Shown here: piece by piece, positions 1 through 64,000 of the stretch
How the letters are laid out: each line of letters begins with the position of its first letter
Position numbering within the stretch: the stretch's first letter is position 1
Assembly (NCBI GenBank): GCA_003526375.1
Contig: DPDG01000114.1
Span: 60,818-124,817 of the forward strand
Length of the DNA stretch: 64,000 nt
Source of the DNA: Lentisphaeria bacterium
GTDB taxonomy: Bacteria; Verrucomicrobiota; Lentisphaeria; Victivallales; UBA1829
Direction of reading: 5' to 3'
The notes under the pieces: model-generated
What the model was told of the DNA's origin: nothing
What the model saw: the letters and a program-made list of their open reading frames with translations, nothing else
Database searches by the model: none
Translations under genes and position numbers: made by a program

Positions 1-1532
1 TTCATGCATACGCTCTTTCCGCTTCCCGTCGAGCCTGCGATCAGCAGGTGCGGCGCTTTTGCGAGGTCGGCGATCATGACTTTACCGGAAACATCCTTGC
101 CGAGAATGATTGGAATATCCGCTTTGGACCCTCTCCATGCCTCGGATTCGAACAGTTCGCGGATGAACACCATGTTGGAGACTTTGTTCGGCAGTTCGAT
201 ACCGACGGCGTTTCTGCCGGGGATCGGGGCGAGGATACGGATGCTTTCCGCGCTCATTTCCATGGCGATGTTGTTCTGGATATTGGAGACTTTCTCCACC
301 TTTACGCCGGGTTCAAGCTGAATGTCGAACCGTGTAATGCGGGGACCGACGACGGTATCGGCGACTCTGCCGTTGATCTCGAAACTGTCGAGCGTCGCCT
401 GAAGAATCGCGGATGCCTGTTTGAGGTGTTCGTCATCCTCATTTTTGACGTCTTTGGGTTTATCCAGCAGAGGAACCGGCGGCAGATTGTAATTCGCCGG
501 ATTTGCGCTTTGCATCGGAGGCGCCTGGCGCTTCTGCATCTGGGAACGCGTAACCTGCGGCGGGCGCATCCTGTCATCCGCAAACGCATCGTCGCGTTCC
601 GGCGTATGACGGTCCGTCGCGTCAAGACTGTCCGTATAGGAACGGTGTTGAGGCGGTACCGGCGGCAGTTCCTTGAAATTTTCCTCTGTCTCCGGCGGCA
701 GTTCTTCCTCCGCTTCCTGATCCGCCGGTTTGTTCTTTATGAACCCGAACAGGGAACGTTTTGCCGTCTTATCCGGTTCCGGCGTTTCCTCTCCGCCATC
801 CTCCGGCTTTTCGCTCTGTTCAAATTCCGGACGGTATTTCTGCTTCCTGACTTTTTCACCCGTTTCCGGATTTTCTTCTTCAAACATGGGTTCGCGCTCT
901 TTTCTCCGCTGTTTCCCGGTTCCTCCTGCGGATGTCCCGCGTATGGCGTCGAAGATCATGTTCTTCCAGTCCTGCATGAAAATCCAGAAAAGACCCGAAA
1001 AAATGAGACAGAGCGCCGTGACCATGGTGCCGATTGTGCCGATGCAGCGGCGGAGGATTCCTGCGGAGATGTTTTCCGTTTCAGGTGCGGCGATCAACGC
1101 TCCGAGGGCGCCGCCGGAGAGCGCGAATGCGGGCTTGCCGCTGTGCCCGATGCCGAGACGTTCCGTATGGAGAATGAACTCCTGCGGAAACAGCGCCAGC
1201 AGAATCACGATGCCGAGTATTGTTACGCAGAGCGCCATGATGTAGCCTCGCCGTTTCAGTGGATAGGGGATGAAACCGCGCGCGAGGCAGATGATCATAA
1301 GGCTTGTGACGGGATAGACCGCAAGTCCGAAAATATAAAACAATGCTCTGGAAATATTGGCGCCCAGCGGTCCGACCCAGTTCCGGAGAGGTTCTGCGGA
1401 TCCTCCGTCAAGCACCGCCAGATCCGCCTTGTTGTAGGAGAAGATCGAAAGCAGGAACAGCAGGAGCGCGATTCCGCAGATCACATATCTCAATTTGAAA
1501 GTCGTTACTTTTTCTTCATTTTCGCCAGCCAT
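1..1532 (-). CDS. ftsK: DNA translocase FtsK/SpoIIIE, 5' part (gene continues past the left window edge)
   Basis: Absent from the ORF track because it is open at the edge. Reverse-complement reading from the ATG at 1530-1532 gives [31 protein letters not shown] (membrane N-terminus). In the same frame at the window edge it gives [27 protein letters not shown] (FtsK Walker A). The + strand ORF 48..1550 is its Arg-rich shadow. Confidence 0.9.
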   Translation of the reverse strand, partial: [510 protein letters not shown]

Positions 1533-1667
1533 AGAGGAACCTCAAAATAAATGGATTGCAAAGTATATCCTGAAAAATAGCATAAATATGAAAATATGAA
1601 AGTATTTTTCCGGCGTCCGATTCAACTTTTTCATGAAAACGTGATGCGGCGCGGCAATATGCTCCGT

Positions 1668-3071
1668 TCAATCTTTCTTTTCTCCTGCTTCTGCGGCGGG
1701 GGATTGCGGCAGTTCTTTTACCTTGAGCTCAACTTCCCGCTTTGAATCATAGGCAAGATAGGTGGTGCTGGTCGGGAACGCGAATTCGAGCCCCTCGCCA
1801 TTGAAACGTTTCAGGATGGTGCGGTTGATTTCATCCGCCCAGTCGAGGCTCTGCCAGAGATTCGTGGTATTGAACCACAGAATGACCTGAATGTTCAGAG
1901 AACAGTCTGCAAATTCCACAAAATGAATCTTCGGCGGAAGTTTCGGGTCGATTGATTCATGGCTGTCGAGGATTTCATGAAGAATGGCGACGGCGCGTTC
2001 CATCTTTTCCGGCGGAGTGTCATAGACCAGCCCCAGCGTCATGACACGTTTGATTGTCTGGCGGCAGGAAACATCTTCGATTGTGGCATTGGCTGTGGTT
2101 TTGTTCGGGATCGTCACCAGAAAACCGTCCGGCGTGCGCAACCCGGTGCTGCGCAGCCCGACCCGCTCCACGGTGCCTTCCTTGCCGTCGATGCGGATAA
2201 AGTCATTGACCTTGAACGGCCGGTCGATGATAATCATCAGGGAGCCGAAAAAGTTGGCGATGGTGTCCTGTGCGGCAAATGCGATGCCGAGCCCGATGAC
2301 ACCCGCCCCTGCAAGAATCGCGGTAATATTGATTCCAAGCACGTTTTCGCAGAGAAAAAAGAATGCGAACATAATGATGATGATCTGAATCACGCGCCCG
2401 ATGACTTTGACCGCGAGACTGTCCATGCTGTTGTTCTTCCTGTTTCGCGAGAAGAATTTCAGGAGAACGGCGTCGAGCAGTTTGAAAAGATTCAGGATCA
2501 GTGCCGTTACCGCGATGGTGACGAGACCGAAATAGAGTTTTTCAAAGAAAAGATATCCGCGTTCCGGCAGGCACAGCAGCATCGGCAGAAAACTGAGAAA
2601 GACGCCGCTGAAAAACAGAAAGGCGGCATGCGGTCCCGCGAGAAGCGCACAGAATGAACCGGGGTTTTTTGCATGATACAGCCTGGCTGTGATTTTCCAC
2701 CATTTGTTTCTGATGAACCAGCGGGTGAAAAGCGAAAGGAGCAGAGCAAGAACGGAGCCGCAGAGTGCGATGATGATTCTTTTCAGTTCAAATCCCTGCC
2801 AGTTGATGATTCTGCCGGTTCCTTCGGAAACCAGATGCGTGACCGATTGAAAGAGCGTGCGGAATGCCTTGATCTCGTCTTCCTGAATGGTTTTGTCATG
2901 GACGTCAATGCCGAGCGTGTCCAGCAGAGAGTCTTCTTTTGCTCCGGCTTGTTCCGTCCGGATTGTTTTTTCTTGCTGTTCCACGGCGGGTTCCGCCGGC
3001 AGCATGGCGCAGAGGCTGAAAAGTATGACGGTCAGCAGACAGGTTGTTTTTTTCCGGATCATGAATCCCAT
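1668..3071 (-). CDS. Mechanosensitive ion channel (MscS family)
   Basis: Signal/TM N-terminus, several TM helices, then the MscS core DTIANFFGSLMIIIDRPFKVNDFIRIDGKEGTVERVGLRSTGLRTPDG. Confidence 0.85.
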   Translation of the reverse strand: MGFMIRKKTTCLLTVILFSLCAMLPAEPAVEQQEKTIRTEQAGAKEDSLLDTLGIDVHDKTIQEDEIKAFRTLFQSVTHLVSEGTGRIINWQGFELKRIIIALCGSVLALLLSLFTRWFIRNKWWKITARLYHAKNPGSFCALLAGPHAAFLFFSGVFLSFLPMLLCLPERGYLFFEKLYFGLVTIAVTALILNLFKLLDAVLLKFFSRNRKNNSMDSLAVKVIGRVIQIIIIMFAFFFLCENVLGINITAILAGAGVIGLGIAFAAQDTIANFFGSLMIIIDRPFKVNDFIRIDGKEGTVERVGLRSTGLRTPDGFLVTIPNKTTANATIEDVSCRQTIKRVMTLGLVYDTPPEKMERAVAILHEILDSHESIDPKLPPKIHFVEFADCSLNIQVILWFNTTNLWQSLDWADEINRTILKRFNGEGLEFAFPTSTTYLAYDSKREVELKVKELPQSPAAEAGEKKD

Positions 3072-3175
3072 CCTTTAATTTTACCATATTATTTCAGATT
3101 GAATATTGTATTTTTCCGGATGTATAATACATTGCTTTTCTGAAAAGGCAAATAGCGGAGGAGGTTTTTTGAGGT

Positions 3176-4015
3176 ATGGCGAAGCCGGATATTTTCGATG
3201 AAATCATAGAATGTCTCAAGACGCAGGCGCTTGTTTCGCCTGATACCTATGTGAGCCCGGAGGTCCGCAGAGAGTTCTATACGGATATCGTTAAACCGCC
3301 TCCGGTCCGGCAGACTCCCACCCGCCCCGCAGTGCCGCCGGGAGGTTACGCACGCTTCGCCGCCCAGGCTTCTCCGGTTTCTGCACCGGATGTTCCGGCG
3401 GCGCCTCCGGTTGCCGCATCGTCCGGGAAGAGACCGCGCGAGATGACATGGGACGAACTGTACGATGCCGTTGCCGTGTGCCGCGGCTGCAAACTCTGCC
3501 GCACCCGGACGAATACGGTGTTCGGAGATGGCGACCCGAAAGCTCAACTGATGTTTCTCGGGGAGGCTCCCGGAGCGGATGAAGATCTTCAGGGGCTTCC
3601 CTTCGTCGGGCGTGCCGGGGAACTCCTGACGCGCATGATCAATGCGATGCAGTTCAACCGGGCGGAAGTCTTTATCGCCAACACCGTGAAATGCCGTCCT
3701 CCGAACAACCGGAATCCCGAGCCGGATGAGACCGCCGCATGCCGTCCGTTCATCATGCGGCAGATCGGCTTGATTCATCCCAAGGTCATTGTGATGCTCG
3801 GCGCGGTGCCGCTGCGTCTGCTTTTCCCGGAGATTACAGCCGGAATCACGAGAACGCGCGGAAACTGGATGGATTATCACGGCGTCAAGGTCATGCCGAC
3901 ATTCCATCCGGCTTATCTGTTGCGCAATCCGGCGGCAAAGGCGGATGTCTGGAAGGACCTCCAGCAGGTCATGGCGGTATTCGGCAAGAAACATGTTCCC
4001 CTGCGCCGCCGCTGA
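3176..4015 (+). CDS. Uracil-DNA glycosylase, family 4 (Fe-S type)
   Basis: Motifs CRGCKLC, GEAPGADEDLQGLPFVGRAGELL, ANTVKCRPPNNRNP and FHPAYLLRNP. Confidence 0.85.
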   Translation: MAKPDIFDEIIECLKTQALVSPDTYVSPEVRREFYTDIVKPPPVRQTPTRPAVPPGGYARFAAQASPVSAPDVPAAPPVAASSGKRPREMTWDELYDAVAVCRGCKLCRTRTNTVFGDGDPKAQLMFLGEAPGADEDLQGLPFVGRAGELLTRMINAMQFNRAEVFIANTVKCRPPNNRNPEPDETAACRPFIMRQIGLIHPKVIVMLGAVPLRLLFPEITAGITRTRGNWMDYHGVKVMPTFHPAYLLRNPAAKADVWKDLQQVMAVFGKKHVPLRRR

Positions 4016-4018
4016 TGG

Positions 4019-5050
4019 CTACCTGCTGATTTTGCAGTCCAGTTTCCGGCCGTTCAAGGAGAAATGATTGAGCGTTACAGGTTCGCACATGGCAAGAAGT
4101 TCTTCGACGGAGGCCGTGGCGAGGCATTCCACCGTATCTGCGGCGCCGTAGTAGATTTTCACCTCTCCGGAATCTTCCTGAATCATTCCGCCGGGAAAGA
4201 TTACGGAACCGCGGAATCCTTCCAGTTCATATTTTTCGACGGGAGCCAGTAACGGTTTCCGGCAGAGCCCCGTCACTTTTGAGGGATCGTCCGGATTGAG
4301 GAGCATGAGCCCCGCGTAGTAGGTTTTGTTCCAGCGTGTTCCGCAGCCGAGATCCCAGCAGGAAAGATCTTTGCCTGTGTCCTTCCAGACGGCGTGGAAC
4401 AGTGTCAGATATCCTTGTTCCGTTCTGACGGGAGGTGCCGCGGGACCGATCTTGCTGTTGCAGAACGGCACATCCGCATGGGAAAGCACAATGCGCGACT
4501 CTCCCCAATGCCTGCCGTCGGGAGAAGTGGACATCCAGATATCGAAATGCTCCCGGTAGTTGAGACTGTATTCCGGGAAAGGACGTTCAAGGCGGACGAA
4601 TTTTCCATTGATTTTTTCAGGGAACAGCACCATGTTCCTGTTGTCCGGGGACGAGATGGAAAGAATTTCGATTGAACTGAAATCTTCGCTGATGAGTCCG
4701 ATGCCTCCGCATACTCCGAATCTGGTATCCGCTGCGAAACAGATGTAACACCGGTCTTCAATTACAGTCAGGCGCGGATCATAGATCCGTTCCAGTTCCG
4801 GATGGCGCCCGGCAGTTTCGAGCCACGGATGCGGCGCCGGTTTCCACTGTTTCCCGTCGTCACTGAATGCAATTCCCAGATTGATATGAATATCCTTTCT
4901 GGAATCGGGGGCAAATCCCACATCATTGCGGAATACCATGACATATTGATTCCGGTATTTTGCTACCCCGGCATTGAAGACCAGAGAGGACGGGTATGAG
5001 AGATCGGCGGAACTCAGAATCGGATTGTTTTCATAACGTTTTACGCTCAT
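4019..5050 (-). CDS. Glycoside hydrolase family 130 (beta-mannoside phosphorylase-like)
   Basis: N-terminus KRYENNPILS...VFNAGVAKYRNQYVMVFR and a length of about 340 aa are typical of GH130. Convergent with the UDG gene. Confidence 0.75.
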   Translation of the reverse strand: MSVKRYENNPILSSADLSYPSSLVFNAGVAKYRNQYVMVFRNDVGFAPDSRKDIHINLGIAFSDDGKQWKPAPHPWLETAGRHPELERIYDPRLTVIEDRCYICFAADTRFGVCGGIGLISEDFSSIEILSISSPDNRNMVLFPEKINGKFVRLERPFPEYSLNYREHFDIWMSTSPDGRHWGESRIVLSHADVPFCNSKIGPAAPPVRTEQGYLTLFHAVWKDTGKDLSCWDLGCGTRWNKTYYAGLMLLNPDDPSKVTGLCRKPLLAPVEKYELEGFRGSVIFPGGMIQEDSGEVKIYYGAADTVECLATASVEELLAMCEPVTLNHFSLNGRKLDCKISR

Positions 5051-5295
5051 GTTGCATATCTCCTTATTTTTATGTGCAGTTATAATATAAATGGATTACG
5101 GTAAAGATGGAATGCCGTTTCAGGCAATGTCATATCAATTCCGGCATATTGAATGAATTCCCTGAATGCCGCCGCTGCGGAGTTCCCGCATTGCTTTACG
5201 GCAAATAAAAATACGATATTTTTCAGTTTGAAAGATTGCCAAAAAGGCTTTTTCAATTATAATACAATATCGTCCGGAAAATATGAATACGGGAT

Positions 5296-6651
5296 ATGAT
5301 TATGAGCAATGACGCATTTTTGATTTTATTTCTGATCCTGATCGGATTGATGACGATTATTCCGCTTTTTCTCAGGAAATTCAAGATCCCCGATGTGATT
5401 GCTTTGCTCCTTGTGGGAATGTTGATCGGACCGAACGGATTCGATCTTCTCGGCAGGCTTACGCCGCTGCTTTCTTTTCTCGGGACCAGGCCGGATGTGG
5501 TGGAGGCGCATTCGCTGACGCTGATCAACTCTCTTGGTTCGCTCGGACTCCTTTTCCTGATGACGCTGGCGGGGATGGAGGCTGATTTCAAGCTTATCAG
5601 GAACAGCAGGCGCCCCGTGATCGCCTTGAGTGTCCTGACGTTTCTGATTCCTTCCGTTTCCGGTTATCTCGTCTATGCCTGTTTCAAGGCGGATGATTTT
5701 CCCGGCAAACTTCTGTATGCCTCTCTGTTTGCGTCCCATTCGGTAGGCATTGTGTTCCCGATCATCCGTGAATTGAACCTGGTGCGGAGTCTGTTCGGAG
5801 CGGCGATCCTGATTTCCACCGTGATTACGGATGTCGCCAGCATCGTGCTTCTTGCGGTCAGCGTCCAGATCAAGAAACTTTCCATTTCGCAGGACGTTGC
5901 CCTGAACAAGACTCTTTCTCTGTTCGATTACATCGACCCGAAGATTTTCGGCAATTATTTCACGGTTTTCTTTCTGGTGGTTGTCCTGCTGTATTTTGTA
6001 CTGGTTCTGTTTCTGGTCCCGAAAGCCGGAGGCTATCTGCTGAAGGTGCTTGACGAGGGGCAGGACGGACTGATTACCTGTTTTATTTTTGTGGTTCTTG
6101 TGACCGTTCTGATCGGAGAGTTTCTGGGAATCAACCTGGTTGTGGGGGCGTTTCTTGCGGGACTCGGATTATCCCGCGTCGTGAAGTCGGCAGGTGAGAC
6201 TTTCCGTAAATTCGAGGGGATCGGTTACGGGTTCCTTATTCCGTTTCTGTTCATTTCAATCGGCATGAAGACCGATCTGCGGATGCTTTTCCAGTCGGCG
6301 GGAAATCTTCAGATTATTCTGCTGACTGTTGTGGGGCTCGTCGGAAGCAAGGTTTTCTCCGGCTGGCTGGCGCTCCGGCTCTGCGGGTTTTCCAATGTGA
6401 AGGGAATTTGTGCGGGCGTTATGACCGTACCGCAGCTTTCCGCGACTCTGGCTGCCGCAGCCATTGGCAAGGAATTGGGAATGCTGGACAACAATTTCTT
6501 TAATGCCATTGTTGTTCTTTCCATTGTCACGACTCTCCCCGTTCCGAATCTTGTACGCTGGATCATCGAGCATTATCAATTGAAATTTCCGGCTCCGCGG
6601 ACGCAGGACGAAGCCTTCAGAATCACCGAAGAACAGGACGACTTGTTGTGA
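5296..6651 (+). CDS. Cation:proton antiporter (CPA2/Kef-NhaP type)
   Basis: 451 aa, polytopic (about 11-13 hydrophobic segments), with an N-terminal LLLVGMLIGPNGFDLL motif typical of Na+/H+ exchanger family proteins. Confidence 0.8.
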   Translation: MIMSNDAFLILFLILIGLMTIIPLFLRKFKIPDVIALLLVGMLIGPNGFDLLGRLTPLLSFLGTRPDVVEAHSLTLINSLGSLGLLFLMTLAGMEADFKLIRNSRRPVIALSVLTFLIPSVSGYLVYACFKADDFPGKLLYASLFASHSVGIVFPIIRELNLVRSLFGAAILISTVITDVASIVLLAVSVQIKKLSISQDVALNKTLSLFDYIDPKIFGNYFTVFFLVVVLLYFVLVLFLVPKAGGYLLKVLDEGQDGLITCFIFVVLVTVLIGEFLGINLVVGAFLAGLGLSRVVKSAGETFRKFEGIGYGFLIPFLFISIGMKTDLRMLFQSAGNLQIILLTVVGLVGSKVFSGWLALRLCGFSNVKGICAGVMTVPQLSATLAAAAIGKELGMLDNNFFNAIVVLSIVTTLPVPNLVRWIIEHYQLKFPAPRTQDEAFRITEEQDDLL

Positions 6652-6734
6652 GATTGCGAGATTGCGAGGTTGCAAGATTGCGAGATTGCGAGATTGCGAG
6701 ATTGCGAGATTGCGAGATTGCGAGATTGCGAGAT
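6651..6734. repeat. Octanucleotide tandem repeat (AGATTGCG)x10 plus a partial unit
   Basis: Direct reading gives units at 6651, 6659, 6667 (variant AGGTTGCA), 6675 ... 6723, then AGAT. The array starts on the last base of the antiporter stop codon and lies between convergent genes. Confidence 0.95.
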
Positions 6735-6784
6735 GGTGGCGTGGGGGAAGTGTTTTTCTCTTGTTTCCGAAAAAAAGTTGATTT

Positions 6785-7144
6785 TCAAAGGTCCAGCATC
6801 TGCTGAAATGGATTTTCTTCCGCTTGTGCTTTGAATCCGGGCTGCTGCCGCATCCAGTTGTCTACAAGAGGTTCCAGAATAAAGTCTTCAAGTGCCTCGT
6901 TCTTCCCGAAATCATGATCGCAGAACGGACAATGCGGATAAGATTCGATATCCGCACGTGAAAGGGTTTCATGGCATTGCGGACACAACAGACGGTGATC
7001 CAGAGAAACCATCTGCGGATTGTCGATATCCTGAAACTGATATTTATTTCTGCTGTTCTGCACGGGAATTCCTTTCAATAATAAGAGGAAAGGCGCTGGA
7101 AAAAGAATCCCGGCACACTCTGCAGTTGAGAGTATGCCGGACAT
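6785..7144 (-). CDS. Hypothetical small zinc-ribbon protein
   Basis: CPQC...(14 aa)...CPFC pair of CxxC motifs. Lies 20 bp downstream of, and co-directional with, the SDR gene. True start may be an internal Met. Confidence 0.45.
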   Translation of the reverse strand: MSGILSTAECAGILFPAPFLLLLKGIPVQNSRNKYQFQDIDNPQMVSLDHRLLCPQCHETLSRADIESYPHCPFCDHDFGKNEALEDFILEPLVDNWMRQQPGFKAQAEENPFQQMLDL

Positions 7145-7164
7145 AGAAGCGTCATACGGAAAAA

Positions 7165-8274
7165 TTATTCCGCGACAAGCCCCGGAGAAGTCTGCCGATA
7201 ATAAGACTTCGCCATCTTTTTGAGGAAATCAATATCCAGCTTCCAGGCAAGCGCCTCCGGTCCGAGAGCCGCTTTGACCTGGGTATTGTCGAATGTGATC
7301 TGAGACGCGAAATAAGGCATCAGATCTTCGATCATTCTCTGAACCATCTTTTCTTCCTTTGTGGGATTTTCGACATGGCTCAGCACCTGAAGCCCTTCGG
7401 CTTTCAACACTGCGGAAACCGCAGTATTGATATCATCCGTGGAAACAGGGCTTTCACCTGTGATGTGATAGCATTTGTTTTCCACCGGAAGCGTGAAAAT
7501 CGTGGAAATCGCTTTTTGAACGTAATCGATCGGCACAAAATAGATTTTATCCGATTTTTCGGATTCCAGACGCAGGCTGAGTTTGATCGGCGCATTCTGC
7601 GGGATATGGTTCCGGACACAGTGATGTTTTTTGACACTGCCGAGAAATTCCATGATACGGTAGAACGCCAGCGGCTTTCTGATGAGTCCGTCGGAAAGTC
7701 TGCCGACGATGATGGACGGACGGTAAATCGTATAGGGAATGCCGCATTTCTGAACCAGTTTTTCCGCCTCGAATTTACTTCTTTCGTAGGAATTGACCCA
7801 GTCGGTTGCGGGAAGCGAGCCTTCCATGACGATGCCGTTGGTTTTTCCCGCGACATATGCCGTGCTGACGTAGTGCAGAGCCTTGACTTTCAGCAGATGT
7901 GCCAGTTCGAGTGCGTTTTTTGTGCCTTCGAGATTGGTCGCATAGGTCTTTCCCTCGGGGTCTTTGCCGAGATTGACATCCGCCGCGCAATGGAAAAACA
8001 CATCATACGGACCCTTTTTTACGATTTCGTCAACGGGGAAGTTCTTGACATCGCCGCTGATGACTTCGATCTTGCCGAGCATTTTCTCTGCCAGTTCGGG
8101 AGTTCCGTCGAATGCACACTGTTCCTCGATAACCTGTTTTACGCGCTCCTGTGCTGTCTGGCCGCGTCCGCTTCTGCAGATTGCAACAATCTGAATGTCG
8201 TCCCTGCTGCGAAGTGTCGCAGTCACAAAAGACGCTCCCACCAGTCCGGTGATTCCTGTCAATAATAATTTCAA
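7165..8274 (-). CDS. SDR-family NAD(P)-dependent oxidoreductase (thioester/acyl reductase-like)
   Basis: N-terminal Rossmann motif LLLTGITGLVGASF. About 370 aa with YxxxK-type region (YERSKFEAEK). Confidence 0.7.
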   Translation of the reverse strand: MKLLLTGITGLVGASFVTATLRSRDDIQIVAICRSGRGQTAQERVKQVIEEQCAFDGTPELAEKMLGKIEVISGDVKNFPVDEIVKKGPYDVFFHCAADVNLGKDPEGKTYATNLEGTKNALELAHLLKVKALHYVSTAYVAGKTNGIVMEGSLPATDWVNSYERSKFEAEKLVQKCGIPYTIYRPSIIVGRLSDGLIRKPLAFYRIMEFLGSVKKHHCVRNHIPQNAPIKLSLRLESEKSDKIYFVPIDYVQKAISTIFTLPVENKCYHITGESPVSTDDINTAVSAVLKAEGLQVLSHVENPTKEEKMVQRMIEDLMPYFASQITFDNTQVKAALGPEALAWKLDIDFLKKMAKSYYRQTSPGLVAE

Positions 8275-8447
8275 GACTCAACTCCCTATTAGTATTAGTT
8301 TATTCATAACTGTATTACTGTTCAAAAATAACAACGGCATATCTAACTAATATAGCATATCCGGATGTTTTTTCAAAGATGCTTCATGAATTTTTTATGA
8401 TAAAGCAGGAAACGGCGGTATGATAAGAGCCCGGAAACGGCAATTTC

Positions 8448-8894
8448 TCAAACCGGAGAGGGTGTTTTTTCCTGAGCCGGCGTGTCCAGAATGCGGCGCA
8501 GTTCATAGGCGAGTGTTTTGATCCGGTGCGGTTTCTGAAGAAAACCCGCCGCACCGTTTGCAAGCAGGTCATTGACGGCATCCGGTGCGACATAGCCGCT
8601 TGAGAGCAGGACTTTGATGTTCGGGTCCAGTTCCCTGATCCGGTAGAAAGTGCTGTGTCCACCCATTTTCGGCATGATCATATCCAGCAGGACAAGGTCG
8701 ATCTGCCCCGGATTCTCCCGGCATATCTCGACTGCATCCAGGCCGTTTTCCGCCAGAATTACAGAGTATCCGAGATTCTGAAGAGCCTCAATCAGAAAAT
8801 CCCATACCGTTTCCTGATCATCGACGAGGAGTATTGTTTCGTGTCCGCCTGGAAGTTTTTCCGCCATGAATACTGTTCCGTTCCTTGTTTGCAT
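8448..8894 (-). CDS. Response regulator, receiver domain only (CheY-like)
   Basis: ILLVDDQETV ... DLVLLDMIMPKMGG ... KVLLSSGY receiver signature. No output domain and no adjacent histidine kinase. Confidence 0.85.
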   Translation of the reverse strand: MQTRNGTVFMAEKLPGGHETILLVDDQETVWDFLIEALQNLGYSVILAENGLDAVEICRENPGQIDLVLLDMIMPKMGGHSTFYRIRELDPNIKVLLSSGYVAPDAVNDLLANGAAGFLQKPHRIKTLAYELRRILDTPAQEKTPSPV

Positions 8895-8978
8895 TACCCT
8901 GCTATTATACTCACTTCGGAGAAAAAGTCAAGATTGAAACGCAAGATTGGCGGAGTTTTTCCCCGCCCGGCTCTGATA

Positions 8979-9566
8979 TTACGGGAGATTGTCCCTCGAA
9001 ATGCAGGATTTGATGATTCTGCTGACCGTTTCCGGCGCGAGACGGGAAAAGGGAATCAGCTTTGCCGGGGGGACATTGCAGCCGGCAATGTTTTTTTCAA
9101 ACCATGCCGTGTCATGCCATTCCTTATTTTTGAATCCCGCATTGCGGAAAATGCCGAGCGGGCGGAATCCCAGGCTCTCATGGAGTTTTTCACTGCGCGG
9201 ATTCGGTATCGTCACACAGCCGTAGACTGTCCGGACTCCCTGATGTTTCAGGATTTCGATCAGCAGAGCATAAAGAGTCCTTCCCATGCCGCGCGAGGTA
9301 ATGCCGGAATCAAGGTAGATGGACAGTTCCGCGCTCCATTGGTAGGCTTCCCGTTCCTTCAACTGGTGCGCATAGGCGTATCCGCAGAGTTTTCCCGATT
9401 CCATGCAGACCAGATAGGGATGAGTTTTCAAGGTGTCGGAAATACGGCGCGAGAACTCGTCGATTGAAGGAAGTTCATATTCGAAAGTGACCGATGTATT
9501 GATGTACTGCGCATAAACCGCCAGTGCCCCCGCCGCATCGTTTTTCGTTGCAACTCTGATTTCCAT
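8979..9566 (-). CDS. GNAT N-acetyltransferase (phosphinothricin acetyltransferase-like)
   Basis: MEIRVATKNDA..., acetyl-CoA site SRGMGRTLYALLIEIL. Start set at the internal ATG at 9566, preceded by GGAGAAA; the track ORF extends to 9587. Confidence 0.85.
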   Translation of the reverse strand: MEIRVATKNDAAGALAVYAQYINTSVTFEYELPSIDEFSRRISDTLKTHPYLVCMESGKLCGYAYAHQLKEREAYQWSAELSIYLDSGITSRGMGRTLYALLIEILKHQGVRTVYGCVTIPNPRSEKLHESLGFRPLGIFRNAGFKNKEWHDTAWFEKNIAGCNVPPAKLIPFSRLAPETVSRIIKSCISRDNLP

Positions 9567-9589
9567 TCCGTTTCTCCGCTGCCGCAAGG

Positions 9590-10213
9590 TTATTTCACGA
9601 ACTTCCAGGAACAGCGGTTGCCGCGGTGGTCGACGCCTGAAAGAATATCGCCGCCGTGGAGCCTGCCGATTCCTTTCGGAGTGCCGGTGAAGATCAGATC
9701 ACCGGGAAGAAGCTTCCAGTCTCTGGATATCTCTACGATGAGGCGGTCGATCGGGAAAATCATCTGCGAGGTGTCGCCGGACTGGCGGAGTTCCTCATTG
9801 ACATAACCGGAGAAACGGAGATGCTTCAAGTCGTCCTTTGCCGGGTCGAACGGAGTCAGTTCTCCCAGCGGGGCGCTGTTGTCGAATGCTTTGCAGCGTT
9901 CCCACGGCTGGTTATGGCTCAGGAGAAACTTCTGAAGAGCCCGGTGCGTCAGATCGAAGCCGACGCCGAGAGCGCCGATGAACGCGGGAGCGTCTTTCAG
10001 AGCAAGCGCTTTTCCCGCTTTGCAGATTTCCACGACCAGCTCGGTTTCATAGTCCAGATCGCCGTCCGCAGGAAGTGGAAGCTCCGCTGTATCCGTCGTG
10101 ACGAGCGATGTGACCGGCTTCATGAAGATGACGGGATCGCCTTCTTCGTTGCCGAGTTCGCGGACATGTTCCACGTAATTTCTTCCGATGCAGAAAATTC
10201 TCTGTGTCGTCAT
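9590..10213 (-). CDS. Fumarylacetoacetate hydrolase (FAH) family protein
   Basis: IFCIGRNYVEHVRELG ... PVIFMKP ... DYETELVV ... GDLIFTGTPKG. Confidence 0.85.
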   Translation of the reverse strand: MTTQRIFCIGRNYVEHVRELGNEEGDPVIFMKPVTSLVTTDTAELPLPADGDLDYETELVVEICKAGKALALKDAPAFIGALGVGFDLTHRALQKFLLSHNQPWERCKAFDNSAPLGELTPFDPAKDDLKHLRFSGYVNEELRQSGDTSQMIFPIDRLIVEISRDWKLLPGDLIFTGTPKGIGRLHGGDILSGVDHRGNRCSWKFVK

Positions 10214-10235
10214 GACGAACTGCTCTCCTCTGTTT

Positions 10236-11606
10236 TTATTTGCTGATGAAATCCAGAATTTTCAGATTTCTGTTGAGATTCGGCGGATAACGCAACGGCA
10301 GGTCGATCAGATTCGATTTGATCATGACGGACTTGTAATGCGTGAAGGTGTCGAAGGTCTTTCTGCCGTGATATGCGCCGTATCCGCTGGCTCCGACGCC
10401 GCCGAAAGGAAGTTCCGGATTGATGAGGTGAGTGATCGTTTCATTGACCGCGACTCCGCCGGACGAGGTGCGGGTCAGAAGCTTTTCAAGTTCACGGAGT
10501 CCATCTGAGAAATAATAAAGGGCAAGGGGCTTCGGACGCTTGTTGACAAACGTGATTGCCTCATCCAGCGACTCCACTTCCAATACGGGAAGCAAAGGCC
10601 CGAAGATTTCCTCATTCATGACAGGTGCATCCGGACCGGCGGGAATCAGGATTGTCGGTTCGATATATTTCTCTTCCAGATCAATTCCGCCTCCGCAGAA
10701 AATTTCCGAACCGTTGATCAATCCGGCAATGCGTTCGCAATGATGCGCGTTGATGATACGCGGATAATCGGGGGAATTCTTCGGATTGTCGCCGTAAAAA
10801 GTCCGTATCCAGTGTCTCAAACGGTCAAGCAGCTTGTCCCTGGCGGTTTTGTGGACAAGAAGGTAGTCCGGTGCGACGCAGGTCTGTCCGGCATTGAGAA
10901 ATTTTCCCCAGACGATCCGCTTTGCGGCAAGGTCGATTTTCGCGTCCGCATCGACAATGCAGGGGCTTTTTCCTCCGAGTTCAAGGGTCAGCGGGGTAAA
11001 GTGTTCCGCCGCGGCGCGGGCGATGAATTTTGCCCCGGCAGAGCCGCCGGTATAGAAAATACAGTCGAATTCCTCTGCAAGCAGCTCCTGCGTCATTTCG
11101 TGTCCGCCGTTGCAGACAGAGGCATATTCTGGAGGAAACACCGCCGCAACGATCTTTGCCGCGATTTCCGCTGTTGCCGGAGCCTGTTCCGCAGGCTTGA
11201 GAATGACGCAGTTGCCTGCCGCAATGGCGCCGATGAATGGCGAGAACAGTAATTGGAAAGGATAGTTCCATGCGGAAAAGATCAGGACATTGCCGTAGGG
11301 TTCGGGATAAATTCTGCCTTTGGCGGGAAAATTCAGGGATGAGACCCCGGCTTTACGCGGACGGACATAGGAACCGAGTTTCCGGATCATCGTGGAAAGC
11401 TCGTCGAGTATGATGCCTGTTTCGGTGGTTCGCGCCTCGAATTCCGATTTATGAAGGTCCTCGTAAAGTGCGGCGCAGATTTCTTTTTCCCGTTTTCTTA
11501 CTTCCAGCAGAAGATTTTTCAGATATTGCTTCCTGACTGCCGGCGCAAGCGTGTTTCCTGCGGCAAAGCAGCATTTCTGTGCGGACAATATTTCCTTGAC
11601 TGTCAT
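10236..11606 (-). CDS. Aldehyde dehydrogenase (class 3-like, NAD(P)+)
   Basis: LELGGKSPCIV catalytic region, EEIFGPLLPV, and an N-terminus resembling ALDH3. Start set at ATG 11606 (MTVKEIL); the track ORF start at 11741 adds an implausible 45-aa leader. Confidence 0.9.
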   Translation of the reverse strand: MTVKEILSAQKCCFAAGNTLAPAVRKQYLKNLLLEVRKREKEICAALYEDLHKSEFEARTTETGIILDELSTMIRKLGSYVRPRKAGVSSLNFPAKGRIYPEPYGNVLIFSAWNYPFQLLFSPFIGAIAAGNCVILKPAEQAPATAEIAAKIVAAVFPPEYASVCNGGHEMTQELLAEEFDCIFYTGGSAGAKFIARAAAEHFTPLTLELGGKSPCIVDADAKIDLAAKRIVWGKFLNAGQTCVAPDYLLVHKTARDKLLDRLRHWIRTFYGDNPKNSPDYPRIINAHHCERIAGLINGSEIFCGGGIDLEEKYIEPTILIPAGPDAPVMNEEIFGPLLPVLEVESLDEAITFVNKRPKPLALYYFSDGLRELEKLLTRTSSGGVAVNETITHLINPELPFGGVGASGYGAYHGRKTFDTFTHYKSVMIKSNLIDLPLRYPPNLNRNLKILDFISK

Positions 11607-11797
11607 AATTCCACTTCCCGAATTGAGTTTTGTGCGGACTATACCCCGGAAATACAGATTTTGCAAGCGGAAGCCAAGAAAAAAAGAGCCGGGGATACGC
11701 CTATGGGGGGGGATGATATAAGACGCACCCCGGCAAAACAATTCTATTTATTAAGTTATACCCGTTTCAGAAAAAATCCAGCCCGGAATCAGAAAAT

Positions 11798-12496
11798 TTA
11801 ACGGTTTTTACAACTTCCCCCTGAAATCATCTGCAGAATCCCTTCTTCAAAGTAACCGGAGAGACGGTTTCCGAAATCCATATTCAGGAGCCGGACCCAG
11901 TCCTGCTCTCTTGATATTGTTATAACAGCGGATTTCTGAATAAGTTCCATGAAAAGTGAAAAATTCTGCGGATGAATTGATTTTTCTCCTTTGAAATAAT
12001 CCAGGTCGATGTCCAGAATACAGGGGCGTTCCGGCAGAGGCGCGCGTTTCAGGTTGTTTTCCAGAAATTCCGTCTCCAGAGCGCGGCTGTAATAATGCTC
12101 CAGAGTCTTCCTCTCTTCATCGGGAGGCGGATCGTGAATGATCGTGATCCGGGGATTGACATCCCGTGAGAAGTTCACGTGGGAGAAGATCGTCGCCGAG
12201 GAGATGATATCGTTCCGGATTGCAAAATCGAAGTGTTCGTCATGGCGCAGATCCTTCAATGCGGCTTCGATCTGGCGGGGATCCCGGCGGTCGATCCGCT
12301 TTTCATGCGGTGTTTCGTGGGTCTCGTCATAATGAGTGTACTCCGGCAGAGTGTCCGTGTGATGGTCGAGGGTGAGGACATGCGGCGCGATTCCCAGTTG
12401 TTCCCGTTCGGATGCCCAGGGCAGCAGGACGTGATGGTGTTCTTCTACGATATAGACCTTTTTCTTATTAATGATTTTTTTTATGATTTGCGTCAT
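11798..12496 (-). CDS. Hypothetical protein (UPF0489-like?)
   Basis: Clean 232-aa ORF. KKVYIVEEHHHVLLPWA ... LTLDHHTD resembles the UPF0489 N-terminus. This family call is tentative. Confidence 0.5.
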   Translation of the reverse strand: MTQIIKKIINKKKVYIVEEHHHVLLPWASEREQLGIAPHVLTLDHHTDTLPEYTHYDETHETPHEKRIDRRDPRQIEAALKDLRHDEHFDFAIRNDIISSATIFSHVNFSRDVNPRITIIHDPPPDEERKTLEHYYSRALETEFLENNLKRAPLPERPCILDIDLDYFKGEKSIHPQNFSLFMELIQKSAVITISREQDWVRLLNMDFGNRLSGYFEEGILQMISGGSCKNR

Positions 12497-12814
12497 AATG
12501 CACTTCCTCCGCCTGAATCAGTGGAACATTCGTTCCTTGTTTTTGCATGAAATTACACTGCGTTTTCCCGATATTTCCGTTTTTTAACCGTTTTTCAGCT
12601 TGAAGATTCCATTCTTTGATGTAACTTTAAAGATAATATAATATTCTTTGAACACAGAGTCAACGGGGGTGAAGAATATGTGGAGACATCTTTCTGACTG
12701 CGGGCATGGGGCAAGCCGCCGGGATGTCGGCAGGCGTGAGGGCAGCCTTCCGTTTTTTTACTTCCAGAGTTTCAATTTGCAAACTGAAAAATTTCAATCA
12801 ATAAAGGAGACAAC

Positions 12815-13615
12815 ATGAAAACTCTACTCAGAAACAGTGTCGTTGCAGCGCTGGCTCTTTCCGTATGCGGACTCTTTGCCGCAGATGGGAAAGCCGCTCC
12901 CGCACAGCCGCAGGTCAAAACAGCAGAAAAAGCGCAGAAGGGGACAAGCTGGACTCCGTTCCAGCTCGTGTTCCTGCCCGGCATTCCGGACAGTTCCATG
13001 ACTTCAACCGTTTACGGTCTGAAGCTCGGCATTCCCGCCACCGGAGGCAGGGGGCTGGTGAAAGGCGTTGAAGCTTCTTTCTTCTACAGTGGCACAAAGG
13101 ATGTGGAAGGCTGCCAGGCTTCCTGGTTCGGACCTGCGATCGCGCAGGGGGATGTCTACGGAATTCAGGCGACCATGGCGATGGCTCTGGTTTACCGCCT
13201 GACCGGATTCCAGGCTGCCGGGCTTGCCTTCACGACACAGCCGTCCAAAGGCTGCCAGGCGGGTATTTCCGCTGTTGCCGAGGATGATTTCAAAGGCTTT
13301 CAGACCGGTGCGGTTACAGTGACGGATGGTGAACTCGACGGCTTTCAGTTCGGCGCGGTCAATATCGTGACAAAGATTTTCAAGGGTTTCCAGTGTGGCG
13401 CGGTCAACATTGTGACGGGTGTCTTCAAAGGCTTCCAGTGCGGTGTGGTTAATTACAGTTCCGATGAAGGCATTCAGCTCGGCGGCATCAACATCATTGC
13501 CGACAGCTGGATTCCGGTAATGCCGATTTTCAATATCTGCCTCAGCTCCAAAGATAAAAAGGCTGAGACAGTCAAGGATGCGAACTGTCCGAAAGCAAAT
13601 GTCTCTGCAAAATAA
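12815..13615 (+). CDS. Exported repeat protein with GxQxGxxN 15-residue repeats
   Basis: Signal peptide MKTLLRNSVVAALALSVCGLFA. Repeats GFQTGAVTV / GFQFGAVNIVTKIFK / GFQCGAVNIVTGVFK / GFQCGVVNY / GIQLGGINII. SD AAGGAGA lies upstream. Confidence 0.7.
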   Translation: MKTLLRNSVVAALALSVCGLFAADGKAAPAQPQVKTAEKAQKGTSWTPFQLVFLPGIPDSSMTSTVYGLKLGIPATGGRGLVKGVEASFFYSGTKDVEGCQASWFGPAIAQGDVYGIQATMAMALVYRLTGFQAAGLAFTTQPSKGCQAGISAVAEDDFKGFQTGAVTVTDGELDGFQFGAVNIVTKIFKGFQCGAVNIVTGVFKGFQCGVVNYSSDEGIQLGGINIIADSWIPVMPIFNICLSSKDKKAETVKDANCPKANVSAK

Positions 13616-13627
13616 GGAGAATTGATC

Positions 13628-14083
13628 ATGAAACTTTTCATTACAGCAATTTTTGCATGTCTGCTGGCTCTGCCTGCGTTTGCGCAGAATGCGGATACCG
13701 CGGAGGAACAGCCGTGGGATTTCATTTCATTCACATTTGTTCCGGGAGTTCCCCAGACTGCCGATGTGTTCAATGTCTACGGCGTCAAGATCGGTGTTCC
13801 GATCGGTTTCGGAAGCGGTACCTACGTTGCCGGGGTGGAGGGTTCCATCTTCGCGAGCATGAGCGATGAAGTCTACGGAGTACAGGCGGCTCCTTTGTTC
13901 AATTCCGCCAAAAAGATCGAAGGGCTCCAGGCAAGCACGCTGGTCAATTATGCGGATTCCGCCAAAGGGCTCCAGTTCGGACTGGTGAACATCGCAAAGG
14001 ACAAGTCGTTCCAGATCGGGCTTTTGAATTTCATCAAGGATTCATCGGTTCCTTTCTTCCCGTTTGTGAACTTCCGCTTCTGA
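13628..14083 (+). CDS. Exported repeat protein, shorter paralog of the upstream gene
   Basis: Signal peptide MKLFITAIFACLLALPAFA. Repeats GVQAAPLFN / GLQASTLVN / GLQFGLVNI / FQIGLLNFI. C-terminal VPFFPFVNF matches IPVMPIFNI of the neighbour. Confidence 0.7.
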   Translation: MKLFITAIFACLLALPAFAQNADTAEEQPWDFISFTFVPGVPQTADVFNVYGVKIGVPIGFGSGTYVAGVEGSIFASMSDEVYGVQAAPLFNSAKKIEGLQASTLVNYADSAKGLQFGLVNIAKDKSFQIGLLNFIKDSSVPFFPFVNFRF

Positions 14084-14104
14084 TGAACTGATTTTTCATT
14101 GGAT

Positions 14105-14140
14105 GGGAAACATCCGTTCCGCGGATGTTTCCCTTTTTTA
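14105..14140 (+). terminator. Rho-independent terminator
   Basis: Perfect 12-bp stem GGGAAACATCCG / CGGATGTTTCCC with a 5-nt loop, followed by TTTTTT. Confidence 0.85.
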
Positions 14141-14160
14141 TTCTTCTTACGGTCCTTTTT

Positions 14161-15288
14161 ATGAAACTTCTGATGATACTGACGGAACTGGCTCCGGGGG
14201 GAGCGGAGAAAGTCGTGCTGGAGCTGACGCGCCAACTGCGCTGCCGTGCCCACGATGTGACGGTAGTCTCCCTGATGCCGGAGCCGCCGGAGGAACGTCG
14301 CGCCATACCTGAAGGGCTGTCCGCCTGCGGTGCAAAAGTGATTTACCTGAATGTGGTGAAAAAGGCTCCGTGGCGGTTGTTGTCTCTTTTCCGGGTGATT
14401 CGCGAGGAAAAACCGGATGTGATCCATTCCCATCTGATTCATCCGAATCTTCTGAGCCGTTTTGTCAATCTGTGGACACGGAAACCGCTGGTGAATACGG
14501 TTCATATTGCCGAGCGCCGTCCCGGAAAAGGGCTTTTCTTCCGACTCGACGGACTCACGTTTTCATGGTGCGGCGCCTGCACCGCTGTCTCGAAAGCGGC
14601 TGCGCGTTTTCATGAAAAGCGATGCGGGCTGAAAGAGAATTCAATCCGTGTGATTTATAATGGTTCCGACCGCGTTGCGCCGGCTTCGGCTGAGCAGCTC
14701 CGGCAACTGAAAAAAGAGTGGGGGCTTGAGCCCTGCCGGAAGATCATCGGTTCGGTCGGGCGTCTTGACTGGCAGAAAGGATACGATCTGCTGTTCGGAG
14801 TTCTGCCGGAACTGTCGCGGAGAATTCCCCGGAATGAATCTGTCGGAATTGTCGTCATTGGTGACGGCCCGGAACGGGAAAAACTGGCGGCGCAGGTGCG
14901 CGGCATGGAGGAACAGTGCCCGAACCTGAAAATCTGTCTGCCCGGTTACAGGAAAGACGCAGCTTCCCTGATTGCGATGTTCGATCTTTTTGTAATGCCA
15001 TCCCGTTACGAGGGATACGGGCTTGCTCTGGTCGAAGCGATATCGTCGGGCGTGCCGGTCTTCTGCAATCCGGTTGATTCCCTGCCGGAGCTTTGCGCCT
15101 TGATCCCCGGACATGCTTTTCCGGGAGATTTCGAGCATGATTCCGCCTCTTTACTTGCGGAACGGATCATGGAAGCGCTTTCCGCTCCCCGTTATGAGGG
15201 CAGGGAGATCATGACGAATGAACAGATGTACAGGGAATACCTTGCCTTATATGAATCCTTGTTGAATACAAAAAAACTGCATCCGTGA
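14161..15288 (+). CDS. Glycosyltransferase family 4 (GT-B)
   Basis: MKLLMILTELAPGGAEKVVLEL N-terminus and C-terminal EGYGLALVEAISSGVPV motif. Start moved to ATG 14161 because the track start lies inside the upstream terminator. Confidence 0.85.
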   Translation: MKLLMILTELAPGGAEKVVLELTRQLRCRAHDVTVVSLMPEPPEERRAIPEGLSACGAKVIYLNVVKKAPWRLLSLFRVIREEKPDVIHSHLIHPNLLSRFVNLWTRKPLVNTVHIAERRPGKGLFFRLDGLTFSWCGACTAVSKAAARFHEKRCGLKENSIRVIYNGSDRVAPASAEQLRQLKKEWGLEPCRKIIGSVGRLDWQKGYDLLFGVLPELSRRIPRNESVGIVVIGDGPEREKLAAQVRGMEEQCPNLKICLPGYRKDAASLIAMFDLFVMPSRYEGYGLALVEAISSGVPVFCNPVDSLPELCALIPGHAFPGDFEHDSASLLAERIMEALSAPRYEGREIMTNEQMYREYLALYESLLNTKKLHP

Positions 15289-15335
15289 CATCTGGAAATG
15301 CCGGCGGAGCAGTTTTTTCCGTTTGCTTTCGCAGT

Positions 15336-17129
15336 TTACATTGCTTCGGGAACGCGGATTGTAAGCGTTGCCAGACCATCCGTCAGGATATCGCGTGCCG
15401 CATAGCAGAGCGCAAGACGCGCATTGATGACGGCGTCATTGTCTGCATTCAGCACCTGTTTTTCCCGGTAGAAGCGGTTGAATGCCTTTGCCAGGTCGAG
15501 GAGATAATTGACGACGGCGGAGCAGTCCATTTTTTCCGCCGCAAGTTTCAGGACTTCCGGATAGCGCGCCATGCAGACCGCGAGCGAACGTTCCTCCGCC
15601 GAATCCAGCAGTGACCAGTCGGGCTTTGCGTCGAATGCGAATCCACGGTCGGCGGCTTTGCGCGAAATTGAATTGATGCGGGCGCAGGCATACTGGACAT
15701 ACGGTCCCGTGTCGCCCTCGAATTTGAGAGACGCCTGCGGATCGAACATCATGGTTGTTTTCGGATTGAACTTGAGGAGCATGAACTTGAGCGCGCCCAT
15801 GCCGATGATCTCGGAACGTTCCTCAAGGTCTGCCGGAATCTCCTCGCCGACACGTTCCAGAGTCGCCTTTTTCGCGAGCTCGTGCATTTCGTCGAACAGA
15901 TCGTCCGCATCCACTACGGTTCCTTCCCGGCTCTTCATCTTGCCGGTCGGCAGATTGACCATGCCATATGCCATGTGATACAGGTTGTCCGCCCATTTGT
16001 TCCCCATTTTCTTCAGGATTGAAAACAGCATCTGGAAATGGAGAATCTGTTCGTCACCGACGACCCACATCAGGGAATCCGGATGGAAATCGTTGTATTT
16101 GAGCATTGTCGTGCCGATATCCTGCGTAATGTAGACGCTGGTGCCGTCTTTGCGGAGCAGGACTTTTGTGCCGAGCTTGCCGAGATCGGCAATCACTGCG
16201 CCGTCTTCCCGCCGTGTGAAGATTCCCTGTTCCAGCCCCTTCTTTACGGAATCCTTGCCGAGCAGGTAGGTTTCGCTTTCCAGATAGGTTTTCTTGAACT
16301 CAACGCCCATGCGTCTGTAGGTTTCGTTGAATCCGGCGATGACCCATGAATTCATCAGTTTCCAGAGCGCGACGGTGTCTTTGTCTCCGGCTTCCCATTT
16401 GCGCAGCATTTCCTGTGCGGCGCGCCCGATCTCTACTTCAAGAAAGAGTTCATCGTCGGATTTGCCCGCGAGCTCCGGCTTTGCCGCGCGGAGTTCTTTG
16501 ATCTGCTCCTTGAGCGCGATATTGTATTTGACATAATAATTGCCGACGAAATGATCGCCTTTGATTCCCGATTTTTCCGGCGTGTCGCCGTTGCCGAACC
16601 GCTGGTAGGCAAGCATGGATTTGCAGATGTGGATTCCGCGGTCGTTGATCAGGTTGACCGGAATCACATCGTGTCCGACACGTGCCAGCAGTTTGCAGAC
16701 GGACATCCCGAGAGTATTGTTGCGGACGTGTCCGAGATGCTGGGGCTTGTTCGTATTCGGGGCGGAATATTCCACCACGATGCGGCGCCGTGCAGTTTCC
16801 GGCAGGGCTGCCTCTGCAAGAATATGCTCCACGGAAGCGGCGGTGTCACGGAAAAGCGCTTCCGCATTCAGCGTCACATTGACGAATGCTTTGACCTTGG
16901 CTGCGTCTTTGACATCAGGATCGTTTTTCAGCAGTTCTACGATTTTTTCAGCAACTGCATCGGGGCTGGTTTTGAAGATTCGCGCAAAGCGGAAACAGTT
17001 TACGGTAATATCGCCCTCCATTCCTTCGGGGCACTGTTCCGGGGTGATTGCCCAGCCGTCCGGAATTTGAGCGGACGGAAAAGCTTCGGCAAGTTTGGGA
17101 CGCAATGCGTCAATGGCTTTGATCTGCAT
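15336..17129 (-). CDS. argS: Arginine--tRNA ligase
   Basis: 597 aa. HIGH-type motif PNTNKPQHLGHVRN. C-terminal anticodon-binding region ending ...VPEAM. Confidence 0.95.
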   Translation of the reverse strand: MQIKAIDALRPKLAEAFPSAQIPDGWAITPEQCPEGMEGDITVNCFRFARIFKTSPDAVAEKIVELLKNDPDVKDAAKVKAFVNVTLNAEALFRDTAASVEHILAEAALPETARRRIVVEYSAPNTNKPQHLGHVRNNTLGMSVCKLLARVGHDVIPVNLINDRGIHICKSMLAYQRFGNGDTPEKSGIKGDHFVGNYYVKYNIALKEQIKELRAAKPELAGKSDDELFLEVEIGRAAQEMLRKWEAGDKDTVALWKLMNSWVIAGFNETYRRMGVEFKKTYLESETYLLGKDSVKKGLEQGIFTRREDGAVIADLGKLGTKVLLRKDGTSVYITQDIGTTMLKYNDFHPDSLMWVVGDEQILHFQMLFSILKKMGNKWADNLYHMAYGMVNLPTGKMKSREGTVVDADDLFDEMHELAKKATLERVGEEIPADLEERSEIIGMGALKFMLLKFNPKTTMMFDPQASLKFEGDTGPYVQYACARINSISRKAADRGFAFDAKPDWSLLDSAEERSLAVCMARYPEVLKLAAEKMDCSAVVNYLLDLAKAFNRFYREKQVLNADNDAVINARLALCYAARDILTDGLATLTIRVPEAM

Positions 17130-17153
17130 ATTTGAAAAATCCTTGTGATAAAC

Positions 17154-18161
17154 TCAGAGAGTAGTTCTGACAACGGTGCTGGTGCTCCCGCGTTCAACGA
17201 TGATATTGTAGCTGCCGAAAGATGCCGGAAGCAGGCAGGTGGACCCGACCGGAACCTCGGTGATTCTGTCGTCGCGCCCGACCTTGATCGGATGGTTGAT
17301 CGCGGTCAGAAGGTGGAAGCTCGCGGTGGAATCGGTGGAGTCATACCAGTCTTCGACGAGTTTTAGGTCATCGACGCGGAAGAACGGGCAGCGGTTGATC
17401 AGCGGATACTTGCGGTTGTGGTCGGTGGTATCGCTTGCCCCGGTAATGCGCGGAACGGTGCGATCCATGAAGTCAATGCTTTCCATTGCCTGCTCGATAT
17501 GAAGCTGGCGCGGTTTGCCGTTGCTGTCGGTTCTGCCCCAGTCGCTGATGCGGTAGGTGGTATCGCTGTTCTGCTGGATTTCAAGCAGAAGATTGCCTGA
17601 ACCGATCGCGTGGACTCGTCCGGCATTGATGAAATACGCATCGCCCGGATAGGAATCGAAGACCTGTAAAAGCTTTTCAATGTCTGCGGAGTTCAGATTT
17701 TCCACAAACTGCCTGCGCGTGGATTTCCCGCTGAGCCCGGCAATGATCTTTGCACCGCGTTCCGCAGCGATGACATACCACATTTCCGTTTTGGGTTCCG
17801 CTCCTCCGCCGATCTTCGCACAGGCTTCTTCATTCGGATGAACCTGAAGGGAAAGGCGCTTTCCCGCATCAATCAGTTTCACGAGCAGGGGGAAAAGCCC
17901 TCCGTTGAATCTGTGCCCGACAAATTCTTTCCCATAACTGGAGACCAGCTCATGCAGGGACGTTCCGGCAAGCGGCCCGTTTGCCACAAGAGAGGAAAAT
18001 CCCTCGCGGTCGCAGATTTCCCATGCCTCTCCAATCGCGGGCCCGTCTTCGGGGATCGGACGGTTCAGTTTTGACGCAAGCTGGGTGCCGCCCCACATCA
18101 CTTCCTTGTAAAGAGGTTCAAAGAGAAGCGGATACAGTTCATCTTTATCAAAATTGATCAT
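17154..18161 (-). CDS. manA: Mannose-6-phosphate isomerase, class I (bacterial type)
   Basis: YPLLFEPLYKEVMWGG N-terminus, LSLQVHPN metal-site motif, cupin core. Confidence 0.8.
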   Translation of the reverse strand: MINFDKDELYPLLFEPLYKEVMWGGTQLASKLNRPIPEDGPAIGEAWEICDREGFSSLVANGPLAGTSLHELVSSYGKEFVGHRFNGGLFPLLVKLIDAGKRLSLQVHPNEEACAKIGGGAEPKTEMWYVIAAERGAKIIAGLSGKSTRRQFVENLNSADIEKLLQVFDSYPGDAYFINAGRVHAIGSGNLLLEIQQNSDTTYRISDWGRTDSNGKPRQLHIEQAMESIDFMDRTVPRITGASDTTDHNRKYPLINRCPFFRVDDLKLVEDWYDSTDSTASFHLLTAINHPIKVGRDDRITEVPVGSTCLLPASFGSYNIIVERGSTSTVVRTTL

Positions 18162-18335
18162 AGCATTTCGCCTTTACGGTTCGGGTTGCATTTCTTATCA
18201 GGGTTAATATAACCCAAAATCCTTAAAATACAGTACGGATGATGAAAAATGTGTCAGATTTTGCAAAGAATGCTTTCATTCAGACGCATGATGCAGTATC
18301 TTACTGAAACTTTTCATTTCCGGGAGGATGATAAA

Positions 18336-19778
18336 ATGAAAAAATGCAGAATCGTTGCAACGGTCGGGCCTGCGTGCGAGTCTCCGGCAATGCTGGAAAA
18401 AATAATCCGCGCCGGCGTGGATGTATGCCGCCTCAATTCTTCGTTCGGGACCAATGAGGACCGGCTTGCCAAAATCCGCAACATCCGCAATATTTCCGCG
18501 GTTCTCCGGAAACCTGTCGCAATCCTTCAGGATCTTCAGGGCCCCAAGATTCGTGTCGGCAAACTGAAAGAACCGGTCAAAGTCAAAAAAGGCGAAACAC
18601 TGATTCTGACCGGAGGAACGGAGCACACCGAACGGCTCCGGCTTCCGACTACTTACACATGCATTGCCAAAGACTGCGAGGCAGGCAAGATCATTCTGGT
18701 TGCGGACGGGCGTATTATTCTCAAGGTGGAGAAGACGGACCGCAGGCATGACGCCGTTTACTGCAAGGTCATCAACGGCGGCGAGATTCTCAGCGGCAAG
18801 GGAATCAATCTGCCTTACACGAAAATTTCGCTTCCGGCGCTTACGGAAAAGGATGAGGCGGACGCTGTTTTCGGCGCGGAGGCGGGGGTGGATTACATCG
18901 GCATGTCGTTCGTCAGGACTCCCGCCGATGTTTGCCGTCTGAAGAATCTGTTCCGGAAGATCGGCAAAAGCGTTCCGGTGATCGCCAAAATCGAGAAACC
19001 GGAGGCGGTGGAAAACATCGGCGCGATTCTTGAGGTGGTGGACGGCGTGATGGTGGCGCGCGGCGATCTTGCGGTAGAGCTTTCTTATGCAAAGGTGCCG
19101 ACCGCGCAGAAAATGATTATCCATGAGGCGAACCGGCGCGGGAAAATCACGATTACCGCCACGGAAATGCTGAGTTCCATGATTGAGAACCCGCTTCCGA
19201 CCCGTGCGGATGTCAGCGATGTCGCCAATGCGGTGTGGGACGGCACCGATGCGGTGATGCTGTCGAATGAATCGGCAATGGGGAAATATCCTGTGGAAGC
19301 GGTCAGGGCGATGAAGGAAATCATCATTGAAACCGAAGCGGCAAAAGGGGTGTTCCGGCATGATAAAATGCTGCTGGAGTCGATGGATTTGCCGGAAGTG
19401 ACCCGGGGCGAAAATGCGCTCTGCAAAGCGGTTTCGAGCCTGTCGCACGATATGAATGAGCGCGGGATTGCCGTTCTTTCCAAAACCGGAGAGACAGCAA
19501 AGATGCTCTCGAAATACCGTCCGGGGAGCCCGATTTTCGCACTGTCGAATTCGATCCCGCTCTGTTCCAGGATGGCGATGTTCCACAACGTCGTTCCGGT
19601 TTTCATTCCCTATGAGGATCAGGACGAATTGAGCGAACATGACGTTGCCAGAATCCTGCGTGACATGAAACATGTGAAAAACGGCGACACCCTGATCTGC
19701 GTCAGCGGCCGCCGCAGCAGCCGGGACAGCAGTCAGTGGGCGGCTCACGGAATCAGCACGTTGGTCGTCGGACAGTAA
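18336..19778 (+). CDS. pyk: Pyruvate kinase
   Basis: KIVATVGPA-type N-terminus (MKKCRIVATVGPACESP), MVARGDLAVE, TATEMLSSM. Start at ATG 18336 after GGGAGGA. Confidence 0.95.
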   Translation: MKKCRIVATVGPACESPAMLEKIIRAGVDVCRLNSSFGTNEDRLAKIRNIRNISAVLRKPVAILQDLQGPKIRVGKLKEPVKVKKGETLILTGGTEHTERLRLPTTYTCIAKDCEAGKIILVADGRIILKVEKTDRRHDAVYCKVINGGEILSGKGINLPYTKISLPALTEKDEADAVFGAEAGVDYIGMSFVRTPADVCRLKNLFRKIGKSVPVIAKIEKPEAVENIGAILEVVDGVMVARGDLAVELSYAKVPTAQKMIIHEANRRGKITITATEMLSSMIENPLPTRADVSDVANAVWDGTDAVMLSNESAMGKYPVEAVRAMKEIIIETEAAKGVFRHDKMLLESMDLPEVTRGENALCKAVSSLSHDMNERGIAVLSKTGETAKMLSKYRPGSPIFALSNSIPLCSRMAMFHNVVPVFIPYEDQDELSEHDVARILRDMKHVKNGDTLICVSGRRSSRDSSQWAAHGISTLVVGQ

Positions 19779-19818
19779 AAAGTTGCAGATTTGAATATCC
19801 AAGAAGGACACAGGAAGT

Positions 19819-21789
19819 ATGGTCAAAAGATATTGGTCGCTTCTGTTCTGTTTGTTTTCCCTCGGGCTTTTTGCGGAAAATCCGCTCGGAATGCCGGAAT
19901 ACAGTCAGATTCTGGAAGTAAGCTTCAATACTGTGGAAGATGCGCAAAAAGCGGAGCTGGAAAAGCTGGAACTGCCCGACGGCAGGAAAATTGCATTTTC
20001 CACCCGGTGGGATGACACCAACAACCGTCACCTGAAAATGGCGCGGACTCTTGCCGGCCATGGCTGGAAAGGGACTTTTTATCTGTATGAATTTCAGAAT
20101 AAACAAAGCGATCAAGCCGTTCCCGCCGAGATTTTGAAACTCGGTTCATCGCTTGGTTCCCATACGGTGGATCACCCGGATCTTCCGGGTCTGTTGCCGT
20201 CCGGCATTTTCTACCAGATTCTTGATCTGCGCGTGAGAGAGGAGGCCGCTTACAATACCTGCGTGACGGCTTTTGTACTGCCTTATACCTCCTGTTCCAC
20301 CCGTTTTCAGGATCATGTGCCTCAAATGATCGGCGACATCCTGAAGCGCAGCGGGCATTTCGGCGGTCCCGAACCCTGGGGGAATGTCGCTGAACGTTAC
20401 GGACTGAGCAGGACGATGTGGTTCGGCAGTTTTCTTTTCGGCATCAATGACCGCAGGCCTTCTCCGGAGTTGTTTCAAAAGGGACTTGCCCGCGGATTGA
20501 AAGCGTTGCAGGACAAAAAATGGAAGGCGGGCCCGCATATCACGCTTGGACTTCATACATGGCAGAACAATGAAGGATTCAGAGTCCTGGACAGTATTTT
20601 TGAAGAATACGGAGGGAACCCGGACTGGTGGTACTGCAACGAAAATGAGTATCTTGCATATCGTTATCAGTTTTTCCATACGGGCATCCGAAAGAAATCC
20701 GTAAATGGCAGGACCGCCGTTTTTGAGATCACCAGAATTGCTGCTCCCGAATTGGGACACAATATTCCGCTGTCCGTCAAAACCGATGGCAAGGTTGTTT
20801 CCGCTGTGCTGGATTCCATGCCGCTGAATATTTCGGACGGCATATTTTCTCTGCCTCATGACCGCAGCCGCATGGTTCCTGTCGAGGTGGAACTGGTGCG
20901 CTTTGCCGGGAACAGCCCGGAAACAGTCAGGCTGACAAAGTTTCCGGCATCCGTTCAAATGGCGTTTCATGAACGGGAAAACAGAATTGATTTTTCCTTT
21001 ATCCCGGCGGACTCGTCTGCGAAATTTCAGAATGTCTCCCTTGTGCTGCGTCTGCCGCCTGCCTGGAAAGACGGCGTTAAGCGCGTGACTCTGCCGGTTG
21101 TGAAGGAGAAAGCAGTTGTTTCATTTCCGCTTGGCGCACAGGATTTGCGATCCGGTTTCGGGGAGGGCGATTATCATTTTTATCTTCAGGCTGACATGCT
21201 CTGCAACGGGATTCCCAAGCGCATCCATGCCGTTATGACGGTGAAGCGCGACATGGAAAGGACGGATGCTCCGCGGGATAATGCTTATGCCGTCGGTCCG
21301 CTTGCCGCAGGGACGTTCACATCGGTTTTACTGGAAAAGCTTTCCAGCCCGTCGGCGGATTTGACGGATTTCGGGGTGAAATCCATTGAAAAATGGCATC
21401 CGGCTCCCAGGGGCGACCGGGCGACGCCGGCATTGTCTCCGGTTTTGGAGGATGGACGCTGGAAAAAGGAAGCGGAGGAGTTCCGCAGGAAACAGAACGG
21501 CGAATTTGCGTTCGTTCTGGAATTTGAATCCCCCTCTGCGGAACGGTATCACCTGCTGTTGAATCTGTGGAATGCAAAACAGATTTCCGCAATTTACATC
21601 AACGGCAGAGCATATCAATTCAGGCGCCCGTGTCCGTTTACCTCTCTTGCCGGCCGGAATCGGATTGTGCTGGTTTATCCGGTGGCAAAGAACAGAACGC
21701 CCTCCACGCAGATGGTTTCCGTTTCCAAGGGAACCAGCATGTTCGATCACGTGAAATTCGTGCCCGTGGAGAACGGAAAACAGAGATAA
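19819..21789 (+). CDS. Secreted polysaccharide deacetylase-like protein (CE4 N-terminal domain plus large C-terminal region)
   Basis: Signal peptide. CE4-like motifs STRWDD and GSHTVDHPDL. The C-terminal ~400 aa have no motif I recognise. Confidence 0.6.
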   Translation: MVKRYWSLLFCLFSLGLFAENPLGMPEYSQILEVSFNTVEDAQKAELEKLELPDGRKIAFSTRWDDTNNRHLKMARTLAGHGWKGTFYLYEFQNKQSDQAVPAEILKLGSSLGSHTVDHPDLPGLLPSGIFYQILDLRVREEAAYNTCVTAFVLPYTSCSTRFQDHVPQMIGDILKRSGHFGGPEPWGNVAERYGLSRTMWFGSFLFGINDRRPSPELFQKGLARGLKALQDKKWKAGPHITLGLHTWQNNEGFRVLDSIFEEYGGNPDWWYCNENEYLAYRYQFFHTGIRKKSVNGRTAVFEITRIAAPELGHNIPLSVKTDGKVVSAVLDSMPLNISDGIFSLPHDRSRMVPVEVELVRFAGNSPETVRLTKFPASVQMAFHERENRIDFSFIPADSSAKFQNVSLVLRLPPAWKDGVKRVTLPVVKEKAVVSFPLGAQDLRSGFGEGDYHFYLQADMLCNGIPKRIHAVMTVKRDMERTDAPRDNAYAVGPLAAGTFTSVLLEKLSSPSADLTDFGVKSIEKWHPAPRGDRATPALSPVLEDGRWKKEAEEFRRKQNGEFAFVLEFESPSAERYHLLLNLWNAKQISAIYINGRAYQFRRPCPFTSLAGRNRIVLVYPVAKNRTPSTQMVSVSKGTSMFDHVKFVPVENGKQR

Positions 21790-21822
21790 AACGGGAAGTC
21801 GTTTGTGTGCTTCCCGTTTTTT
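21787..21822. terminator. Bidirectional Rho-independent terminator between convergent genes
   Basis: Stem ACGGGAAG / CTTCCCGT flanked by AAAA on the left and TTTTT on the right. Confidence 0.75.
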
Positions 21823-21828
21823 GCAAGG

Positions 21829-23742
21829 TTATTTGTCCCGGATCATTGGAGCGGTATCGCGCGGGATCAGAATATTTTCCGGCGCGGTGGAGACGAGAGG
21901 AAGAAGCGGAGCGCCGACTCGGAACCGCATATCTTCGTGGACATAGGGGAATCTCACACTCCAGATTTCCGTTTCTGCGGTATTTCCCCGCTTATAAACC
22001 AGTTGGCGGATACTGTCGCTCTTGCTGAATGACGCCATGCTCCTGCCGGATGGATCCAGAAGTTCGGCGCCTACGGGTTCTCCGAGGTCCGGCGCAACTT
22101 CAAGTCTGATGTCCGCCGCTCCGGCAGGCACCATGAAATAAAATCTTGCCCCCGATGCGTAAAACATCCCGGTTCTCGTATCCGCCAGAATGGCTTGTCC
22201 CGGCTGCCCGGAAGCCAGGGCGACGGCATGCAGTCCGGTATTGACCTCCAGCAGCATGACCTCGCTGCCGCTGTTTTTCTTTAATATATAGGATTGGCTG
22301 GGCTTCGTGATTTTGAATTGATCCACCGGAGTGCCGTTCGAGTCTTTCACATCGACCGTTATATTGATGGGATTTTTGTAGATTTTCCTGACGGTAAAAT
22401 CCAGTTTGACAGGTTTGCCGGATTCGACATATTGCAGAATTTTGAATTTTTTGCGGAAGAATTTGCTCTTTGCCTCTTTTTTCCCTTTTCCGCCGGGAAC
22501 CAGTTGTTTCAGATCGACGGTTGCGACTTTGAAGTTTTTTATTGCTTCATCGGGCTTATTGGCGAGCATGAATTTCCGGAAATCGAACTTGCTTTCCTTA
22601 CCGTTCTTTTCCTGAATATTCAAGCTGCCCTGAATGCCGGTCACACCGGCGCCCGAGAGACTTTGAAATTCCAGCGGACGGCTTCCGCCTGTGATGATTT
22701 TACTGTTTTCAAAGGCAATTCCGGCAATATCCGGCAGCAGATTTGTACTGACGGTGACAGTCGACGCACCGGTATTTCCATTGTCGATCAGGCAGTTTTT
22801 GAACAGGACCTTCATTGCATCTTCCTGAAGATTGCTCAAAATGACGGAATTGGATTTTGCGGAATCCATCCGGCAGTTTTCAAAGACGACATTTCCTTTT
22901 ACGGGTGTTGTACCGCTCGCGCTGAGCATCATATTGATTCGGTTTCCGGTCAGCCTGCAGTTGCGGAAAGTTACGGAAAGCGGCTTTGTCTGTGCCGTCA
23001 GCAAGTTCAGATAAAGCAGAATGCCGACCGCATTATTCTCGAATTCACAGTCGCTGATCTCACAGCCGGTGATCCATTCATCCGGTTTATTCGGCTCGAA
23101 ATCAATGCCCGCCATGGGAGGGGTTCCCGCCGTATTGCTGAATTTACTGTGACGGATTTTCAGTCCGTCCACGCTGATGACACTGATCCCCTGGCGGTGA
23201 TGATCCGAGGCTGTTACCTGTTCGATAACGACATTCCGGCATCCCCGCATCCGGGAAGATGTGCCGATATAGATACCGTCACCGCCGCTTGATTCCAGAG
23301 AGAGCCCGGAGACGAGAACGTTCTCGCATCCTCTGAAACAGAGTGTATTGCGCCATTCGGAAGGCTTGTACCGCTTGATGTCCTGATAGTCTTTTTTATT
23401 CATGACCAGCCGCACCTTGCCATTGCCTTTCAGGGATATGTTTTTGCAGTCCGTTGCCTCGAACAGAGAATCGTTCAGCCCGTGGAAAGCGCCCGGAAGA
23501 GCTCGGACGGTTACACCGTCGGCAAAGGTGAGTTCCAGATCGGAACGCAGGCGGATCTTATCAACGATCCAGTCTTTTCCCATATTGTCGACAAGAATTT
23601 TCGGTGCGCCGGAATCAATTGCTTTCTGCAGGCATTCCGTGGCATTTTCCGCATGGAACCCCCATTGACTCGCTTTTACTGCGTCACTGCCGAATGCAGA
23701 GATCATTCCGCAGCAAAGAAACATTATGATCAGCCGTTTCAT
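21829..23742 (-). CDS. Secreted right-handed parallel beta-helix protein (pectate-lyase/polygalacturonase-fold glycan-active enzyme)
   Basis: Signal peptide MKRLIIMFLCCGMISAFG. N-terminus WGFHAENATECLQKAIDSGAPKILV (Pectate_lyase_3-like). Repeated NxxGxxI beta-helix turns (GGDGIYIG, HHRQGISV). Confidence 0.65.
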   Translation of the reverse strand: MKRLIIMFLCCGMISAFGSDAVKASQWGFHAENATECLQKAIDSGAPKILVDNMGKDWIVDKIRLRSDLELTFADGVTVRALPGAFHGLNDSLFEATDCKNISLKGNGKVRLVMNKKDYQDIKRYKPSEWRNTLCFRGCENVLVSGLSLESSGGDGIYIGTSSRMRGCRNVVIEQVTASDHHRQGISVISVDGLKIRHSKFSNTAGTPPMAGIDFEPNKPDEWITGCEISDCEFENNAVGILLYLNLLTAQTKPLSVTFRNCRLTGNRINMMLSASGTTPVKGNVVFENCRMDSAKSNSVILSNLQEDAMKVLFKNCLIDNGNTGASTVTVSTNLLPDIAGIAFENSKIITGGSRPLEFQSLSGAGVTGIQGSLNIQEKNGKESKFDFRKFMLANKPDEAIKNFKVATVDLKQLVPGGKGKKEAKSKFFRKKFKILQYVESGKPVKLDFTVRKIYKNPINITVDVKDSNGTPVDQFKITKPSQSYILKKNSGSEVMLLEVNTGLHAVALASGQPGQAILADTRTGMFYASGARFYFMVPAGAADIRLEVAPDLGEPVGAELLDPSGRSMASFSKSDSIRQLVYKRGNTAETEIWSVRFPYVHEDMRFRVGAPLLPLVSTAPENILIPRDTAPMIRDK

Positions 23743-23769
23743 TTTTTCATTGCTCCCGCTTGTTTTTCA

Positions 23770-24561
23770 TCAATATCCCTGATAGTATTTTACCAGATCG
23801 CTTTCCTTCGGTGCTTTCCAGAGCCAGATGCGTTCATCGTAAGCCAGCACATAATTCACGGTCTCGACATGGCCGTCTCCGTAGACATTGTTGGCTCCGC
23901 CTTTATGGGCTCTGTCGATTCCGATGGAGGCGCTCTTGTAACGGGCGATCAGTGCGACTCCGTTTCCTGTTCCATACTTCATGGAAACCCCGGTTCTGTC
24001 GCCATCCTGTCTGTAACAGGTCCAGTTGTCTCCCCACAGAACTGTCCGGCTGAGATAACGGTTCGGCTGTGACAGTTGCAGCCACCTGTCTACGGTATCG
24101 AACACATTGGAGGGGCCGATGTAGTAATTGTATCCGTAACTGTCATATACACGCAGAGAGTTGAACATGTATCCCGGCTTCGAGTCAGTCGGGCAGAGCA
24201 GGAGTTTGCTTGTTCTGTATGCCGAGGCGCCGGCGCCGCGGATGCTGGTCGGGACAATTTTATTTTTTGTCAGGTATTCCACCCATGTGCAGGGTCTCCC
24301 ATCGGAACGTACGGAACGGTCAAGAATATGCGCGCTCAATAATCGTTCCTTATAGTCATTGGCATAGAGGAACCATACCACTCCGAGCTGTTTCAGGTTG
24401 CTGCGGCAGCTGGCGCCTTGCGCTACGCCGCGCGCCGCATTCAATGCCGGCAGAAGCATCGCCGCAAGAATCGCGATGATCGCAATAACGATGAGCAATT
24501 CTATAAGGGTGAAAGTCCGCAAATGCGGGGTGTTATGGAGTGGGGATTGGTGTCTTGTCAT
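23770..24561 (-). CDS. Prepilin-type N-terminal methylation-domain protein with C-terminal H-X9-DG motif (DUF1559 family)
   Basis: [28 protein letters not shown] near the N-terminus and [15 protein letters not shown] near the C-terminus. Start set at ATG 24561 after AGGAAAGGA. Confidence 0.85.
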
Positions 24562-24799
24562 TTTGTATTCCTTTCCTATTATGTAAAAGTCAAGGGGCTG
24601 AGCCCTCTTTTTTACGTTGTTTTGTTGTTTTCTTTGTTGTTTCTTCATTTTTGCCTCGAAAGACAAAAATCCGACCTCTGCAATTTCTTGCAGTTTTATT
24701 ATTCTTTGAAACTGTTTCTGTTTTCTGATCCAATCAAAAATCGGACACTATTATTGGCAACGGGAGCCGAGGCTCTCTTGCATTTTGCTGTTCCATTCA

Positions 24800-26240
24800 A
24801 AAATAGTACTCGTAAACTTGGGTTATGCTCATTTTTCAGGGCAAGAAAGGAACAAACGACGTACTATCAAAACCGAACTTCCGTTTTCACAGCAAAACAG
24901 ATCATAACCGAATCAAATCTATTTATTTCGTGCGAGGCAGCAGTTCCACGAATTTCCGGTTCTGAAGCCAGACCGCACGAATGGAAAGTAAAAGCTTCTT
25001 TGCAATGATTGAAATCGCCCGTTGCGGACACATTCCTTTTGCCAGCATCGCGCCGTATTTCGCCCGGTATTCCAAGTTGAATCTTATCGCTCGCCAGGAC
25101 GATTCGATCAGAAGATAATGCAACTGCTTTTTCTTCCGGTTTCCGCCGAATTTGATTTCCTCGTGTTCTCCGCTGCCGACCGTATGCGGAGCAAGCCCCA
25201 CGTACGAATTCAGCGAATCCTTATTGGGAAATCGTGACAAATCCCACAGTTCCGCCTGTAGAACGACCGCCGTGCGAAAGCCGATTCCCGGAATGCTTTC
25301 CAAGTTGTCCTGAACCTTTTCCCGGTTCAAATGCTTCAGACATTCCCGTTCGTCGCGGATTATCCGAATTCGCTCTTCCCGCAGAAAACGCAATTCGCGC
25401 AAGTCGCTCTGCAATGCGTAGTCATGCCGTTTTGCAGCATCCGATTCCATGATTTTCAATGAGCCTCCGGACCAACTTCTGAACTTCAAGCCGAGAAAAA
25501 ACAGATGGCTGTGAATCCGATTCTTGATCCGGACAATATTTCCGGTCAGCTTCGTCTCGCGCCTCGTCAGATTCCTCAATTCCAAGTTCGCCGGCTCCGG
25601 GATGTATATTCCTTCCAGACTGCCATTCTCCAACTCTCTCGCCAGCTTCCGGCTGTCCAAACTGTCACTCTTGTATTCCCGTTCCTTTCCGCTCGTCGGC
25701 ACATCCGCCGGATTGATCACGATATTCTTCACGCCCAGCTCGCACAGTGTCCGATGCGCTTCAAAGCCGCTGAATCCAGCCTCATATACACTCCGGTATT
25801 CCGCATCCGGATAGTTCTTCCTCAAATGTCGAACCAGTTCAAGGACTTCTGGATTCATGCTGAAATTGGCGATCTGCTGGTTGCAATGCCGAATACTTAC
25901 ATGCCAACTGTTTTTATGTACGTCAATTCCGCAATAAATCACTTGACCTTTGAACGATACCGTGCTACATTCTTTCATGGCTGACCTTCTTTATTGTAGA
26001 TGTTTTAACTGTTTGCGAGTCGCTCTTCCATTGCGTCGTCGCCTTATATACAGTATCACATCATCTTTTGAGAGTCAGCCTCTTTTTTCGCGATTACACC
26101 TCGCTTCCTTTTACCATAGCAACTTGATATTTTATTTGGCTGATTTTTTTTGCTTCCGGAGTCCGGGATTGTTGAAAGACGGCGTATTGCTTTGGCGGCG
26201 TCTTCCGTATGTTCTGTCCAGTAGGGATACCCTCTTTTTC
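24800..26240 (-). mobile_element. IS110-family insertion sequence (boundaries approximate)
   Basis: Single DEDD-type transposase gene flanked by non-coding DNA, with no obvious terminal inverted repeats, as expected for IS110. Sits between a LacI-type regulator and the DUF1559 gene. Ends cannot be fixed without an empty-site comparison. Confidence 0.6.
24923..25978 (-). CDS. IS110-family transposase (DEDD/RuvC-like plus Transposase_20 domain)
   Basis: IYCGIDVHKNSWHVSI N-terminal DEDD motif. C-terminal IPGIGFRTAVVLQAEL...SYVGLAPHTVGSGE helix-hairpin-helix/Ser region typical of IS110 recombinases. Confidence 0.9.
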   Translation of the reverse strand: MKECSTVSFKGQVIYCGIDVHKNSWHVSIRHCNQQIANFSMNPEVLELVRHLRKNYPDAEYRSVYEAGFSGFEAHRTLCELGVKNIVINPADVPTSGKEREYKSDSLDSRKLARELENGSLEGIYIPEPANLELRNLTRRETKLTGNIVRIKNRIHSHLFFLGLKFRSWSGGSLKIMESDAAKRHDYALQSDLRELRFLREERIRIIRDERECLKHLNREKVQDNLESIPGIGFRTAVVLQAELWDLSRFPNKDSLNSYVGLAPHTVGSGEHEEIKFGGNRKKKQLHYLLIESSWRAIRFNLEYRAKYGAMLAKGMCPQRAISIIAKKLLLSIRAVWLQNRKFVELLPRTK

Positions 26241-27261
26241 CTGTCGGAATACGGATATGGAGCTCAGGAGAAAGGAGCCTGCCGCACGGCGTCGGGAGAA
26301 GCGCTTCTTTGACCAGTTCCGCTGCCAGTCTGGAAAGATTGTGCTGAACCGAGCTGATCGGCAGCGGGTAGTTCCTGATTACCTGATCATTGTTGAAGCC
26401 TCCGAGAAGGAGGTTGCGATATTTCCTGTAGCCGGGTTGCAGCAGACAGTTTCCGCCTCCGACGGCGAAAGAGTCGTTCATATAAACGATTCCCCGGATG
26501 GCGGGAAAGTCATGAAGCAGGCGTGCTGTGGTCTCGAATCCGTGATGTTCCCAGCTTGCATGGGGATCGGAGACATAAAAATCAATGTCTTCCATCGGAT
26601 AGATGAAACGTTTTGTGATCTCCTGCCCGCTCAGTTCCGGGTATGCGCGCATCAGAGCGCCGAACCCGTGACAGCCCGGATTGCACTGCTTTTTCTCGCA
26701 AATCAGCCGGAAGTTGTCTCCGATCTGCGATCTGAAGTAGCGTATCAGAGCTTCGCCGCCGATAAAAAGACAGCTTTTGACCCAGCGGGGAAATGTGGCG
26801 GCGATTCCGACGGAATTAATCCCGGATGCTTCCAGCTCCGCCATGATTTCCTGCTGTCCGAAGGGTTGTCCGAGAAAGACGAAGGATTCCACGCCGCGCC
26901 CGATCAGTTCACGGACTTTTTTCAGATTGGCTTCGGCGTCATCGCTGAATGCATTGTAATAAGCGGCATATCCCAGTCTGTCGAAACCGGTCGTCAGGCG
27001 CAATGTGAGCGCCATGATATGTTCCTCGTCATTCATCTGCGCCCTTGAATTCATGATTGCAACGGTGCGGGTTTTCTGCCTGCGCAGGAGCTTGTAGCCG
27101 AAACTGACCTGGTACCCCATCTCTTTTGCAACCCTGCGGACGCGCTCCTTGGTTGCTTCCGAGCTGTAATTGTTCGGACGGTTGTTGAGAATCTCGGAAA
27201 CGCTTGCGACGGACAAGCCGACTGTCGCGGCAATTTCTTTCAATGACACTCTGGCTGGCAT
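26056..27261 (-). CDS. LacI-family transcriptional regulator with an abnormal ~60-aa C-terminal extension
   Basis: HTH VSLKEIAATVGLSVASVSEILNN followed by a PBP1-type sugar-binding core. The family-typical end is near ...PELHIRIPTGK, and the remaining tail reads into DNA flanking or belonging to the IS. Confidence 0.85.
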   Translation of the reverse strand: MPARVSLKEIAATVGLSVASVSEILNNRPNNYSSEATKERVRRVAKEMGYQVSFGYKLLRRQKTRTVAIMNSRAQMNDEEHIMALTLRLTTGFDRLGYAAYYNAFSDDAEANLKKVRELIGRGVESFVFLGQPFGQQEIMAELEASGINSVGIAATFPRWVKSCLFIGGEALIRYFRSQIGDNFRLICEKKQCNPGCHGFGALMRAYPELSGQEITKRFIYPMEDIDFYVSDPHASWEHHGFETTARLLHDFPAIRGIVYMNDSFAVGGGNCLLQPGYRKYRNLLLGGFNNDQVIRNYPLPISSVQHNLSRLAAELVKEALLPTPCGRLLSPELHIRIPTGKRGYPYWTEHTEDAAKAIRRLSTIPDSGSKKNQPNKISSCYGKRKRGVIAKKEADSQKMM

Positions 27262-27279
27262 ACGAATTTCTTCTCCTGC

Positions 27280-27294
27280 ACGAAATTATTTCGT
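27280..27294. promoter_or_regulatory. Candidate operator palindrome ACGAAAT-T-ATTTCGT
   Basis: Perfect 7-1-7 inverted repeat in the divergent LacI / glpA-like intergenic region. Confidence 0.45.
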
Positions 27295-27336
27295 TAGCTG
27301 TAATATAAGGAGTTCCGGATGCGATGTCAAATTCAT

Positions 27337-27351
27337 ACGAAATATTTTCGT
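27337..27351. promoter_or_regulatory. Second candidate operator ACGAAA-TAT-TTTCGT
   Basis: Near-identical 15-mer palindrome 57 bp from the first, in the same intergenic region. Confidence 0.45.
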
Positions 27352-27537
27352 GAAAAAATCGGGAAACGGTTCGGGCAGGACAGGCAAAAGATACGGCATC
27401 GGCTTTTTAACATCTCGCTTACCGCATCACTCATCATTTCATTTTCATATTTTTTTCAGAATTTTCATTTGACTTTCTCATAGTTCAGATGTAGTTTTTA
27501 ATTAGTAAACATATAACTAAACACATAGAGTGATCTT

Positions 27538-28992
27538 ATGAATGGATGTTATGACATTGCGGTCATCGGGGCGGGCGTGACCGGGGCGGCGACTGCGGCA
27601 GCTTTGTCACGTTACCGTCTGAACGTGGCCCTGCTGGAAAAAGAGGCGGATGCCGGTTTCGGCGTATCCAAAGCGAATTCAGGTATTGTGCATGGCGGAT
27701 TCCATTATCCTTTGACTACACTCAAGGGACGTCTGGAGATTCTCGGGAACCTGATGTTCGAAAAGCTCCATTATGAGCTCGGTTTTCCTTATCGCAGATG
27801 CGGGATCATTGTCGCCGCATTTTCGGAGGAGGAAGTGGCGGAGGTACGCCGTCTTTACCGTCAGGGTGTGGAAAACCGGGTGCCGCGGATCGAGCTCTGT
27901 TCCGCGGAACGGATGCTGGAACTGGAACCGAAGCTTGCGCCCGATGTCGCCGGGGGGCTTTATGCGCCCGGCGGAGGTGTCGTGGAACCTTACCGTTACG
28001 TCTTTTCCCTGCTTGAGCTGGCGAAACGCAACGGAGTTGAATTTCTTCCAAACTGTAAACTTGAAAACGCTTCCTTTGCAGACGGCGCATGGACTTTGCA
28101 GGCGCATGACGGACGCAGGATCAGAGCGAAGTATGCGGTCAATGCCGCGGGACTTCATGCGGATGATGTTTCCCGGATATTCGGTGCGGAGGAGTTCAGG
28201 ATTTCAGCGCGCAAAGGCGAGGAATATCTGCTGGACCGGACCTCTGCGGCGTATCCGTCCAAAGTGGTCTTTCCTGTTCCTGTGAAACATTCCAAGGGCG
28301 TGCTTGTGATTCCGACTGTGGACGGGACGACGATGGTCGGGCCGACCGCGGAAATTGTCGGGGACAAAGAGGATCATTCCACCACGGCGGAAAACAGGAG
28401 TGCTGTGTTCCGTCAGGCGAGGCGGATGGTGCCCGCTGTATCGGAGCGCGATCTGATTACCGGTTTCAGCGGTTCGCGCCCGGTTATGGAGGGCAATGAT
28501 TTTTATATCGCCTTTTCAAAGAAGGTGGAAAACCTGATTCAGGCGGCGGGAATCCAGTCGCCGGGATTGACGGCATCTCCGGCGATTGCCGGATATATCT
28601 GCGGACTGCTCCGTGAAAACGGGGTCCGTCTTGAAGAAAAGGCGCAGTTTGCATCCATGCTGGAACCTCCGGTTCAGATTCGGAGACAATCTGCCGAAGA
28701 AGCGGACCGGCTTCATAAGGAAGATCCGGCGTGGACCAATATCATCTGCCGCTGTGAGAAGATTTCCGAGGCGGAGATTGTGGACGCAATCCGGCACGGG
28801 CATACTACGCTGGATGGAATTAAATTCTATACCCGTGCGGGCATGGGGCGCTGTCAGGGCGGTTTCTGTTCCTATAAAATCCTCAAGATCATTGCGAGGG
28901 AAACCGGAATGTCTTTGGAGGAAGCTACGAAGCGCGGCGGGAACACCGGATTCATTTCCGGGCATCTCGGAGATATGGGAAAGAGGGGTTGA
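27538..28992 (+). CDS. FAD-dependent oxidoreductase, GlpA-like (glycerol-3-phosphate dehydrogenase family) with BFD-like [2Fe-2S] domain
   Basis: DIAVIGAGVTGAATA dinucleotide fold. C-terminal ICRCEKISEAEIVDAI ... GMGRCQGGFC. Confidence 0.8.
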   Translation: MNGCYDIAVIGAGVTGAATAAALSRYRLNVALLEKEADAGFGVSKANSGIVHGGFHYPLTTLKGRLEILGNLMFEKLHYELGFPYRRCGIIVAAFSEEEVAEVRRLYRQGVENRVPRIELCSAERMLELEPKLAPDVAGGLYAPGGGVVEPYRYVFSLLELAKRNGVEFLPNCKLENASFADGAWTLQAHDGRRIRAKYAVNAAGLHADDVSRIFGAEEFRISARKGEEYLLDRTSAAYPSKVVFPVPVKHSKGVLVIPTVDGTTMVGPTAEIVGDKEDHSTTAENRSAVFRQARRMVPAVSERDLITGFSGSRPVMEGNDFYIAFSKKVENLIQAAGIQSPGLTASPAIAGYICGLLRENGVRLEEKAQFASMLEPPVQIRRQSAEEADRLHKEDPAWTNIICRCEKISEAEIVDAIRHGHTTLDGIKFYTRAGMGRCQGGFCSYKILKIIARETGMSLEEATKRGGNTGFISGHLGDMGKRG

Positions 28993-28994
28993 AT

Positions 28995-30263
28995 ATGAAG
29001 ACACTTGATTATGATATTGCCGTGATCGGCGGCGGGGCGGCGGGATTGACCGCCGCATACGGCTGTGCCTCCGAAGGCATGAAAACTGTGGTGATCGACC
29101 GGGAGGAGACGCCGGGAGGGGTGCTCCTGCAATGTATTCACAACGGGTTCGGGCTGCATTATTTCAATGCGGAACTGACCGGTCCCGAATATGCGGCAAG
29201 GGTTTTGAAGCAGGCGGAGGATGCGGGAGCTTCTTTTCTGCTGAGCTCCACGGTAATGAAGATCGAGGATTGCGGAGCGGAGAAAATTCTGACAGTTTAT
29301 TCCAGGGCGGACGGTGTGACTCTGGTTCATGCGAAGGCGGTGATTCTGGCGATGGGATGTCGGGAGCGCTGCCGCGGGAATCTGGGGATTCCGGGCGACC
29401 GGGTCGCCGGGATTTTTACCGCCGGACTTGCACAGAGACTGTTGAATGTGGAGGGCTGTCTGCCCGGCAGAAAAGCGGTGATTGTCGGTTCCGGTGATAT
29501 CGGCTTGATCATGGCGCGGCGTCTGACATGGTGCGGAATTGAGGTGAAAGCGGTAGTTGAGATCATGCCTTATCCGTCCGGGTTGAGCCGGAACATTGCA
29601 CAGTGTCTTGAGGATTTCAATATTCCGCTTTATCTTAGTACGGGCGTGACAAATATCCATGGACGGGATCGGGTTGAAAGTGTTACTGTCGCACCCCTTG
29701 AAAATGGCCTTCCGCAAATGGACAGGGCATGGAAGATCGAGTGTGACACCGTACTGTTTTCTGTCGGCCTGATTCCGGAAAACGAGCTTGCCAAGGAGTG
29801 CGGTGTTGCGCTGAACCCGGTAACGAACGGTGCATGGGTTGACGGAAACCTTATGACGAATGTACAAGGAATTTTTTCCTGCGGGAACGTGCTTCATGTG
29901 CATGATCTTGTGGATTTTGTGTCCGAGGAGGCATTGCGTTGCGCCGCCTGCGCCGTAAAATGGATCAGGGCGGAGAAAAAAGACCCGGTTTTACAAGGTA
30001 AGACGATGTGCGGCGAGCATTTGCGCTATGTGGTTCCGAACAGTTATGTTCCTGCCGGGGACGGGCATTTTTACATGCGTCCGAAAATCGTTGCCTCCGC
30101 CGCGGAGCTTGTCGTGAGGGCAGGGGAAAGAGTGATTCTGCGGAAGAAACTGCGTTGGGTCAAGCCGGCGGAAATGATAGCCGTGAATCTGCCTGCGGCG
30201 CTTACCGCGGACTGCACTGCCGGGGAGAATCTGAATTTTGAACTGGAGGAGGTGAAGGCATGA
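28995..30263 (+). CDS. FAD/NAD(P)-binding pyridine nucleotide-disulfide oxidoreductase (partner of the GlpA-like protein)
   Basis: Two Rossmann motifs, YDIAVIGGGAAGLTAA and AVIVGSGDIGLIMA. ATG 28995 follows GAGGGG and abuts the upstream stop. Confidence 0.8.
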   Translation: MKTLDYDIAVIGGGAAGLTAAYGCASEGMKTVVIDREETPGGVLLQCIHNGFGLHYFNAELTGPEYAARVLKQAEDAGASFLLSSTVMKIEDCGAEKILTVYSRADGVTLVHAKAVILAMGCRERCRGNLGIPGDRVAGIFTAGLAQRLLNVEGCLPGRKAVIVGSGDIGLIMARRLTWCGIEVKAVVEIMPYPSGLSRNIAQCLEDFNIPLYLSTGVTNIHGRDRVESVTVAPLENGLPQMDRAWKIECDTVLFSVGLIPENELAKECGVALNPVTNGAWVDGNLMTNVQGIFSCGNVLHVHDLVDFVSEEALRCAACAVKWIRAEKKDPVLQGKTMCGEHLRYVVPNSYVPAGDGHFYMRPKIVASAAELVVRAGERVILRKKLRWVKPAEMIAVNLPAALTADCTAGENLNFELEEVKA

Positions 30264-30622
30264 AGAAAATTGAAAAAATCTGCATCGGCTGCCCGGCGGG
30301 ATGTCATCTTGAGATCACGGTTCGGGAAGACGGTTCGCTTCATGTCGCCGGGAATACCTGCAAACGCGGGATCGCCTATGCGGAAAATGAGATGCGCGAT
30401 CCACGCCGCGTTGTAACTGCGGTTGTCCATTGCAGCTCGAAAAAATTGCCGTATCTTCCTGTGCGGACCGATCAGGCGCTTCCCGTAAAGCTGATTGAAC
30501 CGCTTCTCAGGAAGCTTTATTCGCTGAATGTGTGTGAACCGGTCCGCGCCGGCGACATCCTGATTCATGATTTTGAAGGCAGTAAAATCAACGTTGTGTT
30601 CACAAGGGGAATTGAGCCGTGA
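30260..30622 (+). CDS. DUF1667 domain protein
   Basis: CIGCPAGCHLEI ... GNTCKRG cysteine motifs. ATGA overlap with the upstream gene. This is the classic third member of the GlpA-like trio. Confidence 0.75.
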   Translation: MKKIEKICIGCPAGCHLEITVREDGSLHVAGNTCKRGIAYAENEMRDPRRVVTAVVHCSSKKLPYLPVRTDQALPVKLIEPLLRKLYSLNVCEPVRAGDILIHDFEGSKINVVFTRGIEP

Positions 30623-31425
30623 AACATGATCTTTCAAGACTCCGCCATGTCGTGATGGATATGGACGGCACAATTTACCGCGGGGAAGAATTGTTCCCGA
30701 CGACGCTGCCTTTTCTGCGCCGCCTGGAATCCCTCGGGATCGGTTATACGTTCCTGACGAACAATTCCTCGCGGAGTGTGGATGATTATATTGAATATTT
30801 GTACAAATTCGGAATCAGGATACGGCGGAAACAGATGTTCACCTCCACTCTGAATGCGGTTGCGTTCCTGAAATCGGGTCATCCGGCGTCGAAAAGGCTT
30901 TTCATGATCGGGACGGAAGTTTTCCGGCGGGAAATGGAGGAATACGGTTTTCATGATGTGAACATGACGGACGAACCTGATGCGGTCGTGACGGCTTTTG
31001 ATACCGCATTGAGTTATGAACGGCTCTGCAAGGCGGCATGGTGGATCAAACGGGGCAAACTCTGGATTGCGACGCATCCCGATACGGAGTGTCCGACGGA
31101 GCGGGATACGACTCTGATCGACTGCGGAAGCATCATTGCATGTCTGGAGAAAGTTTCCGGGCGTTCCCCTGTCGTACTGGGCAAACCGAATCCTGAAATC
31201 CTTTGCGAGATCATGCGCCGGAACGGTGTTGCGCCGGAGGAGACCGCGATGTGCGGAGACCGCCTTTACACCGATCTGCGCCTTGCCGCGAACGCCGGAG
31301 TCACAGGCGTGCTGATCAGTCCCGATCCGCCGGAAAAAATTCCCGGTAATTTTGCCGATATTACCGTGATTGATCTTGAAGAATTCGGAAAACAAATCTC
31401 TCTGGCAAAATGCGGAAAGAAATGA
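30619..31425 (+). CDS. HAD-IIA family hydrolase (NagD-like sugar phosphatase)
   Basis: VVMDMDGTIYRG, FLTNNSSRS, GKPNP, MCGDRLYTDL. GTGA overlap with the DUF1667 gene. Confidence 0.8.
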   Translation: MKHDLSRLRHVVMDMDGTIYRGEELFPTTLPFLRRLESLGIGYTFLTNNSSRSVDDYIEYLYKFGIRIRRKQMFTSTLNAVAFLKSGHPASKRLFMIGTEVFRREMEEYGFHDVNMTDEPDAVVTAFDTALSYERLCKAAWWIKRGKLWIATHPDTECPTERDTTLIDCGSIIACLEKVSGRSPVVLGKPNPEILCEIMRRNGVAPEETAMCGDRLYTDLRLAANAGVTGVLISPDPPEKIPGNFADITVIDLEEFGKQISLAKCGKK

Positions 31426-31480
31426 TATATTACTTCCGGTAATTCCGTTTTTGCTGAAAAAACAACAAAAGAGAGATTGT

Positions 31481-32794
31481 ATGCTGAAGAAAATCATCAC
31501 CGGATATTTTTCCGTGGCGCTTGTCTGGCGCGTCGCCATTGCTTTTATTCTCGGTATCGCCGCCGGTATTTCATGTTCCCGGCTGGGGGCCTGTTACGGG
31601 GAGGAACTGCTTGTCCGGATCACGGCGGTTGTCTCGCCTTTCGGAACGGTGCTTATTGCGATGCTGAAAATGGTGGTGATCCCCATTATCTTCTTTTCGC
31701 TGGTCGCCGGAGCCGCGAGTCTGCCGGTCAAGAAGTTCGGCAGACTCGGCTTGTCGGTTCTGGTATGGTATTTCCTGACTTCTCTTTTTGCGGGGATCTT
31801 CGGAATTTTCCTTGCCGTGGCCATGAATCCCGCAATGGAGAATGCGCAGAAACTTTCCGAAAAATTTCTGCCGCAGGTCGGTGCGATGAAGATGCACGGG
31901 ACGGCAAACGGGATATCCCAGTTCATCAACAATCTTTTCATGAATCCGTTTCAGGCGCTTGCGGAAGGACAGTTTCTGCCGATCATCATTTTCTCCATTC
32001 TGTTCGGGCTTGCCGCACGTATCGTGATCGAACGGCATGGCGAGGAATCAAAGACCGGCAGAACCGTGGAGTTGATGCTTGATGTGTTTGACGCTGCACA
32101 GAAGGCGTCATTCAAGATCATCGACTGGGTCATGGAGTATTTTCCCGTCGGCGTTTTTGCGCTTACGACGGTCAATTTCGCCGTTTACGGAATGGAACTG
32201 TTCGGACCCTATGTGCGGATCGCCGGATGCGTCATGATCGGCGTTCTGCTGATGATCTTCCTGATTTACCCGATGTTCCTTCTGTTGCTCTGCCGCGAAA
32301 ATCCTTATCGTGTATTGAATAAAATCAAGGAAGCGGTCATTACGGCGTTTCTGACCCGTTCCAGCGCGGCGACTCTGCCGATCTCTTTCCGTATTGCAAA
32401 AGAAAAGCTTCATGTGAAAGAACAGCTTTCAAGTTTCGCCCTGCCGCTCGGAGCCACAATCAATATGGACGGCGTCTGTATTCATCTTCCGGTATTCGCA
32501 ATCCTCGCCGCAAACATTTTCGGGATTCAGATTGGAGTTTCGCAGTTGGCGGTCCTGCTGATTTCCGTTGTCTTTGCTTCGGTGGGAGCCGGAGGCATTC
32601 CCGGCGGAAGCGTTTTCCTGCTGTTCATGGTGCTGGCGAATCTCGGATTGAATGACTCCGAGATTGCGATGATTGTGGCGCTCGCCATCGGTATCAACCC
32701 GCTTCTTGACATGTTTGAAACCGCATGCAATGTGACTGGCGACAATGTCTGCAATTATATTGTCGGCAAACGCGGCGGAATGCTGGAAAAGTAG
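31481..32794 (+). CDS. Dicarboxylate/amino acid:cation symporter (DAACS family)
   Basis: Polytopic, with SSAATLPISF and ATINMDGVCIH motifs. Start set at ATG 31481 (MLKKIITGYF). Confidence 0.85.
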   Translation: MLKKIITGYFSVALVWRVAIAFILGIAAGISCSRLGACYGEELLVRITAVVSPFGTVLIAMLKMVVIPIIFFSLVAGAASLPVKKFGRLGLSVLVWYFLTSLFAGIFGIFLAVAMNPAMENAQKLSEKFLPQVGAMKMHGTANGISQFINNLFMNPFQALAEGQFLPIIIFSILFGLAARIVIERHGEESKTGRTVELMLDVFDAAQKASFKIIDWVMEYFPVGVFALTTVNFAVYGMELFGPYVRIAGCVMIGVLLMIFLIYPMFLLLLCRENPYRVLNKIKEAVITAFLTRSSAATLPISFRIAKEKLHVKEQLSSFALPLGATINMDGVCIHLPVFAILAANIFGIQIGVSQLAVLLISVVFASVGAGGIPGGSVFLLFMVLANLGLNDSEIAMIVALAIGINPLLDMFETACNVTGDNVCNYIVGKRGGMLEK

Positions 32795-32865
32795 TCTGTA
32801 ATTTCATTTTCCGGGTTGCATTTCTTTCTTTTCCTGTTTATATTTGCAGAAAAAAGGAGGGAGCA

Positions 32866-33210
32866 ATGTATTGTCAGAATTGTGGAAAAGAGATGAGTGC
32901 CGATGCCAGGTTCTGTTCCGCGTGCGGCGCTTCGCTGGGACAGCGTGCCGTGGTTGCAGATGATGCCACGACTTTTTTCATTCCAAACAACTCCTGGGCT
33001 CTCTGGGCTTATTATCTGGGGCTGGCGTCTCTGATCTGCGGTATTTTTGCGGGAATTCCCGCTTTTGTCGCAGGTGTCAAGGGGGTGCAGTTTGCAAAGA
33101 AAAACCCTCAGGCGAAAGGGGCGATCCATGCGTGGTTCGGCATTCTTGCGGGAGCTGTAATGTTCCTGTTGAATATTGCACTTTTAATTCTTATCATCAG
33201 CAGCAACTAA
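32866..33210 (+). CDS. Zinc-ribbon plus DUF4190-like two-TM membrane protein
   Basis: MYCQNCGKEMSADARFCSACG then two Gly-rich TM helices (GLASLICGIFAGIPAFVAG; GILAGAVMFLLNIALLILII). AAGGAGGGAG SD before ATG 32866. Confidence 0.6.
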   Translation: MYCQNCGKEMSADARFCSACGASLGQRAVVADDATTFFIPNNSWALWAYYLGLASLICGIFAGIPAFVAGVKGVQFAKKNPQAKGAIHAWFGILAGAVMFLLNIALLILIISSN

Positions 33211-33224
33211 GGAGAGGAAAAAAC

Positions 33225-33560
33225 ATGTTCTGTAAACAATGCGGAAAAGAAATCACAGAGAATGCGGAGGTTTGCACTCATTGCGGAGCGCGCCAGACTC
33301 CTCCGGTTCAAATTAAATCGCACTTGGCTGAGGCGATCATCACTACGCTGTGCTGCTGCCTGCCGTTCGGTATTGTTTCCATTGTCTATGCCGCGAAGGT
33401 ATCGTCTCTGCTGCAGAGCGGCGATGTTGCAGGCGCGCAGCAGGCGTCGTCAAAAGCTTCCATGTGGGCATGGATTGCATTCGGCACCGGAATTGTCATC
33501 AATGGAATCTATCTTGCGTTGCAGGTGCTCGGGACTTTTGCGGATCATGCAGCATCCTGA
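33225..33560 (+). CDS. Zinc-ribbon plus CD225/dispanin (IFITM-like) family membrane protein
   Basis: MFCKQCGKEITENAEVCTHCG then ITTLCCCLPFGIVSIVYAAKV ... second TM, the dispanin signature. AAGGAGAGGA SD precedes ATG 33225. Confidence 0.65.
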   Translation: MFCKQCGKEITENAEVCTHCGARQTPPVQIKSHLAEAIITTLCCCLPFGIVSIVYAAKVSSLLQSGDVAGAQQASSKASMWAWIAFGTGIVINGIYLALQVLGTFADHAAS

Positions 33561-33981
33561 TTTCCAGGAATCTGCCGGAAATGACCCGGTCAAAAAAATA
33601 AAACAGGAGCGTTTGGTGAAACTTCTGTTTTTTATTTTTCTGGCGGCTGCCGGCGGAATCGGGCTGATTTTCCTGTATTTCCATAACCCCGTTGCGACGC
33701 GCTGGCTGCCGCAGTGCTCCTTTTACCGGCTGACGGGGCTCTACTGTTCCGGATGCGGGACGACGCGTGCGCTTTATGCGGCTCTTCACGGAGATTTTTA
33801 TGCGGCGTTCCGTTATAATCTGTTGTTGTTTCCGTCGCTGATCCTGATCGGCGTTCTGCTCTGGAAACCGCGGCTTGCCCTGCGGGCATGGGTTGCTTAT
33901 CCTGTTCTGATTATCCTTGTGCTCTATTGGATTCTGCGCAACATTCCGGTTTACCCATTCCTTCTGCTGGCTCCGCATTGA
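33547..33981 (+). CDS. DUF2752 domain membrane protein
   Basis: CSFYRLTGLYCSGCGTTRAL motif plus three further TM segments. Start uncertain; ATG 33547 overlaps the upstream stop. The 5' part of track ORF 33262..33981 is a frame artefact. Confidence 0.6.
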   Translation: MQHPDFQESAGNDPVKKIKQERLVKLLFFIFLAAAGGIGLIFLYFHNPVATRWLPQCSFYRLTGLYCSGCGTTRALYAALHGDFYAAFRYNLLLFPSLILIGVLLWKPRLALRAWVAYPVLIILVLYWILRNIPVYPFLLLAPH

Positions 33982-34051
33982 AGACCGTTTTTCCAAAAAT
34001 CCGCTGGCAAAATTTTTCTTCGAGGCTATATTAGGCGAAAGGTTTTGTCTT

Positions 34052-35893
34052 ATGAGAAAAATATATTTGTTTTTATTCTGCTTCGGGTTGGCAATACAGT
34101 CTGTCTCCGGAGCGGCTCAACCACAGGAGAAACAGATCATGCTGCCGGAAATCGCAGGCACACATCCCCGCCTTTTCGTCAATTCGAAGACGGGGTTCCT
34201 TCCATTGAGAGAGACGCAGAAAACGGTCTGCGGCAAAGCACTTGCGGAACGAGTGGTTCATGATGCCGAAGTGTTGCTGAAGGAATCTCCCGCGGAACGG
34301 ATCATGCAGGGGCGCCGCCTGCTTGGGGTCAGCCGTAATGTCCTCTACCGGATCAATACGCTTGCAATGGCTTATCATCTGACGCGGGAACGCCGTTTCG
34401 CTGAACGTGCCGTCCGGGAGATGTGTGCCGTGTCCGATTTCAGCGACTGGAATCCGTCGCATTTTCTTGATGTCGCGGAAATGACCCTTGCCCTTGCCGT
34501 CGGTTACGACTGGCTTTATGATATGTTGGATGATGAACAGCGTTTGAAGATTCGTTCTGCGATCATAGAGAAAGGAATCAAGCCTTCATTCTCCGGGAGG
34601 CACTGGTGGATTACAGGGAAGAACAACTGGAATCAGGTCTGCCATGCGGGAATGGTCGCAGGTGCGCTTGCCGTTGCCGATTCTGAGCCTGAACTTGCGG
34701 AAAAGACGATTCTGCGTGCGATTCGTAATCTGCCGCGTTCCATGAAAGCCTCTTTCTCGCCGAACGGCGCCTATCCGGAGGGTCCGACCTACTGGGGATA
34801 CGGAACGGAATTCACCGTGGTTCTGCTGGCGTTGCTGGAAGGAGCGTTCGGACAGGATTTCGGGCTTTCGGAAATTCCGGGATTTTCCGTTACCGGCGAC
34901 TTCGTGATTGCTTCGACTGCGCCCACAGGAGAATTGTTCAATTATGCCGACTGCGGAAAGAGACTCGGAAGCTCTTTTGCGATGCACTGGCTGATCCGCC
35001 GTTTCAACCGTCCGGACTGGTTTTCAAAGAATGAGCGGAAAGCATTGAAGCGCGAGGCGGAGCGACGTCCGCGCACATTGAAAAACAGCCGGAACCGGCT
35101 GCTTCCGCTATCCCTGCTGTATCTGCAGGACTGGACGGAAACCGCGAGCCGGAATCTTGTCTTTTACAGCGGTGATACGGCAGAGGTGCCGATTGCGATT
35201 TACCGGACAGGCTGGAAGTCTACGGATGCCTGTCTTGGGGTCAAGGGAGGTTCTCCGTCGGGGCCGCACGGTCACATGGACGGCGGTTCTTTCATCTATG
35301 AGGCAAACGGCGTCCGCTGGGCTTCGGATCTCGGAGCCGAGAATTATCACCGGATTGAATCGCAGGGGCTGGCATTGTGGGACGCAAGGCAGGAGAGCGA
35401 CCGCTGGCGTATTTTCCGGATCGGGCCGGACAGCCACAGCATTCTCAGGGTTGACGGAGAGCCGCAACTTGTGAAGGGCAAGGCTGAGATCGTTGATTTT
35501 CAGCCGGAACGGTGTGTTCTTGATTTGACCTCTTTGTATAAAGACAAGGCGAAGAAGGTGATCCGCAAGCTGGAACTCCGCCCGGACCGTTCTCTGAGAG
35601 TGACGGATTCTCTGAGCGGCTTGAAGCCGAATGCCCGGATATGCTGGCAGTTATGTACGGCGACGGAGGCTTCGGGTGAGAAAACTCTGCTGTTGCGTTC
35701 CAGAGGGAAAAAACTTGCGGTAAAGAAAAATCGGGGCGGCAAATGGAAGATCACTCCGGCGGAGAAGCTGATGCATGAGTTCGATTCCCCGAATCCGGGA
35801 ATCCTCATTGTCTCATTTGATGCCGCTGTTCCGGCGGACGGCGATCTGGAGCTCACCGTTGAATTCCTGCCGGAAAACAGAAAAGACCGTTAA
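34052..35893 (+). CDS. Secreted heparinase II/III-like protein (polysaccharide lyase fold)
   Basis: Signal peptide MRKIYLFLFCFGLAIQSVSG. DWNPSHFLDVAEM and NNWNQVCHAG toroid motifs. C-terminal GPHGHMDGGSF motif. Confidence 0.75.
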   Translation: MRKIYLFLFCFGLAIQSVSGAAQPQEKQIMLPEIAGTHPRLFVNSKTGFLPLRETQKTVCGKALAERVVHDAEVLLKESPAERIMQGRRLLGVSRNVLYRINTLAMAYHLTRERRFAERAVREMCAVSDFSDWNPSHFLDVAEMTLALAVGYDWLYDMLDDEQRLKIRSAIIEKGIKPSFSGRHWWITGKNNWNQVCHAGMVAGALAVADSEPELAEKTILRAIRNLPRSMKASFSPNGAYPEGPTYWGYGTEFTVVLLALLEGAFGQDFGLSEIPGFSVTGDFVIASTAPTGELFNYADCGKRLGSSFAMHWLIRRFNRPDWFSKNERKALKREAERRPRTLKNSRNRLLPLSLLYLQDWTETASRNLVFYSGDTAEVPIAIYRTGWKSTDACLGVKGGSPSGPHGHMDGGSFIYEANGVRWASDLGAENYHRIESQGLALWDARQESDRWRIFRIGPDSHSILRVDGEPQLVKGKAEIVDFQPERCVLDLTSLYKDKAKKVIRKLELRPDRSLRVTDSLSGLKPNARICWQLCTATEASGEKTLLLRSRGKKLAVKKNRGGKWKITPAEKLMHEFDSPNPGILIVSFDAAVPADGDLELTVEFLPENRKDR

Positions 35894-36043
35894 AAACAGT
35901 TTCGGGAATGATCTGCTTATTGAGTCTGTTGCCTCATGCGTTTTTGTGCGTTTCCGTAAGAGTTCATATATACAATCTTTGCTGGATACAGGAAGTCCCG
36001 CAGCAGACGAAACTGTGCGGGACTTTGAATTCAATGAAAAGAG

Positions 36044-36751
36044 TTATTTCTTGAGAGAAATGACAACGCTCTTGAAATTTCCTTCTCCGGTGCTTTCTGT
36101 CTGAAGATCGCTTTCACCTTCGAGAGTGATATGGATGATACGTCTGTCGTGCGCATTCATCGGGGGCAGGGTGACGGGTTCGCCCCAGCGCCTGACTTCC
36201 TTGGAGGCGTCAATCGCCTGCTGGCGGAGATTCTCGTCATTTTCATTGCCGTCGTCATCGTCATGGTAAGACCTTCCACCGTCACGGCGTCCCCTTGGAC
36301 CTCTGTCGCGTCTGTCTCCGCCTCTGCGGTCGTCCCGTCTGTCTTCACGCCGTTCCCCGCGCTTGGATGAGTAACCGTCGATATCGATATAAACTTTCGG
36401 GAAATCAATATTTTCCTTCTGCATCATTCTGTTGAGAAGGGTCTGGAGACTTTCCAGAGACTGCCCTTTTCTGCCGATGATGCGTCCCGCGTCTTCACTG
36501 CTGACGAGCAGATTGATTTTGGAGGTTCTTCCTTCGGCTTTCACCGTTCCTTCGAGTCCGAGATAATCCAGCATTGTGGCAAGAGTCTTTTTCGACTTAT
36601 CCAGCATCTCCTGGGTCACAACAATCTGAGGACGCTGTTCTCTCGCCGGCTGCGGCTGTTCCTGTGCGGGTGCCTGAACATCGGCTTCCGTTGCGGGAGC
36701 CTGTTCCATTGTGTCTGTAACGTTTTCGTTTTCCATGTTTACCTCTTGCAT
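36044..36751 (-). CDS. jag: RNA-binding protein Jag/KhpB (KH plus R3H domains)
   Basis: IIGRKGQSLESLQTLL (KH) and NAHDRRIIHITL (R3H). Immediately downstream of yidC. Confidence 0.85.
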   Translation of the reverse strand: MQEVNMENENVTDTMEQAPATEADVQAPAQEQPQPAREQRPQIVVTQEMLDKSKKTLATMLDYLGLEGTVKAEGRTSKINLLVSSEDAGRIIGRKGQSLESLQTLLNRMMQKENIDFPKVYIDIDGYSSKRGERREDRRDDRRGGDRRDRGPRGRRDGGRSYHDDDDGNENDENLRQQAIDASKEVRRWGEPVTLPPMNAHDRRIIHITLEGESDLQTESTGEGNFKSVVISLKK

Positions 36752-36756
36752 TTCTG

Positions 36757-38541
36757 TTATGCAGATTTTGACTTGAGGGCCTCTTTTTCGTCTTCCCTCT
36801 TTGCGATGTATTGACTATACTTCATCTGAAGAATACTGAATATCTGACTGACGGTCCAGTAGAGAGTCAGTCCGGACGGCAGATTGTAGAGCATGACCAG
36901 CATGATCACAGGCATTGCCATCATCATTTTCTGCTGCATCGGGTCCATTGTGGACGGCGTCATCTTCTGCTGAATGACCATCAGGACAGTCATGATCAGA
37001 ATCAGGGGATGAATGCCGTAACCGAACAGAAGCGGCGGGCCGACAAGGTCCGGCTTCGTCAGGTCAGCCGCCCAGAGGAACGACACATGACGGAGCTCCA
37101 CCGCGGATTCCAGAACGGAATACAGTGCGAAGAATACCGGCAGTTGAAGCAGGATCGGGAGACATCCCCCGACAGGATTGACCTTTTCCTCGCGGTAAAG
37201 TTCCATCATTTTCGCATTCATTTCCTGCGGGCGTTCTTTATATTTTTCGCGGAGTTCCTTGATCTTCGGCTGGATTTTCGCCATCTTGCGCATGGAATTG
37301 TTCGCGCGCTGCGTCACCGGCCAGAAGACCACGCGGACGATGACCGTCAGGAGAATAATCGCAATGCCGTAGGAACCGCTGAGCCCTTTCAGGTAATCCA
37401 GAAGCCACATCAGGGGACGCGCGAGAAACTCCATCCACGAGAAATAGGAGAGATGCAGAACGGAGACGGTGGACTCCGGAAGCTGACGGATCTGTTTCAG
37501 GGTTTTCGGCCCTGTGAAGCAGGAAAAATCAAGTTTCAGAGAATCTCCGGCATTCAGTGCCACATTTTTATAGACGCCGCAGATCGAAGGCATGTGATAG
37601 ACCTCGCCGGCTTTTCCGAACTCATTCGGAACGGCATTGCGGCGAAGCTCGAACCCGCCGTCGAAAGGCTTCGACGGAAACAGGAGCGATGCAAAATATT
37701 TGTTCGTCACGCCGACCCAGTCCACGGGGATGCCGCCGTTGACCGCTTTGAACTTCTCCTCCTTCATTTCAGGGTCAAGAGAGATCGCTTTCTGTGCGGA
37801 GCTCGGACAGTATTCGATATAGCGCGGGTCGCGGACAAGGACATCGCCGGAGAAATTGCGGAGCGGAGGAAGACCGGCTGTCCAGATTTTAAGTTCCGGC
37901 AGCACGATGTTTTCTGAGGAAAGATTCTGAACCGTGATATCGCATTTCAGGCTGTAAGAACTCTTGTCAAGAGTAAAAACCTGCGTGATCCTGATCTTAT
38001 CGGCTTTTCTGGCAAGTGTGCGTGAGATCGTAAGAGTATTTTCCGTCCGGACAGGTTTGCCGATTTCCACCGTTACCCAGGAGTCAAGCCCTGTCAGCGA
38101 GAACGTTCTGTAAGGGGCGTAAACGGAATCATAAACCACGGGTTCTTTCTTGTTGGAGGTTGTGAACTGTTTGAACTCCACTTTGTCTATGGTGCCGGTA
38201 TTGGGATTGATTGAAAAATCCGCGACTTCATTTCCGAACGTGACAAGGGGAAGAAGCGAGAGGGTGGAGGCGACGGGAGAGGCTTTGACGGCTTCCGGTT
38301 CCGCTTTTTCCGCAACCGTCCGGAGAGGATCGGCTTTCCTGTCTGCGTTTTCCGTTTCCTGTTTCCGGGCGAGTTCGGCATATTGCGCCTGAGTTTTGGC
38401 GATCATTGCCTGCTGCCGATTGTATTCAGCCTGTTTCGCCTGCTGCTTCGGGTAATAGATCCCCCAGCCGACCAGGATGGCAAGAGCGATGGCGATTACG
38501 ATAAACGTCTCTTTATCAAACTTCACTTTTCTACCTTTCAT
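36757..38541 (-). CDS. yidC: Membrane protein insertase YidC
   Basis: 594 aa with N-terminal TM, a large periplasmic domain and the conserved core GCLPILLQLPVFFALY ... LPSGLTLYWTVSQIFSI. Confidence 0.95.
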   Translation of the reverse strand: MKGRKVKFDKETFIVIAIALAILVGWGIYYPKQQAKQAEYNRQQAMIAKTQAQYAELARKQETENADRKADPLRTVAEKAEPEAVKASPVASTLSLLPLVTFGNEVADFSINPNTGTIDKVEFKQFTTSNKKEPVVYDSVYAPYRTFSLTGLDSWVTVEIGKPVRTENTLTISRTLARKADKIRITQVFTLDKSSYSLKCDITVQNLSSENIVLPELKIWTAGLPPLRNFSGDVLVRDPRYIEYCPSSAQKAISLDPEMKEEKFKAVNGGIPVDWVGVTNKYFASLLFPSKPFDGGFELRRNAVPNEFGKAGEVYHMPSICGVYKNVALNAGDSLKLDFSCFTGPKTLKQIRQLPESTVSVLHLSYFSWMEFLARPLMWLLDYLKGLSGSYGIAIILLTVIVRVVFWPVTQRANNSMRKMAKIQPKIKELREKYKERPQEMNAKMMELYREEKVNPVGGCLPILLQLPVFFALYSVLESAVELRHVSFLWAADLTKPDLVGPPLLFGYGIHPLILIMTVLMVIQQKMTPSTMDPMQQKMMMAMPVIMLVMLYNLPSGLTLYWTVSQIFSILQMKYSQYIAKREDEKEALKSKSA

Positions 38542-38753
38542 TATTTGACCCGCCAGAAGCCCCGGGGCGGCACCGGATCATATCCGCCCCTGCAAAGAGG
38601 CTGACAACGCATCAGGCGCCATACGGCAAGACAAAGCCCTTTCAGAACGCCATGGGTCATGATGGCTTCTGCGGCATACGCGGAACACGTCGGAGTAAAA
38701 CGACAGCATCTCGGAAGCATGGGAGAGATTGCCTTCTTGTAACACCAGATCAT
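38541..38753 (-). CDS. yidD: Membrane protein insertion efficiency factor YidD
   Basis: CRFTPTCSAYAAEAIMTHGVLKGLCLAVWRLMRCQPLCRGGYDPVP. Start uncertain: ATG 38753, or a TTG a few codons upstream. The 157-aa track ORF overlaps rnpA and is too long. Confidence 0.8.
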   Translation of the reverse strand: MIWCYKKAISPMLPRCCRFTPTCSAYAAEAIMTHGVLKGLCLAVWRLMRCQPLCRGGYDPVPPRGFWRVK

Positions 38754-38788
38754 CAGGAGAAGCAATCCGGAAAGAGAAAAAGAAAATT

Positions 38789-39217
38789 TTATTTCTGGGA
38801 ATGCATCAGGATCTTTGCCCTGAAGAACATCATTTCCATCTGAACGGCAACGTCCTGCATCCTGGCATTCAGAATCTCTCGTCTCGGAATGAAAATCATC
38901 TGACATGGCATAATCCTCTGCTTCATCAGGCGGAAAGATTCCCACAGCAACCGTCTCGCCCGGTTCCTTCTTACTGCCCGGCGATCGAATCTGCGGCTGC
39001 AGATGATGCCGCATTTCACTGAATCCAGACTCTGATTCCCGTCGGGGACCAGATAAAGCAGAACGGCAAACGGGCTTGTCTGTTTTTTCCCTTTTTCACG
39101 CACCAGCATGAAATCGGACTTGAGCTTCAACTTGTCATGTTCTGTCAGTGTCTGCTTCAAGATTCTGCCATCCAAACCCGTAGAGACGTTATGAGATCCG
39201 GCGAAATGTTCCACCAA
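38789..39217 (-). CDS. rnpA: Ribonuclease P protein component
   Basis: Basic RNR-type motif RRAVRRNRARRLLWESFRL. Position between rpmH and yidD. Confidence 0.85.
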   Translation of the reverse strand: MVEHFAGSHNVSTGLDGRILKQTLTEHDKLKLKSDFMLVREKGKKQTSPFAVLLYLVPDGNQSLDSVKCGIICSRRFDRRAVRRNRARRLLWESFRLMKQRIMPCQMIFIPRREILNARMQDVAVQMEMMFFRAKILMHSQK

Positions 39218-39256
39218 CTGCCTCCCGGATCAGACGGGCAGACAGGGAACTGCACA

Positions 39257-39394
39257 TCAGTCGAGAGCGAGTCTCTTGCGGCCTTTCGCTCTGCGGCTGC
39301 TGAGGACCGCACGTCCGCCGCGGGTCGCCATTCTTGCTCTGAATCCACATTTACGGGCTCTTTTCAGTCTTGAGGGCTGATACGTTCTCTTCAT
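39257..39394 (-). CDS. rpmH: 50S ribosomal protein L34
   Basis: Below the ORF-track size cut-off. Reverse complement from ATG 39394 reads [45 protein letters not shown], with the stop at 39257-39259. Confidence 0.95.
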
Positions 39395-39553
39395 TTTTCT
39401 TTACCTTTCTCCAGGGAAACCAGTCTTTTCCCTGACTTGTATTGCAAATTTATGTTTTGTTTCATGATTACAAAAAACGAATTGATAAAATAATGCGTCA
39501 ACTCCGTTTTTCAAGGTGTCTGTTCCTGTTTTTTGCTGAAAAATAGCTGATGT

Positions 39554-40045
39554 TTACTTATTTTCTTCTGTCGGAGCGGAAAAATTCAGCTTGACCGGAG
39601 CCAGTGAAGTCGGGAGAAGCTTGAATTTTATCTTATATTCCTTATCCTTTGAAGGGACGGGGAAAAGCATCTTGAAATTCTTGCCGCCGTCCATCTGCTC
39701 CAGCTTCCATGTGTCGCCGGAATAGCTGTCGCCGTCCAATGCGACCGCCACGCAGGGGTATTCGCTGCCGTCGGCAGTCAATACATAGTCGTGAATGCTG
39801 ACGGAACGTCCGGCATCCGGTTTCACCGTTACTTCAACCCAGCAGGGGGAGCTGTTTTTCTGGTCTCCGTATGGAGAAGAAACCGCCGGTTTTTCCGAAG
39901 TTGCCGAAGCGGAGACCACGGTGCCGGTTTTAATGAGGTTCGACTCTTCTTTTTCCGACGCATCCGGCGCGGGCGTTTCCTCCTGCGGATAAAGCGGAAA
40001 CGAGATTGCCAGTATTGCAAACAGCAGCAGGGAACGGCGAAACAT
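39554..40045 (-). CDS. Hypothetical exported protein
   Basis: Signal peptide MFRRSLLLFAILAISFPLYPQ followed by a beta-rich region. No recognisable family. Confidence 0.55.
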   Translation of the reverse strand: MFRRSLLLFAILAISFPLYPQEETPAPDASEKEESNLIKTGTVVSASATSEKPAVSSPYGDQKNSSPCWVEVTVKPDAGRSVSIHDYVLTADGSEYPCVAVALDGDSYSGDTWKLEQMDGGKNFKMLFPVPSKDKEYKIKFKLLPTSLAPVKLNFSAPTEENK

Positions 40046-40359
40046 GATAGATTACTCCTGGGTAAAGATTTTATTTTTGCAAAAGTATGATACATTATAC
40101 GGGATATGGCAGGAAATCAAATTTTTATGAGAAAAGTATTTTGGAAAAATTCATGTTTTTCGTAAAAAAATACGCTGAAATCGAATGGCTTATGCAAAAA
40201 AAGCCGGAAAATGATTTGAAATTGGGAAATGAGTGGGTATATTATTTGACTTTTGCCGCTCTCTACTCATTACGACCGGGCGGTGAAGGAGAAAACAGGG
40301 GCACGCGGAAAGGCCGCAGTGCCGGATAACAAACAGTATGAGAATAAGGTAACCTTACT

Positions 40360-40665
40360 ATGGTCAGAATCAGACTGAAAAAGACAGGTGCGAAGAACTG
40401 GATCAGCTTCCGCGTGGTTGCAACAGACATCCGTTCCTCACGCGACGGCTACACCCTCGAAACACTCGGTTTCTATGATCCGAAACAGAGCAATGAGAAA
40501 CTCGATGTCGAAAGAACAGAATACTGGCTTTCCCAGGGCGCTCAGATGAGCGAAACTGTGGCAGACATTTACAAGCGCGCCAAAGAGGGCAAATCCAAGG
40601 TCAGAGGCGTTGCTGATCCCTATACCAAGAAAAAGAATTTTAAGAAGGAAGCGGCCGAAGCCTGA
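40360..40665 (+). CDS. rpsP: 30S ribosomal protein S16
   Basis: MVRIRLKKTGAKNWISFRVVATDIRSSRDG ... GFYDP. Confidence 0.95.
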   Translation: MVRIRLKKTGAKNWISFRVVATDIRSSRDGYTLETLGFYDPKQSNEKLDVERTEYWLSQGAQMSETVADIYKRAKEGKSKVRGVADPYTKKKNFKKEAAEA

Positions 40666-40702
40666 TCAGTCGTGAGACTGTGATCCTGAGGCGCCGCATT
40701 TT

Positions 40703-41116
40703 ATGGTGGCGGCGTCATTTGTTTCAGGCGGCCTGAACCTTGGAGTATGTACCGTGGTTATCAAGGCATTAATGAAATTGTTCGGCGGCGGACATTCCGG
40801 CGACGAAGATAAGAAGTCTGTTTCGGCGGCTCCCGCAGCTTCCGATTCCGGGAATTCCAATCTGCGTCCGGTTACTTTGAAGGACTTGGAAGGGTTCGTC
40901 GATTATGTCGTCCGCGCGCTGGTTGACAATCCGGATGAGGTCAAGGTAGTGACCGAAACCGATGGCGAAGTCAAAGTCATCAAAATCTCCTGCAGGAAAG
41001 AAGACACCGGAAAGATCATCGGTAAAAAGGGCAAAACCATTATCGCTCTGCGCGCCCTTGTCGCCGGTGCCGCCGGAAGAATGCAGGACAGAGTCAGCGT
41101 TGAGGTGATGGACTGA
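40703..41116 (+). CDS. KH-domain RNA-binding protein (KhpA/UPF0109-like) with an N-terminal extension
   Basis: LEGFVDYVVRALVDNPDEVKV ... GKIIGKKGKTIIALRALV is the KhpA core (about 76 aa). The preceding ~55 aa are unusual, so the start may be internal. Confidence 0.7.
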   Translation: MVAASFVSGGLNLGVCTVVIKALMKLFGGGHSGDEDKKSVSAAPAASDSGNSNLRPVTLKDLEGFVDYVVRALVDNPDEVKVVTETDGEVKVIKISCRKEDTGKIIGKKGKTIIALRALVAGAAGRMQDRVSVEVMD

Positions 41117-41118
41117 GT

Positions 41119-41817
41119 CTGCGTATTGACATCATTACTCTGTTCCCGGAAATCTTTTTCGGTCCCCTCGGATGCAGTATTGTGGGACGCGCAATGAAAA
41201 ACGGGATCGTGGAGATCAATGCGGTCAATCTCAGAGACTATACGCATGACAGACACCAGACGGTGGATGACAAGCCGTTCGGAGGCGGTCCGGGAATGTT
41301 GATGAAGCCCGAACCGCTTTTCGAAGCGGTGGAAGCGTTGAGAAAAGATGATACGAAAGTCATTCTGACCGGTCCGCGCGGGGAGCAGTTCTCGCAGAAG
41401 ATCGCTTCGGAGCTGGCGCAGGAAAGTCATCTGGTTATAGTTTGCGGACATTATGAAGGCGTGGATGAGCGCGTGAGGAAGCATCTTGTCGATCGCGAAA
41501 TATCGATAGGGGATTATATCCTTACGAGCGGTAATCTTCCGGCAATGGTCATGTGCGATGCGCTGGTGAGACTGATGCCGGGTGCGCTGGGATGTGATGA
41601 ATCGGATGTTGATGAATCCTTTTCGACCGAATCGGGATTCCTGGAATATCCGCAGTATACAAGGCCCGCCGATTTTCGCGGTTGGACGGTGCCGGACGTG
41701 CTTCTCTCGGGGAATCACGCGTTGATCGAAAAGTGGAGGCGGAACGAGGCTTTCCTTGAAACATTGAGGAGGCGCCCCGATCTCGCTTTGAAGAACGAAT
41801 CAAAATCGGAGGATTAA
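41119..41817 (+). CDS. trmD: tRNA (guanine37-N1)-methyltransferase; start codon non-canonical or uncertain
   Basis: Conserved N-terminus [17 protein letters not shown] is encoded from 41119, upstream of the first in-frame GTG (41182). Also [14 protein letters not shown] and YTRP motifs. Confidence 0.88.
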
Positions 41818-41821
41818 AAAT

Positions 41822-42172
41822 ATGAACGTGATTGACAAAATCGAAAAAATGCAGTGCAAGCAGGATATTCCTGACTTCAACATCGGTGACACCGTAAAAG
41901 TTTACAACAAGATCGTCGAAGGCGATAACGAGCGTATCCAGCTCTTCTCCGGCGTTGTCATCGCAAGAAGGGGCAGCGGAATCCGCGAGACTTTCACTGT
42001 CAGACGTGTCTCTTTCGGTGTCGGCGTGGAAAAGATTTTCCCGCTTCACACCCCCAGAATCGACAGAATCGAAGTGGAGCGCAGAGGGCATGTCAGACGC
42101 GCCAAGCTCTACTATCTCAGAGACAAAGTCGGCAAAGCCGCCAAGGTCAAGGAAAAGAAGTTCAACGCCTGA
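41822..42172 (+). CDS. rplS: 50S ribosomal protein L19
   Basis: MNVIDKIE ... [34 protein letters not shown]. Confidence 0.95.
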
Positions 42173-42189
42173 TCCTCCGTCCTGCGGAC

Positions 42190-42888
42190 ATGACAAAGAA
42201 AAATACCGCCGTCAAAAGTTCTTCTCCGGAAGAATTTCTGTCTGTGCGGGATCGACTCCTCGCCTGCGAAACTGTAAAGTGGGTCGAGGGGTTTTCTTTT
42301 GTCGCCGGCGTCGATGAAGCCGGGCGCGGCTGCATGGCGGGCCCGGTGGTCGCCGCCGCCGTTGTTTTCACCGAGAGAAACCGGATTCCCGCCGGAGTGT
42401 TCGACTCCAAACAGCTTTCCCATGCCGAGCGGATGCGGATGAGGGAACGGATTCTTGCGGAACCTTCCATCCTGTACGCCGTCGGGGAGGTCTCGCCGGA
42501 GGAGATAGACCGGATCAATATTCTCCGTGCCACCTGGAAAGCCATGGGGATGGCGCTGGAGCAGCTGAAAGAAGTTCAGTTCGCCCTGATAGACGGCAAC
42601 CCGGTCAAGGGGCTTCCCGTTCCCTCGCAGTCGATCGTGAAAGGCGATGCAAAATCCGCCTCCATTGCTGCGGCAAGCATTCTCGCCAAAACACACCGTG
42701 ATCTCTATATGGAGAAGATCGCGGCAGTTTATCCGGAATATCATTTCGAGATTCACAAGGGATATTGCACGGAACTTCATACCGAAGCCGTCCGGAAGTA
42801 CGGTCCCTGCCCGATTCACCGCATGACTTTCGAGCCGGTCAGGTCAATCCTGAATCCTCCGACACATATTCAGCCGGAACTGTTCTGA
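42190..42888 (+). CDS. rnhB: Ribonuclease HII
   Basis: VAGVDEAGRGCMAGPVVAAAVV, DSKQLS, ASILAK motifs. Confidence 0.9.
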   Translation: MTKKNTAVKSSSPEEFLSVRDRLLACETVKWVEGFSFVAGVDEAGRGCMAGPVVAAAVVFTERNRIPAGVFDSKQLSHAERMRMRERILAEPSILYAVGEVSPEEIDRINILRATWKAMGMALEQLKEVQFALIDGNPVKGLPVPSQSIVKGDAKSASIAAASILAKTHRDLYMEKIAAVYPEYHFEIHKGYCTELHTEAVRKYGPCPIHRMTFEPVRSILNPPTHIQPELF

Positions 42889-44776
42889 TCTTTTCCCGGA
42901 TGAGGAGCATTGTATCATAAAGCGTGCGCAGGAAGGCGCAGAGCATGACGAATGCCGTCGCATACGGATTCGCCCAGTAGAAAAGCAGCAGAAAAGCTCC
43001 AAGAAATACCGTTGGCATGAGTGCGTAGCGGAATGCCGCCTGATTTTTCCGCTTTTCCCATAGTTCATGGAGCCCGGTCAGGAAGATAAGCAGAGAGAGA
43101 ATCAGTATGAAATATTGTATAAACTGCATGGATTGAGGCGATTCTCCATATTTTTGCAGATTCCAGGGCAGCAGATGAGCCAGCCTCGGCGAGGACACCG
43201 GCGCGGTCAGGAATACCGACAGGAGAAGCACCATGACGATTCGTATGTTCATGGAGCGTGAATTGTGTTTCCAGAGATCCGTCAACACAACTGCCGCGGC
43301 GAGTCCGGCGAAAACAGGCAGAATGAAGCGCGTTGCATTGTTGAAGACCATCGGATAGCCGAAGAAGAAAAAGACCGGCGGGTAAATCCACCAGCCGAGA
43401 AGAGCCCGGGTACGGCGCGATGAGATGAAAAACAATGCAAGGGTGCCTGTAACGAACCATGCGTGGTTGGAGTTGCAGAGCAGTTTGATTCCGTAGGGAA
43501 CCATGCTGAAGGAAAAACCTTTCTGCGTAGCCTCCCCATGGAGGACATAGGGCAGGGTGAACGGATTGCCGAACTGAATCCAGTCCACCGCCAGTTGAAT
43601 GGAAAATACCGCGAGAAACGGGAGTGCGCCCGTCAGCAGGAAGCGGAGCCACTGCCGGAACCGGCATAACTGTTCCGCGTAACGCAGATACAGAGCCAGC
43701 AGCATCAGCGGCGCAAAAAGAATATTGTTGACACGGACCAGACATGCCAGTCCGAAAAGAGCGGAAAACAGCGCCAGATTCCATTGGCTGGCTTTCATGG
43801 ATAAAATGAAAGCGAGACAGGCGAAAACGAGCGCTGTGCTGATGGTGTCGCTGACGCAGTTGTAACCGTAAAAGGTATAGAGTTCATACAGCGAATAGGA
43901 AAAGGAGAACTCCGGCAGGGCGGGAAAGGATTTATAGACATATTGTGCATAAAGGTCCTGGCTGCCGATCCAGAAGTAGCGGTGGTGGTAGAGAAATGTC
44001 ATGGCGAGCCAGAGCAGCATTGCGGACAGCGCCGGAATGGCGGCGGAGAGTTTCCGGATGATCCGGTAAGCCATGCAGAGGGCGAACGGCGTCACGATAA
44101 AACAGTTGAACAGCAGGAACGGCGGATAAAATTCCTGCAGTGTCCGGGCTTTCAGGATAAACTGGAACGGGAGATAGAAAAGCGGGAGCCCGACTGTATA
44201 GCTCCATTTGCCGGTGAAGTTTCCTGAAGCAATGTCCTTCGCTATCTGGAAGTAGGCGAAATCGTCCGCCTGTCCCTGAACGATGTTTCCGCTTGCTCCG
44301 ATCGTGTACAGCATGATTCCGCAGAAAAAGAGAATCAGAGCGCCGAACGGCAGACAGGGCGCATATTTTGAATTCTGTTTCCGGAAGAACAGAATAGTCA
44401 GGAGGAAGCCGCCGGATGCGCATAAGGCGCCGAGAAGCATCATCAGCGGAAGTTGTTCCAATTCATAGGAAAAGGAACGCTTTTCCCTGTTTATGCTGAT
44501 CATGACCTCCGGCGACGCCAGGAAGTCGCCTTGCCCCGGAATATGGAACCGGTAGAATGTTATGTCCTTCATGAGCGGCGGCTTTTCGTAACGGTAAATC
44601 TGCCTGCCGATGATTTCGCATACGGTTTCTTTTTCTGTTATAAGAACCGGCGGACGTTTGAGATTGACATCCCGGAATACGGGGGTGCCGGGCGGCAGAA
44701 CAAGCGTTTCCGCTTCTGCGGAGAAGAACAGCGCAGGCAGGAGCAGCAGAATCAGAAGAAAGAATTTTTTCATCAT
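42839..44776 (-). CDS. Polytopic membrane protein, GT-C fold glycosyltransferase-like (GT39/ArnT-like)
   Basis: Signal/TM start MMKKFFLLILLLL, a ~110-aa extracytoplasmic domain, then more than 10 TM helices. The first loop, QADDFAYFQIAKDI, resembles the DExxY motif of ArnT/PMT enzymes. Confidence 0.55.
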   Translation of the reverse strand: MMKKFFLLILLLLPALFFSAEAETLVLPPGTPVFRDVNLKRPPVLITEKETVCEIIGRQIYRYEKPPLMKDITFYRFHIPGQGDFLASPEVMISINREKRSFSYELEQLPLMMLLGALCASGGFLLTILFFRKQNSKYAPCLPFGALILFFCGIMLYTIGASGNIVQGQADDFAYFQIAKDIASGNFTGKWSYTVGLPLFYLPFQFILKARTLQEFYPPFLLFNCFIVTPFALCMAYRIIRKLSAAIPALSAMLLWLAMTFLYHHRYFWIGSQDLYAQYVYKSFPALPEFSFSYSLYELYTFYGYNCVSDTISTALVFACLAFILSMKASQWNLALFSALFGLACLVRVNNILFAPLMLLALYLRYAEQLCRFRQWLRFLLTGALPFLAVFSIQLAVDWIQFGNPFTLPYVLHGEATQKGFSFSMVPYGIKLLCNSNHAWFVTGTLALFFISSRRTRALLGWWIYPPVFFFFGYPMVFNNATRFILPVFAGLAAAVVLTDLWKHNSRSMNIRIVMVLLLSVFLTAPVSSPRLAHLLPWNLQKYGESPQSMQFIQYFILILSLLIFLTGLHELWEKRKNQAAFRYALMPTVFLGAFLLLFYWANPYATAFVMLCAFLRTLYDTMLLIREKIRTVPAEYVSEDSGLT

Positions 44777-44942
44777 TATTATTTTCCGGAGATCATGATT
44801 CATTCTCATATCAATACCGTAAGATATGCCGCAAAGACGCAGAAATCAAATATTTTCGGATAACTCGGCTTGAATTCATGAAAATAAAGTCTAAGTTTTA
44901 ATGATGCAGTTGTATTAACGTTAACATATAAAAGGCTTGCGA

Positions 44943-46793
44943 ATGAACATCAACTACAAAATCCGTGCGGTCCAGCTTGACCTGGCGCGTCAGATGGAGT
45001 CTATGGAGTTCCTGAAAGGATTCATCGATTTCATTGCCGAAAACCACTATAACACGCTGTTTCTGTATCTGGAATGGCGTGTCCGGACGAAAACCTTTGA
45101 CATCGGCAAAAAGGACGGATATTCCGCGGAAGAACTGAAAGAGATCATCGAATATGCCGAGACGCGCGGCATTGACGTGATCCCGGGACTTGCGGCGCTC
45201 GGACACGCGGAACTTATTCTCGAACAGAAAAAATATGAAAATTACGCGGAACTGCGGAATGGAATCAAGGGGCGTTTCCAAAGCAACGCCCGTCATGTTT
45301 TCTGCCCGTCCCTGCCGGAGACGCGCAAATTCATTGAATCCTACTTTACCGAGGTCGGCAGAATTTTCAAATCGGAGTATATCCATGTCGGAGGGGATGA
45401 GGCATGGGATATCGGGTTCTGCCCGGAATGCGCGGAGAAAGCCGCGGCGTATCAGGGAGAGCAGGAACTGTATCTGGAACATTTCAAGTTCTGCCATCAG
45501 GTCGTGACGAAAAAACTCCGCAGACGCATGATGATGTGGGATGATATGTTCGAATATTACCATGACATTCTCGCAAAGATGCCGAAAGACATTATCATGG
45601 TCAACTGGCAGTATCAGGAGAATGTGACGGGGTATCAGGGGCATTTCGCGAATCTGCTTTTCCGCGACCAGCTTGCGGAATATGAGGAACTCGGTTTCGA
45701 TTATCTCGTCGGACCTGCCGATTTCCTCTGGGGCAATGTGGAATCGACCGCCAACTATGCGCGGAACCGTAAACCGCTGGGCGGGCTTCTGACCTCGTGG
45801 GAAAAGAAGACTGCTCTCATGTACAAATTTTTCCCGCTGATGGCGGCTGCCGGCTGGCTCTGGAGCGGAGCCGCGCAGAATGGCGAGGAGGCCATGGCGC
45901 TCGCAGTGAAACAGCTCTTCGGTGTGGATGATGAACTGTTTATCCAGGCGATCATGCAGTATTCTTCCAGAATCAAACGTGTTGCGGCGCTCTCTGCCGC
46001 AGACCTGATGAGCGCCTCGTTTTTCGGTCCGGACCGCTATGAGCTTCATGCTTTGAAAACCATGACTTCGGTCATGATGCAATATTCGGGCAGGCTCAGG
46101 GACTCCCGTGCGGAAGTCGTTCTTGCCGATATCATCGACGATTCCATATTGAAAGTTCTTGCCGCGCGTTCGCAGATCGCCTCGTTCCAGTTGCTCAACG
46201 GGCAGGAGGCGGAATCCATCGACGGGATCGTCAGTGAGCTGGACGCCGTCGCGGAGAGCCGGATTGCCGCCTGCGAGCTGCACCGCCGGAAATGCGACGC
46301 GGAACACTTCAAGGCGAATTTCGAACGCTGGCGCAACGCTTTGCTGGAATGTAAGAATGAGGTGAAAAAGAAAGGGCTCATGAGCATCCTGTTCTGTCTG
46401 CCGGACGGATACGGTGCGGAGCGCATCAGGATCTCGGTCAAAAGCGGCGGAAAGTATCAGGAGATCGCTTCCGGCGTCTATAAACACGATCATGACGCCT
46501 TGTTTTACCGCTGTTTCTTCCTGCCGAAAAATATGGAGGTGGAAGCCGTCAGAATCGAAGCTGCCGGATTCGCCGGGCAGGGAGTCTGCCATGTTTCCGC
46601 GAAAACGGGCAAAGGCAGCTTCGCGCCAGCGGCATTATTGAGCGCGGGCGGCATTGCGGAGCATCCGGAACACGTATTGACACCGGATGTCAATTTCTGT
46701 TATCTCGGCAGTCAACGCACCATTGATGCGTTCCGTGACCGGTCCGGTGCGGAAATGGTGAACTGGATTGAAATCGCCATGAAAAAGGCGTAA
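44943..46793 (+). CDS. Glycoside hydrolase family 20-like (beta-N-acetylhexosaminidase catalytic domain)
   Basis: RAVQLDLARQ, NTLFLYLEWR, IPGLAALGHAE and the catalytic-type motif HVGGDEAWD. No signal peptide seen. Confidence 0.75.
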   Translation: MNINYKIRAVQLDLARQMESMEFLKGFIDFIAENHYNTLFLYLEWRVRTKTFDIGKKDGYSAEELKEIIEYAETRGIDVIPGLAALGHAELILEQKKYENYAELRNGIKGRFQSNARHVFCPSLPETRKFIESYFTEVGRIFKSEYIHVGGDEAWDIGFCPECAEKAAAYQGEQELYLEHFKFCHQVVTKKLRRRMMMWDDMFEYYHDILAKMPKDIIMVNWQYQENVTGYQGHFANLLFRDQLAEYEELGFDYLVGPADFLWGNVESTANYARNRKPLGGLLTSWEKKTALMYKFFPLMAAAGWLWSGAAQNGEEAMALAVKQLFGVDDELFIQAIMQYSSRIKRVAALSAADLMSASFFGPDRYELHALKTMTSVMMQYSGRLRDSRAEVVLADIIDDSILKVLAARSQIASFQLLNGQEAESIDGIVSELDAVAESRIAACELHRRKCDAEHFKANFERWRNALLECKNEVKKKGLMSILFCLPDGYGAERIRISVKSGGKYQEIASGVYKHDHDALFYRCFFLPKNMEVEAVRIEAAGFAGQGVCHVSAKTGKGSFAPAALLSAGGIAEHPEHVLTPDVNFCYLGSQRTIDAFRDRSGAEMVNWIEIAMKKA

Positions 46794-46819
46794 CCATATC
46801 AAATAAGGAGCAATGTAAA

Positions 46820-47734
46820 ATGTCTATTCCGGGTTATGTTGATATTCAGATCAACGGTTATCACAATGTGGATTTTTCCGATCCTGAACTTACGGAATCG
46901 GATTTTCTGCGTACAGCGGAGCGAATCTTTGAGAGCGGGACTTATCTTTTCCTGCCGACCGTCATTACCGGCAGCGAAGAGGTTTACCTGCGCAATATCA
47001 AACTGATGCATGACGCCGTCGTGAAAAACGGACTCGAAAAACAGATTCCCGGCATTCACTGGGAGGGACCGTTCCTTTCGGATCAGCCCGGTGCCGTCGG
47101 CTGCCACAATCCGGCGTATATCCGGAAGCCGGACTGCCGTTTTCTCGATAAGATCATGGACCATACCGGCGGATTCATCAAACTGATGACCGTCGCCGCG
47201 GAAAACGAGGGTGTGGAGGAGCTGATCCGCCATGCCGTTTCTCTGGGAATCACGGTCGGCTGCGGGCATCAGCTCGCCAATTACGAACAGCTTCAGAAAG
47301 CGGAAAAGGCGGGCGCGCGCACGCTGACACATCTTGGAAACGGAATCCCGAATATGATCAACCGCCATAAGAATCCGGTCTGGTCCGGGCTTGCCTGCGA
47401 TGATCTGATTGCCACGATCATTACGGACGGGCATCACCTGCCGCCGGAGCTGATCAAATGCGTAATCCGGATGAAGGGACCCGATAAAGTCATTGTCATC
47501 AGCGATGCGTCTCCCGTCGCGGGACTGCCCCCGGGACGTTACCACATGCTTGGCAATGATGCCATTCTTGAAGAAAACGGACTGTTCCACAATCCGGAAA
47601 AAGGCTGTCTGGTCGGTTCTTCCGCCAGTATGAGCGACTGCATGAAATATCTGGAATCTCTGGATCTGCTCAGCAAAGAGGATTTGGAGAAAGTTGGTTA
47701 CTGCAATGCGATGAAACTCCTCGGAATGCTTTGA
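46820..47734 (+). CDS. NagA-like amidohydrolase (N-acetylglucosamine-6-phosphate deacetylase family, short form)
   Basis: GYVDIQINGYHNVDF (compare the E. coli-type QLNG motif), LTHLGNG, ISDASPVAG. Only 304 aa. Confidence 0.65.
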   Translation: MSIPGYVDIQINGYHNVDFSDPELTESDFLRTAERIFESGTYLFLPTVITGSEEVYLRNIKLMHDAVVKNGLEKQIPGIHWEGPFLSDQPGAVGCHNPAYIRKPDCRFLDKIMDHTGGFIKLMTVAAENEGVEELIRHAVSLGITVGCGHQLANYEQLQKAEKAGARTLTHLGNGIPNMINRHKNPVWSGLACDDLIATIITDGHHLPPELIKCVIRMKGPDKVIVISDASPVAGLPPGRYHMLGNDAILEENGLFHNPEKGCLVGSSASMSDCMKYLESLDLLSKEDLEKVGYCNAMKLLGML

Positions 47735-47749
47735 GAAAGGGTAAAAGGC

Positions 47750-47800
47750 ACACAGAACCGGAACGGCGGAAATTGAATCCGGTTCTGTGTCTTTTCCTTC
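47750..47800 (+). terminator. Rho-independent terminator
   Basis: 12-bp stem ACACAGAACCGG / CCGGTTCTGTGT with a 17-nt loop, then a CTTTTCCTT tail. Confidence 0.6.
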
Positions 47801-47849
47801 CGGTTGCCGTGTTTTTTCAATAAAATCTTCTTTTTTTGGGGAAAAGGTC

Positions 47850-47877
47850 TTGACAAATTTGCTAATATGCTTATAAT
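47850..47877 (+). promoter_or_regulatory. Near-consensus sigma70-type promoter for the GntR-type regulator operon
   Basis: TTGACA (47850-47855), a 16-nt spacer, then TATAAT (47872-47877), about 35 nt upstream of ATG 47913. Confidence 0.55.
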
Positions 47878-47912
47878 ATATATAGCAATTAAGAGACGGG
47901 GAAGTGGTTTTT

Positions 47913-48959
47913 ATGGGAAGACAGTTGAAATACGATCAGGCACGGCTTGCGGTTCTGAATGTGATCGCCGAGGATCGTCTGCGTCCGGGCGATAAGCTTG
48001 CTCCGGAACGTCAGCTTATTTCCCGCATGAATTGCAGCATGATCACCCTGAGGAAGGCTTTGGAGAGCCTGGAGCGGGAAGGGATGCTGGAGCGCAGTGT
48101 CGGGCGCGGCACTTTCCTGAAACGCTGCGTCACGAACGACAGCAGGAGCGGCAAGATTCTGTTCCTTAATGTGAACCGTCCCGGCGATCTCAGTTATCCT
48201 CCGCCCCGGGCACGGGAATATATGCAGTTCTATTTCAATGAACGCGGTATGGAGTTTCAGTATCTTCAGGTCAGCAGTTTTTCCAATGAAATCGTGAAAG
48301 AAGCCGAAGATGTGCTCGGCATCCTGCTTTACGGCTGGCTTTCCGATGATTTCATGAAAAGTATCGCAAGCCTGAAGATTCCGATGATCATCGTCGGGAA
48401 CAGCCGTCATTTTTCCGGTATTCCGCAGGTGGAGCTGGACATAAAAGCATGTGCGGAACTGGTGACGGAGGATTTGATCCGCGGAGGGGCGAGACGGATT
48501 GTTTTGTTCAACTCGGCGCCGGACTATTATCCTTCGTATGATCTTGAATCCGGTTTCCGTAAGGCTATGAAGCGGCATGGACTGAATGAAAACGCGGAAA
48601 GTGTGATTTTCATGACCGATGGAAACAGGGGAAAGGAATTGGATCGTCTGATCCCTGCGTATATGGAATATGACGCGATGATCTTTGAACTTGGGATTTA
48701 TTACTCTTTTCTTGCCGCCAGCCGCATCAACCACTGGAATTTGAAGCAGAAGATCGGCATTTCCCCTCTTTCCATTGACTTCATAGATCAATGGAACTGT
48801 GATCTGGTGCGCGCGTCCCCCGATACGATTTTCGGACGTTTCAGGCAATCAATATTTGAAATCGCGAGCAATATGTTGCTGGAATATATTTTAAGCAGCA
48901 GGGAAATGAAAACAATCAGATTGAAACCGGAGATTGATCATGGTTTGGAGGAGGAATGA
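47913..48959 (+). CDS. GntR-HTH transcriptional regulator with LacI-type (PBP1) sugar-binding domain
   Basis: [41 protein letters not shown] (GntR wHTH), then an alternating beta/alpha sugar-binding core (KILFLNV ... IPMIIVGN ... RRIVLFN). Confidence 0.8.
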
Positions 48960-49206
48960 AATGAACTGGCGGAAAAGGCTTGAACTTACATTGATCGAAT
49001 TAATGATGGATAAAACATGTGAAAGGTTGATTCCGTTCCGGCAGAGTCTGCGCCGGCTTTGCGGCGCGAGACGGTCTCCGAGAGAGGACGCAGTCAATTC
49101 ACACCCTGCTTTACCGGGAAGTTTTCCTGTTCGATTGCCTGATTGTTCTTCCGTTCTTTCTTGCTTCAGAGTCCCCAGTTCCATGTCCTTGCTTCGCAGG
49201 GAGGAA

Positions 49207-49881
49207 ATGAAGACATTTACATTGATAGAATTGCTTATTGTTGTATCAATCATTGCGATTCTGGCTGGAATGCTTCTGCCTGCCTTAAATAAAGCGCGTG
49301 AGGCCGCCTGGAAGATATCATGCGTCAACAACCTGAAAAGTATCGGAGTGGCATCGCAGATATATACTGCGGATCATAATGATATGGTGGTGGTATCTAA
49401 ATATAACAATTCTGATCCTTTGACCTGGATGACACTGCTGTGCGGTTCAAAACAGCTGAATTGTTCAGATCTGACCGCACAGAACACGCAACTTCCGTTC
49501 AAGGTTTTTCAATGTCTGGCAGCGTCGCGTATTCCCTCAAATGGGACAAACTGGACTTCAGGCTGGTACAACTGGGCTCCTATATCAAAAGCCGGTTATG
49601 GACTCAATTGGAGGTTGACCCGCTATTCTCCCAAAATAACCGGAATCAAGTATCCTCTTTCGACCGTTCCATTGGTTTTTGAATCTGCTGCCCTTGTTCC
49701 GGATGTGGGCTATAACAGCCCGGCAACTGCCGACCAGCAGTTGCGCCTGCGCCGTCATAACCGGTCCAGCAATGTGCTTTTCCTGGATGGACATGTGGAA
49801 AATTTTCCGGTGGCGGTATTCTTTTCCAGCCTCAGATCCAATAAGATTCACTGTGTTATAGAAAATGGAGTTGGGTATTGA
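49207..49881 (+). CDS. Prepilin-type N-terminal methylation-domain protein with H-X9-DG motif (DUF1559 family)
   Basis: [44 protein letters not shown] and C-terminal [25 protein letters not shown] precedes ATG 49207. Confidence 0.85.
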
Positions 49882-49883
49882 AT

Positions 49884-51932
49884 ATGAAATATTGTTCAGC
49901 AGTCATCCTTTGTTTTACCGGCATATTTCTCTCTGCGGGACAGTTTGAGCTGGCGCCCGGAAAAGAGACGGTTTTGAACATTCCCGCCTCGGACAGCAGT
50001 CGCATTCTGCGGATTCGGGCCCGTCTGAATCTGCCGGAAGGGAGAGAGGCGTGGGGAGGATATTTCCTTGGAATGACTCTCAATGGAAAGGAGCTCCCTC
50101 TGCCTGTAAATACCGGCATTCTCTGGAATATTGCAAAGGTGCCTCCTGTTTCTGCTCCCCAATATTCGGAAGGGAAGAAGGCATGGTTTGTCAAAGCTGA
50201 TTCCAACTGGATTGCATTTGACTGCGAGATTCCGGGGAATGCTTTTCGGCGAACGGCTTATCTTGCGTGGAAAAATATCCGCGGTGACCGCTCCGGTTAT
50301 ACCAATGCGTATTATGACAAAGTGTTCCGGCTTGACGAAAGGGAGAATGCACTGAGCCTGAAAAACTGTTCGGAACGCTACACGATGATCTGTGATATTG
50401 CGACTGCACCCTTGCATGGCGATCTGCTTTTTTCTCAACCGGCGGCGGGAAAAAGCATTTTGCCGTGGAGTTTTCCGGAATGTTCCGAGGTCCGGGGCGT
50501 GCTGAAACTGCGTGTATGCGCAGGAGAACGGGAGCCTGCCATGCTGGCGCTTCGCAATCTTGGAAAGAATGATGTCGCTTTTTCATGGAATCTTGCGGAT
50601 TTTCGAGCTGTGTCAGGGGCGGTTATCCCTGCATCCGCGGCGGATATCCGGGTTCAGGAGTATTACAAAGTAAAAGACGGGAGTGCAACCCTGCAATATG
50701 CCGGACTGGATGGGCATGTGCTTCGGATTCCTGACCGGTTGACGGCTCAGAAAATCTGGCGGGTGAAAAAAAATGAAAGCGGCGCACTCTGGCTTCTCCT
50801 GACCGCGCCGGAGAATGCCGCTCCGGGGATTTACCGTTCGGAACTGGTGTTGAATGGAATCTGCCGGATTCCTGTGGAGTTGGAAATTCTTCCCTTCAAG
50901 CTTGCCCGCTCTCCGCGTATTTACGGGCTTTGGACCAACTCGCTGCCGGGGAGGGACGGAAAGAAAAGGAAACAGCAGGTACAGGATCTTCAGAAACATG
51001 GGATCAGCAACATTCTGCTTGACGCCTGGACGGTTCCGGTTCCGCTTGCAAAAGACGGAACACCGGATACAAGACATTTTGATCGGGCGCTTGCCTGGTT
51101 GAAAGAGGAGGGGCTGAATCGGCAGGTTCTGATTTATGGCCTGCTTGGTCCGCTGCTGCGGGATATAGGCAAGGCGGCAGGGACAGATGATTATACGGCG
51201 CCGGAATTTCAGAAGATTCTCATTCCTGTTTTTGAAACACTGGCGCTTCATGCGGAACGGCAGGGATTTCAGATCTATTTCCACTGCACGGATGAGCCGG
51301 ATATTCACCCTGATACCGTTCCGGCATTTGAAAAGTTCTGCCGGATGCTCCGAAATAGGACTGCATTGAAAATAGCCTCCAATGCAACGCCCGCCGGTGT
51401 GCGGAAATGGGAGGGGCTGCTTGACTTGAACCTGTCCGCCGCTTACAACGGGGTGATCGACGGCTGGCTTGGGAAGGGATATGTCAATCCGTTTTACCGT
51501 CAATGGGGAGAGTGTCCGCCGGAATACATCCGCGAACACTGCCGTTATTCTTATGTGCAGGTCCGTTCCCGGAATCCTCTCTCCGCCCGTGCCGATTTCG
51601 GTTTTTACTGCGATGCCATGAATTTGAAAGGCATGTGGGGATTTGCATATTACTGGGACAGCAGCGATTGGTATATTGCATGGCCGTTTCCGGAAAACGA
51701 CGGACGTTACGGTACGACCGTCGGCTGGGAGATGCTCCATGCCGGCATTCAGGACAGCCGCTGTCTGCATACCCTGCATGAACTGGCGGCAAGGAAAGGC
51801 GAGACGGTTCAATTCAAGCTTCCGGCGATGCCGGAACTGATGCGGATGGAAGCAGAGGAGCTGGCAGCGCTGAGAAATGAGATCATAGAAGAAATATTGA
51901 ATTTGTCACATAACGATAAGGAGAAACAATGA
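49884..51932 (+). CDS. Secreted hypothetical protein, probable glycoside hydrolase related to the DUF4091/GH123-like gene downstream
   Basis: Signal peptide MKYCSAVILCFTGIFLSAG. Central TIM-barrel-like segment with FHCTDEPD (D-E pair). C-terminal YYWDSSDWYIAWPF...GWEMLHAGIQDSRCLHTL resembles the DUF4091 tail. Start overlaps the DUF1559 stop. Confidence 0.5.
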   Translation: MKYCSAVILCFTGIFLSAGQFELAPGKETVLNIPASDSSRILRIRARLNLPEGREAWGGYFLGMTLNGKELPLPVNTGILWNIAKVPPVSAPQYSEGKKAWFVKADSNWIAFDCEIPGNAFRRTAYLAWKNIRGDRSGYTNAYYDKVFRLDERENALSLKNCSERYTMICDIATAPLHGDLLFSQPAAGKSILPWSFPECSEVRGVLKLRVCAGEREPAMLALRNLGKNDVAFSWNLADFRAVSGAVIPASAADIRVQEYYKVKDGSATLQYAGLDGHVLRIPDRLTAQKIWRVKKNESGALWLLLTAPENAAPGIYRSELVLNGICRIPVELEILPFKLARSPRIYGLWTNSLPGRDGKKRKQQVQDLQKHGISNILLDAWTVPVPLAKDGTPDTRHFDRALAWLKEEGLNRQVLIYGLLGPLLRDIGKAAGTDDYTAPEFQKILIPVFETLALHAERQGFQIYFHCTDEPDIHPDTVPAFEKFCRMLRNRTALKIASNATPAGVRKWEGLLDLNLSAAYNGVIDGWLGKGYVNPFYRQWGECPPEYIREHCRYSYVQVRSRNPLSARADFGFYCDAMNLKGMWGFAYYWDSSDWYIAWPFPENDGRYGTTVGWEMLHAGIQDSRCLHTLHELAARKGETVQFKLPAMPELMRMEAEELAALRNEIIEEILNLSHNDKEKQ

Positions 51933-52483
51933 AAGCGACATTGATGTTCGCGATGCTTGCATCGGCGGCTGTTCTGACGGGCGGGGAAGTCAAAATTGAC
52001 AGATATGAAGTCCTTCCCGGCAATTACTACAAACATTTCGGGACAAAGCTGGACAGCGATCTGCTTCCTGTAAAGGATGGCAGGACTGTGCGTAAAGGTC
52101 TGTTGACTGACGGCAAGATACGTTATGCACCTGGAACCGGAGTCTGTTACGTTTTCTGGCACTCAAAACCGGAAGATAGTTGTGTCACATTTTCCCTGAT
52201 GCTTGAGAAACCGCAAAAGATTACTTCCATTCAGGTTTTCGGTCAGAATCTTTCATCCATGTATACCGTATTGAAGGCGTCGGCGGAATGCGGCGAGGAT
52301 GAGATCGGCATGGAGCCTGCCGGACAGATTGCCGTGCCGGAGGCGGAAAGAAAGAAAAGAGACTGGCAGTTGACTATTCCCTGCGGTAAAAAAGCCGGAA
52401 TACTGAAAGTGACCGTCTGGACGGGTCCCGATCATTATTTAAATGTTACCGAAATCAAATTGTTGGGAGAGTCGGAATCATGA
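51929..52483 (+). CDS. Secreted hypothetical protein, discoidin/galactose-binding-like domain
   Basis: Signal peptide MKATLMFAMLASAAVLTG. VTFSLMLEKPQKITSIQVFGQNL ... NVTEIKLLGE pattern of F5/8 type C domains. ATGA overlaps on both sides. Confidence 0.45.
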   Translation: MKATLMFAMLASAAVLTGGEVKIDRYEVLPGNYYKHFGTKLDSDLLPVKDGRTVRKGLLTDGKIRYAPGTGVCYVFWHSKPEDSCVTFSLMLEKPQKITSIQVFGQNLSSMYTVLKASAECGEDEIGMEPAGQIAVPEAERKKRDWQLTIPCGKKAGILKVTVWTGPDHYLNVTEIKLLGESES

Positions 52484-55026
52484 TGCTGAAAACTATTGGA
52501 GCCATTACAGTTTTCACGTATGCCGCGCTTCTCTTCTCTGCGCCGTTGCTGGACCCCGTAATTCTTGAGAATGAATATTTGAAACTGACGGTGGACCGTC
52601 AGCGGGGAGCGACTCTCCGCAGCCTTATCGATAAGAAAAACGGTGCTGAGGCGGCAAGAGAGTTCCTTTCCGGAAAATATTGGTGCGGGGCATTGGCGGA
52701 AGACCGGCTTGCCGGTGAAGGATATCCCGGGGAAATTACCCGGCTGTCTTATAAAGGCGAGGTCAGGCGAACCGGCAGTATGCAGATATTGGCGCTTGAA
52801 TGTATTTCAGAAAATGAAAAATATCCGGGGCTCGCATTTGCAAAAAACTATTATCTGAAAGACCGGGCGCGCTATCTTGAAGTAGAGTGGCGCATCACCA
52901 ATACAGGGAAGACGGCACGTGTGATTACCCCCTGGGTTCATAATATTATCAGCAGAGATTATCGGAACACGGTTTTGCCGAAACGGGATGGAGTCAAGCT
53001 GATTCCGCCATCAGCGGATTACTTTCAGGACCCTGTCCGCAACTGGCTGGGGGCTTACAATCCTGACAGTCGCAGACTGATCTATTTTTCCGCCGGTTTC
53101 CGGAAACTGCTGAAACACTATTACTGTTTCTGGAACGGTTATCATACATTGGAATGGACATTTCAGCCTGTGAAGCTGCGCCCGGAAGAAAGATGGACTG
53201 CTGTTTATCGAATCGGTTTAGCGGAGCCTGCGACTGTGCCGGCCGCCGTTTCCGAAGATGCGGTCCTTTCCTACCGCTGGGCGGATGAGGCGCTTGTTTT
53301 GGAGGTATATCCCACTTCGGATCTTGGAGCGCTCGGAGTTAAAGTTTTTGCAGACGGGAAAGAGTGTTTCTCACGGAATGCGGAACTCTTTATTTCCGGA
53401 AAACCGCTGGAACTGAGGATACCGTCTGCCGATCTCCCTCAAAAAAGCGTGCCGCTGGAGGTCAAGCTGTTCAGGAACGGGCGGGAGCTTGAACAGGCGG
53501 GAAGAAGTCTGGTGGTTTACGTTGATCCCGAACATAAGACAAGTGTTATGAATACCGCTCTTGAAGCATGGGCTTCGTCTGAGTCTCCTTATCAGAAAAT
53601 AGTACCGCAGAATGTCACTGCAAAGCTTCATCGGGCGGATTCTGCTCTTTCTCTTGCGGAAGTGTCTCCCTATATCAAGGTTTTTGAACAGGACCGTTTT
53701 CTGAAAGGAGAACTGAATCAGGAACTCCGAACCCTGCGCAACAGCCGTTTTTACCGCCAGTTCGTCATTGCCAACCACGGCAATGCCCCGTTGACATTCC
53801 GCCTGAACCGGCGTTCCGCCGTATTGAAACATGGCGCTGATCGGTTGCCGGTTTCCGTCCGGCGTATCGGCTTTATCGGGACGAAGCAGCCGACCGGGTT
53901 CGATTTGAATTCTCCTGTCGGGCGTTACCCGGACCCGCTTCTCCCTCTGGATTCGGATATCGTGACCGTTCCGCCGAAAAGCAATCTGCCGCTTTTCCTG
54001 GAAGTTTTTGTCCCGGCGGCACAGGCTGTCGGAAATTATGAAGGCGTAATTTTATTGACGAATGGGAAAGAACGTCTTGAACTGCCTGTCTCATGCACAG
54101 TTCTGCCTGCGGCGTTTCCCGCTCGAAGTACTCTCCGCAGCACGGCGGGATGTTGGGCGCTTTCTCCTGAACTTTTGAAAGCCGTCGGGTCGAAAGATAC
54201 TCCTGCGGAATTTCAGAAAAAATGTCGCAGTCTGTATTACAGGCATCGCCTTACACCGCGTGAAAACGGAGTAAAATGGACTTTTGATGCAGATATGGAG
54301 AAGCAGATGGCGGAACTTGAGGAAAATCATGCGGTAAGCATTGCGGTTCCGGATTTTGTCATCAGAAAACCGGATGCATTCAAAAAAGCGGTGGAGGTTC
54401 TCAGGAGACATCATCTTTACAAGCAGGCATTTTATTATACCATTGATGAAGCTCCGGCGGCTCTCTTCCCGAAAGTAATTGAAGAATGCCGGAAAATCCA
54501 TACCCTTTTCCCTGATTTTAAAGTTCTTGGAACCATTTATGAAGAAGATGTTTCAGCACTTTACGGTTCCGTCAATATCTGGTGCCGGAGCAGCATCCGG
54601 AAAGAACCATGGCATGAAATACGGCGGCGGGCAGGGGATGAGTTCATGTCGTCCAATCTGCCGGGAGTTCATCTTGAGGCGCCGGGGATTGCCCCGATAC
54701 TTACGTTCCTGCGGATGAAGGAGTGCGGATACAGCGGTTTCCTGTTCTGGAATATGATCGGAGGGTATGGCAAGGACAATCCGTGGGAAAACATCGAATG
54801 TGCCGGGCAGAACGGCAATGCGCATCTGCTTTATCCGCATGCATCGGGTCCAGTGGAAACTTTACGCTGGAAATATATTGCAAAAGGCGTTGAGTTATTT
54901 GACCTGCTGTCCATGCTGGAGAAGTCCGAACCGGATAAATATATGGAAATACAAATGGGGTTGAAAGAGGTCGGCAAGCTTCCGGATCTGGAAAAACTTT
55001 ACTCCCGGCTTATGGATTTGCTGTAA
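52480..55026 (+). CDS. DUF4091-domain putative glycoside hydrolase (GH123-like)
   Basis: Signal/TM N-terminus. FYYTIDEAP (D-E pair). C-terminal LFWNMIGGYGKDNPWENIECAGQNGNAHLLYPHASGPVETLRWKYIAKGVELFDLL matches the DUF4091 signature. Confidence 0.6.
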   Translation: MMLKTIGAITVFTYAALLFSAPLLDPVILENEYLKLTVDRQRGATLRSLIDKKNGAEAAREFLSGKYWCGALAEDRLAGEGYPGEITRLSYKGEVRRTGSMQILALECISENEKYPGLAFAKNYYLKDRARYLEVEWRITNTGKTARVITPWVHNIISRDYRNTVLPKRDGVKLIPPSADYFQDPVRNWLGAYNPDSRRLIYFSAGFRKLLKHYYCFWNGYHTLEWTFQPVKLRPEERWTAVYRIGLAEPATVPAAVSEDAVLSYRWADEALVLEVYPTSDLGALGVKVFADGKECFSRNAELFISGKPLELRIPSADLPQKSVPLEVKLFRNGRELEQAGRSLVVYVDPEHKTSVMNTALEAWASSESPYQKIVPQNVTAKLHRADSALSLAEVSPYIKVFEQDRFLKGELNQELRTLRNSRFYRQFVIANHGNAPLTFRLNRRSAVLKHGADRLPVSVRRIGFIGTKQPTGFDLNSPVGRYPDPLLPLDSDIVTVPPKSNLPLFLEVFVPAAQAVGNYEGVILLTNGKERLELPVSCTVLPAAFPARSTLRSTAGCWALSPELLKAVGSKDTPAEFQKKCRSLYYRHRLTPRENGVKWTFDADMEKQMAELEENHAVSIAVPDFVIRKPDAFKKAVEVLRRHHLYKQAFYYTIDEAPAALFPKVIEECRKIHTLFPDFKVLGTIYEEDVSALYGSVNIWCRSSIRKEPWHEIRRRAGDEFMSSNLPGVHLEAPGIAPILTFLRMKECGYSGFLFWNMIGGYGKDNPWENIECAGQNGNAHLLYPHASGPVETLRWKYIAKGVELFDLLSMLEKSEPDKYMEIQMGLKEVGKLPDLEKLYSRLMDLL

Positions 55027-55162
55027 ATGATGACGGCGTCTGTTGTGCCTGACTGTTTTTTAAGAATGCCGGAACGGAAAATAAATCGTGATTTTTTTCT
55101 GGTTCACAGTAGACTTTTTACTGAAAATCCGGTAATTTACAGCAAAAACGAAAGGTTCTGCC

Positions 55163-55519
55163 ATGAAATATCTTTTACTTGAATATCCGAAATGCTCCAC
55201 CTGCCGGAAAGCGAAAAAGTTTCTTGACGATCACGGCATTTCTTATGAAGACCGTCATATCGTCGAACGGAACCCCACTGCGGGCGAGCTCGGAAAATGG
55301 ATCGCCGCCAGCGGGTTTCCGGTCCGGAAATTCTTCAACACCAGCGGACTTCTCTACAAGTCCATGCAGTTGAAAGAACGTCTGCCGGAGATGTCCGGCG
55401 AGGAACAGATCGGACTGCTCGCGACCAACGGAATGCTGGTCAGGCGTCCACTCCTGATCGGCGGAGACCGCGTTCTCGTCGGTTTCCGGGAGATGGAATG
55501 GGCGGCACTTCTCAAGTAA
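55163..55519 (+). CDS. ArsC/Spx/YffB-family thioredoxin-fold protein
   Basis: YPKCSTCRKAKKFLDDHGISYEDRHI ... LVRRPLLI. Confidence 0.8.
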   Translation: MKYLLLEYPKCSTCRKAKKFLDDHGISYEDRHIVERNPTAGELGKWIAASGFPVRKFFNTSGLLYKSMQLKERLPEMSGEEQIGLLATNGMLVRRPLLIGGDRVLVGFREMEWAALLK

Positions 55520-55606
55520 GATGAGTTCCGGCAACAGAAGAACAGGACATTTTAATTTCCGGTTGTCCGGAGCCTCCTGTTCTTCCGCCGGAACATCATT
55601 GCCGGA

Positions 55607-56893
<1,287 letters not shown>

Positions 56894-57120
56894 TTACCCC
56901 CCATGGTTAATTTGTTGTTGAAAGAAGAATATCATCAAAAAAAGAAAAATCAAATGGCAGAACAGCGAAAGGGCGGACGATGTTTCCGTGACCGGCTGAT
57001 AAAAAAGAGGGTGTTTCAGCAAAAAAAAATTCCGTTGGGAGAGAAATAAAAAAAATGAAAAAATGATTCCGGCTGTTTTGATCTTTCCGTTTCCTGATGT
57101 TCTTTGCCGGACCGATATAT

Positions 57121-57540
57121 TCAGTCACAGTCATAACGCCCGGAGCGCGAGCTTTTCACCCTGCTGCGGATACTTTTCGATTTCAGGCGGCGTTCTTTCG
57201 AGGCTTTGGTCGGTTTGGTCTTTTTCCGTTTTCGCGGCTCGGTCATGGCTTGTGCGATCAACGCCGCAAGACGTTCCCGCGCAAGATCGCGGTTCATTGC
57301 CAGGCTGCGTGAATCCTTGACGAAAACCGTGACGAACCCGTCCGCGGCACGTGTCCCCGCGAGAGCGTAGAGACGATTTCTTGTAAGTTCGTTCAATATC
57401 TTCGATTCCGCCGCATGGAAAGCCAGGCGTACCGCCGTGGCAGTTTTGTTGACATGCTGTCCACCGGGTCCTGCCGCGGAACAGATGAATTCTTCTTTCA
57501 ACTCGTCTTCCGGAAGATTCTCTTTTGAAAAAACTGCCAT
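57121..57540 (-). CDS. arfB: Alternative ribosome-rescue factor ArfB (peptidyl-tRNA hydrolase, RF-1 domain)
   Basis: GPGGQHVNKTATAVRL GGQ motif and a basic C-terminal tail (RKRKKTKPTKASKERRLKSK). Confidence 0.85.
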   Translation of the reverse strand: MAVFSKENLPEDELKEEFICSAAGPGGQHVNKTATAVRLAFHAAESKILNELTRNRLYALAGTRAADGFVTVFVKDSRSLAMNRDLARERLAALIAQAMTEPRKRKKTKPTKASKERRLKSKSIRSRVKSSRSGRYDCD

Positions 57541-57546
57541 TTCATC

Positions 57547-58407
57547 CTACTTTCCCTTGAGATTCTGCAACGCGCAGAGCCTGCCCCACGATTCCGGATA
57601 TGCGGAATATTTTTTCCGGTAATCCGCCGGAGTCAGATTCGTTTCTTTTTTGAATTGACGGTAAAACACTTCCAGGGAGTCGAACCCGCAGAGGAGTGCG
57701 ATTTCCTTGATCGGGGTCAACCCGCCGGATAACAGAAGTTTCGCCTTGCCGATCCGCTGTTGAAGAATGTAGTGGTAAGGCGTCGTTTTCATATATTCCC
57801 TGAACAGGGCAAAAAGATACGGACGGCTCAGATTCGACTTTTCGGCAATGTTTTCCGGATCGATTGCCGAAGTGTAGTTCATCTGGATATACGTGAGCGC
57901 ACGCTTCAGAGGTTCGGGGAATGCGATTTCAACGGACGATTGATGCGGCGAGGATTTCCAGCGGATGGTGGAGTAGGCGTAATCCGAGAGCGCTTCCATA
58001 TCGGCGCAGCCGGAATGAAACGCCTTGTGGCATTCGGTTGCGAAATCGACAGCGGCGTCGGAGGATTCCCAGAGGCTTACGCGCGGGCCGGGGCGGTTGC
58101 CGTCATCGACCTTGAAATAGAGTACGATGCAGCGGTAGGGATCATTGGCATCCGTTTCGCAGATCGTGTGTTCTCCTCCCTTGTGCCAGAAGACTGCGCC
58201 GCGCTCGAATTGCTTGACCTCTCCGTTCACTTCAAAAAAGAGTTTGCCGCCGGTCAGGATTTCGATACATTCAAAAGATGGCGAAATCGTTGTCGGAGAG
58301 ACCCGTTTGACATTGGGGCAGGCGAAAAATCCGACCCTCAGAAGCTGTACTTTGCGCTCTTTCATAATAAACGTCAAAAAAAAATACTTTCCGTCAATTG
58401 TTTTCAC
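57547..58407 (-). CDS. AraC-family transcriptional regulator (cupin sensor plus HTH)
   Basis: C-terminal double HTH IAEKSNLSRPYLFALFREYMKTTPYHYILQQRI ... IALLCGFDSLEVFYRQFKK. Confidence 0.85.
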   Translation of the reverse strand: MKTIDGKYFFLTFIMKERKVQLLRVGFFACPNVKRVSPTTISPSFECIEILTGGKLFFEVNGEVKQFERGAVFWHKGGEHTICETDANDPYRCIVLYFKVDDGNRPGPRVSLWESSDAAVDFATECHKAFHSGCADMEALSDYAYSTIRWKSSPHQSSVEIAFPEPLKRALTYIQMNYTSAIDPENIAEKSNLSRPYLFALFREYMKTTPYHYILQQRIGKAKLLLSGGLTPIKEIALLCGFDSLEVFYRQFKKETNLTPADYRKKYSAYPESWGRLCALQNLKGK

Positions 58408-58489
58408 TTTGATGTATGATATAATTTATACAGCAACATACTTTTAGTCAAATGAAAGCTAACAAAAAAACACAAAAAGGAGTATTGTC

Positions 58490-59287
58490 ATGCTCAGACC
58501 GTTGTCAGTTCAGCTTTATTCGCTGAGGGACTATGCAAAAGATGATTTTGTCGCAGTCCTGAAGAAAGTCGCGGAAATCGGATACAAAGGCGTCGAGCCC
58601 GCCGGATTCTGGAATCTGAGACCGTCCGAACTGAAGAAAATCGTCGAAGACCTCGGAATGAAGATCTATTCCTCCCACTCCCCGTGGGCGAGAGGAAACA
58701 ATCTCGGTGAGTGCATGGAGCTGGCCGACGCTCTCGGACTCAAGACGATCGTCTGCGGATACGGGCCCGATGACTTCAAGGATCTCGACTCCATCAAGAA
58801 GACAGCCGAGCTTACGAACAAGATGCAGGAGTTCTTCGCCCGCAACGGATTCACGCTTTTCCAGCACAACCACTACTGGGAATTCGAGCGCATCGACGGA
58901 AAACTCAAATATGAGATTTTCGCGGAACTCTGCCCGAATGTGAAATTTGAGATCGATTCTTTCTGGTCCACCAACAAGGGAACCGAAGATCCTGTTGAAA
59001 TGCTCAAGCTGTTTGCCGACAGAACCATTCTTCTCCACATGAAGGACGGCGTCTGCACGCAGAAGGCGGGCGGCGGTGAAATGGTCAACGGACTTCTCGA
59101 TATGAAGATTGACCTGATGCCGCTCGGAACCGGGACACTGCCGATCAAGCAGATTGTCGAAGCCGCCCCCGCAGCAGTCGAAACCATTGTCGTCGAACTT
59201 GATTACTGCGATACGGAAATGTACAAGGCAATCGAAATGAGCTACAAGTTCATGACCGGGAACGGACTTGCCGCAGGCAACAAGTAA
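58490..59287 (+). CDS. Sugar phosphate isomerase/epimerase (xylose isomerase-like TIM barrel)
   Basis: LSVQLYSLRDY ... GYKGVEPAGF ... LLHMKD. Divergent from the AraC regulator. Confidence 0.8.
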   Translation: MLRPLSVQLYSLRDYAKDDFVAVLKKVAEIGYKGVEPAGFWNLRPSELKKIVEDLGMKIYSSHSPWARGNNLGECMELADALGLKTIVCGYGPDDFKDLDSIKKTAELTNKMQEFFARNGFTLFQHNHYWEFERIDGKLKYEIFAELCPNVKFEIDSFWSTNKGTEDPVEMLKLFADRTILLHMKDGVCTQKAGGGEMVNGLLDMKIDLMPLGTGTLPIKQIVEAAPAAVETIVVELDYCDTEMYKAIEMSYKFMTGNGLAAGNK

Positions 59288-59306
59288 CCTGAAACGGATA
59301 CGGAAA

Positions 59307-60434
59307 ATGAAAAAAACAAAAGTCGGTATTATCGGATGCGGAATGATTTCCGATACCTATTTCAAGGCGTCTCAAACTTTCAATATGATAGAGGTTGTCG
59401 CATGTTCCGACATCATCCCGGAGCGCTCCGCCGCAAAAAAGGAGCTTTACGGTGTCCAGAACATGACCAACGAAGAACTCCTGGCGATTCCGGAAATTGA
59501 GATTGTCCTGAATCTTACGCCTCCGCAGGTTCACTCCGGAATTGCGATGGATACACTGAACGCGGGCAAACACGCCTATTCGGAAAAACCTTTCGGAGTC
59601 GATTTTGACGATGCCGCAAAGGTAATGGCTCTGGCGAAGGAAAAGGGGCTCCGTGTGGGATGCGCTCCCGATACTTTCCTCGGCGGCGGACAGCAGACCG
59701 CACGCAAACTCATTGATGACGGGTGGATCGGCAAACCGCTTTCCGGCACTGCGATCGTCATGGGGCGCGGACCTGAAAAATGGGGACAGGCGCCGTTCTT
59801 CTATGACTACGGTGCGGGGCCGATGCTTGACCTCGGACCGTACTATATGACGGCTCTCGTCAATATGCTCGGCCCGGCGAAGAGTGTCATTGCCGTCACG
59901 ACCAAAGGTTTCGATTACCGCACTTTCGGCGCGGAAGTCGGTGAGACCTATAAGGACAAATACAAACCGTTTGATAAATATCCCGTGAATGTGACGACGC
60001 ACCTGACGGGTGTTGTCGAGTTCCAGTGCGGTGCGGTGATCACGGTGATCACCAGCTTCGACTGTTACAGGCACGGACACAGCCCGATTGAGATCTATGG
60101 AACCGAGGGATCGCTTCAGGTTCCCGATCCGAATACATTCGGCGGTCCGGTGAAAGTGTTCCGGAAAGGCGATACGGAGTCGGATTGGAAGAATGTCCCG
60201 CTGACCCATATCTACACGGAAAACAGCCGCAGCATCGGAGCCGCCGATATGGCAATGGCTCTCCGCAGCGGACGTAAACACCGTGTCAACGGCGAACTTG
60301 CAAACCATGTTCTTGAGATCATGCTTTCTTTCGACAAGTCCAGCAAACTGGGCAGGAAAGTAGAACTCGTGACAACTTGTGAACGTCCGGAGCCGCTGCC
60401 TCTCGGACTTGACAAGGGCGAACTTCCTGAATAA
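59307..60434 (+). CDS. Gfo/Idh/MocA-family NAD(P)-dependent oxidoreductase
   Basis: KVGIIGCGMISDTYF Rossmann motif and the EKPF motif. Start set at ATG 59307. Confidence 0.85.
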   Translation: MKKTKVGIIGCGMISDTYFKASQTFNMIEVVACSDIIPERSAAKKELYGVQNMTNEELLAIPEIEIVLNLTPPQVHSGIAMDTLNAGKHAYSEKPFGVDFDDAAKVMALAKEKGLRVGCAPDTFLGGGQQTARKLIDDGWIGKPLSGTAIVMGRGPEKWGQAPFFYDYGAGPMLDLGPYYMTALVNMLGPAKSVIAVTTKGFDYRTFGAEVGETYKDKYKPFDKYPVNVTTHLTGVVEFQCGAVITVITSFDCYRHGHSPIEIYGTEGSLQVPDPNTFGGPVKVFRKGDTESDWKNVPLTHIYTENSRSIGAADMAMALRSGRKHRVNGELANHVLEIMLSFDKSSKLGRKVELVTTCERPEPLPLGLDKGELPE

Positions 60435-60453
60435 ACTTCAGCAAGTGCGAAAA

Positions 60454-60502
60454 CAAAGGAAAGAACTCCTGAAGAGGCAGTTCTTTCCTTTGCCGTTTTT
60501 AT
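60454..60502 (+). terminator. Rho-independent terminator
   Basis: 14-bp stem CAAAGGAAAGAACT / AGTTCTTTCCTTTG with an 11-nt loop, then CCGTTTTTA. Confidence 0.7.
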
Positions 60503-60550
60503 TTTCCTGTTTTGCCGTGCAACAAAATTCATTCTTTTTCATAAGCGCTA

Positions 60551-60579
60551 TTGAATAAATGGGCTTATGGTATTATAAT
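60551..60579 (+). promoter_or_regulatory. Candidate tRNA promoter
   Basis: TTGAAT, a 17-nt spacer, then TATAAT ending 18 nt before tRNA position 1. Confidence 0.45.
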
Positions 60580-60596
60580 ACCAAGTTCCAAGAGAA

Positions 60597-60673
60597 GCAC
60601 CCGTAGCTCAGTTGGATAGAGCGTCTGCCTCCGGAGTAGAAGGTCGTGAGTTCAAGTCTCGCCGGGTGCACCA
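60597..60673 (+). tRNA. tRNA-Arg (anticodon CCG), CCA encoded
   Basis: Hand-folded cloverleaf: acceptor GCACCCG/CGGGTGC, D arm GCTC-AGTTGGATA-GAGC, anticodon arm TCTGC-CTCCGGA-GTAGA (anticodon CCG), T arm GTGAG-TTCAAGT-CTCGC, discriminator A, CCA. Confidence 0.93.
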
Positions 60674-60910
60674 TCTTATTTTATTTCTAAGTGCTTATCT
60701 ACAAGCTATTTATAAAGCTTAATAACTTATCGTTTGCCTTTCATTGTTTTTCGATTGTTTTCCATTCTTTTCGAGTGTCAAAATACCGTGAAGGTCTACC
60801 GAACGTCCACCACTTTTTTGAATCTACCCCTCAAGTTACTTTTTTCAAGTATTTTCTTCAGGAATGATCTAATCGCATGTCTCTATCCCTGTAGTTTGGC
60901 AGGAAATGGG

Positions 60911-60997
60911 CTCCTCGGACGCATCACGGACGTTTCTCGGACGCTCCCCGGACGGATAGAAAGCTTGCAATTTGAGGCTCCTCGGACGTTTCGGACG
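60911..60997 (+). repeat. CGGACG direct-repeat array (4 copies at exactly 11-bp spacing plus a CGGACGTTTCGGACG dyad)
   Basis: CGGAC starts at 60916, 60927, 60938, 60949, 60983 and 60992. Both blocks open with CTCCTCGGACG. Confidence 0.9.
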
Positions 60998-61100
60998 CTT
61001 TGTCGCAATTTTTTATATATGCGCAACCTACGCGCACTCGCGCGAGGCTGTGCCCAAAGGAAGGAGATCATACTACCCCCTGCTGTATTCATAAGTCACC

Positions 61101-61147
61101 CCGAACTTTCCGAACTTTTCCGAACTTGTTCCGAACTTCCTCCGAAC
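61101..61147 (+). repeat. CCGAAC(T/A)T direct-repeat array, 5 copies at 9-11-bp spacing
   Basis: CCGAAC starts at 61101, 61110, 61120, 61131 and 61142. Confidence 0.9.
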
Positions 61148-61412
61148 ATGATTAGCCTCAAAAATGGCAAAGTTAGGAGGAAAAGGCTGAAAAAGATGTG
61201 CAGACAAGCTATTCTTATCATTTAAACAGTAACATTACACGGAGGATACCATGAGAGTTGATGCTTTTCTGAATGCATTCGATGCCATTGCCGCGAGTGT
61301 TGGACTTGCGTAGACTCCCCCAGAAGACAGCCCGTTTGCACAGTAAAGGTAGGAAGGCGCTGACTGTCGCGGATATCAGCCATGGCTCCATTTGTCTTAT
61401 CCATGGATTCTT

Positions 61413-61482
61413 GGGACGGTAGTGGGACGGATTTAGGACTGGTAAATAGCAGAGAAATGGGCGTATGGGACGGATGGGACGG
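61413..61482 (+). repeat. GGGACGG direct-repeat array
   Basis: GGGACGG at 61413, 61424, 61467 and 61476, with a degenerate AGGACTGG at 61435. Spacings are 11, 11 and 9 bp. Confidence 0.85.
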
Positions 61483-61542
61483 ATATTTTTGATTTCTTGG
61501 TTTGCATGCGCCTGCGCGCGTGTAAGCGCGCATAAGCTAAGC

Positions 61543-61682
61543 TCGGACATTTCGGACACATATTTTCAAGTCCTTATAAGGGCAGATAGAGACGTTTATT
61601 TTTCTCCGGACATTTCGGACCGTTTTTCAGAACTCTTATATAGACACCTTTTTGCGATTCTATCTCTCCGGACATTTCGGAC
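61543..61682 (+). repeat. Degenerate ~62-64-bp tandem units each carrying CGGACATTTCGGAC
   Basis: Exact 14-mer at 61543, 61607 and 61669. The inter-copy sequences are related (TTTTCA..CTTATA). Confidence 0.9.
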
Positions 61683-61746
61683 ATATATTTACTTACGCGT
61701 GTGGAAAAAAGTATATATTGGACAATGGCAGGGGACATATGTATTT

Positions 61747-61857
61747 TTTTTTGTTCCTGATAAGGAGTTTGAAAAAAGTGTCCGTTTTGTCCATGAGTCC
61801 CCTATTAGCCCTTTTTTGTTCCTAATAAGGAGTTTGAAAAAAGTGTCCGTTTTGTCC
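61747..61857 (+). repeat. Two 46-bp direct repeats (65-bp period) carrying the dyad in inverted orientation
   Basis: TTTTTTGTTCCT(G/A)ATAAGGAGTTTGAAAAAAGTGTCCGTTTTGTCC at 61747-61792 and 61812-61857, with one mismatch. GTCCGTTTTGTCC is the reverse complement of GGACAAAACGGAC. Confidence 0.9.
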
Positions 61858-61901
61858 GTGAACCTCCTGTCATACACCACCGTATCAACTCACTGCATGG
61901 T

Positions 61902-61944
61902 AAAAAAAAGACGGAGGGAAGGCTTGTACTCCTTCGACCTCCGT
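61902..61944 (-). terminator. Rho-independent terminator of the minus-strand DUF932 operon
   Basis: On the minus strand: ACGGAGG-TC-GAAGG-AGTACAAG-CCTTC-CCTCCGT followed by CTTTTTTTT. Confidence 0.75.
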
Positions 61945-62083
61945 AATGCTTTGGACATCCTCATGGCGCATCACTTCATGGGGCGGGTCTTCCGGACAGG
62001 AGGGCACAACAGGAGGCCTCCCACCGGAATCTCTTCACGCAGGGAAGAGTCAGCGGGACCTTATGATTGTTTCGCAAATGATA

Positions 62084-62806
62084 TCAGCTCCAGAGCTCCG
62101 GTCGGTTGCCGTCCAAACCGAAGCAGCGGTTCAGAGCGGCGTAGGAGACGTCCACCCGTTGCGGGGTGTATTTCCTGACCGTCTCCGTGAACGCATTCAA
62201 CAGGCTCCATCGGGTCGGCTCGGCGAACTCCTCGTGCGAGGGATTCTTGAATTCCTTGTACACCGGTACAATATCCGAGCTGTTGATTGCACCGAGTTCT
62301 GCGGCTCTGACGATTCGGCTTCTGGCTTCGTCGTCGTTGTCCAGATACGCCACTTTCAAGTCCTCGCAGACATTCTCCAATATCAGGAACTCGTTTTCGA
62401 GCTCATCGACGGCACGGTTCACCAGATCGCACAGCTCAATCCGCGAGGTGTGGCGACGCTTCAGAACCATGCTCCCGCCGAACGCCATGTTACTGCACAC
62501 CATCACACTGATTCCGGCTGTCAGCCCCACGGAAAAGCTCTTGTCGTGGCTGTTTCTGAGCCCGATACAGCGACACCATTCCAGCGAGGAACTCCTGTTG
62601 ATCTTCATCACGCCGAACAGCTTCGCACCCTCACGTGCCAAGCCGAACTGCTCCTCCAGAATCACCCACTGATGCGCCTGCACCACCTCCGTTACCGCCT
62701 CAATGACCTCATAATGCGGAACCGGTTTCCAGCTCGAAGTCGCCTCCGGCGTCGGAACCAGCGCGATTTCTTCCGTGTGGCGTAGTGACCACCGCCGCCC
62801 ATGCAA
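62084..62806 (-). CDS. DUF932-domain protein (phage/plasmid/ICE-associated)
   Basis: IGLRNSHDKSFSVGLTAGISVMVCSNMAFGG...KRRHT is the DUF932 core as I remember it. Confidence 0.65.
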   Translation of the reverse strand: MHGRRWSLRHTEEIALVPTPEATSSWKPVPHYEVIEAVTEVVQAHQWVILEEQFGLAREGAKLFGVMKINRSSSLEWCRCIGLRNSHDKSFSVGLTAGISVMVCSNMAFGGSMVLKRRHTSRIELCDLVNRAVDELENEFLILENVCEDLKVAYLDNDDEARSRIVRAAELGAINSSDIVPVYKEFKNPSHEEFAEPTRWSLLNAFTETVRKYTPQRVDVSYAALNRCFGLDGNRPELWS

Positions 62807-62821
62807 AGATGACTCATCGTC

Positions 62822-63607
62822 TCACCCCTTCCTCACGTGCCACAAACGGCACTTGTTTTTGTAAGGACAATCCGCGCAGGAAAAACCTGTCTCATTCGGA
62901 TAGAACACCTCCCTCTGCACCGCCGATTCGATTGTCTGCGCCAGCAATTCAAAACGCAGGAAATCCGCCTCATTGCGCTCGGTATAGTGCGACTCCACGC
63001 ATGGCGTTCTGGTCTTCGTCACGATATCGAACCGGAACAGCGGACTCCTGCCGGTCAGTTTTGTACGGGCGTAACAAAAAGCGGTCGCCTGCAAGTCCTG
63101 ATGCGCCTTGCCCGCAGACCACTTCGCGCCTGCCGTTTTCCAATCGACGATATACTCATGACCGCCGTCCTCCACGATCAGATCATACTCCCCGATCAGC
63201 GGCTTCGACAGCCCCGGAATCTCCACGGAAAACCCTTCCTCTACGCTCCTGACCGCAAAGTCATCCTGCCAGTTTTCGAGGCAGACAGTGAGCATGGCAA
63301 ATCCCGTTTGCAGCAGAGACCCGTAATCTTCTTTCGGCTTGTAGACGAGGTGTTCCACGGCATTGGTTTCCGCCTTGAAATACGCCTCGAACAGCTCTTT
63401 TGCATCTGCGATTTTCAGCTGCGGACCGCTCCTTGCACGCTGACTCAACGCCGCATGGAAGGCACGCCCGAACGGGAAGCAGCTGCACGTGTGTTCCGGC
63501 TTTGCATGTTCGAGATACTGGAACTTGAATTTCAGCGGGCATGTCAGGTAGCAGTGGAACGCCGAATACGACCAGTGCGGTTCCTTGCGCAACTCATTCA
63601 GGTTCAT
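62822..63607 (-). CDS. PD-(D/E)XK nuclease, Cas4/RecB-like with Fe-S cysteines
   Basis: N-terminal Cys (YLTCPLKFKF), nuclease core IGEYDLIVEDGGHEYIVDWKT, and C-terminal CADCPYKNKC (CX2CX5C). Confidence 0.8.
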   Translation of the reverse strand: MNLNELRKEPHWSYSAFHCYLTCPLKFKFQYLEHAKPEHTCSCFPFGRAFHAALSQRARSGPQLKIADAKELFEAYFKAETNAVEHLVYKPKEDYGSLLQTGFAMLTVCLENWQDDFAVRSVEEGFSVEIPGLSKPLIGEYDLIVEDGGHEYIVDWKTAGAKWSAGKAHQDLQATAFCYARTKLTGRSPLFRFDIVTKTRTPCVESHYTERNEADFLRFELLAQTIESAVQREVFYPNETGFSCADCPYKNKCRLWHVRKG

Positions 63608-63608
63608 T

Positions 63609-64000
63609 TCACGCCGCCTTTCCGTTGAACTCGTTGATCGCCAGACTGCACTGATTGCGCGACAGCTCCTCTACGGAATTCACCCGGAACCTTGCCGCGA
63701 TCTGCTGAGGCGTGACACGGGCGTCCCTTGCGAGGTCGAGCAGATACTTGATCTGTTTCGGAGACGCGGGACCATCAACATTCTGACTGCCTTTCCCCTT
63801 GCCGTAACTGCCCTTTCCACCGGAATAACTCTGTGACGATTGTGGTATTTGCTGTACAGCCGTACAATTACCGCTATGCAGCTCCGTTTCGACACTGTTT
63901 CGCACAAGATCAAAGGTCTCATGGATGCGGCTCTGAAGCTGTTCCGCCGTCAGACCGTCCGGGATTTCCACCTCAATGGAGGCGTGGTAGCTCTGGCTGG
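63609..64000 (-). CDS. Hypothetical protein, probably 5'-truncated by the right window edge
   Basis: The frame stays open upstream of the GTG at 63971 to the window end. Gly/Lys-rich linker (GGKGSYGKGKGS), then PKQIKYLLDLARDARVTPQQIAARF. The stop abuts the nuclease start. Confidence 0.5.
   Translation of the reverse strand, partial: SQSYHASIEVEIPDGLTAEQLQSRIHETFDLVRNSVETELHSGNCTAVQQIPQSSQSYSGGKGSYGKGKGSQNVDGPASPKQIKYLLDLARDARVTPQQIAARFRVNSVEELSRNQCSLAINEFNGKAA

Follow-up and report, generated by a model that had tools for sequence, protein, structure and literature searches.

The window, by which we mean the whole 64-kb stretch of DNA that was analysed, carries a tRNA-Arg(CCG) gene, a field of short repeats behind it, and a conserved gene module on the minus strand (Table 1). 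A first-pass annotation had described several repeat arrays between 60740 and 61860, a GC hairpin at 61513-61532 and a terminator hairpin at 61902-61944. All of the arrays are present where it had placed them, and the two hairpins are visible in the sequence; the copy number, continuity or length of some arrays had to be corrected, as given below.

Table 1. Features of the tRNA-proximal part of the element in the window
Feature	Position	Strand	Basis and remarks
tRNA-Arg (CCG)	60597..60673	+	integration target; ARAGORN, Rfam
attachment-site arm	60678..60905	.	departs from empty site at 60678; homologous arms in relatives
CGGACG x4 at 11 bp and dyad CGGACGTTTCGGACG	60906..60997	+	putative iterons upstream of lost replication operon
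spacer: AT-rich core (TTTTTTATATAT) and alternating GC-rich palindromic sequence	60998..61100	.	sequence, composition
CCGAAC x5	61101..61147	+	spacings 9, 10, 11, 11; minus strand reads GTTCGG
leader of lost replication operon	61148..61251	+	RBS GGAGGA at 61241-61246
deletion scar	61252..61390	+	blastn against L042/L043; junctions; tblastn with P0001, E = 1.3e-9
replacement segment, 152 nt	61391..61542	+	not in L043; found in L041 only
three 62-63-bp units, each with CGGACATTTCGGAC	61543..61682	+	proposed origin, left iteron set; 94% identical to L043 11527-11772
AT-rich centre of proposed origin	61683..61778	.	69% A+T against 48% in the whole window
two inverted double sites, GGACAAAACGGAC	61779..61858	-	proposed origin, right iteron set; repeat families D3, I1
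intrinsic terminator of DUF932 gene	61889..61949	-	hairpin 61902-61944, read from sequence
conserved gene module of the element	62084..64000	-	Pfam; contig extension L001; gene order alike in 26 loci
DUF932 gene	62084-62806	-	Pfam
PD-(D/E)XK nuclease gene	62822-63607	-	Pfam
168-aa protein gene	to 64000	-	start outside window; then beta-clamp-like gene beyond window

Integration site and element family

The left boundary of the element could be placed by comparison with strains of the same species in which the tRNA-Arg site is empty. In the alignment with L030, identity with the window runs to 60677 and splits from 60678, and in 7 empty-site contigs the match to the window stops at 60677. As judged from these alignments, the empty sites show that all DNA from 60678 rightwards is inserted, which places the repeat field wholly inside inserted DNA and bears out the earlier assignment of the field to the adjacent element. 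On this comparison, a mobile element has inserted itself at tRNA-Arg(CCG) in a gut Victivallales (Lentisphaerae) bacterium, and positions 60678-61900 form its end nearest the tRNA.

The same gene module, with the 3' end of a tRNA gene facing the element, was found at 26 related loci in Victivallales and Lentisphaeria genomes, where the tRNAs are those for Arg, Gln, Met, Phe, Lys and Val. A complete relative (L044) spans 15,122 bp, has perfect 51-bp copies of the tRNA-Met 3' end at its two boundaries, and encodes a 508-aa integrase at its far end. No second copy of the tRNA 3' end was found within the 64-kb window, the contig of which stops about 1 kb past the window, inside the clamp-like gene, and a search for att repeats in nine loci was mostly uninformative, with the exception of a 16-bp repeat in L012. 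The terminator of the DUF932 gene is conserved in L006, L008, L010, L011, L019, L024, L025 and L044, and in intact relatives it serves convergent genes.

The families encoded by the related loci recall the CP4-57-type islands of E. coli, which carry IntA, AlpA, YfjI (a DUF3987 protein), YfjJ and YfjQ (a DUF932 protein). Tyrosine integrase, HTH_17/AlpA-like, DUF3987, YagK/YfjJ and DUF932 families all occur in the related loci, and both groups integrate in a tRNA or tmRNA-type gene. The Lentisphaerae elements differ in gene order and in having an added beta-clamp-like gene and PD-(D/E)XK nuclease gene. The PD-(D/E)XK protein had no relatives among the viral contigs searched, blastn of the field against phage and plasmid records gave no match, and literature searches on DUF932 and on the repeat motif returned nothing useful. 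In L041 the field is joined to terminase and portal genes, and the possibility that the element is a complete phage was therefore considered. It was rejected: the junction contains a degenerate tRNA-Gln 3' fragment, and appears better explained by a phage that integrated between the tRNA and a resident element.

The inserted DNA begins with an attachment-site arm. Alignments show its homology to arms of relatives (L006, L019, L024, L025, L042 and L043), which adjoin tRNA-Arg(ACG), tRNA-Gln, tRNA-Met and tRNA-Phe genes. The arm contains a phased T-tract array, the 10-bp period of which had been described correctly, with 4 copies (60739-60778) instead of three, as well as paired short repeats (GTCYACC x2 at ~60795; ACTTTTTTSAA x2 at 60812 and 60838). 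The complete element L044 also has a T-tract arm. Proximity to the core and presence in both arms, the features of arm-type sites, plausibly hold for the T-tract array and paired repeats (60739-60850), which may bend the DNA and bind the recombinase at integration and excision.

Repeat arrays of the field

To the right of the arm, CGGAC cores at 60916, 60927, 60938 and 60949 are spaced by exactly 11 bp and are followed by CGGACGTTTCGGAC at 60983. The array has between 3 and 6 copies in 9 relatives, with no change in its cores. The adjoining spacer has counterparts, with an AT-rich stretch and a purine/pyrimidine palindrome, in L006, L019 and L024. L043 has four copies of CCGAAC, L041 and L042 have five each, and the helicase genes of L044 and L050 are likewise followed by this core (GTTCGG/CCGAAC). 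The GGGACG copies at 61413, 61424, 61467 and 61476 are two pairs and not the one continuous array, of four to five GGGACGG at 9-11 bp, that had been proposed. Exact CGGACATTTCGGAC sequences start at 61544, 61607 and 61669. At the right end of the field, two repeats that had been recorded as 46 bp long do carry the dyad, but measure 57 nt (61747-61803 and 61812-61868, 91% identical); each contains GTCCGTTTTGTCC and houses the inverted double sites, which occur also in L025 and L041, with one partial copy in L043.

The repeat arrays are real and far beyond chance. Within the 64-kb window, 60916-61147 is the only place where a 5-mer recurs four times or more at 9-12 bp, and such runs were found in none of 50 simulated windows and none of 500 simulated regions. 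The window has four exact CGGACNTTTCGGAC sites, every one of them inside the repeat field, and the motif [CT]CG[GA]AC was observed 17 times against 4.3 expected, the field being the densest 1.2 kb of the window. The array cores had been taken to represent several specificities; by their sequence they are all versions of a single motif, CG(G/A)AC or TTCGGA(C/A). Among relatives these cores are unchanged, and it is the spacers and copy numbers that differ. In close relatives 2/87 core positions are variable versus 44/589 non-core positions (P = 0.048), which points to a marginal extra conservation of the cores. Since GTTCGGAC nearly equals its own reverse complement, the sites have no unambiguous orientation.

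The ORFs of the field have no Pfam match, and indels among relatives have lengths that are not multiples of three. With Rfam at permissive thresholds the tRNA was the sole match, and in none of eight segments of the field was folding better than in shuffled sequence (z-scores -1.4 to +0.9). Two one-mismatch sites were the only DnaA-box-like sequences; neither L041 nor L025 conserves the site at 61700, which lies in the AT-rich centre. A sigma-70 scan found no promoter at the CGGACATTTCGGAC units, leaving unsupported the idea that these units are promoters with CGGACA as −35 box followed by TATA-like hexamers. The 62-63-bp units were also considered as a CRISPR-like mini-array and rejected; by eye, 16 nt per unit are conserved, and the units follow the helicase gene in relatives. 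In the upstream cluster, the orientation of the CCGAAC array versus the CGGACG array is ambiguous.

Replication genes of relatives and their deletion in the window

In L043, which is intact, the same features stand in the order arm, CGGACG x4 with dyad, AT-rich palindrome, CCGAAC x4, 267-aa gene, DUF3987 gene, hairpin, three CGGACATTTCGGAC units, terminator and DUF932. A 2.4-kb replication operon sits there between the upstream arrays and the three downstream units, which start 93 nt (about 90) past the helicase stop codon. Its first gene encodes the 267-aa protein, its second a DUF3987 (MCM-like) helicase of 477 aa that has a winged helix at the C-terminus.

Remnants of this operon are found in the window. 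The leader at 61148-61251 is 92% identical to the sequence immediately 5' of the 267-aa gene in L043 and L042; positions 61252-61292 correspond to the start of that gene, and the following 98 nt (61293-61390) to residues 392 to about 425 of the DUF3987 helicase, in its winged-helix domain. The two gene remnants are fused as a 20-codon ORF (61252-61314). By alignment, these remnants show an operon deletion scar in the window, the deletion measuring 2.07 kb relative to L043, and it is because the operon between them was deleted that the upstream and downstream repeat clusters now adjoin. The initially suggested multi-specificity platform is therefore not supported, since the concatenation is secondary and not designed. 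The accompanying statement that the field holds no credible gene agrees with the lack of Pfam matches and the non-triplet indels, except that about 140 nt (61252-61390) derive from two deleted genes. Between the scar and the downstream units lies the 152-nt replacement segment, which comprises the GGGACGG pairs (61413/61424 and 61467/61476), an AT-rich stretch and the GC hairpin, and is a diverged paralogue of the 60903-61050 module (repeat family D8).

No helicase gene is present within the 64 kb, and the present-day function of the field is therefore unproven. Replication genes were lost independently at least 3 times: the window and L041 share one loss, L025 owes another to recombination between iterons, and a third affects L019 and L024. 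In L040 an IS element is inserted next to the array. The deleted version of the window occurs in L041 with 94% identity behind another type of arm (tRNA-Gln), and has therefore persisted and moved or recombined. One genome bin holds both the helicase-less L019 and the helicase-bearing L006, with the upstream array alike in the two.

The field might accordingly have no function in this copy, being decaying debris whose arrays arose by slippage and illegitimate recombination and not by selection. The repeated losses of replication genes, the scar and patched-in segment, the IS element in L040 and the absence of a helicase from the window would all fit such decay. On the other hand, every iteron core is intact in helicase-less copies, the deleted version has persisted behind the tRNA-Gln-type arm of L041, and L019 and L006 keep the same upstream array within one genome bin. 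We regard decay as an unlikely explanation; it concerns present-day activity only, and is compatible with an ancestry of the field as an origin.

A candidate helicase-linked origin of replication

Among relatives, the repeats are found together with helicase genes. CG(G/A)AC arrays lie directly past the stop codon in 5/5 DUF3987 genes examined (Poisson P 0.04 to 2e-6), although four of these five helicases are only 43-47% identical to the L043 helicase (P0001); in L044, L048, L050 and L052 the arrays begin 15-40 nt past the stop codon. These positions show, on comparative grounds, an association of the iterons with DUF3987 helicase genes. The AlphaFold model of P0001 (mean pLDDT 82) has a helix-helix-helix-wing domain at its C-terminus, and the structures that it matches best are MCM and ORC subunits. 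DUF3987 proteins have been described as replicative helicases of superfamily 6 (SF6) that carry a winged helix at the C-terminus (PMC4889955), and one of them was demonstrated to be a helicase (PMC11724360). Our literature searches found no description of the origins of DUF3987 helicases.

The motif also occurs next to other genes. The upstream CGGACG array of L006 stands before a helicase of the D5 type (SF3) instead of a DUF3987 helicase; this protein has no detectable similarity to DUF3987, and no array was found past its stop codon. The upstream array may therefore serve another protein in L006 or be a leftover there. A parallel that favours the origin reading is seen in unrelated phage contigs, where TTCGGAC arrays start 3-100 nt past the stop codons of PrimPol-AAA_25, AAA_25 and DnaG-type primase-helicase genes. 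A DNA-binding domain common to the phage AAA_25, D5-type and DUF3987 helicases was sought, and no sequence similarity was found. Many viral contigs have three tandem TTCGGAC between a Rac-like integrase gene (Arm-DNA-bind_1) and the prophage end, so that the motif alone does not identify the binding protein.

The arrays could instead be operators, coated by a transcription factor of the element (the 267-aa protein or an HTH_17/AlpA-like protein) that binds CG(G/A)AC repeats and so regulates both the replication operon and the region between the helicase and DUF932 genes, where transcription converges. In L043 and L042 the operon start codon is found 100-340 nt downstream of the CGGACG and CCGAAC arrays, TATA-like hexamers are seen in the sequence 16 nt past several CGGAC dyads, L006 keeps the upstream array before another type of helicase, and an HTH_17 gene stands ahead of the helicase in L044 and L048-L052. 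However, the arrays common to the five helicase loci sit past the stop codon, away from promoters, and the sigma-70 scan placed no promoter at the units. The helicase is moreover the only shared partner of the arrays, as L043 has no HTH_17 gene and L044-L052 have no 267-aa gene. An operator function is thus improbable in our view.

Recombination offers another possible role for the arrays, as arm-type sites of a tyrosine integrase or excisionase, with the whole field forming one long att arm; a recombinase or excisionase arm cluster had been among the first suggestions. Arm-type sites are typically tandem direct repeats at about 10-11 bp, a spacing that the field matches. The field also adjoins the att core at the tRNA, and the tandem TTCGGAC triplets beside Rac-like integrases provide a precedent. 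Arm sites usually lie within about 200 bp of the core, a span that the CGGACG array, which starts 240 nt away, already exceeds, and in intact relatives the helicase-proximal arrays are 3 kb (L043) or 6.6 kb (L044) from the core. Furthermore, the repeat that is present in both arms of L044 is another one, TTTGTAAAG, and no arm-binding domain is recorded for the integrases of this element family. The suggestion seems right for the first array, in the attachment arm, and very unlikely for the field as a whole.

The comparison with L043, the operon deletion and the post-helicase arrays argue that the field is best read as an att arm joined to an orphaned iteron origin of the SaPI/P4 style. That the field combines the arm with the repeated binding sites of the element's replication origin, brought together by loss of the helicase operon, is on these comparisons probable, though well short of certain; of the readings offered by the first-pass annotation, an iteron origin is the one best supported by the helicase-linked arrays of relatives. 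The cis sites of the replication module would be short CG(G/A)AC iterons about one helical turn apart, in two clusters, each around an AT-rich stretch. In intact relatives both clusters flank the operon of the 267-aa protein and the DUF3987 (MCM-like, superfamily 6) helicase, whose C-terminal winged-helix domain may read the iterons. The cluster 3' of the helicase gene, with right-pointing sites, an AT-rich centre and left-pointing sites, has the layout on which self-loading helicase-initiators would assemble and melt DNA, as at SaPI origins. In the window copy the operon was deleted, the clusters were joined, and a patch of diverged array module was added; the result would be an origin with no initiator, inert unless a sibling element supplies the helicase. 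What we infer here extends to the identity of the iteron-binding protein, to origin activity and to any present-day function.

A SaPI origin has 6-12 iterons, each 5-6 nt long, directly 3' of rep, and these flank an AT-rich centre in opposite directions (PMC9371898). The proposed origin resembles SaPI/PICI origins in its short iterons (six CGGAC cores at 61544-61682 and four GTCCG/GTCC cores at 61779-61858), and in their place directly downstream of the helicase ORF, which is seen in intact relatives and reduced in the window to the 98-nt ORF remnant. Right-pointing sites stand left of the AT-rich centre (69% A+T) and inverted sites right of it, the helicase of a relative has a C-terminal winged helix (P0001 model; gene absent from the window), and the host element is likewise a small tRNA-integrated island. 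Unlike in SaPIs, the iterons here are double sites within 62-65-bp units, there is a second iteron cluster upstream of the operon, and the helicase, which is of the DUF3987/MCM-like (SF6) class, differs from the SaPI Rep type, a self-loading helicase-initiator. The helicase gene is also deleted in this window.

In the satellite-type integrative element P4, ori and crr contain 8-bp iterons in two separate clusters, the iterons of crr lying in longer direct repeats, and the C-terminal winged-helix domain of the alpha replication helicase binds them. The elements described here share with P4 the two iteron clusters, one of them with iterons inside longer repeats, the winged-helix helicase and the integrative way of life. 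They differ from it in iteron sequence (TGTTCACC) and in helicase type, P4 alpha being an SF3 (D5-type) primase-helicase fusion and not a DUF3987 helicase as in the intact relatives. Iteron plasmid origins (RepA, pi, TrfA) have iterons of 17-22 bp, a dedicated initiator that recruits host DnaB, and usually DnaA boxes. The field resembles them in its direct repeats next to an AT-rich unwinding region and in its variable repeat copy number, but has cores of 5-8 bp, no Rep_3-type initiator and only the two one-mismatch DnaA-box-like sites.

A partition centromere of the ParR, ParG or omega type (ParR/ParB in the first suggestion) would share the repeat grammar, with 6-7-bp cores at 9-11 bp, and this grammar alone speaks for it. 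No partition gene was found in the window, and no ParA, ParM, ParB or ribbon-helix-helix gene in the complete 15.1-kb L044 or in any related locus examined; the element is moreover maintained by integration. We consider a centromere extremely unlikely.

For the helicase-less copies, a variant of the origin reading is that the field might work as a "parasitic origin", replicated in trans by MCM-like helicases of sibling elements or incoming phages, or as a decoy that soaks up helicase for incompatibility or defence. The element would have shed its own helicase while keeping and adding iteron clusters with the slightly differing cores CGGACG, CCGAAC, GGGACGG and CGGACA. The deleted version behind another att arm in L041, and the presence of helicase-less L019 and helicase-bearing L006 in one bin, both fit such a role, to which we nevertheless assign a low probability.

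For the window itself the practical consequence is modest, as its origin is probably inactive and orphaned. Fields of repeats that lack ORFs can result from gene deletion between two sets of cis sites, which calls for caution in scans that would label such fields exotic. The analysis describes a family of tRNA-integrated elements in the Lentisphaerae, a little-studied gut phylum. For the DUF3987 MCM-like helicases, which are widespread in phages and islands, it provides a candidate origin together with a candidate motif for its recognition, CG(G/A)AC or TTCGGAC at helical spacing.

An element inserted at tRNA-Arg

The repeat-filled field beside tRNA-Arg(CCG) was inserted there and forms one end of a mobile element. 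Using the neighbouring oxidoreductase, we retrieved ten same-species contigs from other assemblies, and in seven of these an AraC-type gene directly follows tRNA-Arg. Identity between the window and the empty-site contigs covers the tRNA and four further bases, and ends at 60678. The source contig derives from a human gut metagenome and ends about 1 kb past the window. Two of the ten contigs (L036, 9289-17128, and L038) have a different element in the same tRNA (window 60597-60673), with no DNA similarity to the field. This element encodes a 482-aa tyrosine integrase beside the tRNA, a 96-aa protein, a DUF3854/DUF5906 primase-helicase, a family-A DNA polymerase, a Ser/Thr kinase and a sigma factor, and the tRNA 3' end there bears substitutions, fitting a copy supplied by the element.

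With the DUF932 protein as query, a search covering one genome per species retrieved 26 loci, nearly all in Victivallales or Lentisphaeria genome bins. These loci have in common a module of a beta-clamp-like gene, a gene of about 170 aa, a PD-(D/E)XK nuclease, DUF932 and a terminator, after which a variable stretch extends up to a tRNA (Lys, Arg, Val, Phe, Gln or Met) whose 3' end points toward the element. The variable stretch holds a replication or integration cassette with a D5-type helicase in some loci, with a primase-D5 helicase and a PIF1 helicase in others, or with a YagK/YfjJ-like protein and an integrase, and a short array of its own seems to come with each replication cassette. Other loci carry sigma factor/kinase pairs, toxin-antitoxin genes or reverse transcriptases as cargo. 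In L019, L024 and L025 the stretch is just 0.66-0.8 kb, non-coding, with the same kind of repeats. The tRNA-side arm is homologous among elements at four different tRNAs, and both its phased T tracts and a segment CATG(G/T)CTCTATCC are shared. A complete relative of 15,122 bp (L044) has a perfect 51-bp repeat of the 3' end of tRNA-Met at each boundary, with the integrase at its far end and the T-tract arm at the tRNA end.

Within L044, a reverse-transcriptase gene (RVT_1, 482 aa; 16470-17918) adjoins the integrase, and RT-like ORFs also follow DUF932 in two other family loci (L021, L022). The clamp-like protein that opens the module, beyond the window end, is divergent and 450-480 aa long (L004 7279-8637, L020 6733-8169, L044 13738-15183), with Pfam DNA_pol3_beta detected in the most canonical copy only. 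Two loci carry three TGTGGAA copies at 10-11 bp (L012 15483-15511, L013 13923-13951; TTCCACA on the opposite strand, DnaA-box-like) between a tRNA-Phe arm and a PriCT_2/D5_N/DUF5906 primase-helicase gene, and two (L004, L018) have three ATAGCT copies upstream of the YagK/YfjJ-like gene.

Repeat arrays of the field

All arrays listed in the first-pass annotation are visible on reading 60400-62200, and Tandem Repeats Finder recovered the T-tract, 11-bp, CCGAAC and GGGACGG repeats (see table). The GGGACGG repeats, previously described as a single array, are present but form two pairs 43 nt apart. All four exact matches of CGGACNTTTCGGAC in the 64 kb fall inside the field. When we scanned the 64-kb window for any 5-mer present in at least four copies at 9-12 bp spacing, only 60916-61147 was retrieved, and such arrays occurred in 0/50 simulated windows and 0/500 simulated regions. 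The earlier view that the field contains no credible gene was borne out, its ORFs being without Pfam support. The tRNA was the sole match in an Rfam search, and eight segments folded no better as RNA than shuffled sequence. Two one-mismatch DnaA-box-like sites, weakly enriched, lie at 60695-60703 and 61700-61708 (minus strand); the latter, in the AT-rich centre of the origin proposed below, is not kept in two relatives (L041, L025).

Features of the field and its flank (window coordinates), and arrays after other DUF3987 genes
Feature	Position	Strand, source or detail
T-tract array, 10-bp period	60739-60778	Tandem Repeats Finder
11-bp-period array	60910-60954	Tandem Repeats Finder
CCGAAC array	61101-61147	Tandem Repeats Finder
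Match to start of 267-aa gene	61252-61292	
Match to 3' part of 477-aa gene	61293-61390	
GGGACGG repeat	61457-61484	Tandem Repeats Finder
Three CGGACATTTCGGAC units	61542, 61605, 61667	repeat search
Two 57-nt repeats	61747, 61812	repeat search; 91% identical
Downstream cluster, right-pointing sites	61544-61682	
Downstream cluster, centre	61683-61778	69% A+T
Downstream cluster, inverted sites	61779-61858	
DUF932, PD-(D/E)XK nuclease, 168-aa protein of unknown type	right of field	minus strand
Array in L044	after DUF3987 stop codon	one GTTCGG, then three CCGAAC
Array in L050	after DUF3987 stop codon	one GTTCGG, then four CCGAAC
Arrays in L048, L052	after DUF3987 stop codon	TTCGGAC or TTCGGAT, 3-4 copies at 12 bp, plus one inverted

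Deletion of the replication operon

A metagenome scan with the conserved arm motif found contig L042, and a protein search then found L043, an intact relative with 91-94% identity to the window; the comparison shows that the field is a deletion derivative. In L043 the tRNA and arm are followed by four CGGACG copies with the dyad, an AT-rich stretch with a GC palindrome and four CCGAAC copies. Next come a ribosome-binding site with a 267-aa gene and then a 477-aa gene; past a hairpin lie three CGGACATTTCGGAC units and a single inverted one, and DUF932 follows the terminator. The ATG at 61252 of the window opens 20 codons only, and 61252-61390 joins the start of the 267-aa gene to the 3' part of the 477-aa gene, so that about 2.07 kb has been lost. 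In place of the last 164 nt of the 477-aa gene and the hairpin stands a segment of 152 nt (61391-61542), which outside the window is seen only in L041 and looks like a divergent version of the upstream array module (repeat family D8).

Replication genes were lost in separate events in other copies. L025 has lost all DNA separating the upstream array from the third downstream unit, apparently via recombination between iterons, and L019 and L024 lost these genes in another way. L041 has the same deleted version as the window (94% identity), behind a tRNA-Gln-type arm beside a prophage. There (2338-9737) a degenerate tRNA-Gln 3' fragment of 15-24 nt links the scar-bearing field to phage genes (TET-associated glycosyltransferase-like, small and large terminase subunits, portal), an arrangement that looks like a phage integrated between the tRNA and a resident element. 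The helicase-less L019 and a helicase-bearing locus with the same array, L006, belong to one genome bin. In another retrieved locus (L040, 966-2186) an ISL3-family transposase gene is inserted right after the CGGAC array, which has six copies there.

The 477-aa protein is a DUF3987 member. Proteins of this group have been classed as replicative helicases of superfamily 6 that carry a C-terminal winged helix (PMC4889955), and one of them was shown to be a 5'-3' helicase (PMC11724360). Its AlphaFold model (mean pLDDT 82) has a terminal helix-helix-helix-wing domain, and in structure it best matches MCM subunits, an archaeal MCM and ORC4. Residues 392-445 align to 61294-61425 (tblastn), and the window remnant codes for part of the winged-helix domain. 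Modules of an HTH_17 (AlpA-like) gene and a DUF3987 helicase also occur immediately beside type I-E or I-C CRISPR-Cas operons in three different contexts (L048 1-9563, L050 8001-17407, L052 1312-9566), with reverse-transcriptase genes in two of the three (L048/L049, L052).

Arrays beside helicase genes and a candidate origin

Association of the iterons with helicase genes is observed directly. Four other DUF3987 genes share only 43-47% identity with the L043 helicase, and in all four a short array with the same core begins just past the stop codon; within 260 nt past the stop codon, [CT]CG[GA]AC is enriched at 5/5 loci (P 0.04 to 2e-6). Because CCGAAC is GTTCGG on the opposite strand, the window cores can be viewed as one family, TTCGGA(C/A). 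The CGGAC cores are invariant across nine relatives while spacers and copy number (3-6) vary, and among the four closest sequences 2/87 core positions are variable versus 44/589 others (P = 0.048). In SaPI origins, the Rep winged helix reads iterons of 5-6 nt that lie immediately after rep and flank an AT-rich centre on both sides in opposite directions (PMC9371898); the downstream cluster of the field has a matching layout, with opposed sites around an AT-rich centre. In L006, the helicase behind the upstream CGGACG array is of the D5 type and has no sequence relationship to DUF3987.

Similar repeats occur in viral contigs. A scan for two CGGACATTTCGGAC copies found L003, with a cluster after an AAA_25 helicase gene, and a looser scan (three TTCGGA(C) copies) matched at least 120 contigs; of the matches listed, 80 were examined. 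Some are coding repeats within ORFs. In one intergenic class the repeats begin 3-100 nt past the stop codon of replication genes (PrimPol-PriCT-AAA_25, AAA_25, DnaG-type primase-helicase; contigs of 36-61% G+C). Seven viral contigs (L059, L064, L078, L086, L088, L124, L003) have big TTCGGAC/GTCCGAA clusters after replication genes such as PrimPol-PriCT_2-AAA_25, with 6-12 copies pointing both ways about a small palindrome, and their AAA_25 proteins have a common C-terminal domain of about 70 aa, winged-helix-like in appearance. In the other class, three tandem copies, presumably integrase arm-type sites, lie between the prophage end and a Rac-like integrase that has an arm-binding domain (L056 13292-13318, L072 14284-14310 and some 25 viral contigs like them; the genes run ExoVIII, Exc, Int with Arm-DNA-bind_1). 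Since the heptamer occurs in both helicase-side and integrase-side classes, it cannot alone name the binding protein. For the helicase-proximal arrays of the window family we rejected the arm-site reading: in intact elements the att core is 3-6.6 kb away, and in L044 the repeat common to both arms is a different one, TTTGTAAAG.

The field is therefore best read as an att arm plus putative cis sites left from a replication module that has lost its genes. The insertion, the homology of the arm and the deletion scar are, like the link between iterons and helicase genes, seen directly in the sequences. That the winged helix binds the iterons, that the origin fires and that the field has any present-day activity are points that we infer. 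The field might use a helicase supplied in trans, given the deleted version behind another arm in L041 and the shared bin of L019 and L006. We rate the field as a putative helicase-initiator iteron origin of an integrative island, and its main value lies in providing a testable candidate origin motif for DUF3987 helicases.

Follow-up and report, generated by a model that had tools for sequence, protein, structure and literature searches.

The window (the whole stretch of DNA analysed, 64,000 nt from a Lentisphaeria bacterium) carries a single tRNA gene, tRNA-Arg(CCG), close to its right-hand end, and to the right of it lie a non-coding repeat field and a minus-strand operon that runs off the window. 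The original prediction had taken this tRNA as the junction with an integrated mobile element and had remarked on the lack of an integrase on the tRNA side.

Features of the tRNA-Arg(CCG) locus

From left to right, the following features were annotated:

60551..60579, plus strand: putative sigma-70-like promoter of the tRNA gene (TTGAAT-17-TATAAT; consensus scan, position only)
60597-60673, plus strand: tRNA-Arg(CCG), probable attL junction (ARAGORN, the sole tRNA in the window; Rfam 65.8 bits)
60627..60673, plus strand: predicted att core (45-47 nt, anticodon loop through CCA)
60674..60803, plus strand: predicted P' arm of attL, with arm-type motif GAAGGTCTACC at 60790-60800 (sequence comparison)
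60804..60902, plus strand: conserved left end of the island family (homology)
60903..61870, no strand: non-coding repeat field, putatively origin-like from its repeat content
61902..61943, minus strand: predicted intrinsic terminator that ends the DUF932 operon, with T8 behind a bulged hairpin (ACGGAGG..CCTCCGT) and 85-93% conservation across genera
62084..62806, minus strand: DUF932 protein, 240 aa (244 aa with an alternative start; PF06067, E 5e-11; phrog_1221)
62822..63607, minus strand: PD-(D/E)XK nuclease, 261 aa, of Cas4/RecB-like exonuclease fold (PF12705, E 1e-25; PHROG exonuclease families)
63609..64000, continuing to window position 64115, minus strand: 168-aa protein to which family searches assigned no family

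The AT-richer, non-coding stretch that the original prediction placed directly 3' of the tRNA is borne out: GC content is 0.40-0.475 over 60400-61999, next to 0.53-0.595 in the operon beyond and a genome mean of 0.516, and the roughly 1.4 kb from tRNA to operon (60674-62083) is without a conserved ORF. A plus-strand ORF of 237 aa (242 aa stop to stop, from 61450) was rejected as a gene, not being kept in the copy of this region on contig C64 of the same genome. The deviating GC and k-mer profile to which the original prediction had also looked is not strong: tetranucleotide deviation is weak (maximum z = 1.85, over the repeat field), and neither this nor the GC profile sets the region clearly apart from the host genome, such a deviation not being an obligatory trait of islands. 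An Rfam search of the field and of the surroundings of the conserved hairpins returned nothing besides the tRNA.

The field itself consists of arrays of CGGACG (four copies at 11-nt spacing), CCGAAC (five copies) and GGGACGG (four copies), together with three copies of CGGACATTTCGGAC spaced 62-63 nt and two 57-nt units with an inverted motif, and each of its halves includes an AT-rich stretch with GC palindromes. In a related genome (contig C17 of G003), the first array and the AT-rich/GC-palindrome unit stand directly upstream of a gene for a D5-like primase-helicase. Its position and architecture suggest that the 1-kb iteron field is most likely the replication origin for the P4/D5-type primase-helicase of the island family described below. 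Three iteron specificities (CGGAC, CCGAAC, GGGACGG) can be told apart in it, arranged in two origin-like units. Separately, in another assembly, a gene caller predicts a 234-aa product at the same plus-strand ORF over the field.

The operon is as tightly packed as originally described (intergenic gaps of 1 nt and 4-15 nt) and does continue past the window's edge, where the 168-aa gene is preceded by a gene for a beta-clamp-like protein of 452 aa (phrog_947, E 3e-12; TIGR00663, E 2e-5, under the cut-off) and, further upstream, by genes of 123 and 258 aa. The operon genes that were seen are all intact. The final gene, DUF932, has copies of 96-98% amino-acid identity on contigs C64 and C17 of the same genome, and the terminator behind it was missed by a simple scanner because of the bulge in its hairpin. 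While the predicted PD-(D/E)XK and DUF932 genes stand, the Cas4-like label does not carry over into family membership: TIGR00372 matches weakly, scoring 26.6 bits where 65 is required, and since this score falls below the cut-off and the neighbours are island genes, a CRISPR-associated Cas4 identity was rejected. The product of 62822-63607 is thus a predicted PD-(D/E)XK exonuclease rather than that of a cas gene. PADLOC, run on the four-gene cassette (beta-clamp-like protein, 168-aa protein, PD-(D/E)XK nuclease and DUF932 protein), made no defence assignment.

The left junction and its island family

The tRNA-Arg(CCG) gene is undamaged, and its sequence is identical in the congeners G002 and G005. 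Synteny with G002 (90.5% identity) ends exactly at the CCA of the tRNA, and the alignment with G005 (94.7% overall) extends 47 nt beyond the tRNA, those 47 nt being weakly similar. The comparison with relatives proposed in the original prediction thus found a differing tRNA-Arg site, with housekeeping genes downstream in G002 and G005 (HMGL and HD; SurA-PPIase and LysM) and only a short scar in G003 (contig C7). These housekeeping flanks were considered as a marker of the island's right flank and rejected: in the window's genome (G000) the same genes map to the interior of contigs C23 and C66 rather than to their ends, and therefore do not mark where this island stops. The putative tRNA promoter lies on the chromosomal side of the junction.

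The roughly 130 nt that follow the tRNA are, from comparison among islands, a predicted P' arm that derives from the element and goes with one type of integrase. Their sequence is common to islands at tRNA-Arg(CCG) and tRNA-Arg(ACG) and unlike that of islands at tRNA-Phe; the arm motif of the relatives' Arg-type integrases, AAGGTCTACC, also occurs at window 60790-60800, and the arm-type motif of the window's P' arm is found in the P arms of five Arg-type integrase genes. Homology to the copies at tRNA-Phe, tRNA-Met and tRNA-Gln begins directly after this arm, at 60804, and related left ends in congeners adjoin tRNA-Arg(ACG), tRNA-Met, tRNA-Gln and tRNA-Arg(CCG). The exact predicted att core recurs as the partial tRNA that adjoins Arg-type integrases in G001 (contig C26), L039 and L042, and the sister island at tRNA-Phe duplicates the 47 nt that correspond to it, together with TTTTT.

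The window's genome has three copies of the cassette, and the one on C64 adjoins tRNA-Phe(GAA) in unchanged orientation, with a matching repeat field at 78-95% identity. Across the order, the PD-(D/E)XK gene occurs in 99 of 251 genomes, with up to 10 per genome; the four cassette genes are syntenic at all six sampled loci (five genomes), and in relatives the cassette adjoins at least eight different tRNAs. Relatives in phage and plasmid collections reach at most 30% identity. The island family is widespread in a gut bacterial lineage, probably the Victivallales, and the cassette is usable as an annotation marker for its islands in the order.

Taken with the synteny break in G002 and G005, the three cassette copies and the att repeat and integrase of the sister island, the original view of tRNA-Arg(CCG) as a mobile-element junction is upheld, and we consider it probable, with good confidence, that an integrated genomic island has its left junction (attL) at the 3' end of this tRNA.

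The far end and the proposed organisation

The contig stops 797 nt past the window, and the assembly is without contigs under 2562 nt. The att duplicate of the tRNA-Arg 3' segment anticipated by the original prediction was not recovered: the assembly holds no second segment of at least 15 nt with at most one mismatch, a genome-wide search for a repeat of the tRNA-Arg 3' end (15-45 nt), an Arg-type P arm and the arm motif turned up nothing but the tRNA and chance 11-mers, and no Arg-type integrase was found anywhere in this assembly. We attribute the missing duplicate to the unassembled far end. Contig-end overlaps linked C26 to no other contig. Another assembly of this strain (identified by exact-protein look-up) lengthens the island by 2.8 kb, with 89% identity to the start of contig C9, and then breaks off within a (GCAA)n repeat without reaching an integrase. 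The break would be explained by several related copies, the (GCAA)n microsatellite and the removal of short contigs.

Where a far end is assembled, it is well defined. In the sister island at tRNA-Phe (~24 kb from attL to attR), a 52-nt exact repeat (the final 47 nt of tRNA-Phe, followed by TTTTT) marks attR around position 18782-18826 of C9 in G000, and directly beside it lies a minus-strand gene for a 473-aa tyrosine integrase (PF00589; C9, 17218-18639). The same far end encodes a P4-family primase (C9, 14226-16481; TIGR01613, 151.7 bits vs. a cut-off of 108.7), and Sel1-repeat and unknown proteins make up the cargo. An island at tRNA-Met (G024, contig C39) repeats this layout, att repeat included, and P4-family primase-helicases are also found in relatives. 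For the Arg type, G001 (contig C26) shows the order primase, integrase, 45-nt 3' half of tRNA-Arg(CCG); Arg-type integrases adjoin tRNA-Arg halves of 45-47 nt in L039, L042, L040 and L061, in the last of which no more than 1.3 kb separates the integrase from a PD-(D/E)XK gene with 88% identity to that of the window. Tracing homologues of the G001 Arg-type integrase led to five other samples, and not to the one from which the window comes. C26 of G001 was also considered as a circular or tandem attP junction; this was rejected, as its P' arm subtype differs from that of G001's own attL. Since the subtype differs and the flank equals the chromosomal site of G003, we read it as the scar of an older element.

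Thus the search for a recombinase suggested by the original prediction succeeded in the sister island, whereas the conjugation and capsid genes sought alongside it were not found among that island's scanned genes. The prediction was likewise right that no integrase lies on the tRNA side, but this is no anomaly, as most of the family islands checked carry the integrase at the distal (attR) end. This placement is common rather than universal—in a member at tRNA-Lys (~9.5 kb) the integrase adjoins the tRNA. The arm motif and the distal integrases of the sister and relatives indicate that a P' arm and an origin-like iteron field, not an integrase, occupy the tRNA side. The integrase-free side here is accordingly a feature of layout and no sign of a new integration mechanism.

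From the sister island and the relatives, we infer that the window's copy has, or had, a similar far end. In the proposed organisation, the island would run rightward from the tRNA through the ~130-nt P' arm, the conserved left end and the 1-kb iteron field into the operon, transcribed toward the tRNA in the order 258 aa, 123 aa, beta-clamp-like protein, 168 aa, PD-(D/E)XK nuclease, DUF932. A tyrosine integrase, an HTH_17 excisionase-like gene and the primase would sit at the opposite end, next to attR, where the 3' half of the tRNA would recur as a 45-50-nt copy, and excision into a circle would join integrase, attP and iteron field into one continuous stretch. The evidence supports reading the region right of tRNA-Arg as an integrated, P4-like mobile element of a self-replicating type. 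We found no description of this island family in the literature searched; the present account is thereby a first outline of how a common mobile-element family of human-gut Victivallales-like bacteria is built, with its att core and arm motif, its origin-like field and conserved operon, and the far-end integrase/excisionase/primase module.

Competing readings and known systems

As a whole, this account (an attL junction, a P4-like island family, a distal integrase module and an origin-like field) is in our judgement likely to be correct, and three other readings were weighed against it. The window's copy may be an integrase-less derivative, i.e., a decayed remnant or a cis-mobilisable element that keeps attL, field and cassette, and that would either be immobile or depend for its movement on an Arg-type integrase from some other element. 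The metagenome-assembled genome is 96.65% complete, yet without an Arg-type integrase, P arm or attR; left-end scars downstream of tRNA-Arg occur in G003 (C7), G001 (C26) and L040; and cassettes stand beside tRNAs without a flanking integrase in G003 (C17; Pfam on its ORFs, with no att repeat) and in G037 (C1; two integrase queries run by tblastn against 40 kb), so that integrase-less copies do exist. On the other hand, the interior parallels the intact tRNA-Phe sister (89% identity) to the limit of any assembly, every operon gene seen is intact, the P' arm retains its arm-type motif, and the break itself looks technical (the microsatellite, the repeated copies and the absence of contigs under 2562 nt). 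We therefore regard loss of the integrase as unlikely, though with a real minority chance.

A prophage or ICE with structural or transfer genes past the contig end would be compatible with integration at a tRNA, with the PHROG matches of the nuclease, clamp-like protein, primase and integrase, and with a distal part of the window's copy that lies outside the assembly. Set against this, neither the scanned genes of the ~24-kb sister island nor the tRNA-Lys member, itself only ~9.5 kb, include capsid, terminase or tail genes, Pfam matched no relaxase or type IV secretion gene among those scanned in the sister island and relatives, and the nearest relatives in phage and plasmid collections stay at or below 30% identity; we consider this reading very improbable. 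More improbable still is ordinary conserved chromosome downstream of the tRNA with no mobile element. The original prediction had named a conserved downstream gene order, a missing att duplicate and an unremarkable composition as signs against it: the assembly has no att repeat and the compositional deviation is weak, both of which suit such a chromosome, whereas the conserved order was not seen in G002 or G005, both of which lose synteny at the tRNA end. Ordinary chromosome is also contradicted by three cassette copies at different tRNAs in one genome, a patchy, multi-copy occurrence across the order, and a sister copy with att repeats and an integrase.

Beyond the preferred reading of a P4-like island, a bolder version is conceivable, and to us a long shot, in which the islands form a lineage-wide guild of tRNA-hopping P4-like elements that swap integrase/att modules, with the unusually long field as a composite landing pad instead of one origin. 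If so, the field might let co-resident or helper primase-helicases replicate the island or compete with it, and the clamp-like/nuclease/DUF932 operon would be the family's core function rather than cargo, possibly serving recombination-dependent replication or helper interference.

Among known systems, the islands resemble satellite phage P4 and the P4-like elements of Enterobacteria in having a tyrosine integrase that inserts into the 3' part of a tRNA, a P4-family primase-helicase (in the sister island, above the TIGR01613 cut-off) and a small size without virion genes of their own. In P4, ori and crr hold iteron-type origin repeats for the P4 primase-helicase, and the island field has iteron-type repeats with a putative origin role. 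Unlike in P4, no capsid-hijack, helper-exploitation or regulatory genes were recognised among the scanned proteins (Pfam, PHROG), and the host is a Victivallales-like gut bacterium; we know of no beta-clamp-like/168-aa/PD-(D/E)XK/DUF932 operon in P4.

Other parallels are found in the CP4-57/CP4-6-type islands of E. coli and GIPni1 of Pseudomonas, which are tRNA- or tmRNA-linked, have a tyrosine integrase with an AlpA/HTH_17-type excisionase, and encode YagK/YfjJ (inovirus Gp2-like) and DUF932 proteins; GIPni1 carries integrase, AlpA, inovirus Gp2 and DUF932 (PMC7466150). All four (integrase, AlpA/HTH_17-type excisionase, YagK/YfjJ and DUF932) occur in the tRNA-Lys member. The present family differs in its low identity to known DUF932 proteins (at most 30%), in the tight coupling of a clamp-like gene and a nuclease to DUF932 and, in the window's copy, in an iteron field that takes the place of the integrase/Rep module. 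With PICI/SaPI elements, it shares a modular make-up (integrase, excisionase and primase-replicase, with an iteron origin that flanks an AT-rich stretch) and multiple related islands per genome with differing att specificities. Packaging and interference genes were not recognised in it, and whereas the PICI origin directly follows the rep gene, origin and primase would be adjacent here only in the circle or in the G003 (C17) variant. Finally, as in CIMEs and their tandem accretion, there are integrase-less copies with att-type bounds beside a tRNA, and older left-end scars lie next to the attR of newer insertions (G001, C26; L040).

The tRNA-Arg(CCG) junction

The region to the right of tRNA-Arg(CCG) is an insertion. 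Two congeners with identical tRNA-Arg sequences (G002 and G005) are without the island and carry housekeeping genes there instead: homology to G002 (90.5% identity over 4.5 kb) is lost exactly at the tRNA-Arg CCA, followed by HMGL-like and HD phosphohydrolase genes, and the G005 alignment (94.7% overall) extends 47 weakly similar nt beyond the tRNA, followed by genes for a SurA-type PPIase and a LysM protein. Counterparts of these downstream genes in the source genome (G000, a MAG) lie inside contigs C23 and C66. The tRNA is preceded by ordinary genes—an AraC-type regulator, a protein of sugar-phosphate isomerase/AP-endonuclease-2 fold and a Gfo/Idh/MocA oxidoreductase, whose gene ends at 60434. 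The features originally described here, i.e., the tRNA, an AT-richer non-coding stretch and a packed minus-strand operon, were re-found in place. Landmarks from the oxidoreductase gene rightward:

60454-60492, hairpin between the oxidoreductase gene and tRNA-Arg
60551-60579, promoter-like site before tRNA-Arg
60597-60673, plus strand, tRNA-Arg(CCG), the single tRNA in the window (ARAGORN)
61902-61943, minus strand, operon terminator (bulged hairpin, then T8)
62084-62806, minus strand, DUF932 gene
62822-63607, minus strand, PD-(D/E)XK gene
from 63609, extending beyond the window, minus strand, 168-aa gene

Intergenic gaps in the operon are 1 nt and 4–15 nt. GC content (400-nt windows) drops to 0.40–0.475 after the tRNA, as far as ~62000, and is 0.53–0.595 in the operon, against a genome mean of 0.516. 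Compositional deviation, originally proposed as a check on mobility, proved weak, as it should be where a family has resided in its lineage for long.

Scars of 60 nt from the island's left end, downstream of tRNA-Arg(CCG) in two related genomes (G003:C7, locus L031, 2619–2900; G001:C26, locus L029, 4554–4800), are evidence of repeated use of this site. They are cut off by sequence resembling the C-terminal remnant of an IS3-type transposase, in a flank 98.8% identical between the two. The terminator hairpin and its flanks (61889–61949) share 85–93% DNA identity across several genera, beside proteins just 50–78% identical, and this conservation exceeds the needs of a terminator alone.

A multi-copy island family at various tRNAs

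The DUF932 and PD-(D/E)XK genes occur in three copies in the source genome (C26, C64, and C17; 93–98% amino-acid identity). The C64 copy adjoins tRNA-Phe(GAA) in the same orientation as the window's copy; after the tRNA, ~140 nt of unrelated sequence give way to the common left end and repeat field (78–95% identity), with homology starting at window position 60804. The start of C9 carries a homologue of a 258-aa gene of the window's island, and therefore this sister island spans both contigs (C64:10476 to the contig end, an unassembled gap of 2.5–3 kb, and C9:1-18826; ~24 kb). Its far end, around C9:18782-18826, carries an exact 52-nt repeat made up of the final 47 nt of tRNA-Phe and TTTTT; what appears to be the tRNA's own native terminator hairpin follows, and then a chromosomal gene. 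Immediately inside the repeat lie a 473-aa tyrosine integrase (C9:17218-18639, minus strand), a small gene and a 751-aa primase-helicase (PriCT_2 and DUF5906; P4-family primase TIGR01613 at 151.7 bits, cut-off 108.7).

The third copy (C17 with the end of C39) is orthologous to a ~9.5-kb island at tRNA-Lys(CTT) in G003 and G005, which reads tRNA-Lys, integrase (PF00589), 465-aa protein, HTH_17 protein, YagK/YfjJ-Rep-like protein, 262-aa protein, DUF932, PD-(D/E)XK, 168-aa protein, clamp-like 454-aa protein and chromosomal rhaA. The left-end sequence is conserved in congeners too, beside tRNA-Arg(ACG), tRNA-Met, tRNA-Gln and tRNA-Arg(CCG). The nuclease gene is present in 99 of 251 genomes of the order (up to 10 copies per genome), and the cassette of four genes (clamp-like, 168 aa, PD-(D/E)XK, DUF932) keeps its synteny at each of the six loci sampled, which come from five genomes; three of these loci adjoin tRNA-Pro, tRNA-Met and tRNA-Glu. 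Where homologues of the integrases are named, they bear the label Victivallaceae, and the database records carrying the window's contig are human-gut metagenomes; these labels suggest a gut lineage, probably Victivallales.

The synteny break in congeners, the many copies at various tRNAs and the sister island's att repeat and integrase bear out the mobile-element reading: the finding is real and was correctly interpreted in the original prediction. The window's island belongs with the P4-like or CP4-57-like genomic islands that integrate at tRNA genes. Like P4, its family uses tRNA integration and has a P4-family primase; its arrangement of integrase, primase and iteron origin is also that of PICIs, and it has DUF932, YagK/YfjJ and an AlpA-type excisionase in common with CP4-57-type islands and GIPni1 (PMC7466150). 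Among known phages and plasmids, no homologue exceeds 30% identity. No virion, packaging, relaxase or secretion genes were recognised among the scanned genes of the sister island and relatives, where capsid or conjugation genes had originally been proposed as a sign; the recombinase proposed with them is present there as a tyrosine integrase and, for the Arg type (i.e., that using tRNA-Arg), was not found in the contigs of the MAG. The nuclease, originally described as a Cas4-like PD-(D/E)XK protein, keeps the PD-(D/E)XK assignment; Cas4 was rejected by score and by context. Some further interest lies in the breadth of tRNA targets, the several co-resident copies and the conserved clamp-like/nuclease/DUF932 operon.

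The tRNA-Phe island contains two copies of a 120-nt palindromic repeat (GGGGACTATGGGGAC ... GTCCCCAC), at C9:1017-1136 and C9:14098-14217, and the extension of the Arg island has it too (scaffold_267, locus L036, reverse complement 13163–13283). Between the two tRNA-Phe island copies lie 13 kb of cargo (unknown proteins of 475, 565 and 330 aa, plus three with Sel1 repeats), which suggests a cassette inserted or exchanged at the repeat. Over ~80 residues, the 565-aa protein (C9:3571-5268) has a match to PDC-M09A, a candidate defence family of PADLOC (E 2e-20). Two further islands of the source genome have far-end integrases and are without the DUF932 cassette: at tRNA-Asn (C70:24995-25069 with C93:6113-6134), attR is a repeat of at least 22 nt beside the integrase (C93:4667-6016), and at tRNA-Ala(CGC) (C30:65215-71374) two complete copies of the tRNA stand 6 kb apart, with an integrase between them.

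Att arms and the repeat field

An integrase is indeed absent from the tRNA side, as predicted; that this is an oddity did not hold, for the sister island, the tRNA-Met island of G024 (contig C39, same layout) and G001 all have it at the far end. The order in G001 is primase, 135-aa gene, 466-aa integrase and a 45-nt tRNA-Arg(CCG) 3′ half. Integrases 75–88% identical to this one adjoin 45–47-nt tRNA-Arg halves in four extracted loci (CCG in L039 and L042; ACG in L040 and L061). HTH_17 and PriCT_2/D5 genes come next in L039 and L040, HTH_17 alone is seen before the contig end in L042, and BrnT/BrnA replaces them in L061, where 1.3 kb separates the integrase from a nuclease gene that shares 88% identity with that of the window. 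Such toxin–antitoxin pairs stand beside the integrase in related islands of other gut samples (BrnT/BrnA, L061:2097-2590; PhdYeFM/ParE, L042:258-865).

The P arms of the relatives' Arg-type islands all hold AAGGTCAAATAAAGGTCTACC, ~60–90 nt from the core; the window carries GAAGGTCTACC at 60790–60800 in the same orientation, and both arms of the Phe island have a different motif, ATTCGTCYAC. Arm-type integrase sites are expected to show just such a distribution, and it marks 60674–60803 as the P′ arm in an att site of the Arg type. The excised circle would run without interruption from integrase through P arm, core and P′ arm to the iteron field, and integration would place the integrase far from the tRNA. 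Its "missing" position beside tRNA-Arg is a matter of layout.

Between 60674 and 62083 no ORF is kept between island copies, and short repeats fill the interval:

CGGACG at 11-nt spacing
CCGAAC, five times
GGGACGG, four times
CGGACATTTCGGAC, three times at 62–63 nt
two 57-nt units in which the motif is inverted
two AT-rich stretches with GC palindromes

P4-type and PICI-type origins usually have iterons flanking an AT-rich stretch, beside an initiator gene. On G003:C17, the gene for a 471-aa D5-like primase-helicase (D5_N, DUF5906, Pox_D5) is immediately preceded by the field's first unit (four phased CGGACG sites and a dyad, then an AT-rich stretch with GC palindromes). Given this neighbour and layout, the field most likely serves as the origin region for replication of the island, in a duplicated and diversified form.

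The far end of the window's copy

The window is C26:60818-124817, and contig C26 ends 797 nt past it. A second public assembly (ENA ERZ28572640, scaffold_267), which agrees at 99.8% identity over 11.2 kb, adds 2.8 kb to the island, with a clamp-like 452-aa gene, 123-aa and 258-aa genes, the 120-nt palindrome and a conserved long hairpin; the extension is 89% identical to C9:1-1828. It stops in a (GCAA)n microsatellite at least 13 units long (L036:1-50, the end of the sole contig extending the window's island), the likely cause of the assembly break. No Arg-type integrase, P arm or attR was found in the MAG or scaffold_267, neither of which reaches the island's far end, and a second copy of the tRNA-Arg 3′ segment, originally proposed to mark that end, was not found in the MAG, whose contigs stop short of it. 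The MAG holds no contigs below 2562 nt, and short repeat-bounded pieces are therefore missing. We consider it probable that the window's copy follows the family layout, with an integrase present, or formerly present, at its far end. Integrase-less cassette copies are known elsewhere (G003:C17 and G037:C1), and the alternative here is an integrase-less derivative, which we regard as unlikely.

The long imperfect hairpin (~180 nt, 61 predicted pairs) lies upstream of the 258-aa gene:

L036:215-445, minus strand, ~3.0–3.2 kb past the window end, in the window's island
G000:C9:1470-1700, copy in the sister island
L026 (G003:C17) 9835–10066, copy in G003

It has no Rfam match. Across these three sequences only, 13 pairs are maintained through two-sided changes. 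The hairpin may form in RNA or in DNA, in the latter case as a single-strand origin, priming site or oriT.

What the first reader, a model, noticed from the sequence alone, without database searches (positions are those of the whole stretch)
60911..60997. Four CGGACG sites at exactly 11-bp spacing, then a 9-bp-spaced dyad
CGGAC begins at 60916, 60927, 60938 and 60949, a strict 11-bp register that puts all sites on one helix face. After a 30-bp gap, CGGACGTTTCGGACG lies at 60983-60997. Both blocks are introduced by the same CTCCTCGGACG 11-mer. Such strict phasing over four copies points to cooperative binding of a protein filament or oligomer.
Basis: seen in the sequence. Interest (0 to 1): 0.6.

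Follow-up and report, generated by a model that had tools for sequence, protein, structure and literature searches.

The report
Orphan helicase-binding repeats of a gut island
The evenly spaced CGGACG repeats are real, conserved protein-docking sites, most likely part of the replication origin of a small mobile island beside a tRNA gene in a gut Victivallales bacterium. This copy has lost the helicase that should bind them, so it is a fairly ordinary feature in an unstudied element family.

Summary
CGGACG starts at 60916, 60927, 60938 and 60949, and CGGACGTTTCGGACG lies at 60983-60997. It is the only chain of three or more phased CGGAC in the 5.2-Mb genome (about 0.0025 expected).

The array lies 240-320 bp inside an island inserted just 3' of tRNA-Arg(CCG). 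Nineteen distinct homologous arrays keep the cores, the 10-11-bp steps and the 33-34-bp gap to an invariant 9-bp dyad. Copy number varies from 2 to 5 and the spacers diverge.

More distant islands keep the same two-part layout with a different hexamer, CATACG. Across the order, such phased repeats sit beside genes for an SF3 primase-helicase whose best structural match is the SaPI5 primase-helicase. The motif class tracks one residue in the helicase's C-terminal wing (9/13 against 1/25). This trend is not significant after phylogenetic correction.

Best reading (about 0.55): iterons of a SaPI/PICI-type origin. They are orphaned here, because a 2-kb deletion removed the replication genes and the genome holds no such helicase.

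Rivals are an operator array for another island protein and an excisionase-type filament site.

The scan had noted this only on this same window.

The parts
60597..60673 (+). tRNA-Arg(CCG). The island begins about 20 bp after its 3' end.
   Evidence: ARAGORN and Rfam tRNA at 65.8 bits. Sequence shared with sister islands at other tRNA genes starts 15-25 bp after the tRNA.
60739..60778 (+). Phased T-rich 10-bp repeat (TTTCGATTGT, 4 copies) in the 28%-GC stretch next to the tRNA.
   Evidence: Tandem Repeats Finder and GC content. Its function was not examined.
60790..60810 (-). Two inverted copies of the core at an 11-bp step. Read on the minus strand they are GGACG and a degenerate TAGAC. In sister islands the same place reads ACATTCGTCCC twice on the plus strand.
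   Evidence: Sequence, sister islands, and an 11-bp repeat GAAGGTCTAC in another genus.
60811..60910 (.). Central spacer of about 100 bp between the oppositely oriented repeat sets. It is AT-richer (37.8% GC) than the genome (51.6%).
60911..60954 (+). Four CGGACG units at an exact 11-bp register. This is the finding and the putative iterons.
   Evidence: Homologous arrays have 2-5 copies at 10-11 bp. As a single strand the stretch folds less well than shuffled sequence (z = +3.2).
60955..60982 (+). Conserved spacer holding TTTGAGGCT. The distance from the last array unit to the dyad is 33-34 bp in all 19 arrays.
   Evidence: A related ATTTGAGC or ATCTGAGC sits in the spacer of the CATACG islands.
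60983..60997 (+). 9-bp-spaced direct dyad CGGACGTTTCGGACG. It is present intact in nearly all relatives; the 19 compared arrays were retrieved by matching it, and two decayed copies (L006, L018) carry degenerate versions.
60998..61050 (.). AT-rich run (26% GC), then a GC-rich alternating purine-pyrimidine and palindromic tract. In relatives it reads TATATG followed by CGCGCATGCGCG-like sequence.
   Evidence: As single-stranded DNA it folds with z = -2.85.
61101..61147 (+). Five CCGAAC units at 9-11 bp. They occur only in the lineage with the 267-aa first gene.
   Evidence: Absent from the paralog on C64.
61251..61390 (+). Scar of a deletion of about 2.07 kb. The first ~13 codons of a 267-aa gene are joined, near 61291/61293, to the last ~100 bp of a 477-aa P-loop gene with weak DUF3987 similarity.
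   Evidence: Alignment to the intact relative L047. Pfam search.
61413..61860 (.). Second repeat field with the same core. It holds GGGACGG pairs, three CGGACATTTCGGAC dyads at 62-63 bp, an AT-rich centre (31.6% GC) and two inverted dyads.
   Evidence: Its third unit is homologous to the repeat region that follows the helicase gene in L062.
62084..64000 (-). Leftward island operon: DUF932, PD-(D/E)XK nuclease and the next gene. It continues beyond the window.
   Evidence: Pfam search. The full operon is seen in L027.

Best explanation
The four CGGACG units and the CGGACGTTTCGGACG dyad are most likely iterons. Iterons are short docking sites for the winged-helix C-terminal domains of a self-loading SF3 (D5/P4-alpha type) primase-helicase.

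Proposed origin layout: the six direct sites, the two inverted copies 110 bp upstream, and the AT-richer stretch between them form one SaPI/PICI-style replication origin. It lies at the tRNA-proximal end of a small integrated island.

Proposed mechanism, which is inferred and not shown: after excision, a helicase hexamer places several of its flexible C-terminal domains on successive same-face sites. It bends and melts the neighbouring AT-rich DNA and loads itself.

State of this copy: the sites are orphaned. A 2-kb deletion removed the island's replication genes, and the genome encodes no helicase of this type. The copy could replicate only with a helicase supplied in trans, or not at all.
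For: Shown by tool results:
1. The phased chain is unique in the genome.
2. Cores, phase (10-11 bp) and the 33-34-bp distance to the dyad are kept in 19 distinct homologous arrays, while spacers diverge and copy number runs 2-5.
3. Sister islands place the array 0.3-1 kb upstream of a D5_N/DUF5906/Pox_D5 helicase gene (L027, L043, L061).
4. In 201 genomes of the order, 59 have this helicase. Phased 9-12-bp short repeats lie just 3' of the gene or a few hundred bp 5' of it, and the hexamer differs by lineage: CGGACG, CATACG, CAGACG, CCGTA.
5. L074 and L076 keep the finding's layout with CATACG in every unit. It is three units at 11-12 bp, a spacer, then three at 9 bp, 250-470 bp after a tRNA.
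6. L062, L063 and L098 have GTCCGaagcGTCCG, an AT-rich stretch, and in L062 and L063 three CGGAC units, directly after the helicase stop. L071 reads tRNA, helicase, then repeats. So the repeats follow the helicase and not the island end.
7. Helicases with H, N or D at position x of RxD[ILV]...RGY have phased CGGAC nearby in 9 of 13 cases. Those with T or R do so in 1 of 25. L043 also has RHD. CGGAC-associated helicases are polyphyletic on a tree built without the C-terminal domain, with 4-7 changes, and no independent pair goes the opposite way.
8. The AlphaFold model of the sister-island helicase is confident (pLDDT 93.4). It puts that residue (H455) in the first strand of the C-terminal wing hairpin.
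9. Its best PDB matches are the SaPI5 primase-helicase 7OLA, by fold (E 2.7e-17, TM 0.63-0.66) and by sequence.

From the literature:
- SaPI Rep C-terminal winged helices read 5-7-nt iterons, 6-12 per origin, in two oppositely oriented sets around an AT-rich region. SaPI5 iterons L2-L4 repeat every 9 bp (PMC9371898; bioRxiv 10.64898/2026.10.17.759575; PMC6092414).
Against: - No binding or replication data exist.
- After phylogenetic correction the covariation is not significant (sign test p = 0.125-0.25).
- This island's closest intact relative (L047) carries a different P-loop protein with weak DUF3987 similarity, not the D5-type helicase. The two helicases' C-terminal regions are unrelated. 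In this lineage the array may therefore be vestigial or read by another protein.
- SaPI/PICI origins lie immediately 3' of rep. Here and in sister islands the array lies 5' of the replication genes.
- The central stretch is only moderately AT-rich (38% GC).
- One-turn phasing of direct repeats is also the hallmark of excisionase-type proteins (PMC7498355).
Confidence: 0.55

Rival explanations
1. The array is an operator or enhancer for an island-encoded regulator, not the helicase. The candidate is the first gene of the rightward operon, called X here. X is 215 or 267 aa long and has a shared basic C-terminal domain. In this reading X binds the phased sites cooperatively to control the promoter of the replication operon.
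For: - The array, dyad, TATATG and GC palindrome always lie just upstream of the first rightward gene.
- X-215 (D5-helicase lineage) and X-267 (DUF3987-like lineage) share only an ~80-aa C-terminal domain (36% identity, E 2e-12). Both lineages have the same CGGACG array.
- A palindrome after a -10-like TATATG looks like an operator.
Against: - X is missing from many islands that keep the layout (L027, L074, L087).
- In those islands a good promoter lies 100-150 bp before the helicase gene, well away from the repeats.
- The distance from the dyad to TATATG varies from 17 to 29 bp, so the dyad is not a fixed -35 element.
- The motif tracks the helicase wing residue.
- The X model is of low confidence (pLDDT 66), so no DNA-binding fold could be shown.
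Confidence: 0.2
2. The array is a binding site for a recombination directionality factor of the Xis/Cox/Apl type. Monomers would bind one per helical turn to bend the island's tRNA-proximal arm for excision, and perhaps also repress nearby promoters.
For: - The sites are direct repeats one helix turn apart, in variable number, close to the att-side end of an integrated element. This is the pattern described for Apl, Cox and Xis (PMC7498355).
- The same core recurs at other places in the island.
Against: - No integrase and no small winged-helix or HTH_17 gene was found in the complete islands L027 and L028.
- The only integrase seen next to such a field (L044) belongs to a different element joined on as a mosaic. 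It also lacks an arm-binding domain.
- No CGGAC sites occur at the island's other end in L027.
- The array is 215-290 bp from the island end.
- In L071, L062 and L098 the same repeats follow the helicase gene and not the tRNA.
Confidence: 0.15
3. The array has no function. It is a slippage-generated 11-bp tandem repeat that happens to persist.
For: Copy number changes by whole 11-bp units between near-identical islands. L014 has 2 units and L039 and L042 have 3 identical CGGACGCTTCT units.
Against: - In the window and most relatives the spacers differ between units while the cores are invariant.
- The layout survives a complete change of hexamer in distant islands.
- The motif decays in visibly degraded copies such as L006, L018 and L015.
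Confidence: 0.03

Closest known systems
SaPI / PICI replication origins (iterons read by the Rep or Pri-Rep C-terminal winged helix)
   Same: - Short 5-7-nt repeats are present in 6-12 copies.
- The two sets are oppositely oriented around an AT-richer stretch of about 100 bp.
- A 9-bp register occurs in part of the array.
- The associated helicase in sister islands is the best sequence and fold match to SaPI5 PriRep (7OLA).
- The repeat hexamer differs between lineages together with the helicase C-terminal domain.
   Different: - The array lies 5' of the replication genes and next to the island end, not immediately 3' of rep.
- Most units are at 10-11 bp.
- This copy has no rep gene.
- The islands show no integrase, repressor or packaging genes.
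- The host is a Victivallales (Lentisphaeria) gut bacterium.
Satellite phage P4 alpha protein with its ori and crr repeats
   Same: JGI names relatives of the sister-island helicase 'P4 family phage/plasmid primase'. From my own knowledge, P4 uses short repeats bound by the protein's C-terminal domain in two separate clusters, as this island has two fields.
   Different: The repeat sequence differs. P4 has its own integrase and capsid-control genes. No test of P4 was made here beyond the family name.
Apl / Cox / Xis recombination directionality factor sites
   Same: Direct repeats lie one helical turn apart, in variable number, near an att end, with the same core at several places in the element.
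   Different: No integrase or small RDF gene was found in the islands. In related islands the repeats travel with the helicase gene and not with the att end.
Iteron plasmids (RepA/pi type) and ParR-parC centromeres
   Same: Phased direct repeats are bound cooperatively. The 11-bp unit of R1 parC is the same length (my own knowledge).
   Different: Plasmid iterons are 17-22 bp long at about 22-bp spacing and are bound by WH1-WH2 Rep proteins. No RepA-type or ParM/ParR genes were found here.

Membership tests
SaPI/PICI-type replication origin | Short penta- to heptanucleotide iterons, about 6-12 copies | tested here: met
   There are six direct CGGACG units (60916-60997) and two inverted copies (60790-60810), shown. 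The definition comes from PMC9371898.
SaPI/PICI-type replication origin | Two iteron sets of opposite orientation flanking an AT-rich region | tested here: inconclusive
   The orientation requirement is met. The 98-bp centre is 37.8% GC against 51.6% for the genome and 43.8% for the whole non-coding field, so it is only moderately AT-rich.
SaPI/PICI-type replication origin | Lies immediately 3' of the replication initiator gene | tested here: not met
   The window has no rep gene. In sister islands the array is 0.3-1 kb 5' of the helicase gene. The same CGGAC repeats do lie directly 3' of the helicase in L062, L063, L071 and L098.
SaPI/PICI-type replication origin | Cognate self-loading helicase with a C-terminal winged helix encoded by the element | tested here: not met
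   The helicase is absent from this island and from the whole genome. It is present in sister islands, with 7OLA as best fold match and a winged-helix C-terminal domain.
SaPI/PICI-type replication origin | The initiator binds the iterons and the segment supports replication | not testable with these tools
   Only indirect evidence exists: the motif class tracks the wing residue, 9/13 against 1/25, with a sign test p of 0.125-0.25.
PICI (phage-inducible chromosomal island), at the level of the whole element | Integrase, master repressor, pri-rep-ori module, and phage interference or packaging genes | tested here: not met
   Pfam and PHROGs searches of the complete islands L027 and L028 find a helicase, a clamp-like protein, PD-(D/E)XK and DUF932. 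They find no integrase, repressor or packaging gene. The definition comes from PMC6092414.
RDF (Xis/Cox/Apl) binding array | Direct repeats spaced one helical turn apart | tested here: met
   Spacing is 10-11 bp in 19 arrays. The definition comes from PMC7498355.
RDF (Xis/Cox/Apl) binding array | Lies within an att arm beside integrase sites, in an element with a tyrosine integrase and a small RDF gene | tested here: not met
   No integrase or RDF-like gene is present in the islands. The L044 integrase belongs to a mosaic partner. In L071 the repeats follow the helicase gene and not the tRNA.
ParR-parC type centromere or iteron-plasmid origin | Adjacent par operon, or a RepA-type (WH1-WH2) initiator with ~20-bp iterons | tested here: not met
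   No such genes appear among the island proteins searched. The unit here is 11 bp with a 5-6-bp core.
Known structured RNA | Match to an Rfam family, or stable conserved folding | tested here: not met
   Rfam finds only the tRNA. The array folds worse than shuffled sequence (z = +3.2).

The most novel reading that the evidence does not exclude
The two registers are not an accident. They would form a fixed docking pad for one helicase hexamer, with about six same-strand sites split into a set at one-turn spacing (10-12 bp) and a set at 9-bp spacing. The counts are 4+2 here and in L027, and 3+3 in the CATACG islands. The 33-45-bp spacer is conserved, and an inverted pair about 110 bp away would serve the second hexamer. 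If so, this family would show in sequence alone how the six flexible C-terminal domains of an SF3 self-loading helicase are laid out on duplex DNA before melting. The same islands insert beside at least six different tRNA genes without any recognisable integrase, which leaves room for an unknown integration route.
Probability: 0.12. Interest if true: 0.6.

Novelty: new member of a known kind. Interest (0 to 1): 0.38.

Why it matters
If the reading is right, SaPI/PICI-style self-loading helicase origins extend to the PVC group (Victivallales, human and animal gut).

The family also offers natural specificity variants for testing how a winged-helix wing reads iterons. CGGACG pairs with H or N at one wing residue, and CATACG pairs with T. 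The origin layout differs from the staphylococcal model, being 5' of the genes and using two registers.

For genome annotation, it explains a 1.2-kb ORF-free repeat field beside a tRNA as the cis-acting remains of a decayed, non-autonomous island.

It does not reveal a new kind of system.

Tried and rejected
- **Coding.** ORFs across the array are not conserved in the paralog or in relatives, and an 11-bp period is not a multiple of three.
- **Known RNA.** Rfam finds only the tRNA.
- **Public phage and plasmid records.** No DNA match was found. The 27-nt pattern has no match in viral contigs.
- **Dyad as a -35 element.** I dropped this idea because the dyad-to-TATATG distance varies from 17 to 29 bp among relatives. 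The consensus promoter scan was uninformative.
- **L044 integrase as the family's integrase and arm-site binder.** I rejected this. Its only close homolog (96%, in G005) sits in unrelated surroundings. Homology to L044 starts about 30 bp before the start codon. G000, G001, G003 and G004 lack it.
- **att direct repeats.** None of 10 bp or more was found in L027 or L028.
- **Protein X as binder.** Only 4 homologs were found, and the model has pLDDT 66, too poor for a fold search.
- **Shared C-terminal domain between the two helicase types.** There is no similarity.
- **Covariation test.** It reached only 5-7 independent pairs, too few for significance.

Full report
**1. The observation**

CGGACG starts at 60916, 60927, 60938 and 60949, and CGGACGTTTCGGACG occupies 60983-60997. 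CTCCTCGGACG opens both blocks. Tandem Repeats Finder reports 60910-60954 with period 11 and 4.1 copies.

The hexamer alone is common in this genome: 5592 copies against about 2883 expected from base composition. The phasing is what stands out. Across the 5.2-Mb assembly there are 92 two-member runs of CGGAC at 9-11 bp and exactly one longer run, this one. About 0.0025 four-member chains are expected, or about 9e-5 for 11-11-11.

**2. Setting**

The window is contig C26 of a 120-contig assembly. Record titles of near-identical DNA name uncultured Victivallales / Lentisphaeria from gut metagenomes.

- The array lies 240-320 bp after tRNA-Arg(CCG) at 60597-60673.
- It sits in an ORF-poor, AT-richer field that runs to about 61900.
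- A leftward operon follows: DUF932, a PD-(D/E)XK nuclease and more.
- A paralogous island follows tRNA-Phe on contig C64. A third partial copy is on C17.
- Five species of the same genus carry many copies after tRNA-Arg(ACG), Met, Lys and Gln. Shared sequence starts 15-25 bp after each tRNA.

**3. Conservation of the array**

Pattern searches of genome and metagenome collections, added to the relatives, gave 19 distinct versions.

- Every version has 2-5 CGGAC units at 10- or 11-bp steps. Three have one extra unit 17 bp further upstream.
- The gap to the dyad is 33-34 bp in every version.
- The dyad CGGACGTTTCGGACG is present in all 19, though they were retrieved by matching it.
- An AT-rich run and a GC-rich palindromic tract follow in every version.

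Between the window and L005 the 30 core positions are identical, while only 10 of 18 array-spacer positions agree (read). Near-identical islands differ by whole 11-bp units: 2 in C64, and 3 in L039 and L042. Visibly decayed copies have lost or degraded the motif (L006, L015, L018).

About 110 bp upstream lie two inverted copies at an 11-bp step (60790-60810). In sister islands this reads ACATTCGTCCC twice. The stretch between them and the array is 37.8% GC.

As a single strand the array folds worse than shuffled sequence (z = +3.2), and Rfam finds nothing. It therefore looks like a duplex protein-binding site.

**4. This copy is a deletion derivative**

L047 and L045 have an almost identical left arm. 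They carry 2.07 kb that the window lacks between about 61291 and 61293. That stretch holds a 267-aa gene (X-267) and a 477-aa P-loop protein with weak DUF3987 similarity.

The 20-codon micro-ORF at 61251 is the 5' stump of X-267. Window 61293-61390 is the 3' end of the P-loop gene.

Another lineage (L043, L038) has X-215 followed by a D5-type helicase. L027 has that helicase alone. The window's genome has neither X nor the D5-type helicase.

**5. What the repeats travel with**

The L027 helicase has D5_N, DUF5906 and Pox_D5 domains, and sources call its relatives 'P4 family primase'. Homologs occur in 59 of 201 genomes sampled from the order. I examined 70 loci.

- Many loci have short repeats phased at 9-12 bp, either directly after the helicase stop or a few hundred bp before the gene.
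- The hexamer differs by lineage: CGGACG, CATACG, CAGACG, CCGTA.
- L074 and L076 reproduce the finding's layout with CATACG. They have three units at 11-12 bp, a spacer holding ATTTGAGC or ATCTGAGC, then three at 9 bp, 250-470 bp after a tRNA. In the alignment C..ACG is invariant, and positions 2-3 change from GG to AT in every unit.
- L062 and L063 have GTCCGaagcGTCCG, an AT-rich stretch and three CGGAC units right after the helicase gene. L098 has the same inverted dyad there.
- L071 reads tRNA, helicase, then repeats.

So the repeats follow the helicase gene and not the island end.

**6. Covariation and structure**

In the helicase C-terminus, the residue x of RxD[ILV]...RGY is H, N or D in 13 proteins. 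Nine of these have phased CGGAC nearby. It is T or R in 25 proteins, and one of these does. L043 adds another RHD case.

On a tree built from the ATPase core only, CGGAC association arose or was lost 4-7 times. Among the 5-7 independent pairs, none goes the opposite way; the wing residue changes in the same direction in about 3.7 and does not differ in about 1.3. That is too few for significance (sign test p = 0.125-0.25).

An AlphaFold model built from 71 homologs has pLDDT 93.4. It shows a C-terminal winged helix, with the covarying residue (H455) in the first strand of the wing hairpin.

The best PDB matches are chains of the SaPI5 primase-helicase 7OLA, by fold (E 2.7e-17, TM 0.63-0.66) and by sequence (E 7e-5).

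The published work on SaPI Reps describes:
- a C-terminal winged helix whose wing reads the bases of 5-7-nt iterons;
- 6-12 iterons in two oppositely oriented sets around an AT-rich region;
- a 9-bp register for SaPI5 iterons L2-L4;
- four C-terminal domains of one hexamer seen on successive iterons.

**7. Mechanism proposed**

The following points are shown:
- a conserved, phased, lineage-specific repeat array;
- its physical linkage to an SF3 helicase gene family;
- a trend for the hexamer to track a wing residue.

The following points are inferred:
- The helicase's flexible C-terminal domains dock on the six same-face sites, 4 at 11 bp plus 2 at 9 bp.
- A second hexamer uses the inverted pair.
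- The AT-richer DNA between or beside them melts, and the helicase loads itself, as proposed for SaPIs.

In this window the sites are orphaned.

**8. Rivals**

- **Operator array for protein X.** This is attractive because X's C-terminal ~80 residues are the only protein segment shared by the two lineages with the same array. But X is missing from islands that keep the layout. The helicase promoter in those islands lies away from the repeats. The dyad-to-TATATG distance is also not fixed.
- **Excisionase-type filament.** This fits the one-turn phasing. But the complete islands L027 and L028 have no integrase or small winged-helix gene. The L044 integrase belongs to a mosaic partner. The repeats follow the helicase rather than the tRNA.
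- **Pure slippage.** This does not explain invariant cores with diverged spacers, or the concerted motif change.

**9. Weak points**

- The closest intact relative of this island uses a different P-loop protein, whose C-terminus is unrelated to the D5-type one. In this lineage the left array may therefore be a relic, or be read by something else.
- A second field with the same core (61413-61860) lies where the origin of that protein would be expected. An unrelated island on C68 shows TTAAGAA repeats right after its DUF3987-like gene.
- The origin position 5' of the genes departs from the SaPI/PICI rule.

**10. Verdict**

This is a real and conserved protein-docking array. Most likely it is one arm of a SaPI/PICI-like origin in an uncharacterised, integrase-less island family of gut Victivallales, and it is non-functional in this copy. 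It is a new member of a known kind and of moderate interest.

Earlier notes of this scan concern only this same window. One follow-up on the neighbouring field had proposed an orphan origin. My tests of the deletion, the organism and the helicase link agree with it.

Noticed in passing
window 60674-64000; L027 (G003:C17:56500-64700); L028 (G003:C37:12300-17000): The island family is 4.5-8 kb long. It sits about 20 bp 3' of at least six different tRNA genes, and several copies occur per genome. Pfam and PHROGs find no integrase, and the ends carry no direct repeat of 10 bp or more. L027 and L028 share the right end ...CCTGTAAGAGACCTGTTGATTC. How the islands move is unexplained.
   Followed up: partly
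window 61251-61313 and 61293-61390: The Shine-Dalgarno-preceded 20-codon micro-ORF is not a leader peptide. It is the 5' stump of a 267-aa gene. In this copy, and in L044 and L041, a deletion of about 2.07 kb joins it to the 3' end of a 477-aa P-loop gene.
   Followed up: yes
window 61544-61860; G000:C9:1020-1060; L028 about 2199 (-): Each 9-bp dyad of the second field is followed, 15-17 nt on, by a second conserved box, CCTTATAAG, CTCTTATATAG or CTCCTTATCAGG, giving a composite module of about 40 bp. A GGGAC-N4-GGGAC dyad followed by TCCTATAAG recurs near the right end of another island copy on C9.
   Followed up: no
window 61017-61050 and 61505-61535: GC-rich alternating purine-pyrimidine palindromes lie next to TATATG. 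In relatives they read CGCGCATGCGCG or GCGCATATATATGCGC. One follows the left dyad and another precedes the second field. They could be operators, cruciforms or Z-DNA-prone sites.
   Followed up: partly
G000:C68:39700-39810 (minus strand): An unrelated island near tRNA-Ala carries a DUF3987-like gene, 28% identical to the L047 protein. Five TTAAGAA or TAAGAA repeats and one inverted copy follow it at once, which is a textbook rep-then-iterons arrangement.
   Followed up: partly
L044:646-3108 (-): An 820-aa protein with at least six tandem Xre-type HTH_3 domains lies beside an HTH_17-AAA-PDDEXK_9 protein and a 302-aa tyrosine integrase. All three belong to an element fused to a copy of the repeat field.
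   Followed up: no
window 61101-61147: The CCGAAC array has 5 units here and in L047, and 4 in L044. It occurs only in the lineage with the 267-aa first gene, between the TATATG/palindrome block and that gene's ribosome-binding site. In the C64 lineage the two GGGACGG units of the second pair have both changed, to GGTACGG and TGTACGG.
   Followed up: partly
L024 (G001:C26) and L025 (G003:C7): Only the first ~110 bp of the island, including the inverted pair, remain after tRNA-Arg(CCG), followed by unrelated DNA. These look like scars of lost or truncated islands.
   Followed up: no
G000:C17:3150-3870: A third copy of the DUF932/PD-(D/E)XK operon lies next to what look like a small antitoxin-like gene and a PIN-like gene instead of the repeat field. 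This is read from the sequence only, with no domain search.
   Followed up: no

Follow-up and report, generated by a model that had tools for sequence, protein, structure and literature searches.

A putative replication origin of SaPI/PICI-like build, orphaned in a tRNA-integrated island of Lentisphaeria

Our analysis suggests that an array of short repeats, which reverses its orientation across an AT-rich centre, is the replication origin of a tRNA-integrated island of about 10 kb, built in the manner of the SaPI/PICI elements and orphaned in the copy considered here; we put the probability of this reading at roughly 0.57. What argues for it is the architecture of the array, together with its position beside a helicase-like gene in a related island, L277. 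The array lies in the window (the whole 64-kb stretch of DNA that was analysed, from a Victivallis-like gut Lentisphaeria host) within 1.2 kb of non-coding DNA devoid of credible ORFs, between a tRNA-Arg(CCG) gene and an operon with a DUF932 gene. To our knowledge, nothing is known experimentally about the mobile elements of Lentisphaeria or Victivallis. From a defined origin and its candidate initiator one could begin to build replicons and genetic tools for this phylum. The feature is otherwise of familiar design and overturns no current view; the element family is uncharacterised.

An array of opposed CGGAC dyads

The array is made up of the following parts:

61544-61682, + strand: three forward units, U1-U3, with one CGGACATTTCGGAC dyad each, starting at 61544, 61607 and 61669
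Tails of U1 and U2, + strand: about 28 conserved nt, ending in CTTATAAGG / CTTATATAG
61683-61779, no strand: the centre, 69% AT, with a degenerate forward pair, a T9 run and TGTGGAAAA
61719-61737, + strand: the degenerate forward pair TGGACA/GGGACA, with GGAC at 61720 and 61733
61780-61792 and 61845-61857, - strand: GGACAAAACGGAC dyads of two reverse units, U4 and U5

Searching the 64 kb for GGACAWWWCGGAC with at most one mismatch returned six matches, all of them inside 900 bp: four on the + strand (60984, 61545, 61608 and 61670) and two on the - strand (61780 and 61845). Shuffled sequence gave 0.68 matches on average, and none of 100 shuffles reached six. The array and its flip of orientation, proposed in an earlier sequence-only reading of this DNA, are thus real: + dyads are followed by - dyads, and the number of matches is beyond what shuffles produce. 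The period of about 62-65 bp given there agrees with the measured start-to-start spacings of 63, 62 and 65 bp. Its + strand positions 61607 and 61669 are correct, and the first, placed at 61543, has its true start at 61544. The degenerate GGAC pair, reported at 61719-61736, was recovered as well, as was the opposite-strand motif at 61780 and 61845, located within 46-bp repeats that differ by one base. U4 and U5 in fact form a 57-nt direct repeat of 91% identity, in which a single base differs over the first 46 nt, and are a recent 65-bp tandem duplication.

In all, the window has 12 CGGAC-type pentamers, ten of them exact and residing in the five dyads, and two degenerate (TGGAC and GGGAC). 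Eight point forward and four reverse; six to eight lie on the + strand to the left of the centre. The 9-bp dyads recur every 62-65 bp, about six helical turns, and alignment of array copies (described below) shows that the conserved stretch of each unit is about 42 bp, wider than the pentamers alone.

Helical phasing of 9-bp dyads at 62-65 bp might equally be expected of a centromere-like partition site or a pac-type packaging site, on which a small protein would bind cooperatively along one face of the helix. The half-site does occur in both direct and inverted arrangements across the island, and 9-bp GTCCG arrays were seen near methylase, HNH and terminase genes on unrelated phage contigs. 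Those phage arrays, however, have no homology to the array in the window, and genes of the ParA/ParB, ParR or terminase type were found in no island copy; we regard a partition or packaging function as very unlikely. A widespread class of GGAC arrays tied to one gene family was considered and rejected, the genes next to 17 phage arrays sharing no dominant Pfam family.

The switch point had been called very AT-rich, and opposed iterons around an unwinding-prone segment had been taken as origin-like. AT-rich it is (69% compared with 48% for the whole window, within the top 1.2% of 97-bp windows), but "very" is too strong, as the inter-dyad spacers likewise have 65-67% AT and the centre is only slightly richer. 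Duplex stability, a check that had been proposed for this segment, gave a similar picture. Set against the inter-dyad spacers the centre is barely less stable, and against the remainder of the array only modestly so; the 15 least stable 60-mers of the window include none from the array, and the weakest duplex of the non-coding tract (60672-60731) lies outside the array. The origin-like interpretation of opposed iterons thus stands as the best-supported one, given the homologues and L277, while its unwinding-prone centre is reduced to a modest difference. Within the centre, TGTGGAAAA at 61700-61708, which reads TTTTCCACA on the - strand, fits a relaxed DnaA-box consensus and is conserved. DnaA-box matches numbered 16 where 9.4 were expected, and a single box in the centre is without significance on its own. 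The AT-richness of the centre and the conservation of its relaxed box speak for an origin; we count both the modest stability difference and the non-significance of the DnaA box against one.

The island, its attachment site and the lost gene pair

The surroundings of the array, from the tRNA gene to the end of the window, comprise:

60597-60673, + strand: tRNA-Arg(CCG) gene, identified by ARAGORN and by the Rfam tRNA family
About 60625-60673: island attachment core, the 3' part of tRNA-Arg, as delimited by the L023 junction
60674-60915, no strand: tRNA-proximal island arm (attL side), with AAGGTCTACCGAA and two CACTTTTTTSAA motifs
60916-60996, + strand: four CGGACG repeats with an 11-bp period, plus a dyad, GGACGTTTCGGAC; present in L023, L268 and L277, absent from L263
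61101-61147, + strand: five CCGAAC repeats with a 9-11-bp period (TRF: period 11, 4.6 copies)
61251-61291, + strand: first 40 nt or so of a 267-aa gene, preceded by GGAGGA, now a 20-codon stub (61251-61313)
61293-61425, + strand: C-terminal pseudogene remnant of a 477-aa gene (residues about 392-445), by blastn and tblastn
61413-61485, + strand: GGGACGG repeats, a further GGAC-type cluster
61504-61535, + strand: GC-rich imperfect palindrome in the place of the L277 terminator
61902-61943, - strand: intrinsic terminator of the DUF932 operon (hairpin and T8)
62084-62806, - strand: DUF932 gene (Pfam, PHROG)
62822-63607, - strand: PD-(D/E)XK nuclease gene (Pfam, PHROG)
From 63609 to the window end at 64000, - strand: gene for a 148/168-aa protein

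A gene for a DnaN-like clamp homologue follows just outside the window, and the DUF932 operon is syntenic in L001, L270 and L277. The tRNA gene has common chromosomal genes on its left, which encode enolase, an AraC regulator and a GFO/IDH/MocA oxidoreductase. Three GGAC-type clusters, at 60916-60996, 61101-61147 and 61413-61485, had been overlooked in the sequence-only reading.

The boundary of the island is indicated by L023, in which the beginning of a gene for a tyrosine integrase is joined with the 3' half of tRNA-Arg, the array repeat region and the DUF932 gene. Its identity to the tRNA begins in the anticodon loop, the 5' half being absent. To judge by this arrangement, the L023 junction is either an excised circle or a tandem copy; it assigns the non-coding tract to a tRNA-integrating island with the core at 60625-60673, and the island probably excises. 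The tRNA-proximal arm is kept in L023, L263 and L277, where it adjoins three different tRNAs. Its AAGGTCTACCGAA and CACTTTTTTSAA motifs are candidates for integrase arm sites or for an outward promoter, and a promoter-like site is found at 60848-60821 on the - strand. The L023 integrase has an arm-binding-like N-terminal segment and a SAM-like domain; integrase relatives occur as fragments in unrelated places. A second att site or an accreted element was also considered and dropped, a second copy of the tRNA 3' end being absent.

The alternative function originally suggested for the array was that of opposed arm-type sites of an integrase/excisionase complex. Arm and Xis sites typically come as direct repeats in phase with the helix, and the N-terminal segment and SAM-like domain of the L023 integrase would suit such a role. 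However, arm-type sites are found no more than a few hundred bp to either side of the crossover core, the array is 870-1180 bp distant from the core, and in L277 it is some 3 kb away from the tRNA end, with both the 267-aa and the 477-aa genes in between. A better candidate for an arm site is AAGGTCTACC, which directly flanks the core and is present also across the core in L023. The arm-site proposal therefore does not survive, and we consider it extremely improbable.

The most informative relative is L277, inserted next to tRNA-Arg-ACG. In the orientation of the window, L277 has the tRNA, the arm, the CGGACG cluster, the CCGAAC cluster, the 267-aa gene and the 477-aa gene, followed by a terminator hairpin, U1-U3, the centre, one reverse unit, the DUF932 terminator and DUF932. 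The array is thus placed between two convergent operons, about 3 kb from the tRNA, and its first dyad is 92 nt past the stop codon of the 477-aa gene, with the terminator hairpin alone intervening. L277 is the one case recovered in which an intact 477-aa gene and the array occur together (n=1).

Only the edges of this gene pair can be recognised in the window. Window positions 61291-60597 match L277 9136-9827 by blastn, which covers the start of the 267-aa gene at 9177, and the stub shares the N-terminus MRVDAFL with the 267-aa protein. Immediately afterwards, window 61293-61390 matches L277 6968-7065 with 91% identity over 98 nt, and tblastn against the 477-aa protein extends the similarity to 61425 (57% over 54 aa). 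Read from these alignments, the window copy carries a deletion of about 2 kb, by which nearly all of both genes is gone. This deletion accounts for several nearby features: the GGGACGG cluster lies in the frame of the remnant, reading WDG; the 20-codon ORF at 61251 is the gene stub; and the palindrome occupies the terminator site of L277. GGGACGG repeats as binding sites were accordingly rejected in favour of a coding remnant with a WDG-repeat frame. The palindrome at 61504-61535 probably once served the helicase-like gene as its terminator. Its sequence varies strongly among copies, and the L277 counterpart is a different, perfect hairpin (6759-6790). As for the remaining clusters, that at 60916-60996 may be an upstream control region, or else a second cluster of iterons, belonging to the lost operon, and the CCGAAC cluster precedes the ATG start codon of the lost 267-aa gene by about 100-150 bp, just as its L277 equivalent (9270-9325) lies ahead of the intact gene.

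What might the lost genes have encoded? The 477-aa protein has a P-loop with the Walker A motif VAPSGAGKG. It resembles DUF3987 below the Pfam threshold (E 1.9e-5, 24.5 vs 27 bits) and matches PHROG 3022, annotated "DNA primase", over its NTPase part (E 2.5e-6). Among PDB chains nothing was matched at E <= 1 save one unrelated chain, and SaPI Rep was not matched; nor were relatives found in phage, plasmid or IMG/VR collections. The 267-aa protein gave no family matches. Members of DUF3987 are replicative helicases of the SF6 class whose C-terminus forms a winged helix, and a primase is often encoded just upstream (PMC4889955); for one of them, biochemical work has established helicase activity in partnership with a primase-polymerase of a tRNA-integrated element (PMC11724360). 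That the 477-aa protein is a putative replicative helicase-initiator is plausible but weak.

If it is, the elements fit together as follows. Twelve CGGAC-type iterons, arranged in 9-bp-spaced pairs, eight forward and four reverse, would surround the AT-rich middle; intact islands would encode the DUF3987-like helicase-initiator of 477 aa immediately upstream, with its 267-aa partner. The initiator may use its C-terminal domain to bind the iterons and, once assembled on the two flanks, melt the centre and replicate the excised circle. Since both genes are deleted in the window, the array there would be an orphan site, able to fire only if a sibling island supplies the initiator in trans.

Persistence of the array and alternative functions

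The array was also found in L270, L023, L268, L269, L263 and L277, which make five further contexts when L263 and L269 are pooled. L270 represents the same locus as the window, and L263 lies by tRNA-Gln and is interrupted by an insertion. When the six contexts (window, L270, L023, L268, L277 and L263/L269) were aligned, variation affected none of the 56 dyad columns compared with 52 of the 191 others (Fisher p = 3.5e-7, an indicative value, the sequences being related). Such a pattern indicates that the dyads are under purifying selection. Between the window and L277, blastn identity is 95.6% in the array, 92.9% in the DUF932 region and 86.9% in the tRNA-proximal region. Reverse units number one in L023, L268 and L277 and two in the window, L269 and L270; L277 has ten CGGAC-type iterons, and L023, L268 and L277 have two reverse iterons. 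The core of the centre is kept in L268, L270 and L277. The inversion and the AT-rich centre, on whose presence in homologous elements the sequence-only reading had staked its proposal, are thus both retained in homologous copies.

The window, L270 and L268 have lost the adjacent gene pair, and L023 and L263 have further deletions. Such losses, like the presence of either one or two copies of the reverse unit, could mean that the array is a decaying relic, a leftover of the deleted gene pair that has no function here and has not yet eroded. Against this, the dyads are invariant in a setting where the non-coding DNA around them, old terminator included, has diverged or been lost, and the array has outlasted at least three different, independent deletion patterns. 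We therefore judge the relic explanation to be quite unlikely.

A different function would be that of a promoter/operator cluster. CGGACA would serve as the -35 element, a TATAAG-type box as the -10, and the upstream duplicate half-site would be bound by an island regulator; the three rightward and two leftward units would then control antisense or read-through transcription between the convergent operons. Face-to-face switch promoters of P2/186-type phages provide a model. Several observations fit. A TATAAG, TATTAG or TATCAG box is found 15-17 nt from the dyad in U1, U2, U4 and U5, the same geometry recurs in both arms of a structure at L270:735-862, upstream of a 258-aa gene, and the clamp gene of relatives is preceded by TTGACA-17-GATAAG. 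Conservation spans the whole unit of about 42 bp, a CGGACATTTACGTCCG hairpin comes after a -10-like box (L270:955-976), and opposed GGGGACTATGGGGA dyads surround an AT-rich centre upstream of the island operon. The promoter-like look of the 42-bp units, and the similar opposed dyads at the place expected of an operator upstream of that operon, are points that we count against an origin. On the other hand, the site is located between the terminators of convergent operons, where antisense RNA would be the sole possible transcript; the region has neither a conserved ORF nor an Rfam RNA. No unit passes a sigma-70 scan, a failure explained by a -10 without its final T, the box is absent from U3, and tripling in tandem would serve no evident purpose. 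Taken together, these points make a promoter cluster rather unlikely.

Other candidates were discarded along the way. An Rfam scan of the region matched the tRNA and no other RNA, leaving no support for a non-coding RNA, and small ORFs in the array were set aside because their reading frames are not kept between copies. A non-autonomous transposon (MITE) was rejected on the grounds of one copy in the window and a single related locus among 185,579 species genomes. Searching phage and plasmid collections by blastn with 60674-64000 found no relatives, and three more DNA patterns as well as the DUF932 and 477-aa proteins returned nothing useful from IMG/VR. A loose pattern, GGACANNNCGGAC-gap-GGACANNNCGGAC, run against metagenome and IMG/VR sequences, had one true homologue, L023, among the matches listed; a eukaryote-like transposon (L097) and many other unrelated arrays were among them as well.

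The wider family of islands is large. For DUF932 and for the clamp-like protein alike, the protein database lists more than 1000 relatives, most of them located on short gut-metagenome contigs; contigs of the window locus break at a (CTTG)n repeat. Array-less siblings (L004-L012, L271-L275 and L280) have the operon of clamp, 148-aa protein, nuclease and DUF932 in common and diverge directly past the DUF932 terminator. L004, for example, carries the same terminator hairpin, and its sequence departs right after the T-run. The complete sibling island L280, 10.4 kb long, ends in a YagK/YfjJ Rep, HTH_17, a 433-aa protein and an integrase. In L271, L272 and L280, the YagK/YfjJ Rep stands beside 11-bp CTTATAGCTT repeats without a GGAC array, and in L271 these repeats are on the flanks of the Rep gene. 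No YagK/YfjJ-type rep gene was detected in the recovered parts of array-bearing islands, and a rolling-circle origin of such (RepSA/G2P-like) initiators was rejected, no such rep gene having been found beside the GGAC array in those parts.

Returning to the origin reading, the repeated survival of the array in rep-deleted copies suggests that these may be replicated in trans by sibling islands. Copies that have lost rep and conserved the origin amount to a natural test of trans-complementation, comparable to phage satellites and their helpers, and, if the idea is true, rep-less islands would be origin-only hitchhikers on intact siblings. This would be a more interesting result than the origin itself. 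A broader version is offered tentatively and on balance seems doubtful: rep-less islands would be common in human-gut Lentisphaeria, their invariant origin being kept through trans-replication by intact siblings, the initiator would be a novel DUF3987-like helicase reading CGGAC dyads six turns apart, and related dyad sets would couple replication to operon control.

Comparison with known systems

With a lambda-type attP the array has in common short opposed repeats on both sides of a central segment. It differs in that the crossover core is elsewhere, in the 3' half of the tRNA, up to 3 kb and two genes away.

The resemblance to P4 is one of layout. P4 is tRNA-integrated and has short iterons in several clusters on either side of its primase-helicase (alpha) operon; its crr consists of long direct repeats with iterons in each. 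Likewise, in the tRNA-integrated island the CGGACG and CCGAAC clusters are upstream and the array is downstream of the 267-aa/477-aa operon. However, the iterons differ in sequence, primase-like and helicase-like functions would here fall to two separate genes, and sid, psu, delta and cos were not seen in the island.

Iteron origins of theta plasmids such as RK2, F and pPS10, the subject of a review (PMC4980987), are likewise composed of direct initiator sites and an AT-rich unwinding element, and the possible DnaA box is a further likeness. Their iterons are 17-22 bp long, usually contiguous and of one orientation, whereas here cores of 5-6 bp are set in 13-14-bp dyads, and their initiator is a Rep_3/RepA winged-helix protein rather than a helicase. 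No island protein scanned matched the Rep_3/RepA family. An iteron-plasmid oriV was consequently rejected, the repeat size being wrong and a Rep_3/RepA gene not having been found.

The closest likeness is to the SaPI/PICI elements. The Rep of SaPIs, a self-loading helicase, recognises penta- or hexanucleotide iterons by its C-terminal winged helix. A SaPI origin has 6-12 of these directly downstream of the rep ORF, an AT-rich stretch about its middle, and no fewer than two iterons to either side, in opposite directions (PMC9371898). The array corresponds to this description in the number of iterons (12 in the window, 10 in L277), in its AT-rich middle with iterons on both sides, and in having at least two opposed iterons per side. 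In L277 it is also located directly 3' of the helicase-like ORF, of which the window keeps only a remnant. Moreover, both are small islands integrated at a tRNA or att site, the present one probably excising. On the other side, the candidate initiator resembles DUF3987 (SF6), and similarity to the solved structures of SaPI Rep was not detected, so that the likeness is one of design and is not shown to be one of descent. The host belongs to Lentisphaeria, packaging genes or a helper phage are not known, and rep is missing in the window copy. Finally, SaPI hexamers are closely packed, whereas, as read from the aligned copies, this element is set apart from the SaPI design by 9-bp iteron pairs in units of about 42 bp that recur every 62-65 bp, at a spacing of six helical turns.

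Remnants of the lost operon and the repeats upstream of it

The window retains pieces of both genes of the 267-aa/477-aa operon, together with two clusters of short direct repeats:

61251-61313: ORF of 20 codons, served by a strong ribosome site (GGAGGA); this is the stub of the 267-aa gene
61293-61490: frameshifted piece of the helicase-like 477-aa gene, after the 267-aa stub
60916-60996: CGGACG, four copies with an 11-bp period, plus GGACGTTTCGGAC
61101-61147: CCGAAC, five copies with a 9-11-bp period

The stub and the remnant mark a deletion of about 2 kb. Both repeat clusters lie 5' of the start of the deleted operon, and the same layout is found in L277, an array-bearing relative, where the clusters stand ahead of intact 267-aa and 477-aa genes. 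The clusters may be initiator sites that serve autoregulation, or they may form a second set of iterons.

Sites around the core and ahead of the DUF932 operon

Three further elements lie at the tRNA-derived core, at the start of the clamp-nuclease-DUF932 operon and towards the far end of the island:

Window 60848-60821, minus strand: promoter-like TTGAAA-16-TAGATT
L270:735-976 (the window's island, just past the window) and L278:8598-8840: perfect 16-bp inverted repeat GTGGGGACTATGGGGA / TCCCCATAGTCCCCAC
L270:1-55 and L278:7830-7912: (CTTG)n microsatellite

In the junction contig L023, the sequence AAGGTCTACC(A/G)AA, a candidate integrase arm site, flanks the core on both sides (window 60790-60850; L023:530-800). 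The promoter-like sequence faces the integrase gene that the circular form would place beyond the core.

The inverted repeat is located upstream of the 258/260-aa gene, the first of the operon. Each of its arms is a 9-bp GGGAC dyad, the AT-rich DNA between them (about 90 bp) has an inverted repeat of its own, and a TGGCATAAT box and then the hairpin GGCGGACATTTACGTCCGCC follow. The structure might serve as an operator or as another origin-like site. Its design matches that of the repeat array in the window.

Since the contigs of this locus stop at the microsatellite, which is preceded by a perfect hairpin, GCAAGCCTTTATTATAAATAAAGGCTTGC, in both L270 and L278, the far end of the window's island is out of reach.

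Related and look-alike loci

In an uncultured Lentisphaeria genome (L263:2690-3410), the non-coding region of the window adjoins tRNA-Gln(TTG). This copy is interrupted past the second forward unit by an inserted DUF772 transposase-like sequence, and the ORF called there also has FtsK domains.

Intergenic arrays of the 9-mer GTCCGWWWT occur on unrelated phage contigs from IMG/VR and metagenomes (L120:9919-10030, L160, L231, L162, L184 and L252), often with DNA methylase genes on one side and tRNA, HNH or terminase genes on the other; no gene family common to their neighbours was found among these contigs. On a eukaryote-like, AT-rich contig (L097 and L111), GGACATTTCGGAC-type subterminal repeats are inverted and 1.5 kb apart, a transposon-like layout. 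Their likeness to the array motif is chance convergence.

The sibling islands, one of them complete at 10.4 kb (L280), have the clamp-nuclease-DUF932 backbone in common with the window's island and carry a different replication module. They encode a YagK/YfjJ (RepSA/G2P-like) initiator, with about seven CTTATAGCTT repeats of 11-bp period between the initiator gene and an AlpA-like gene (L271:8350-8440; the whole L280 locus).
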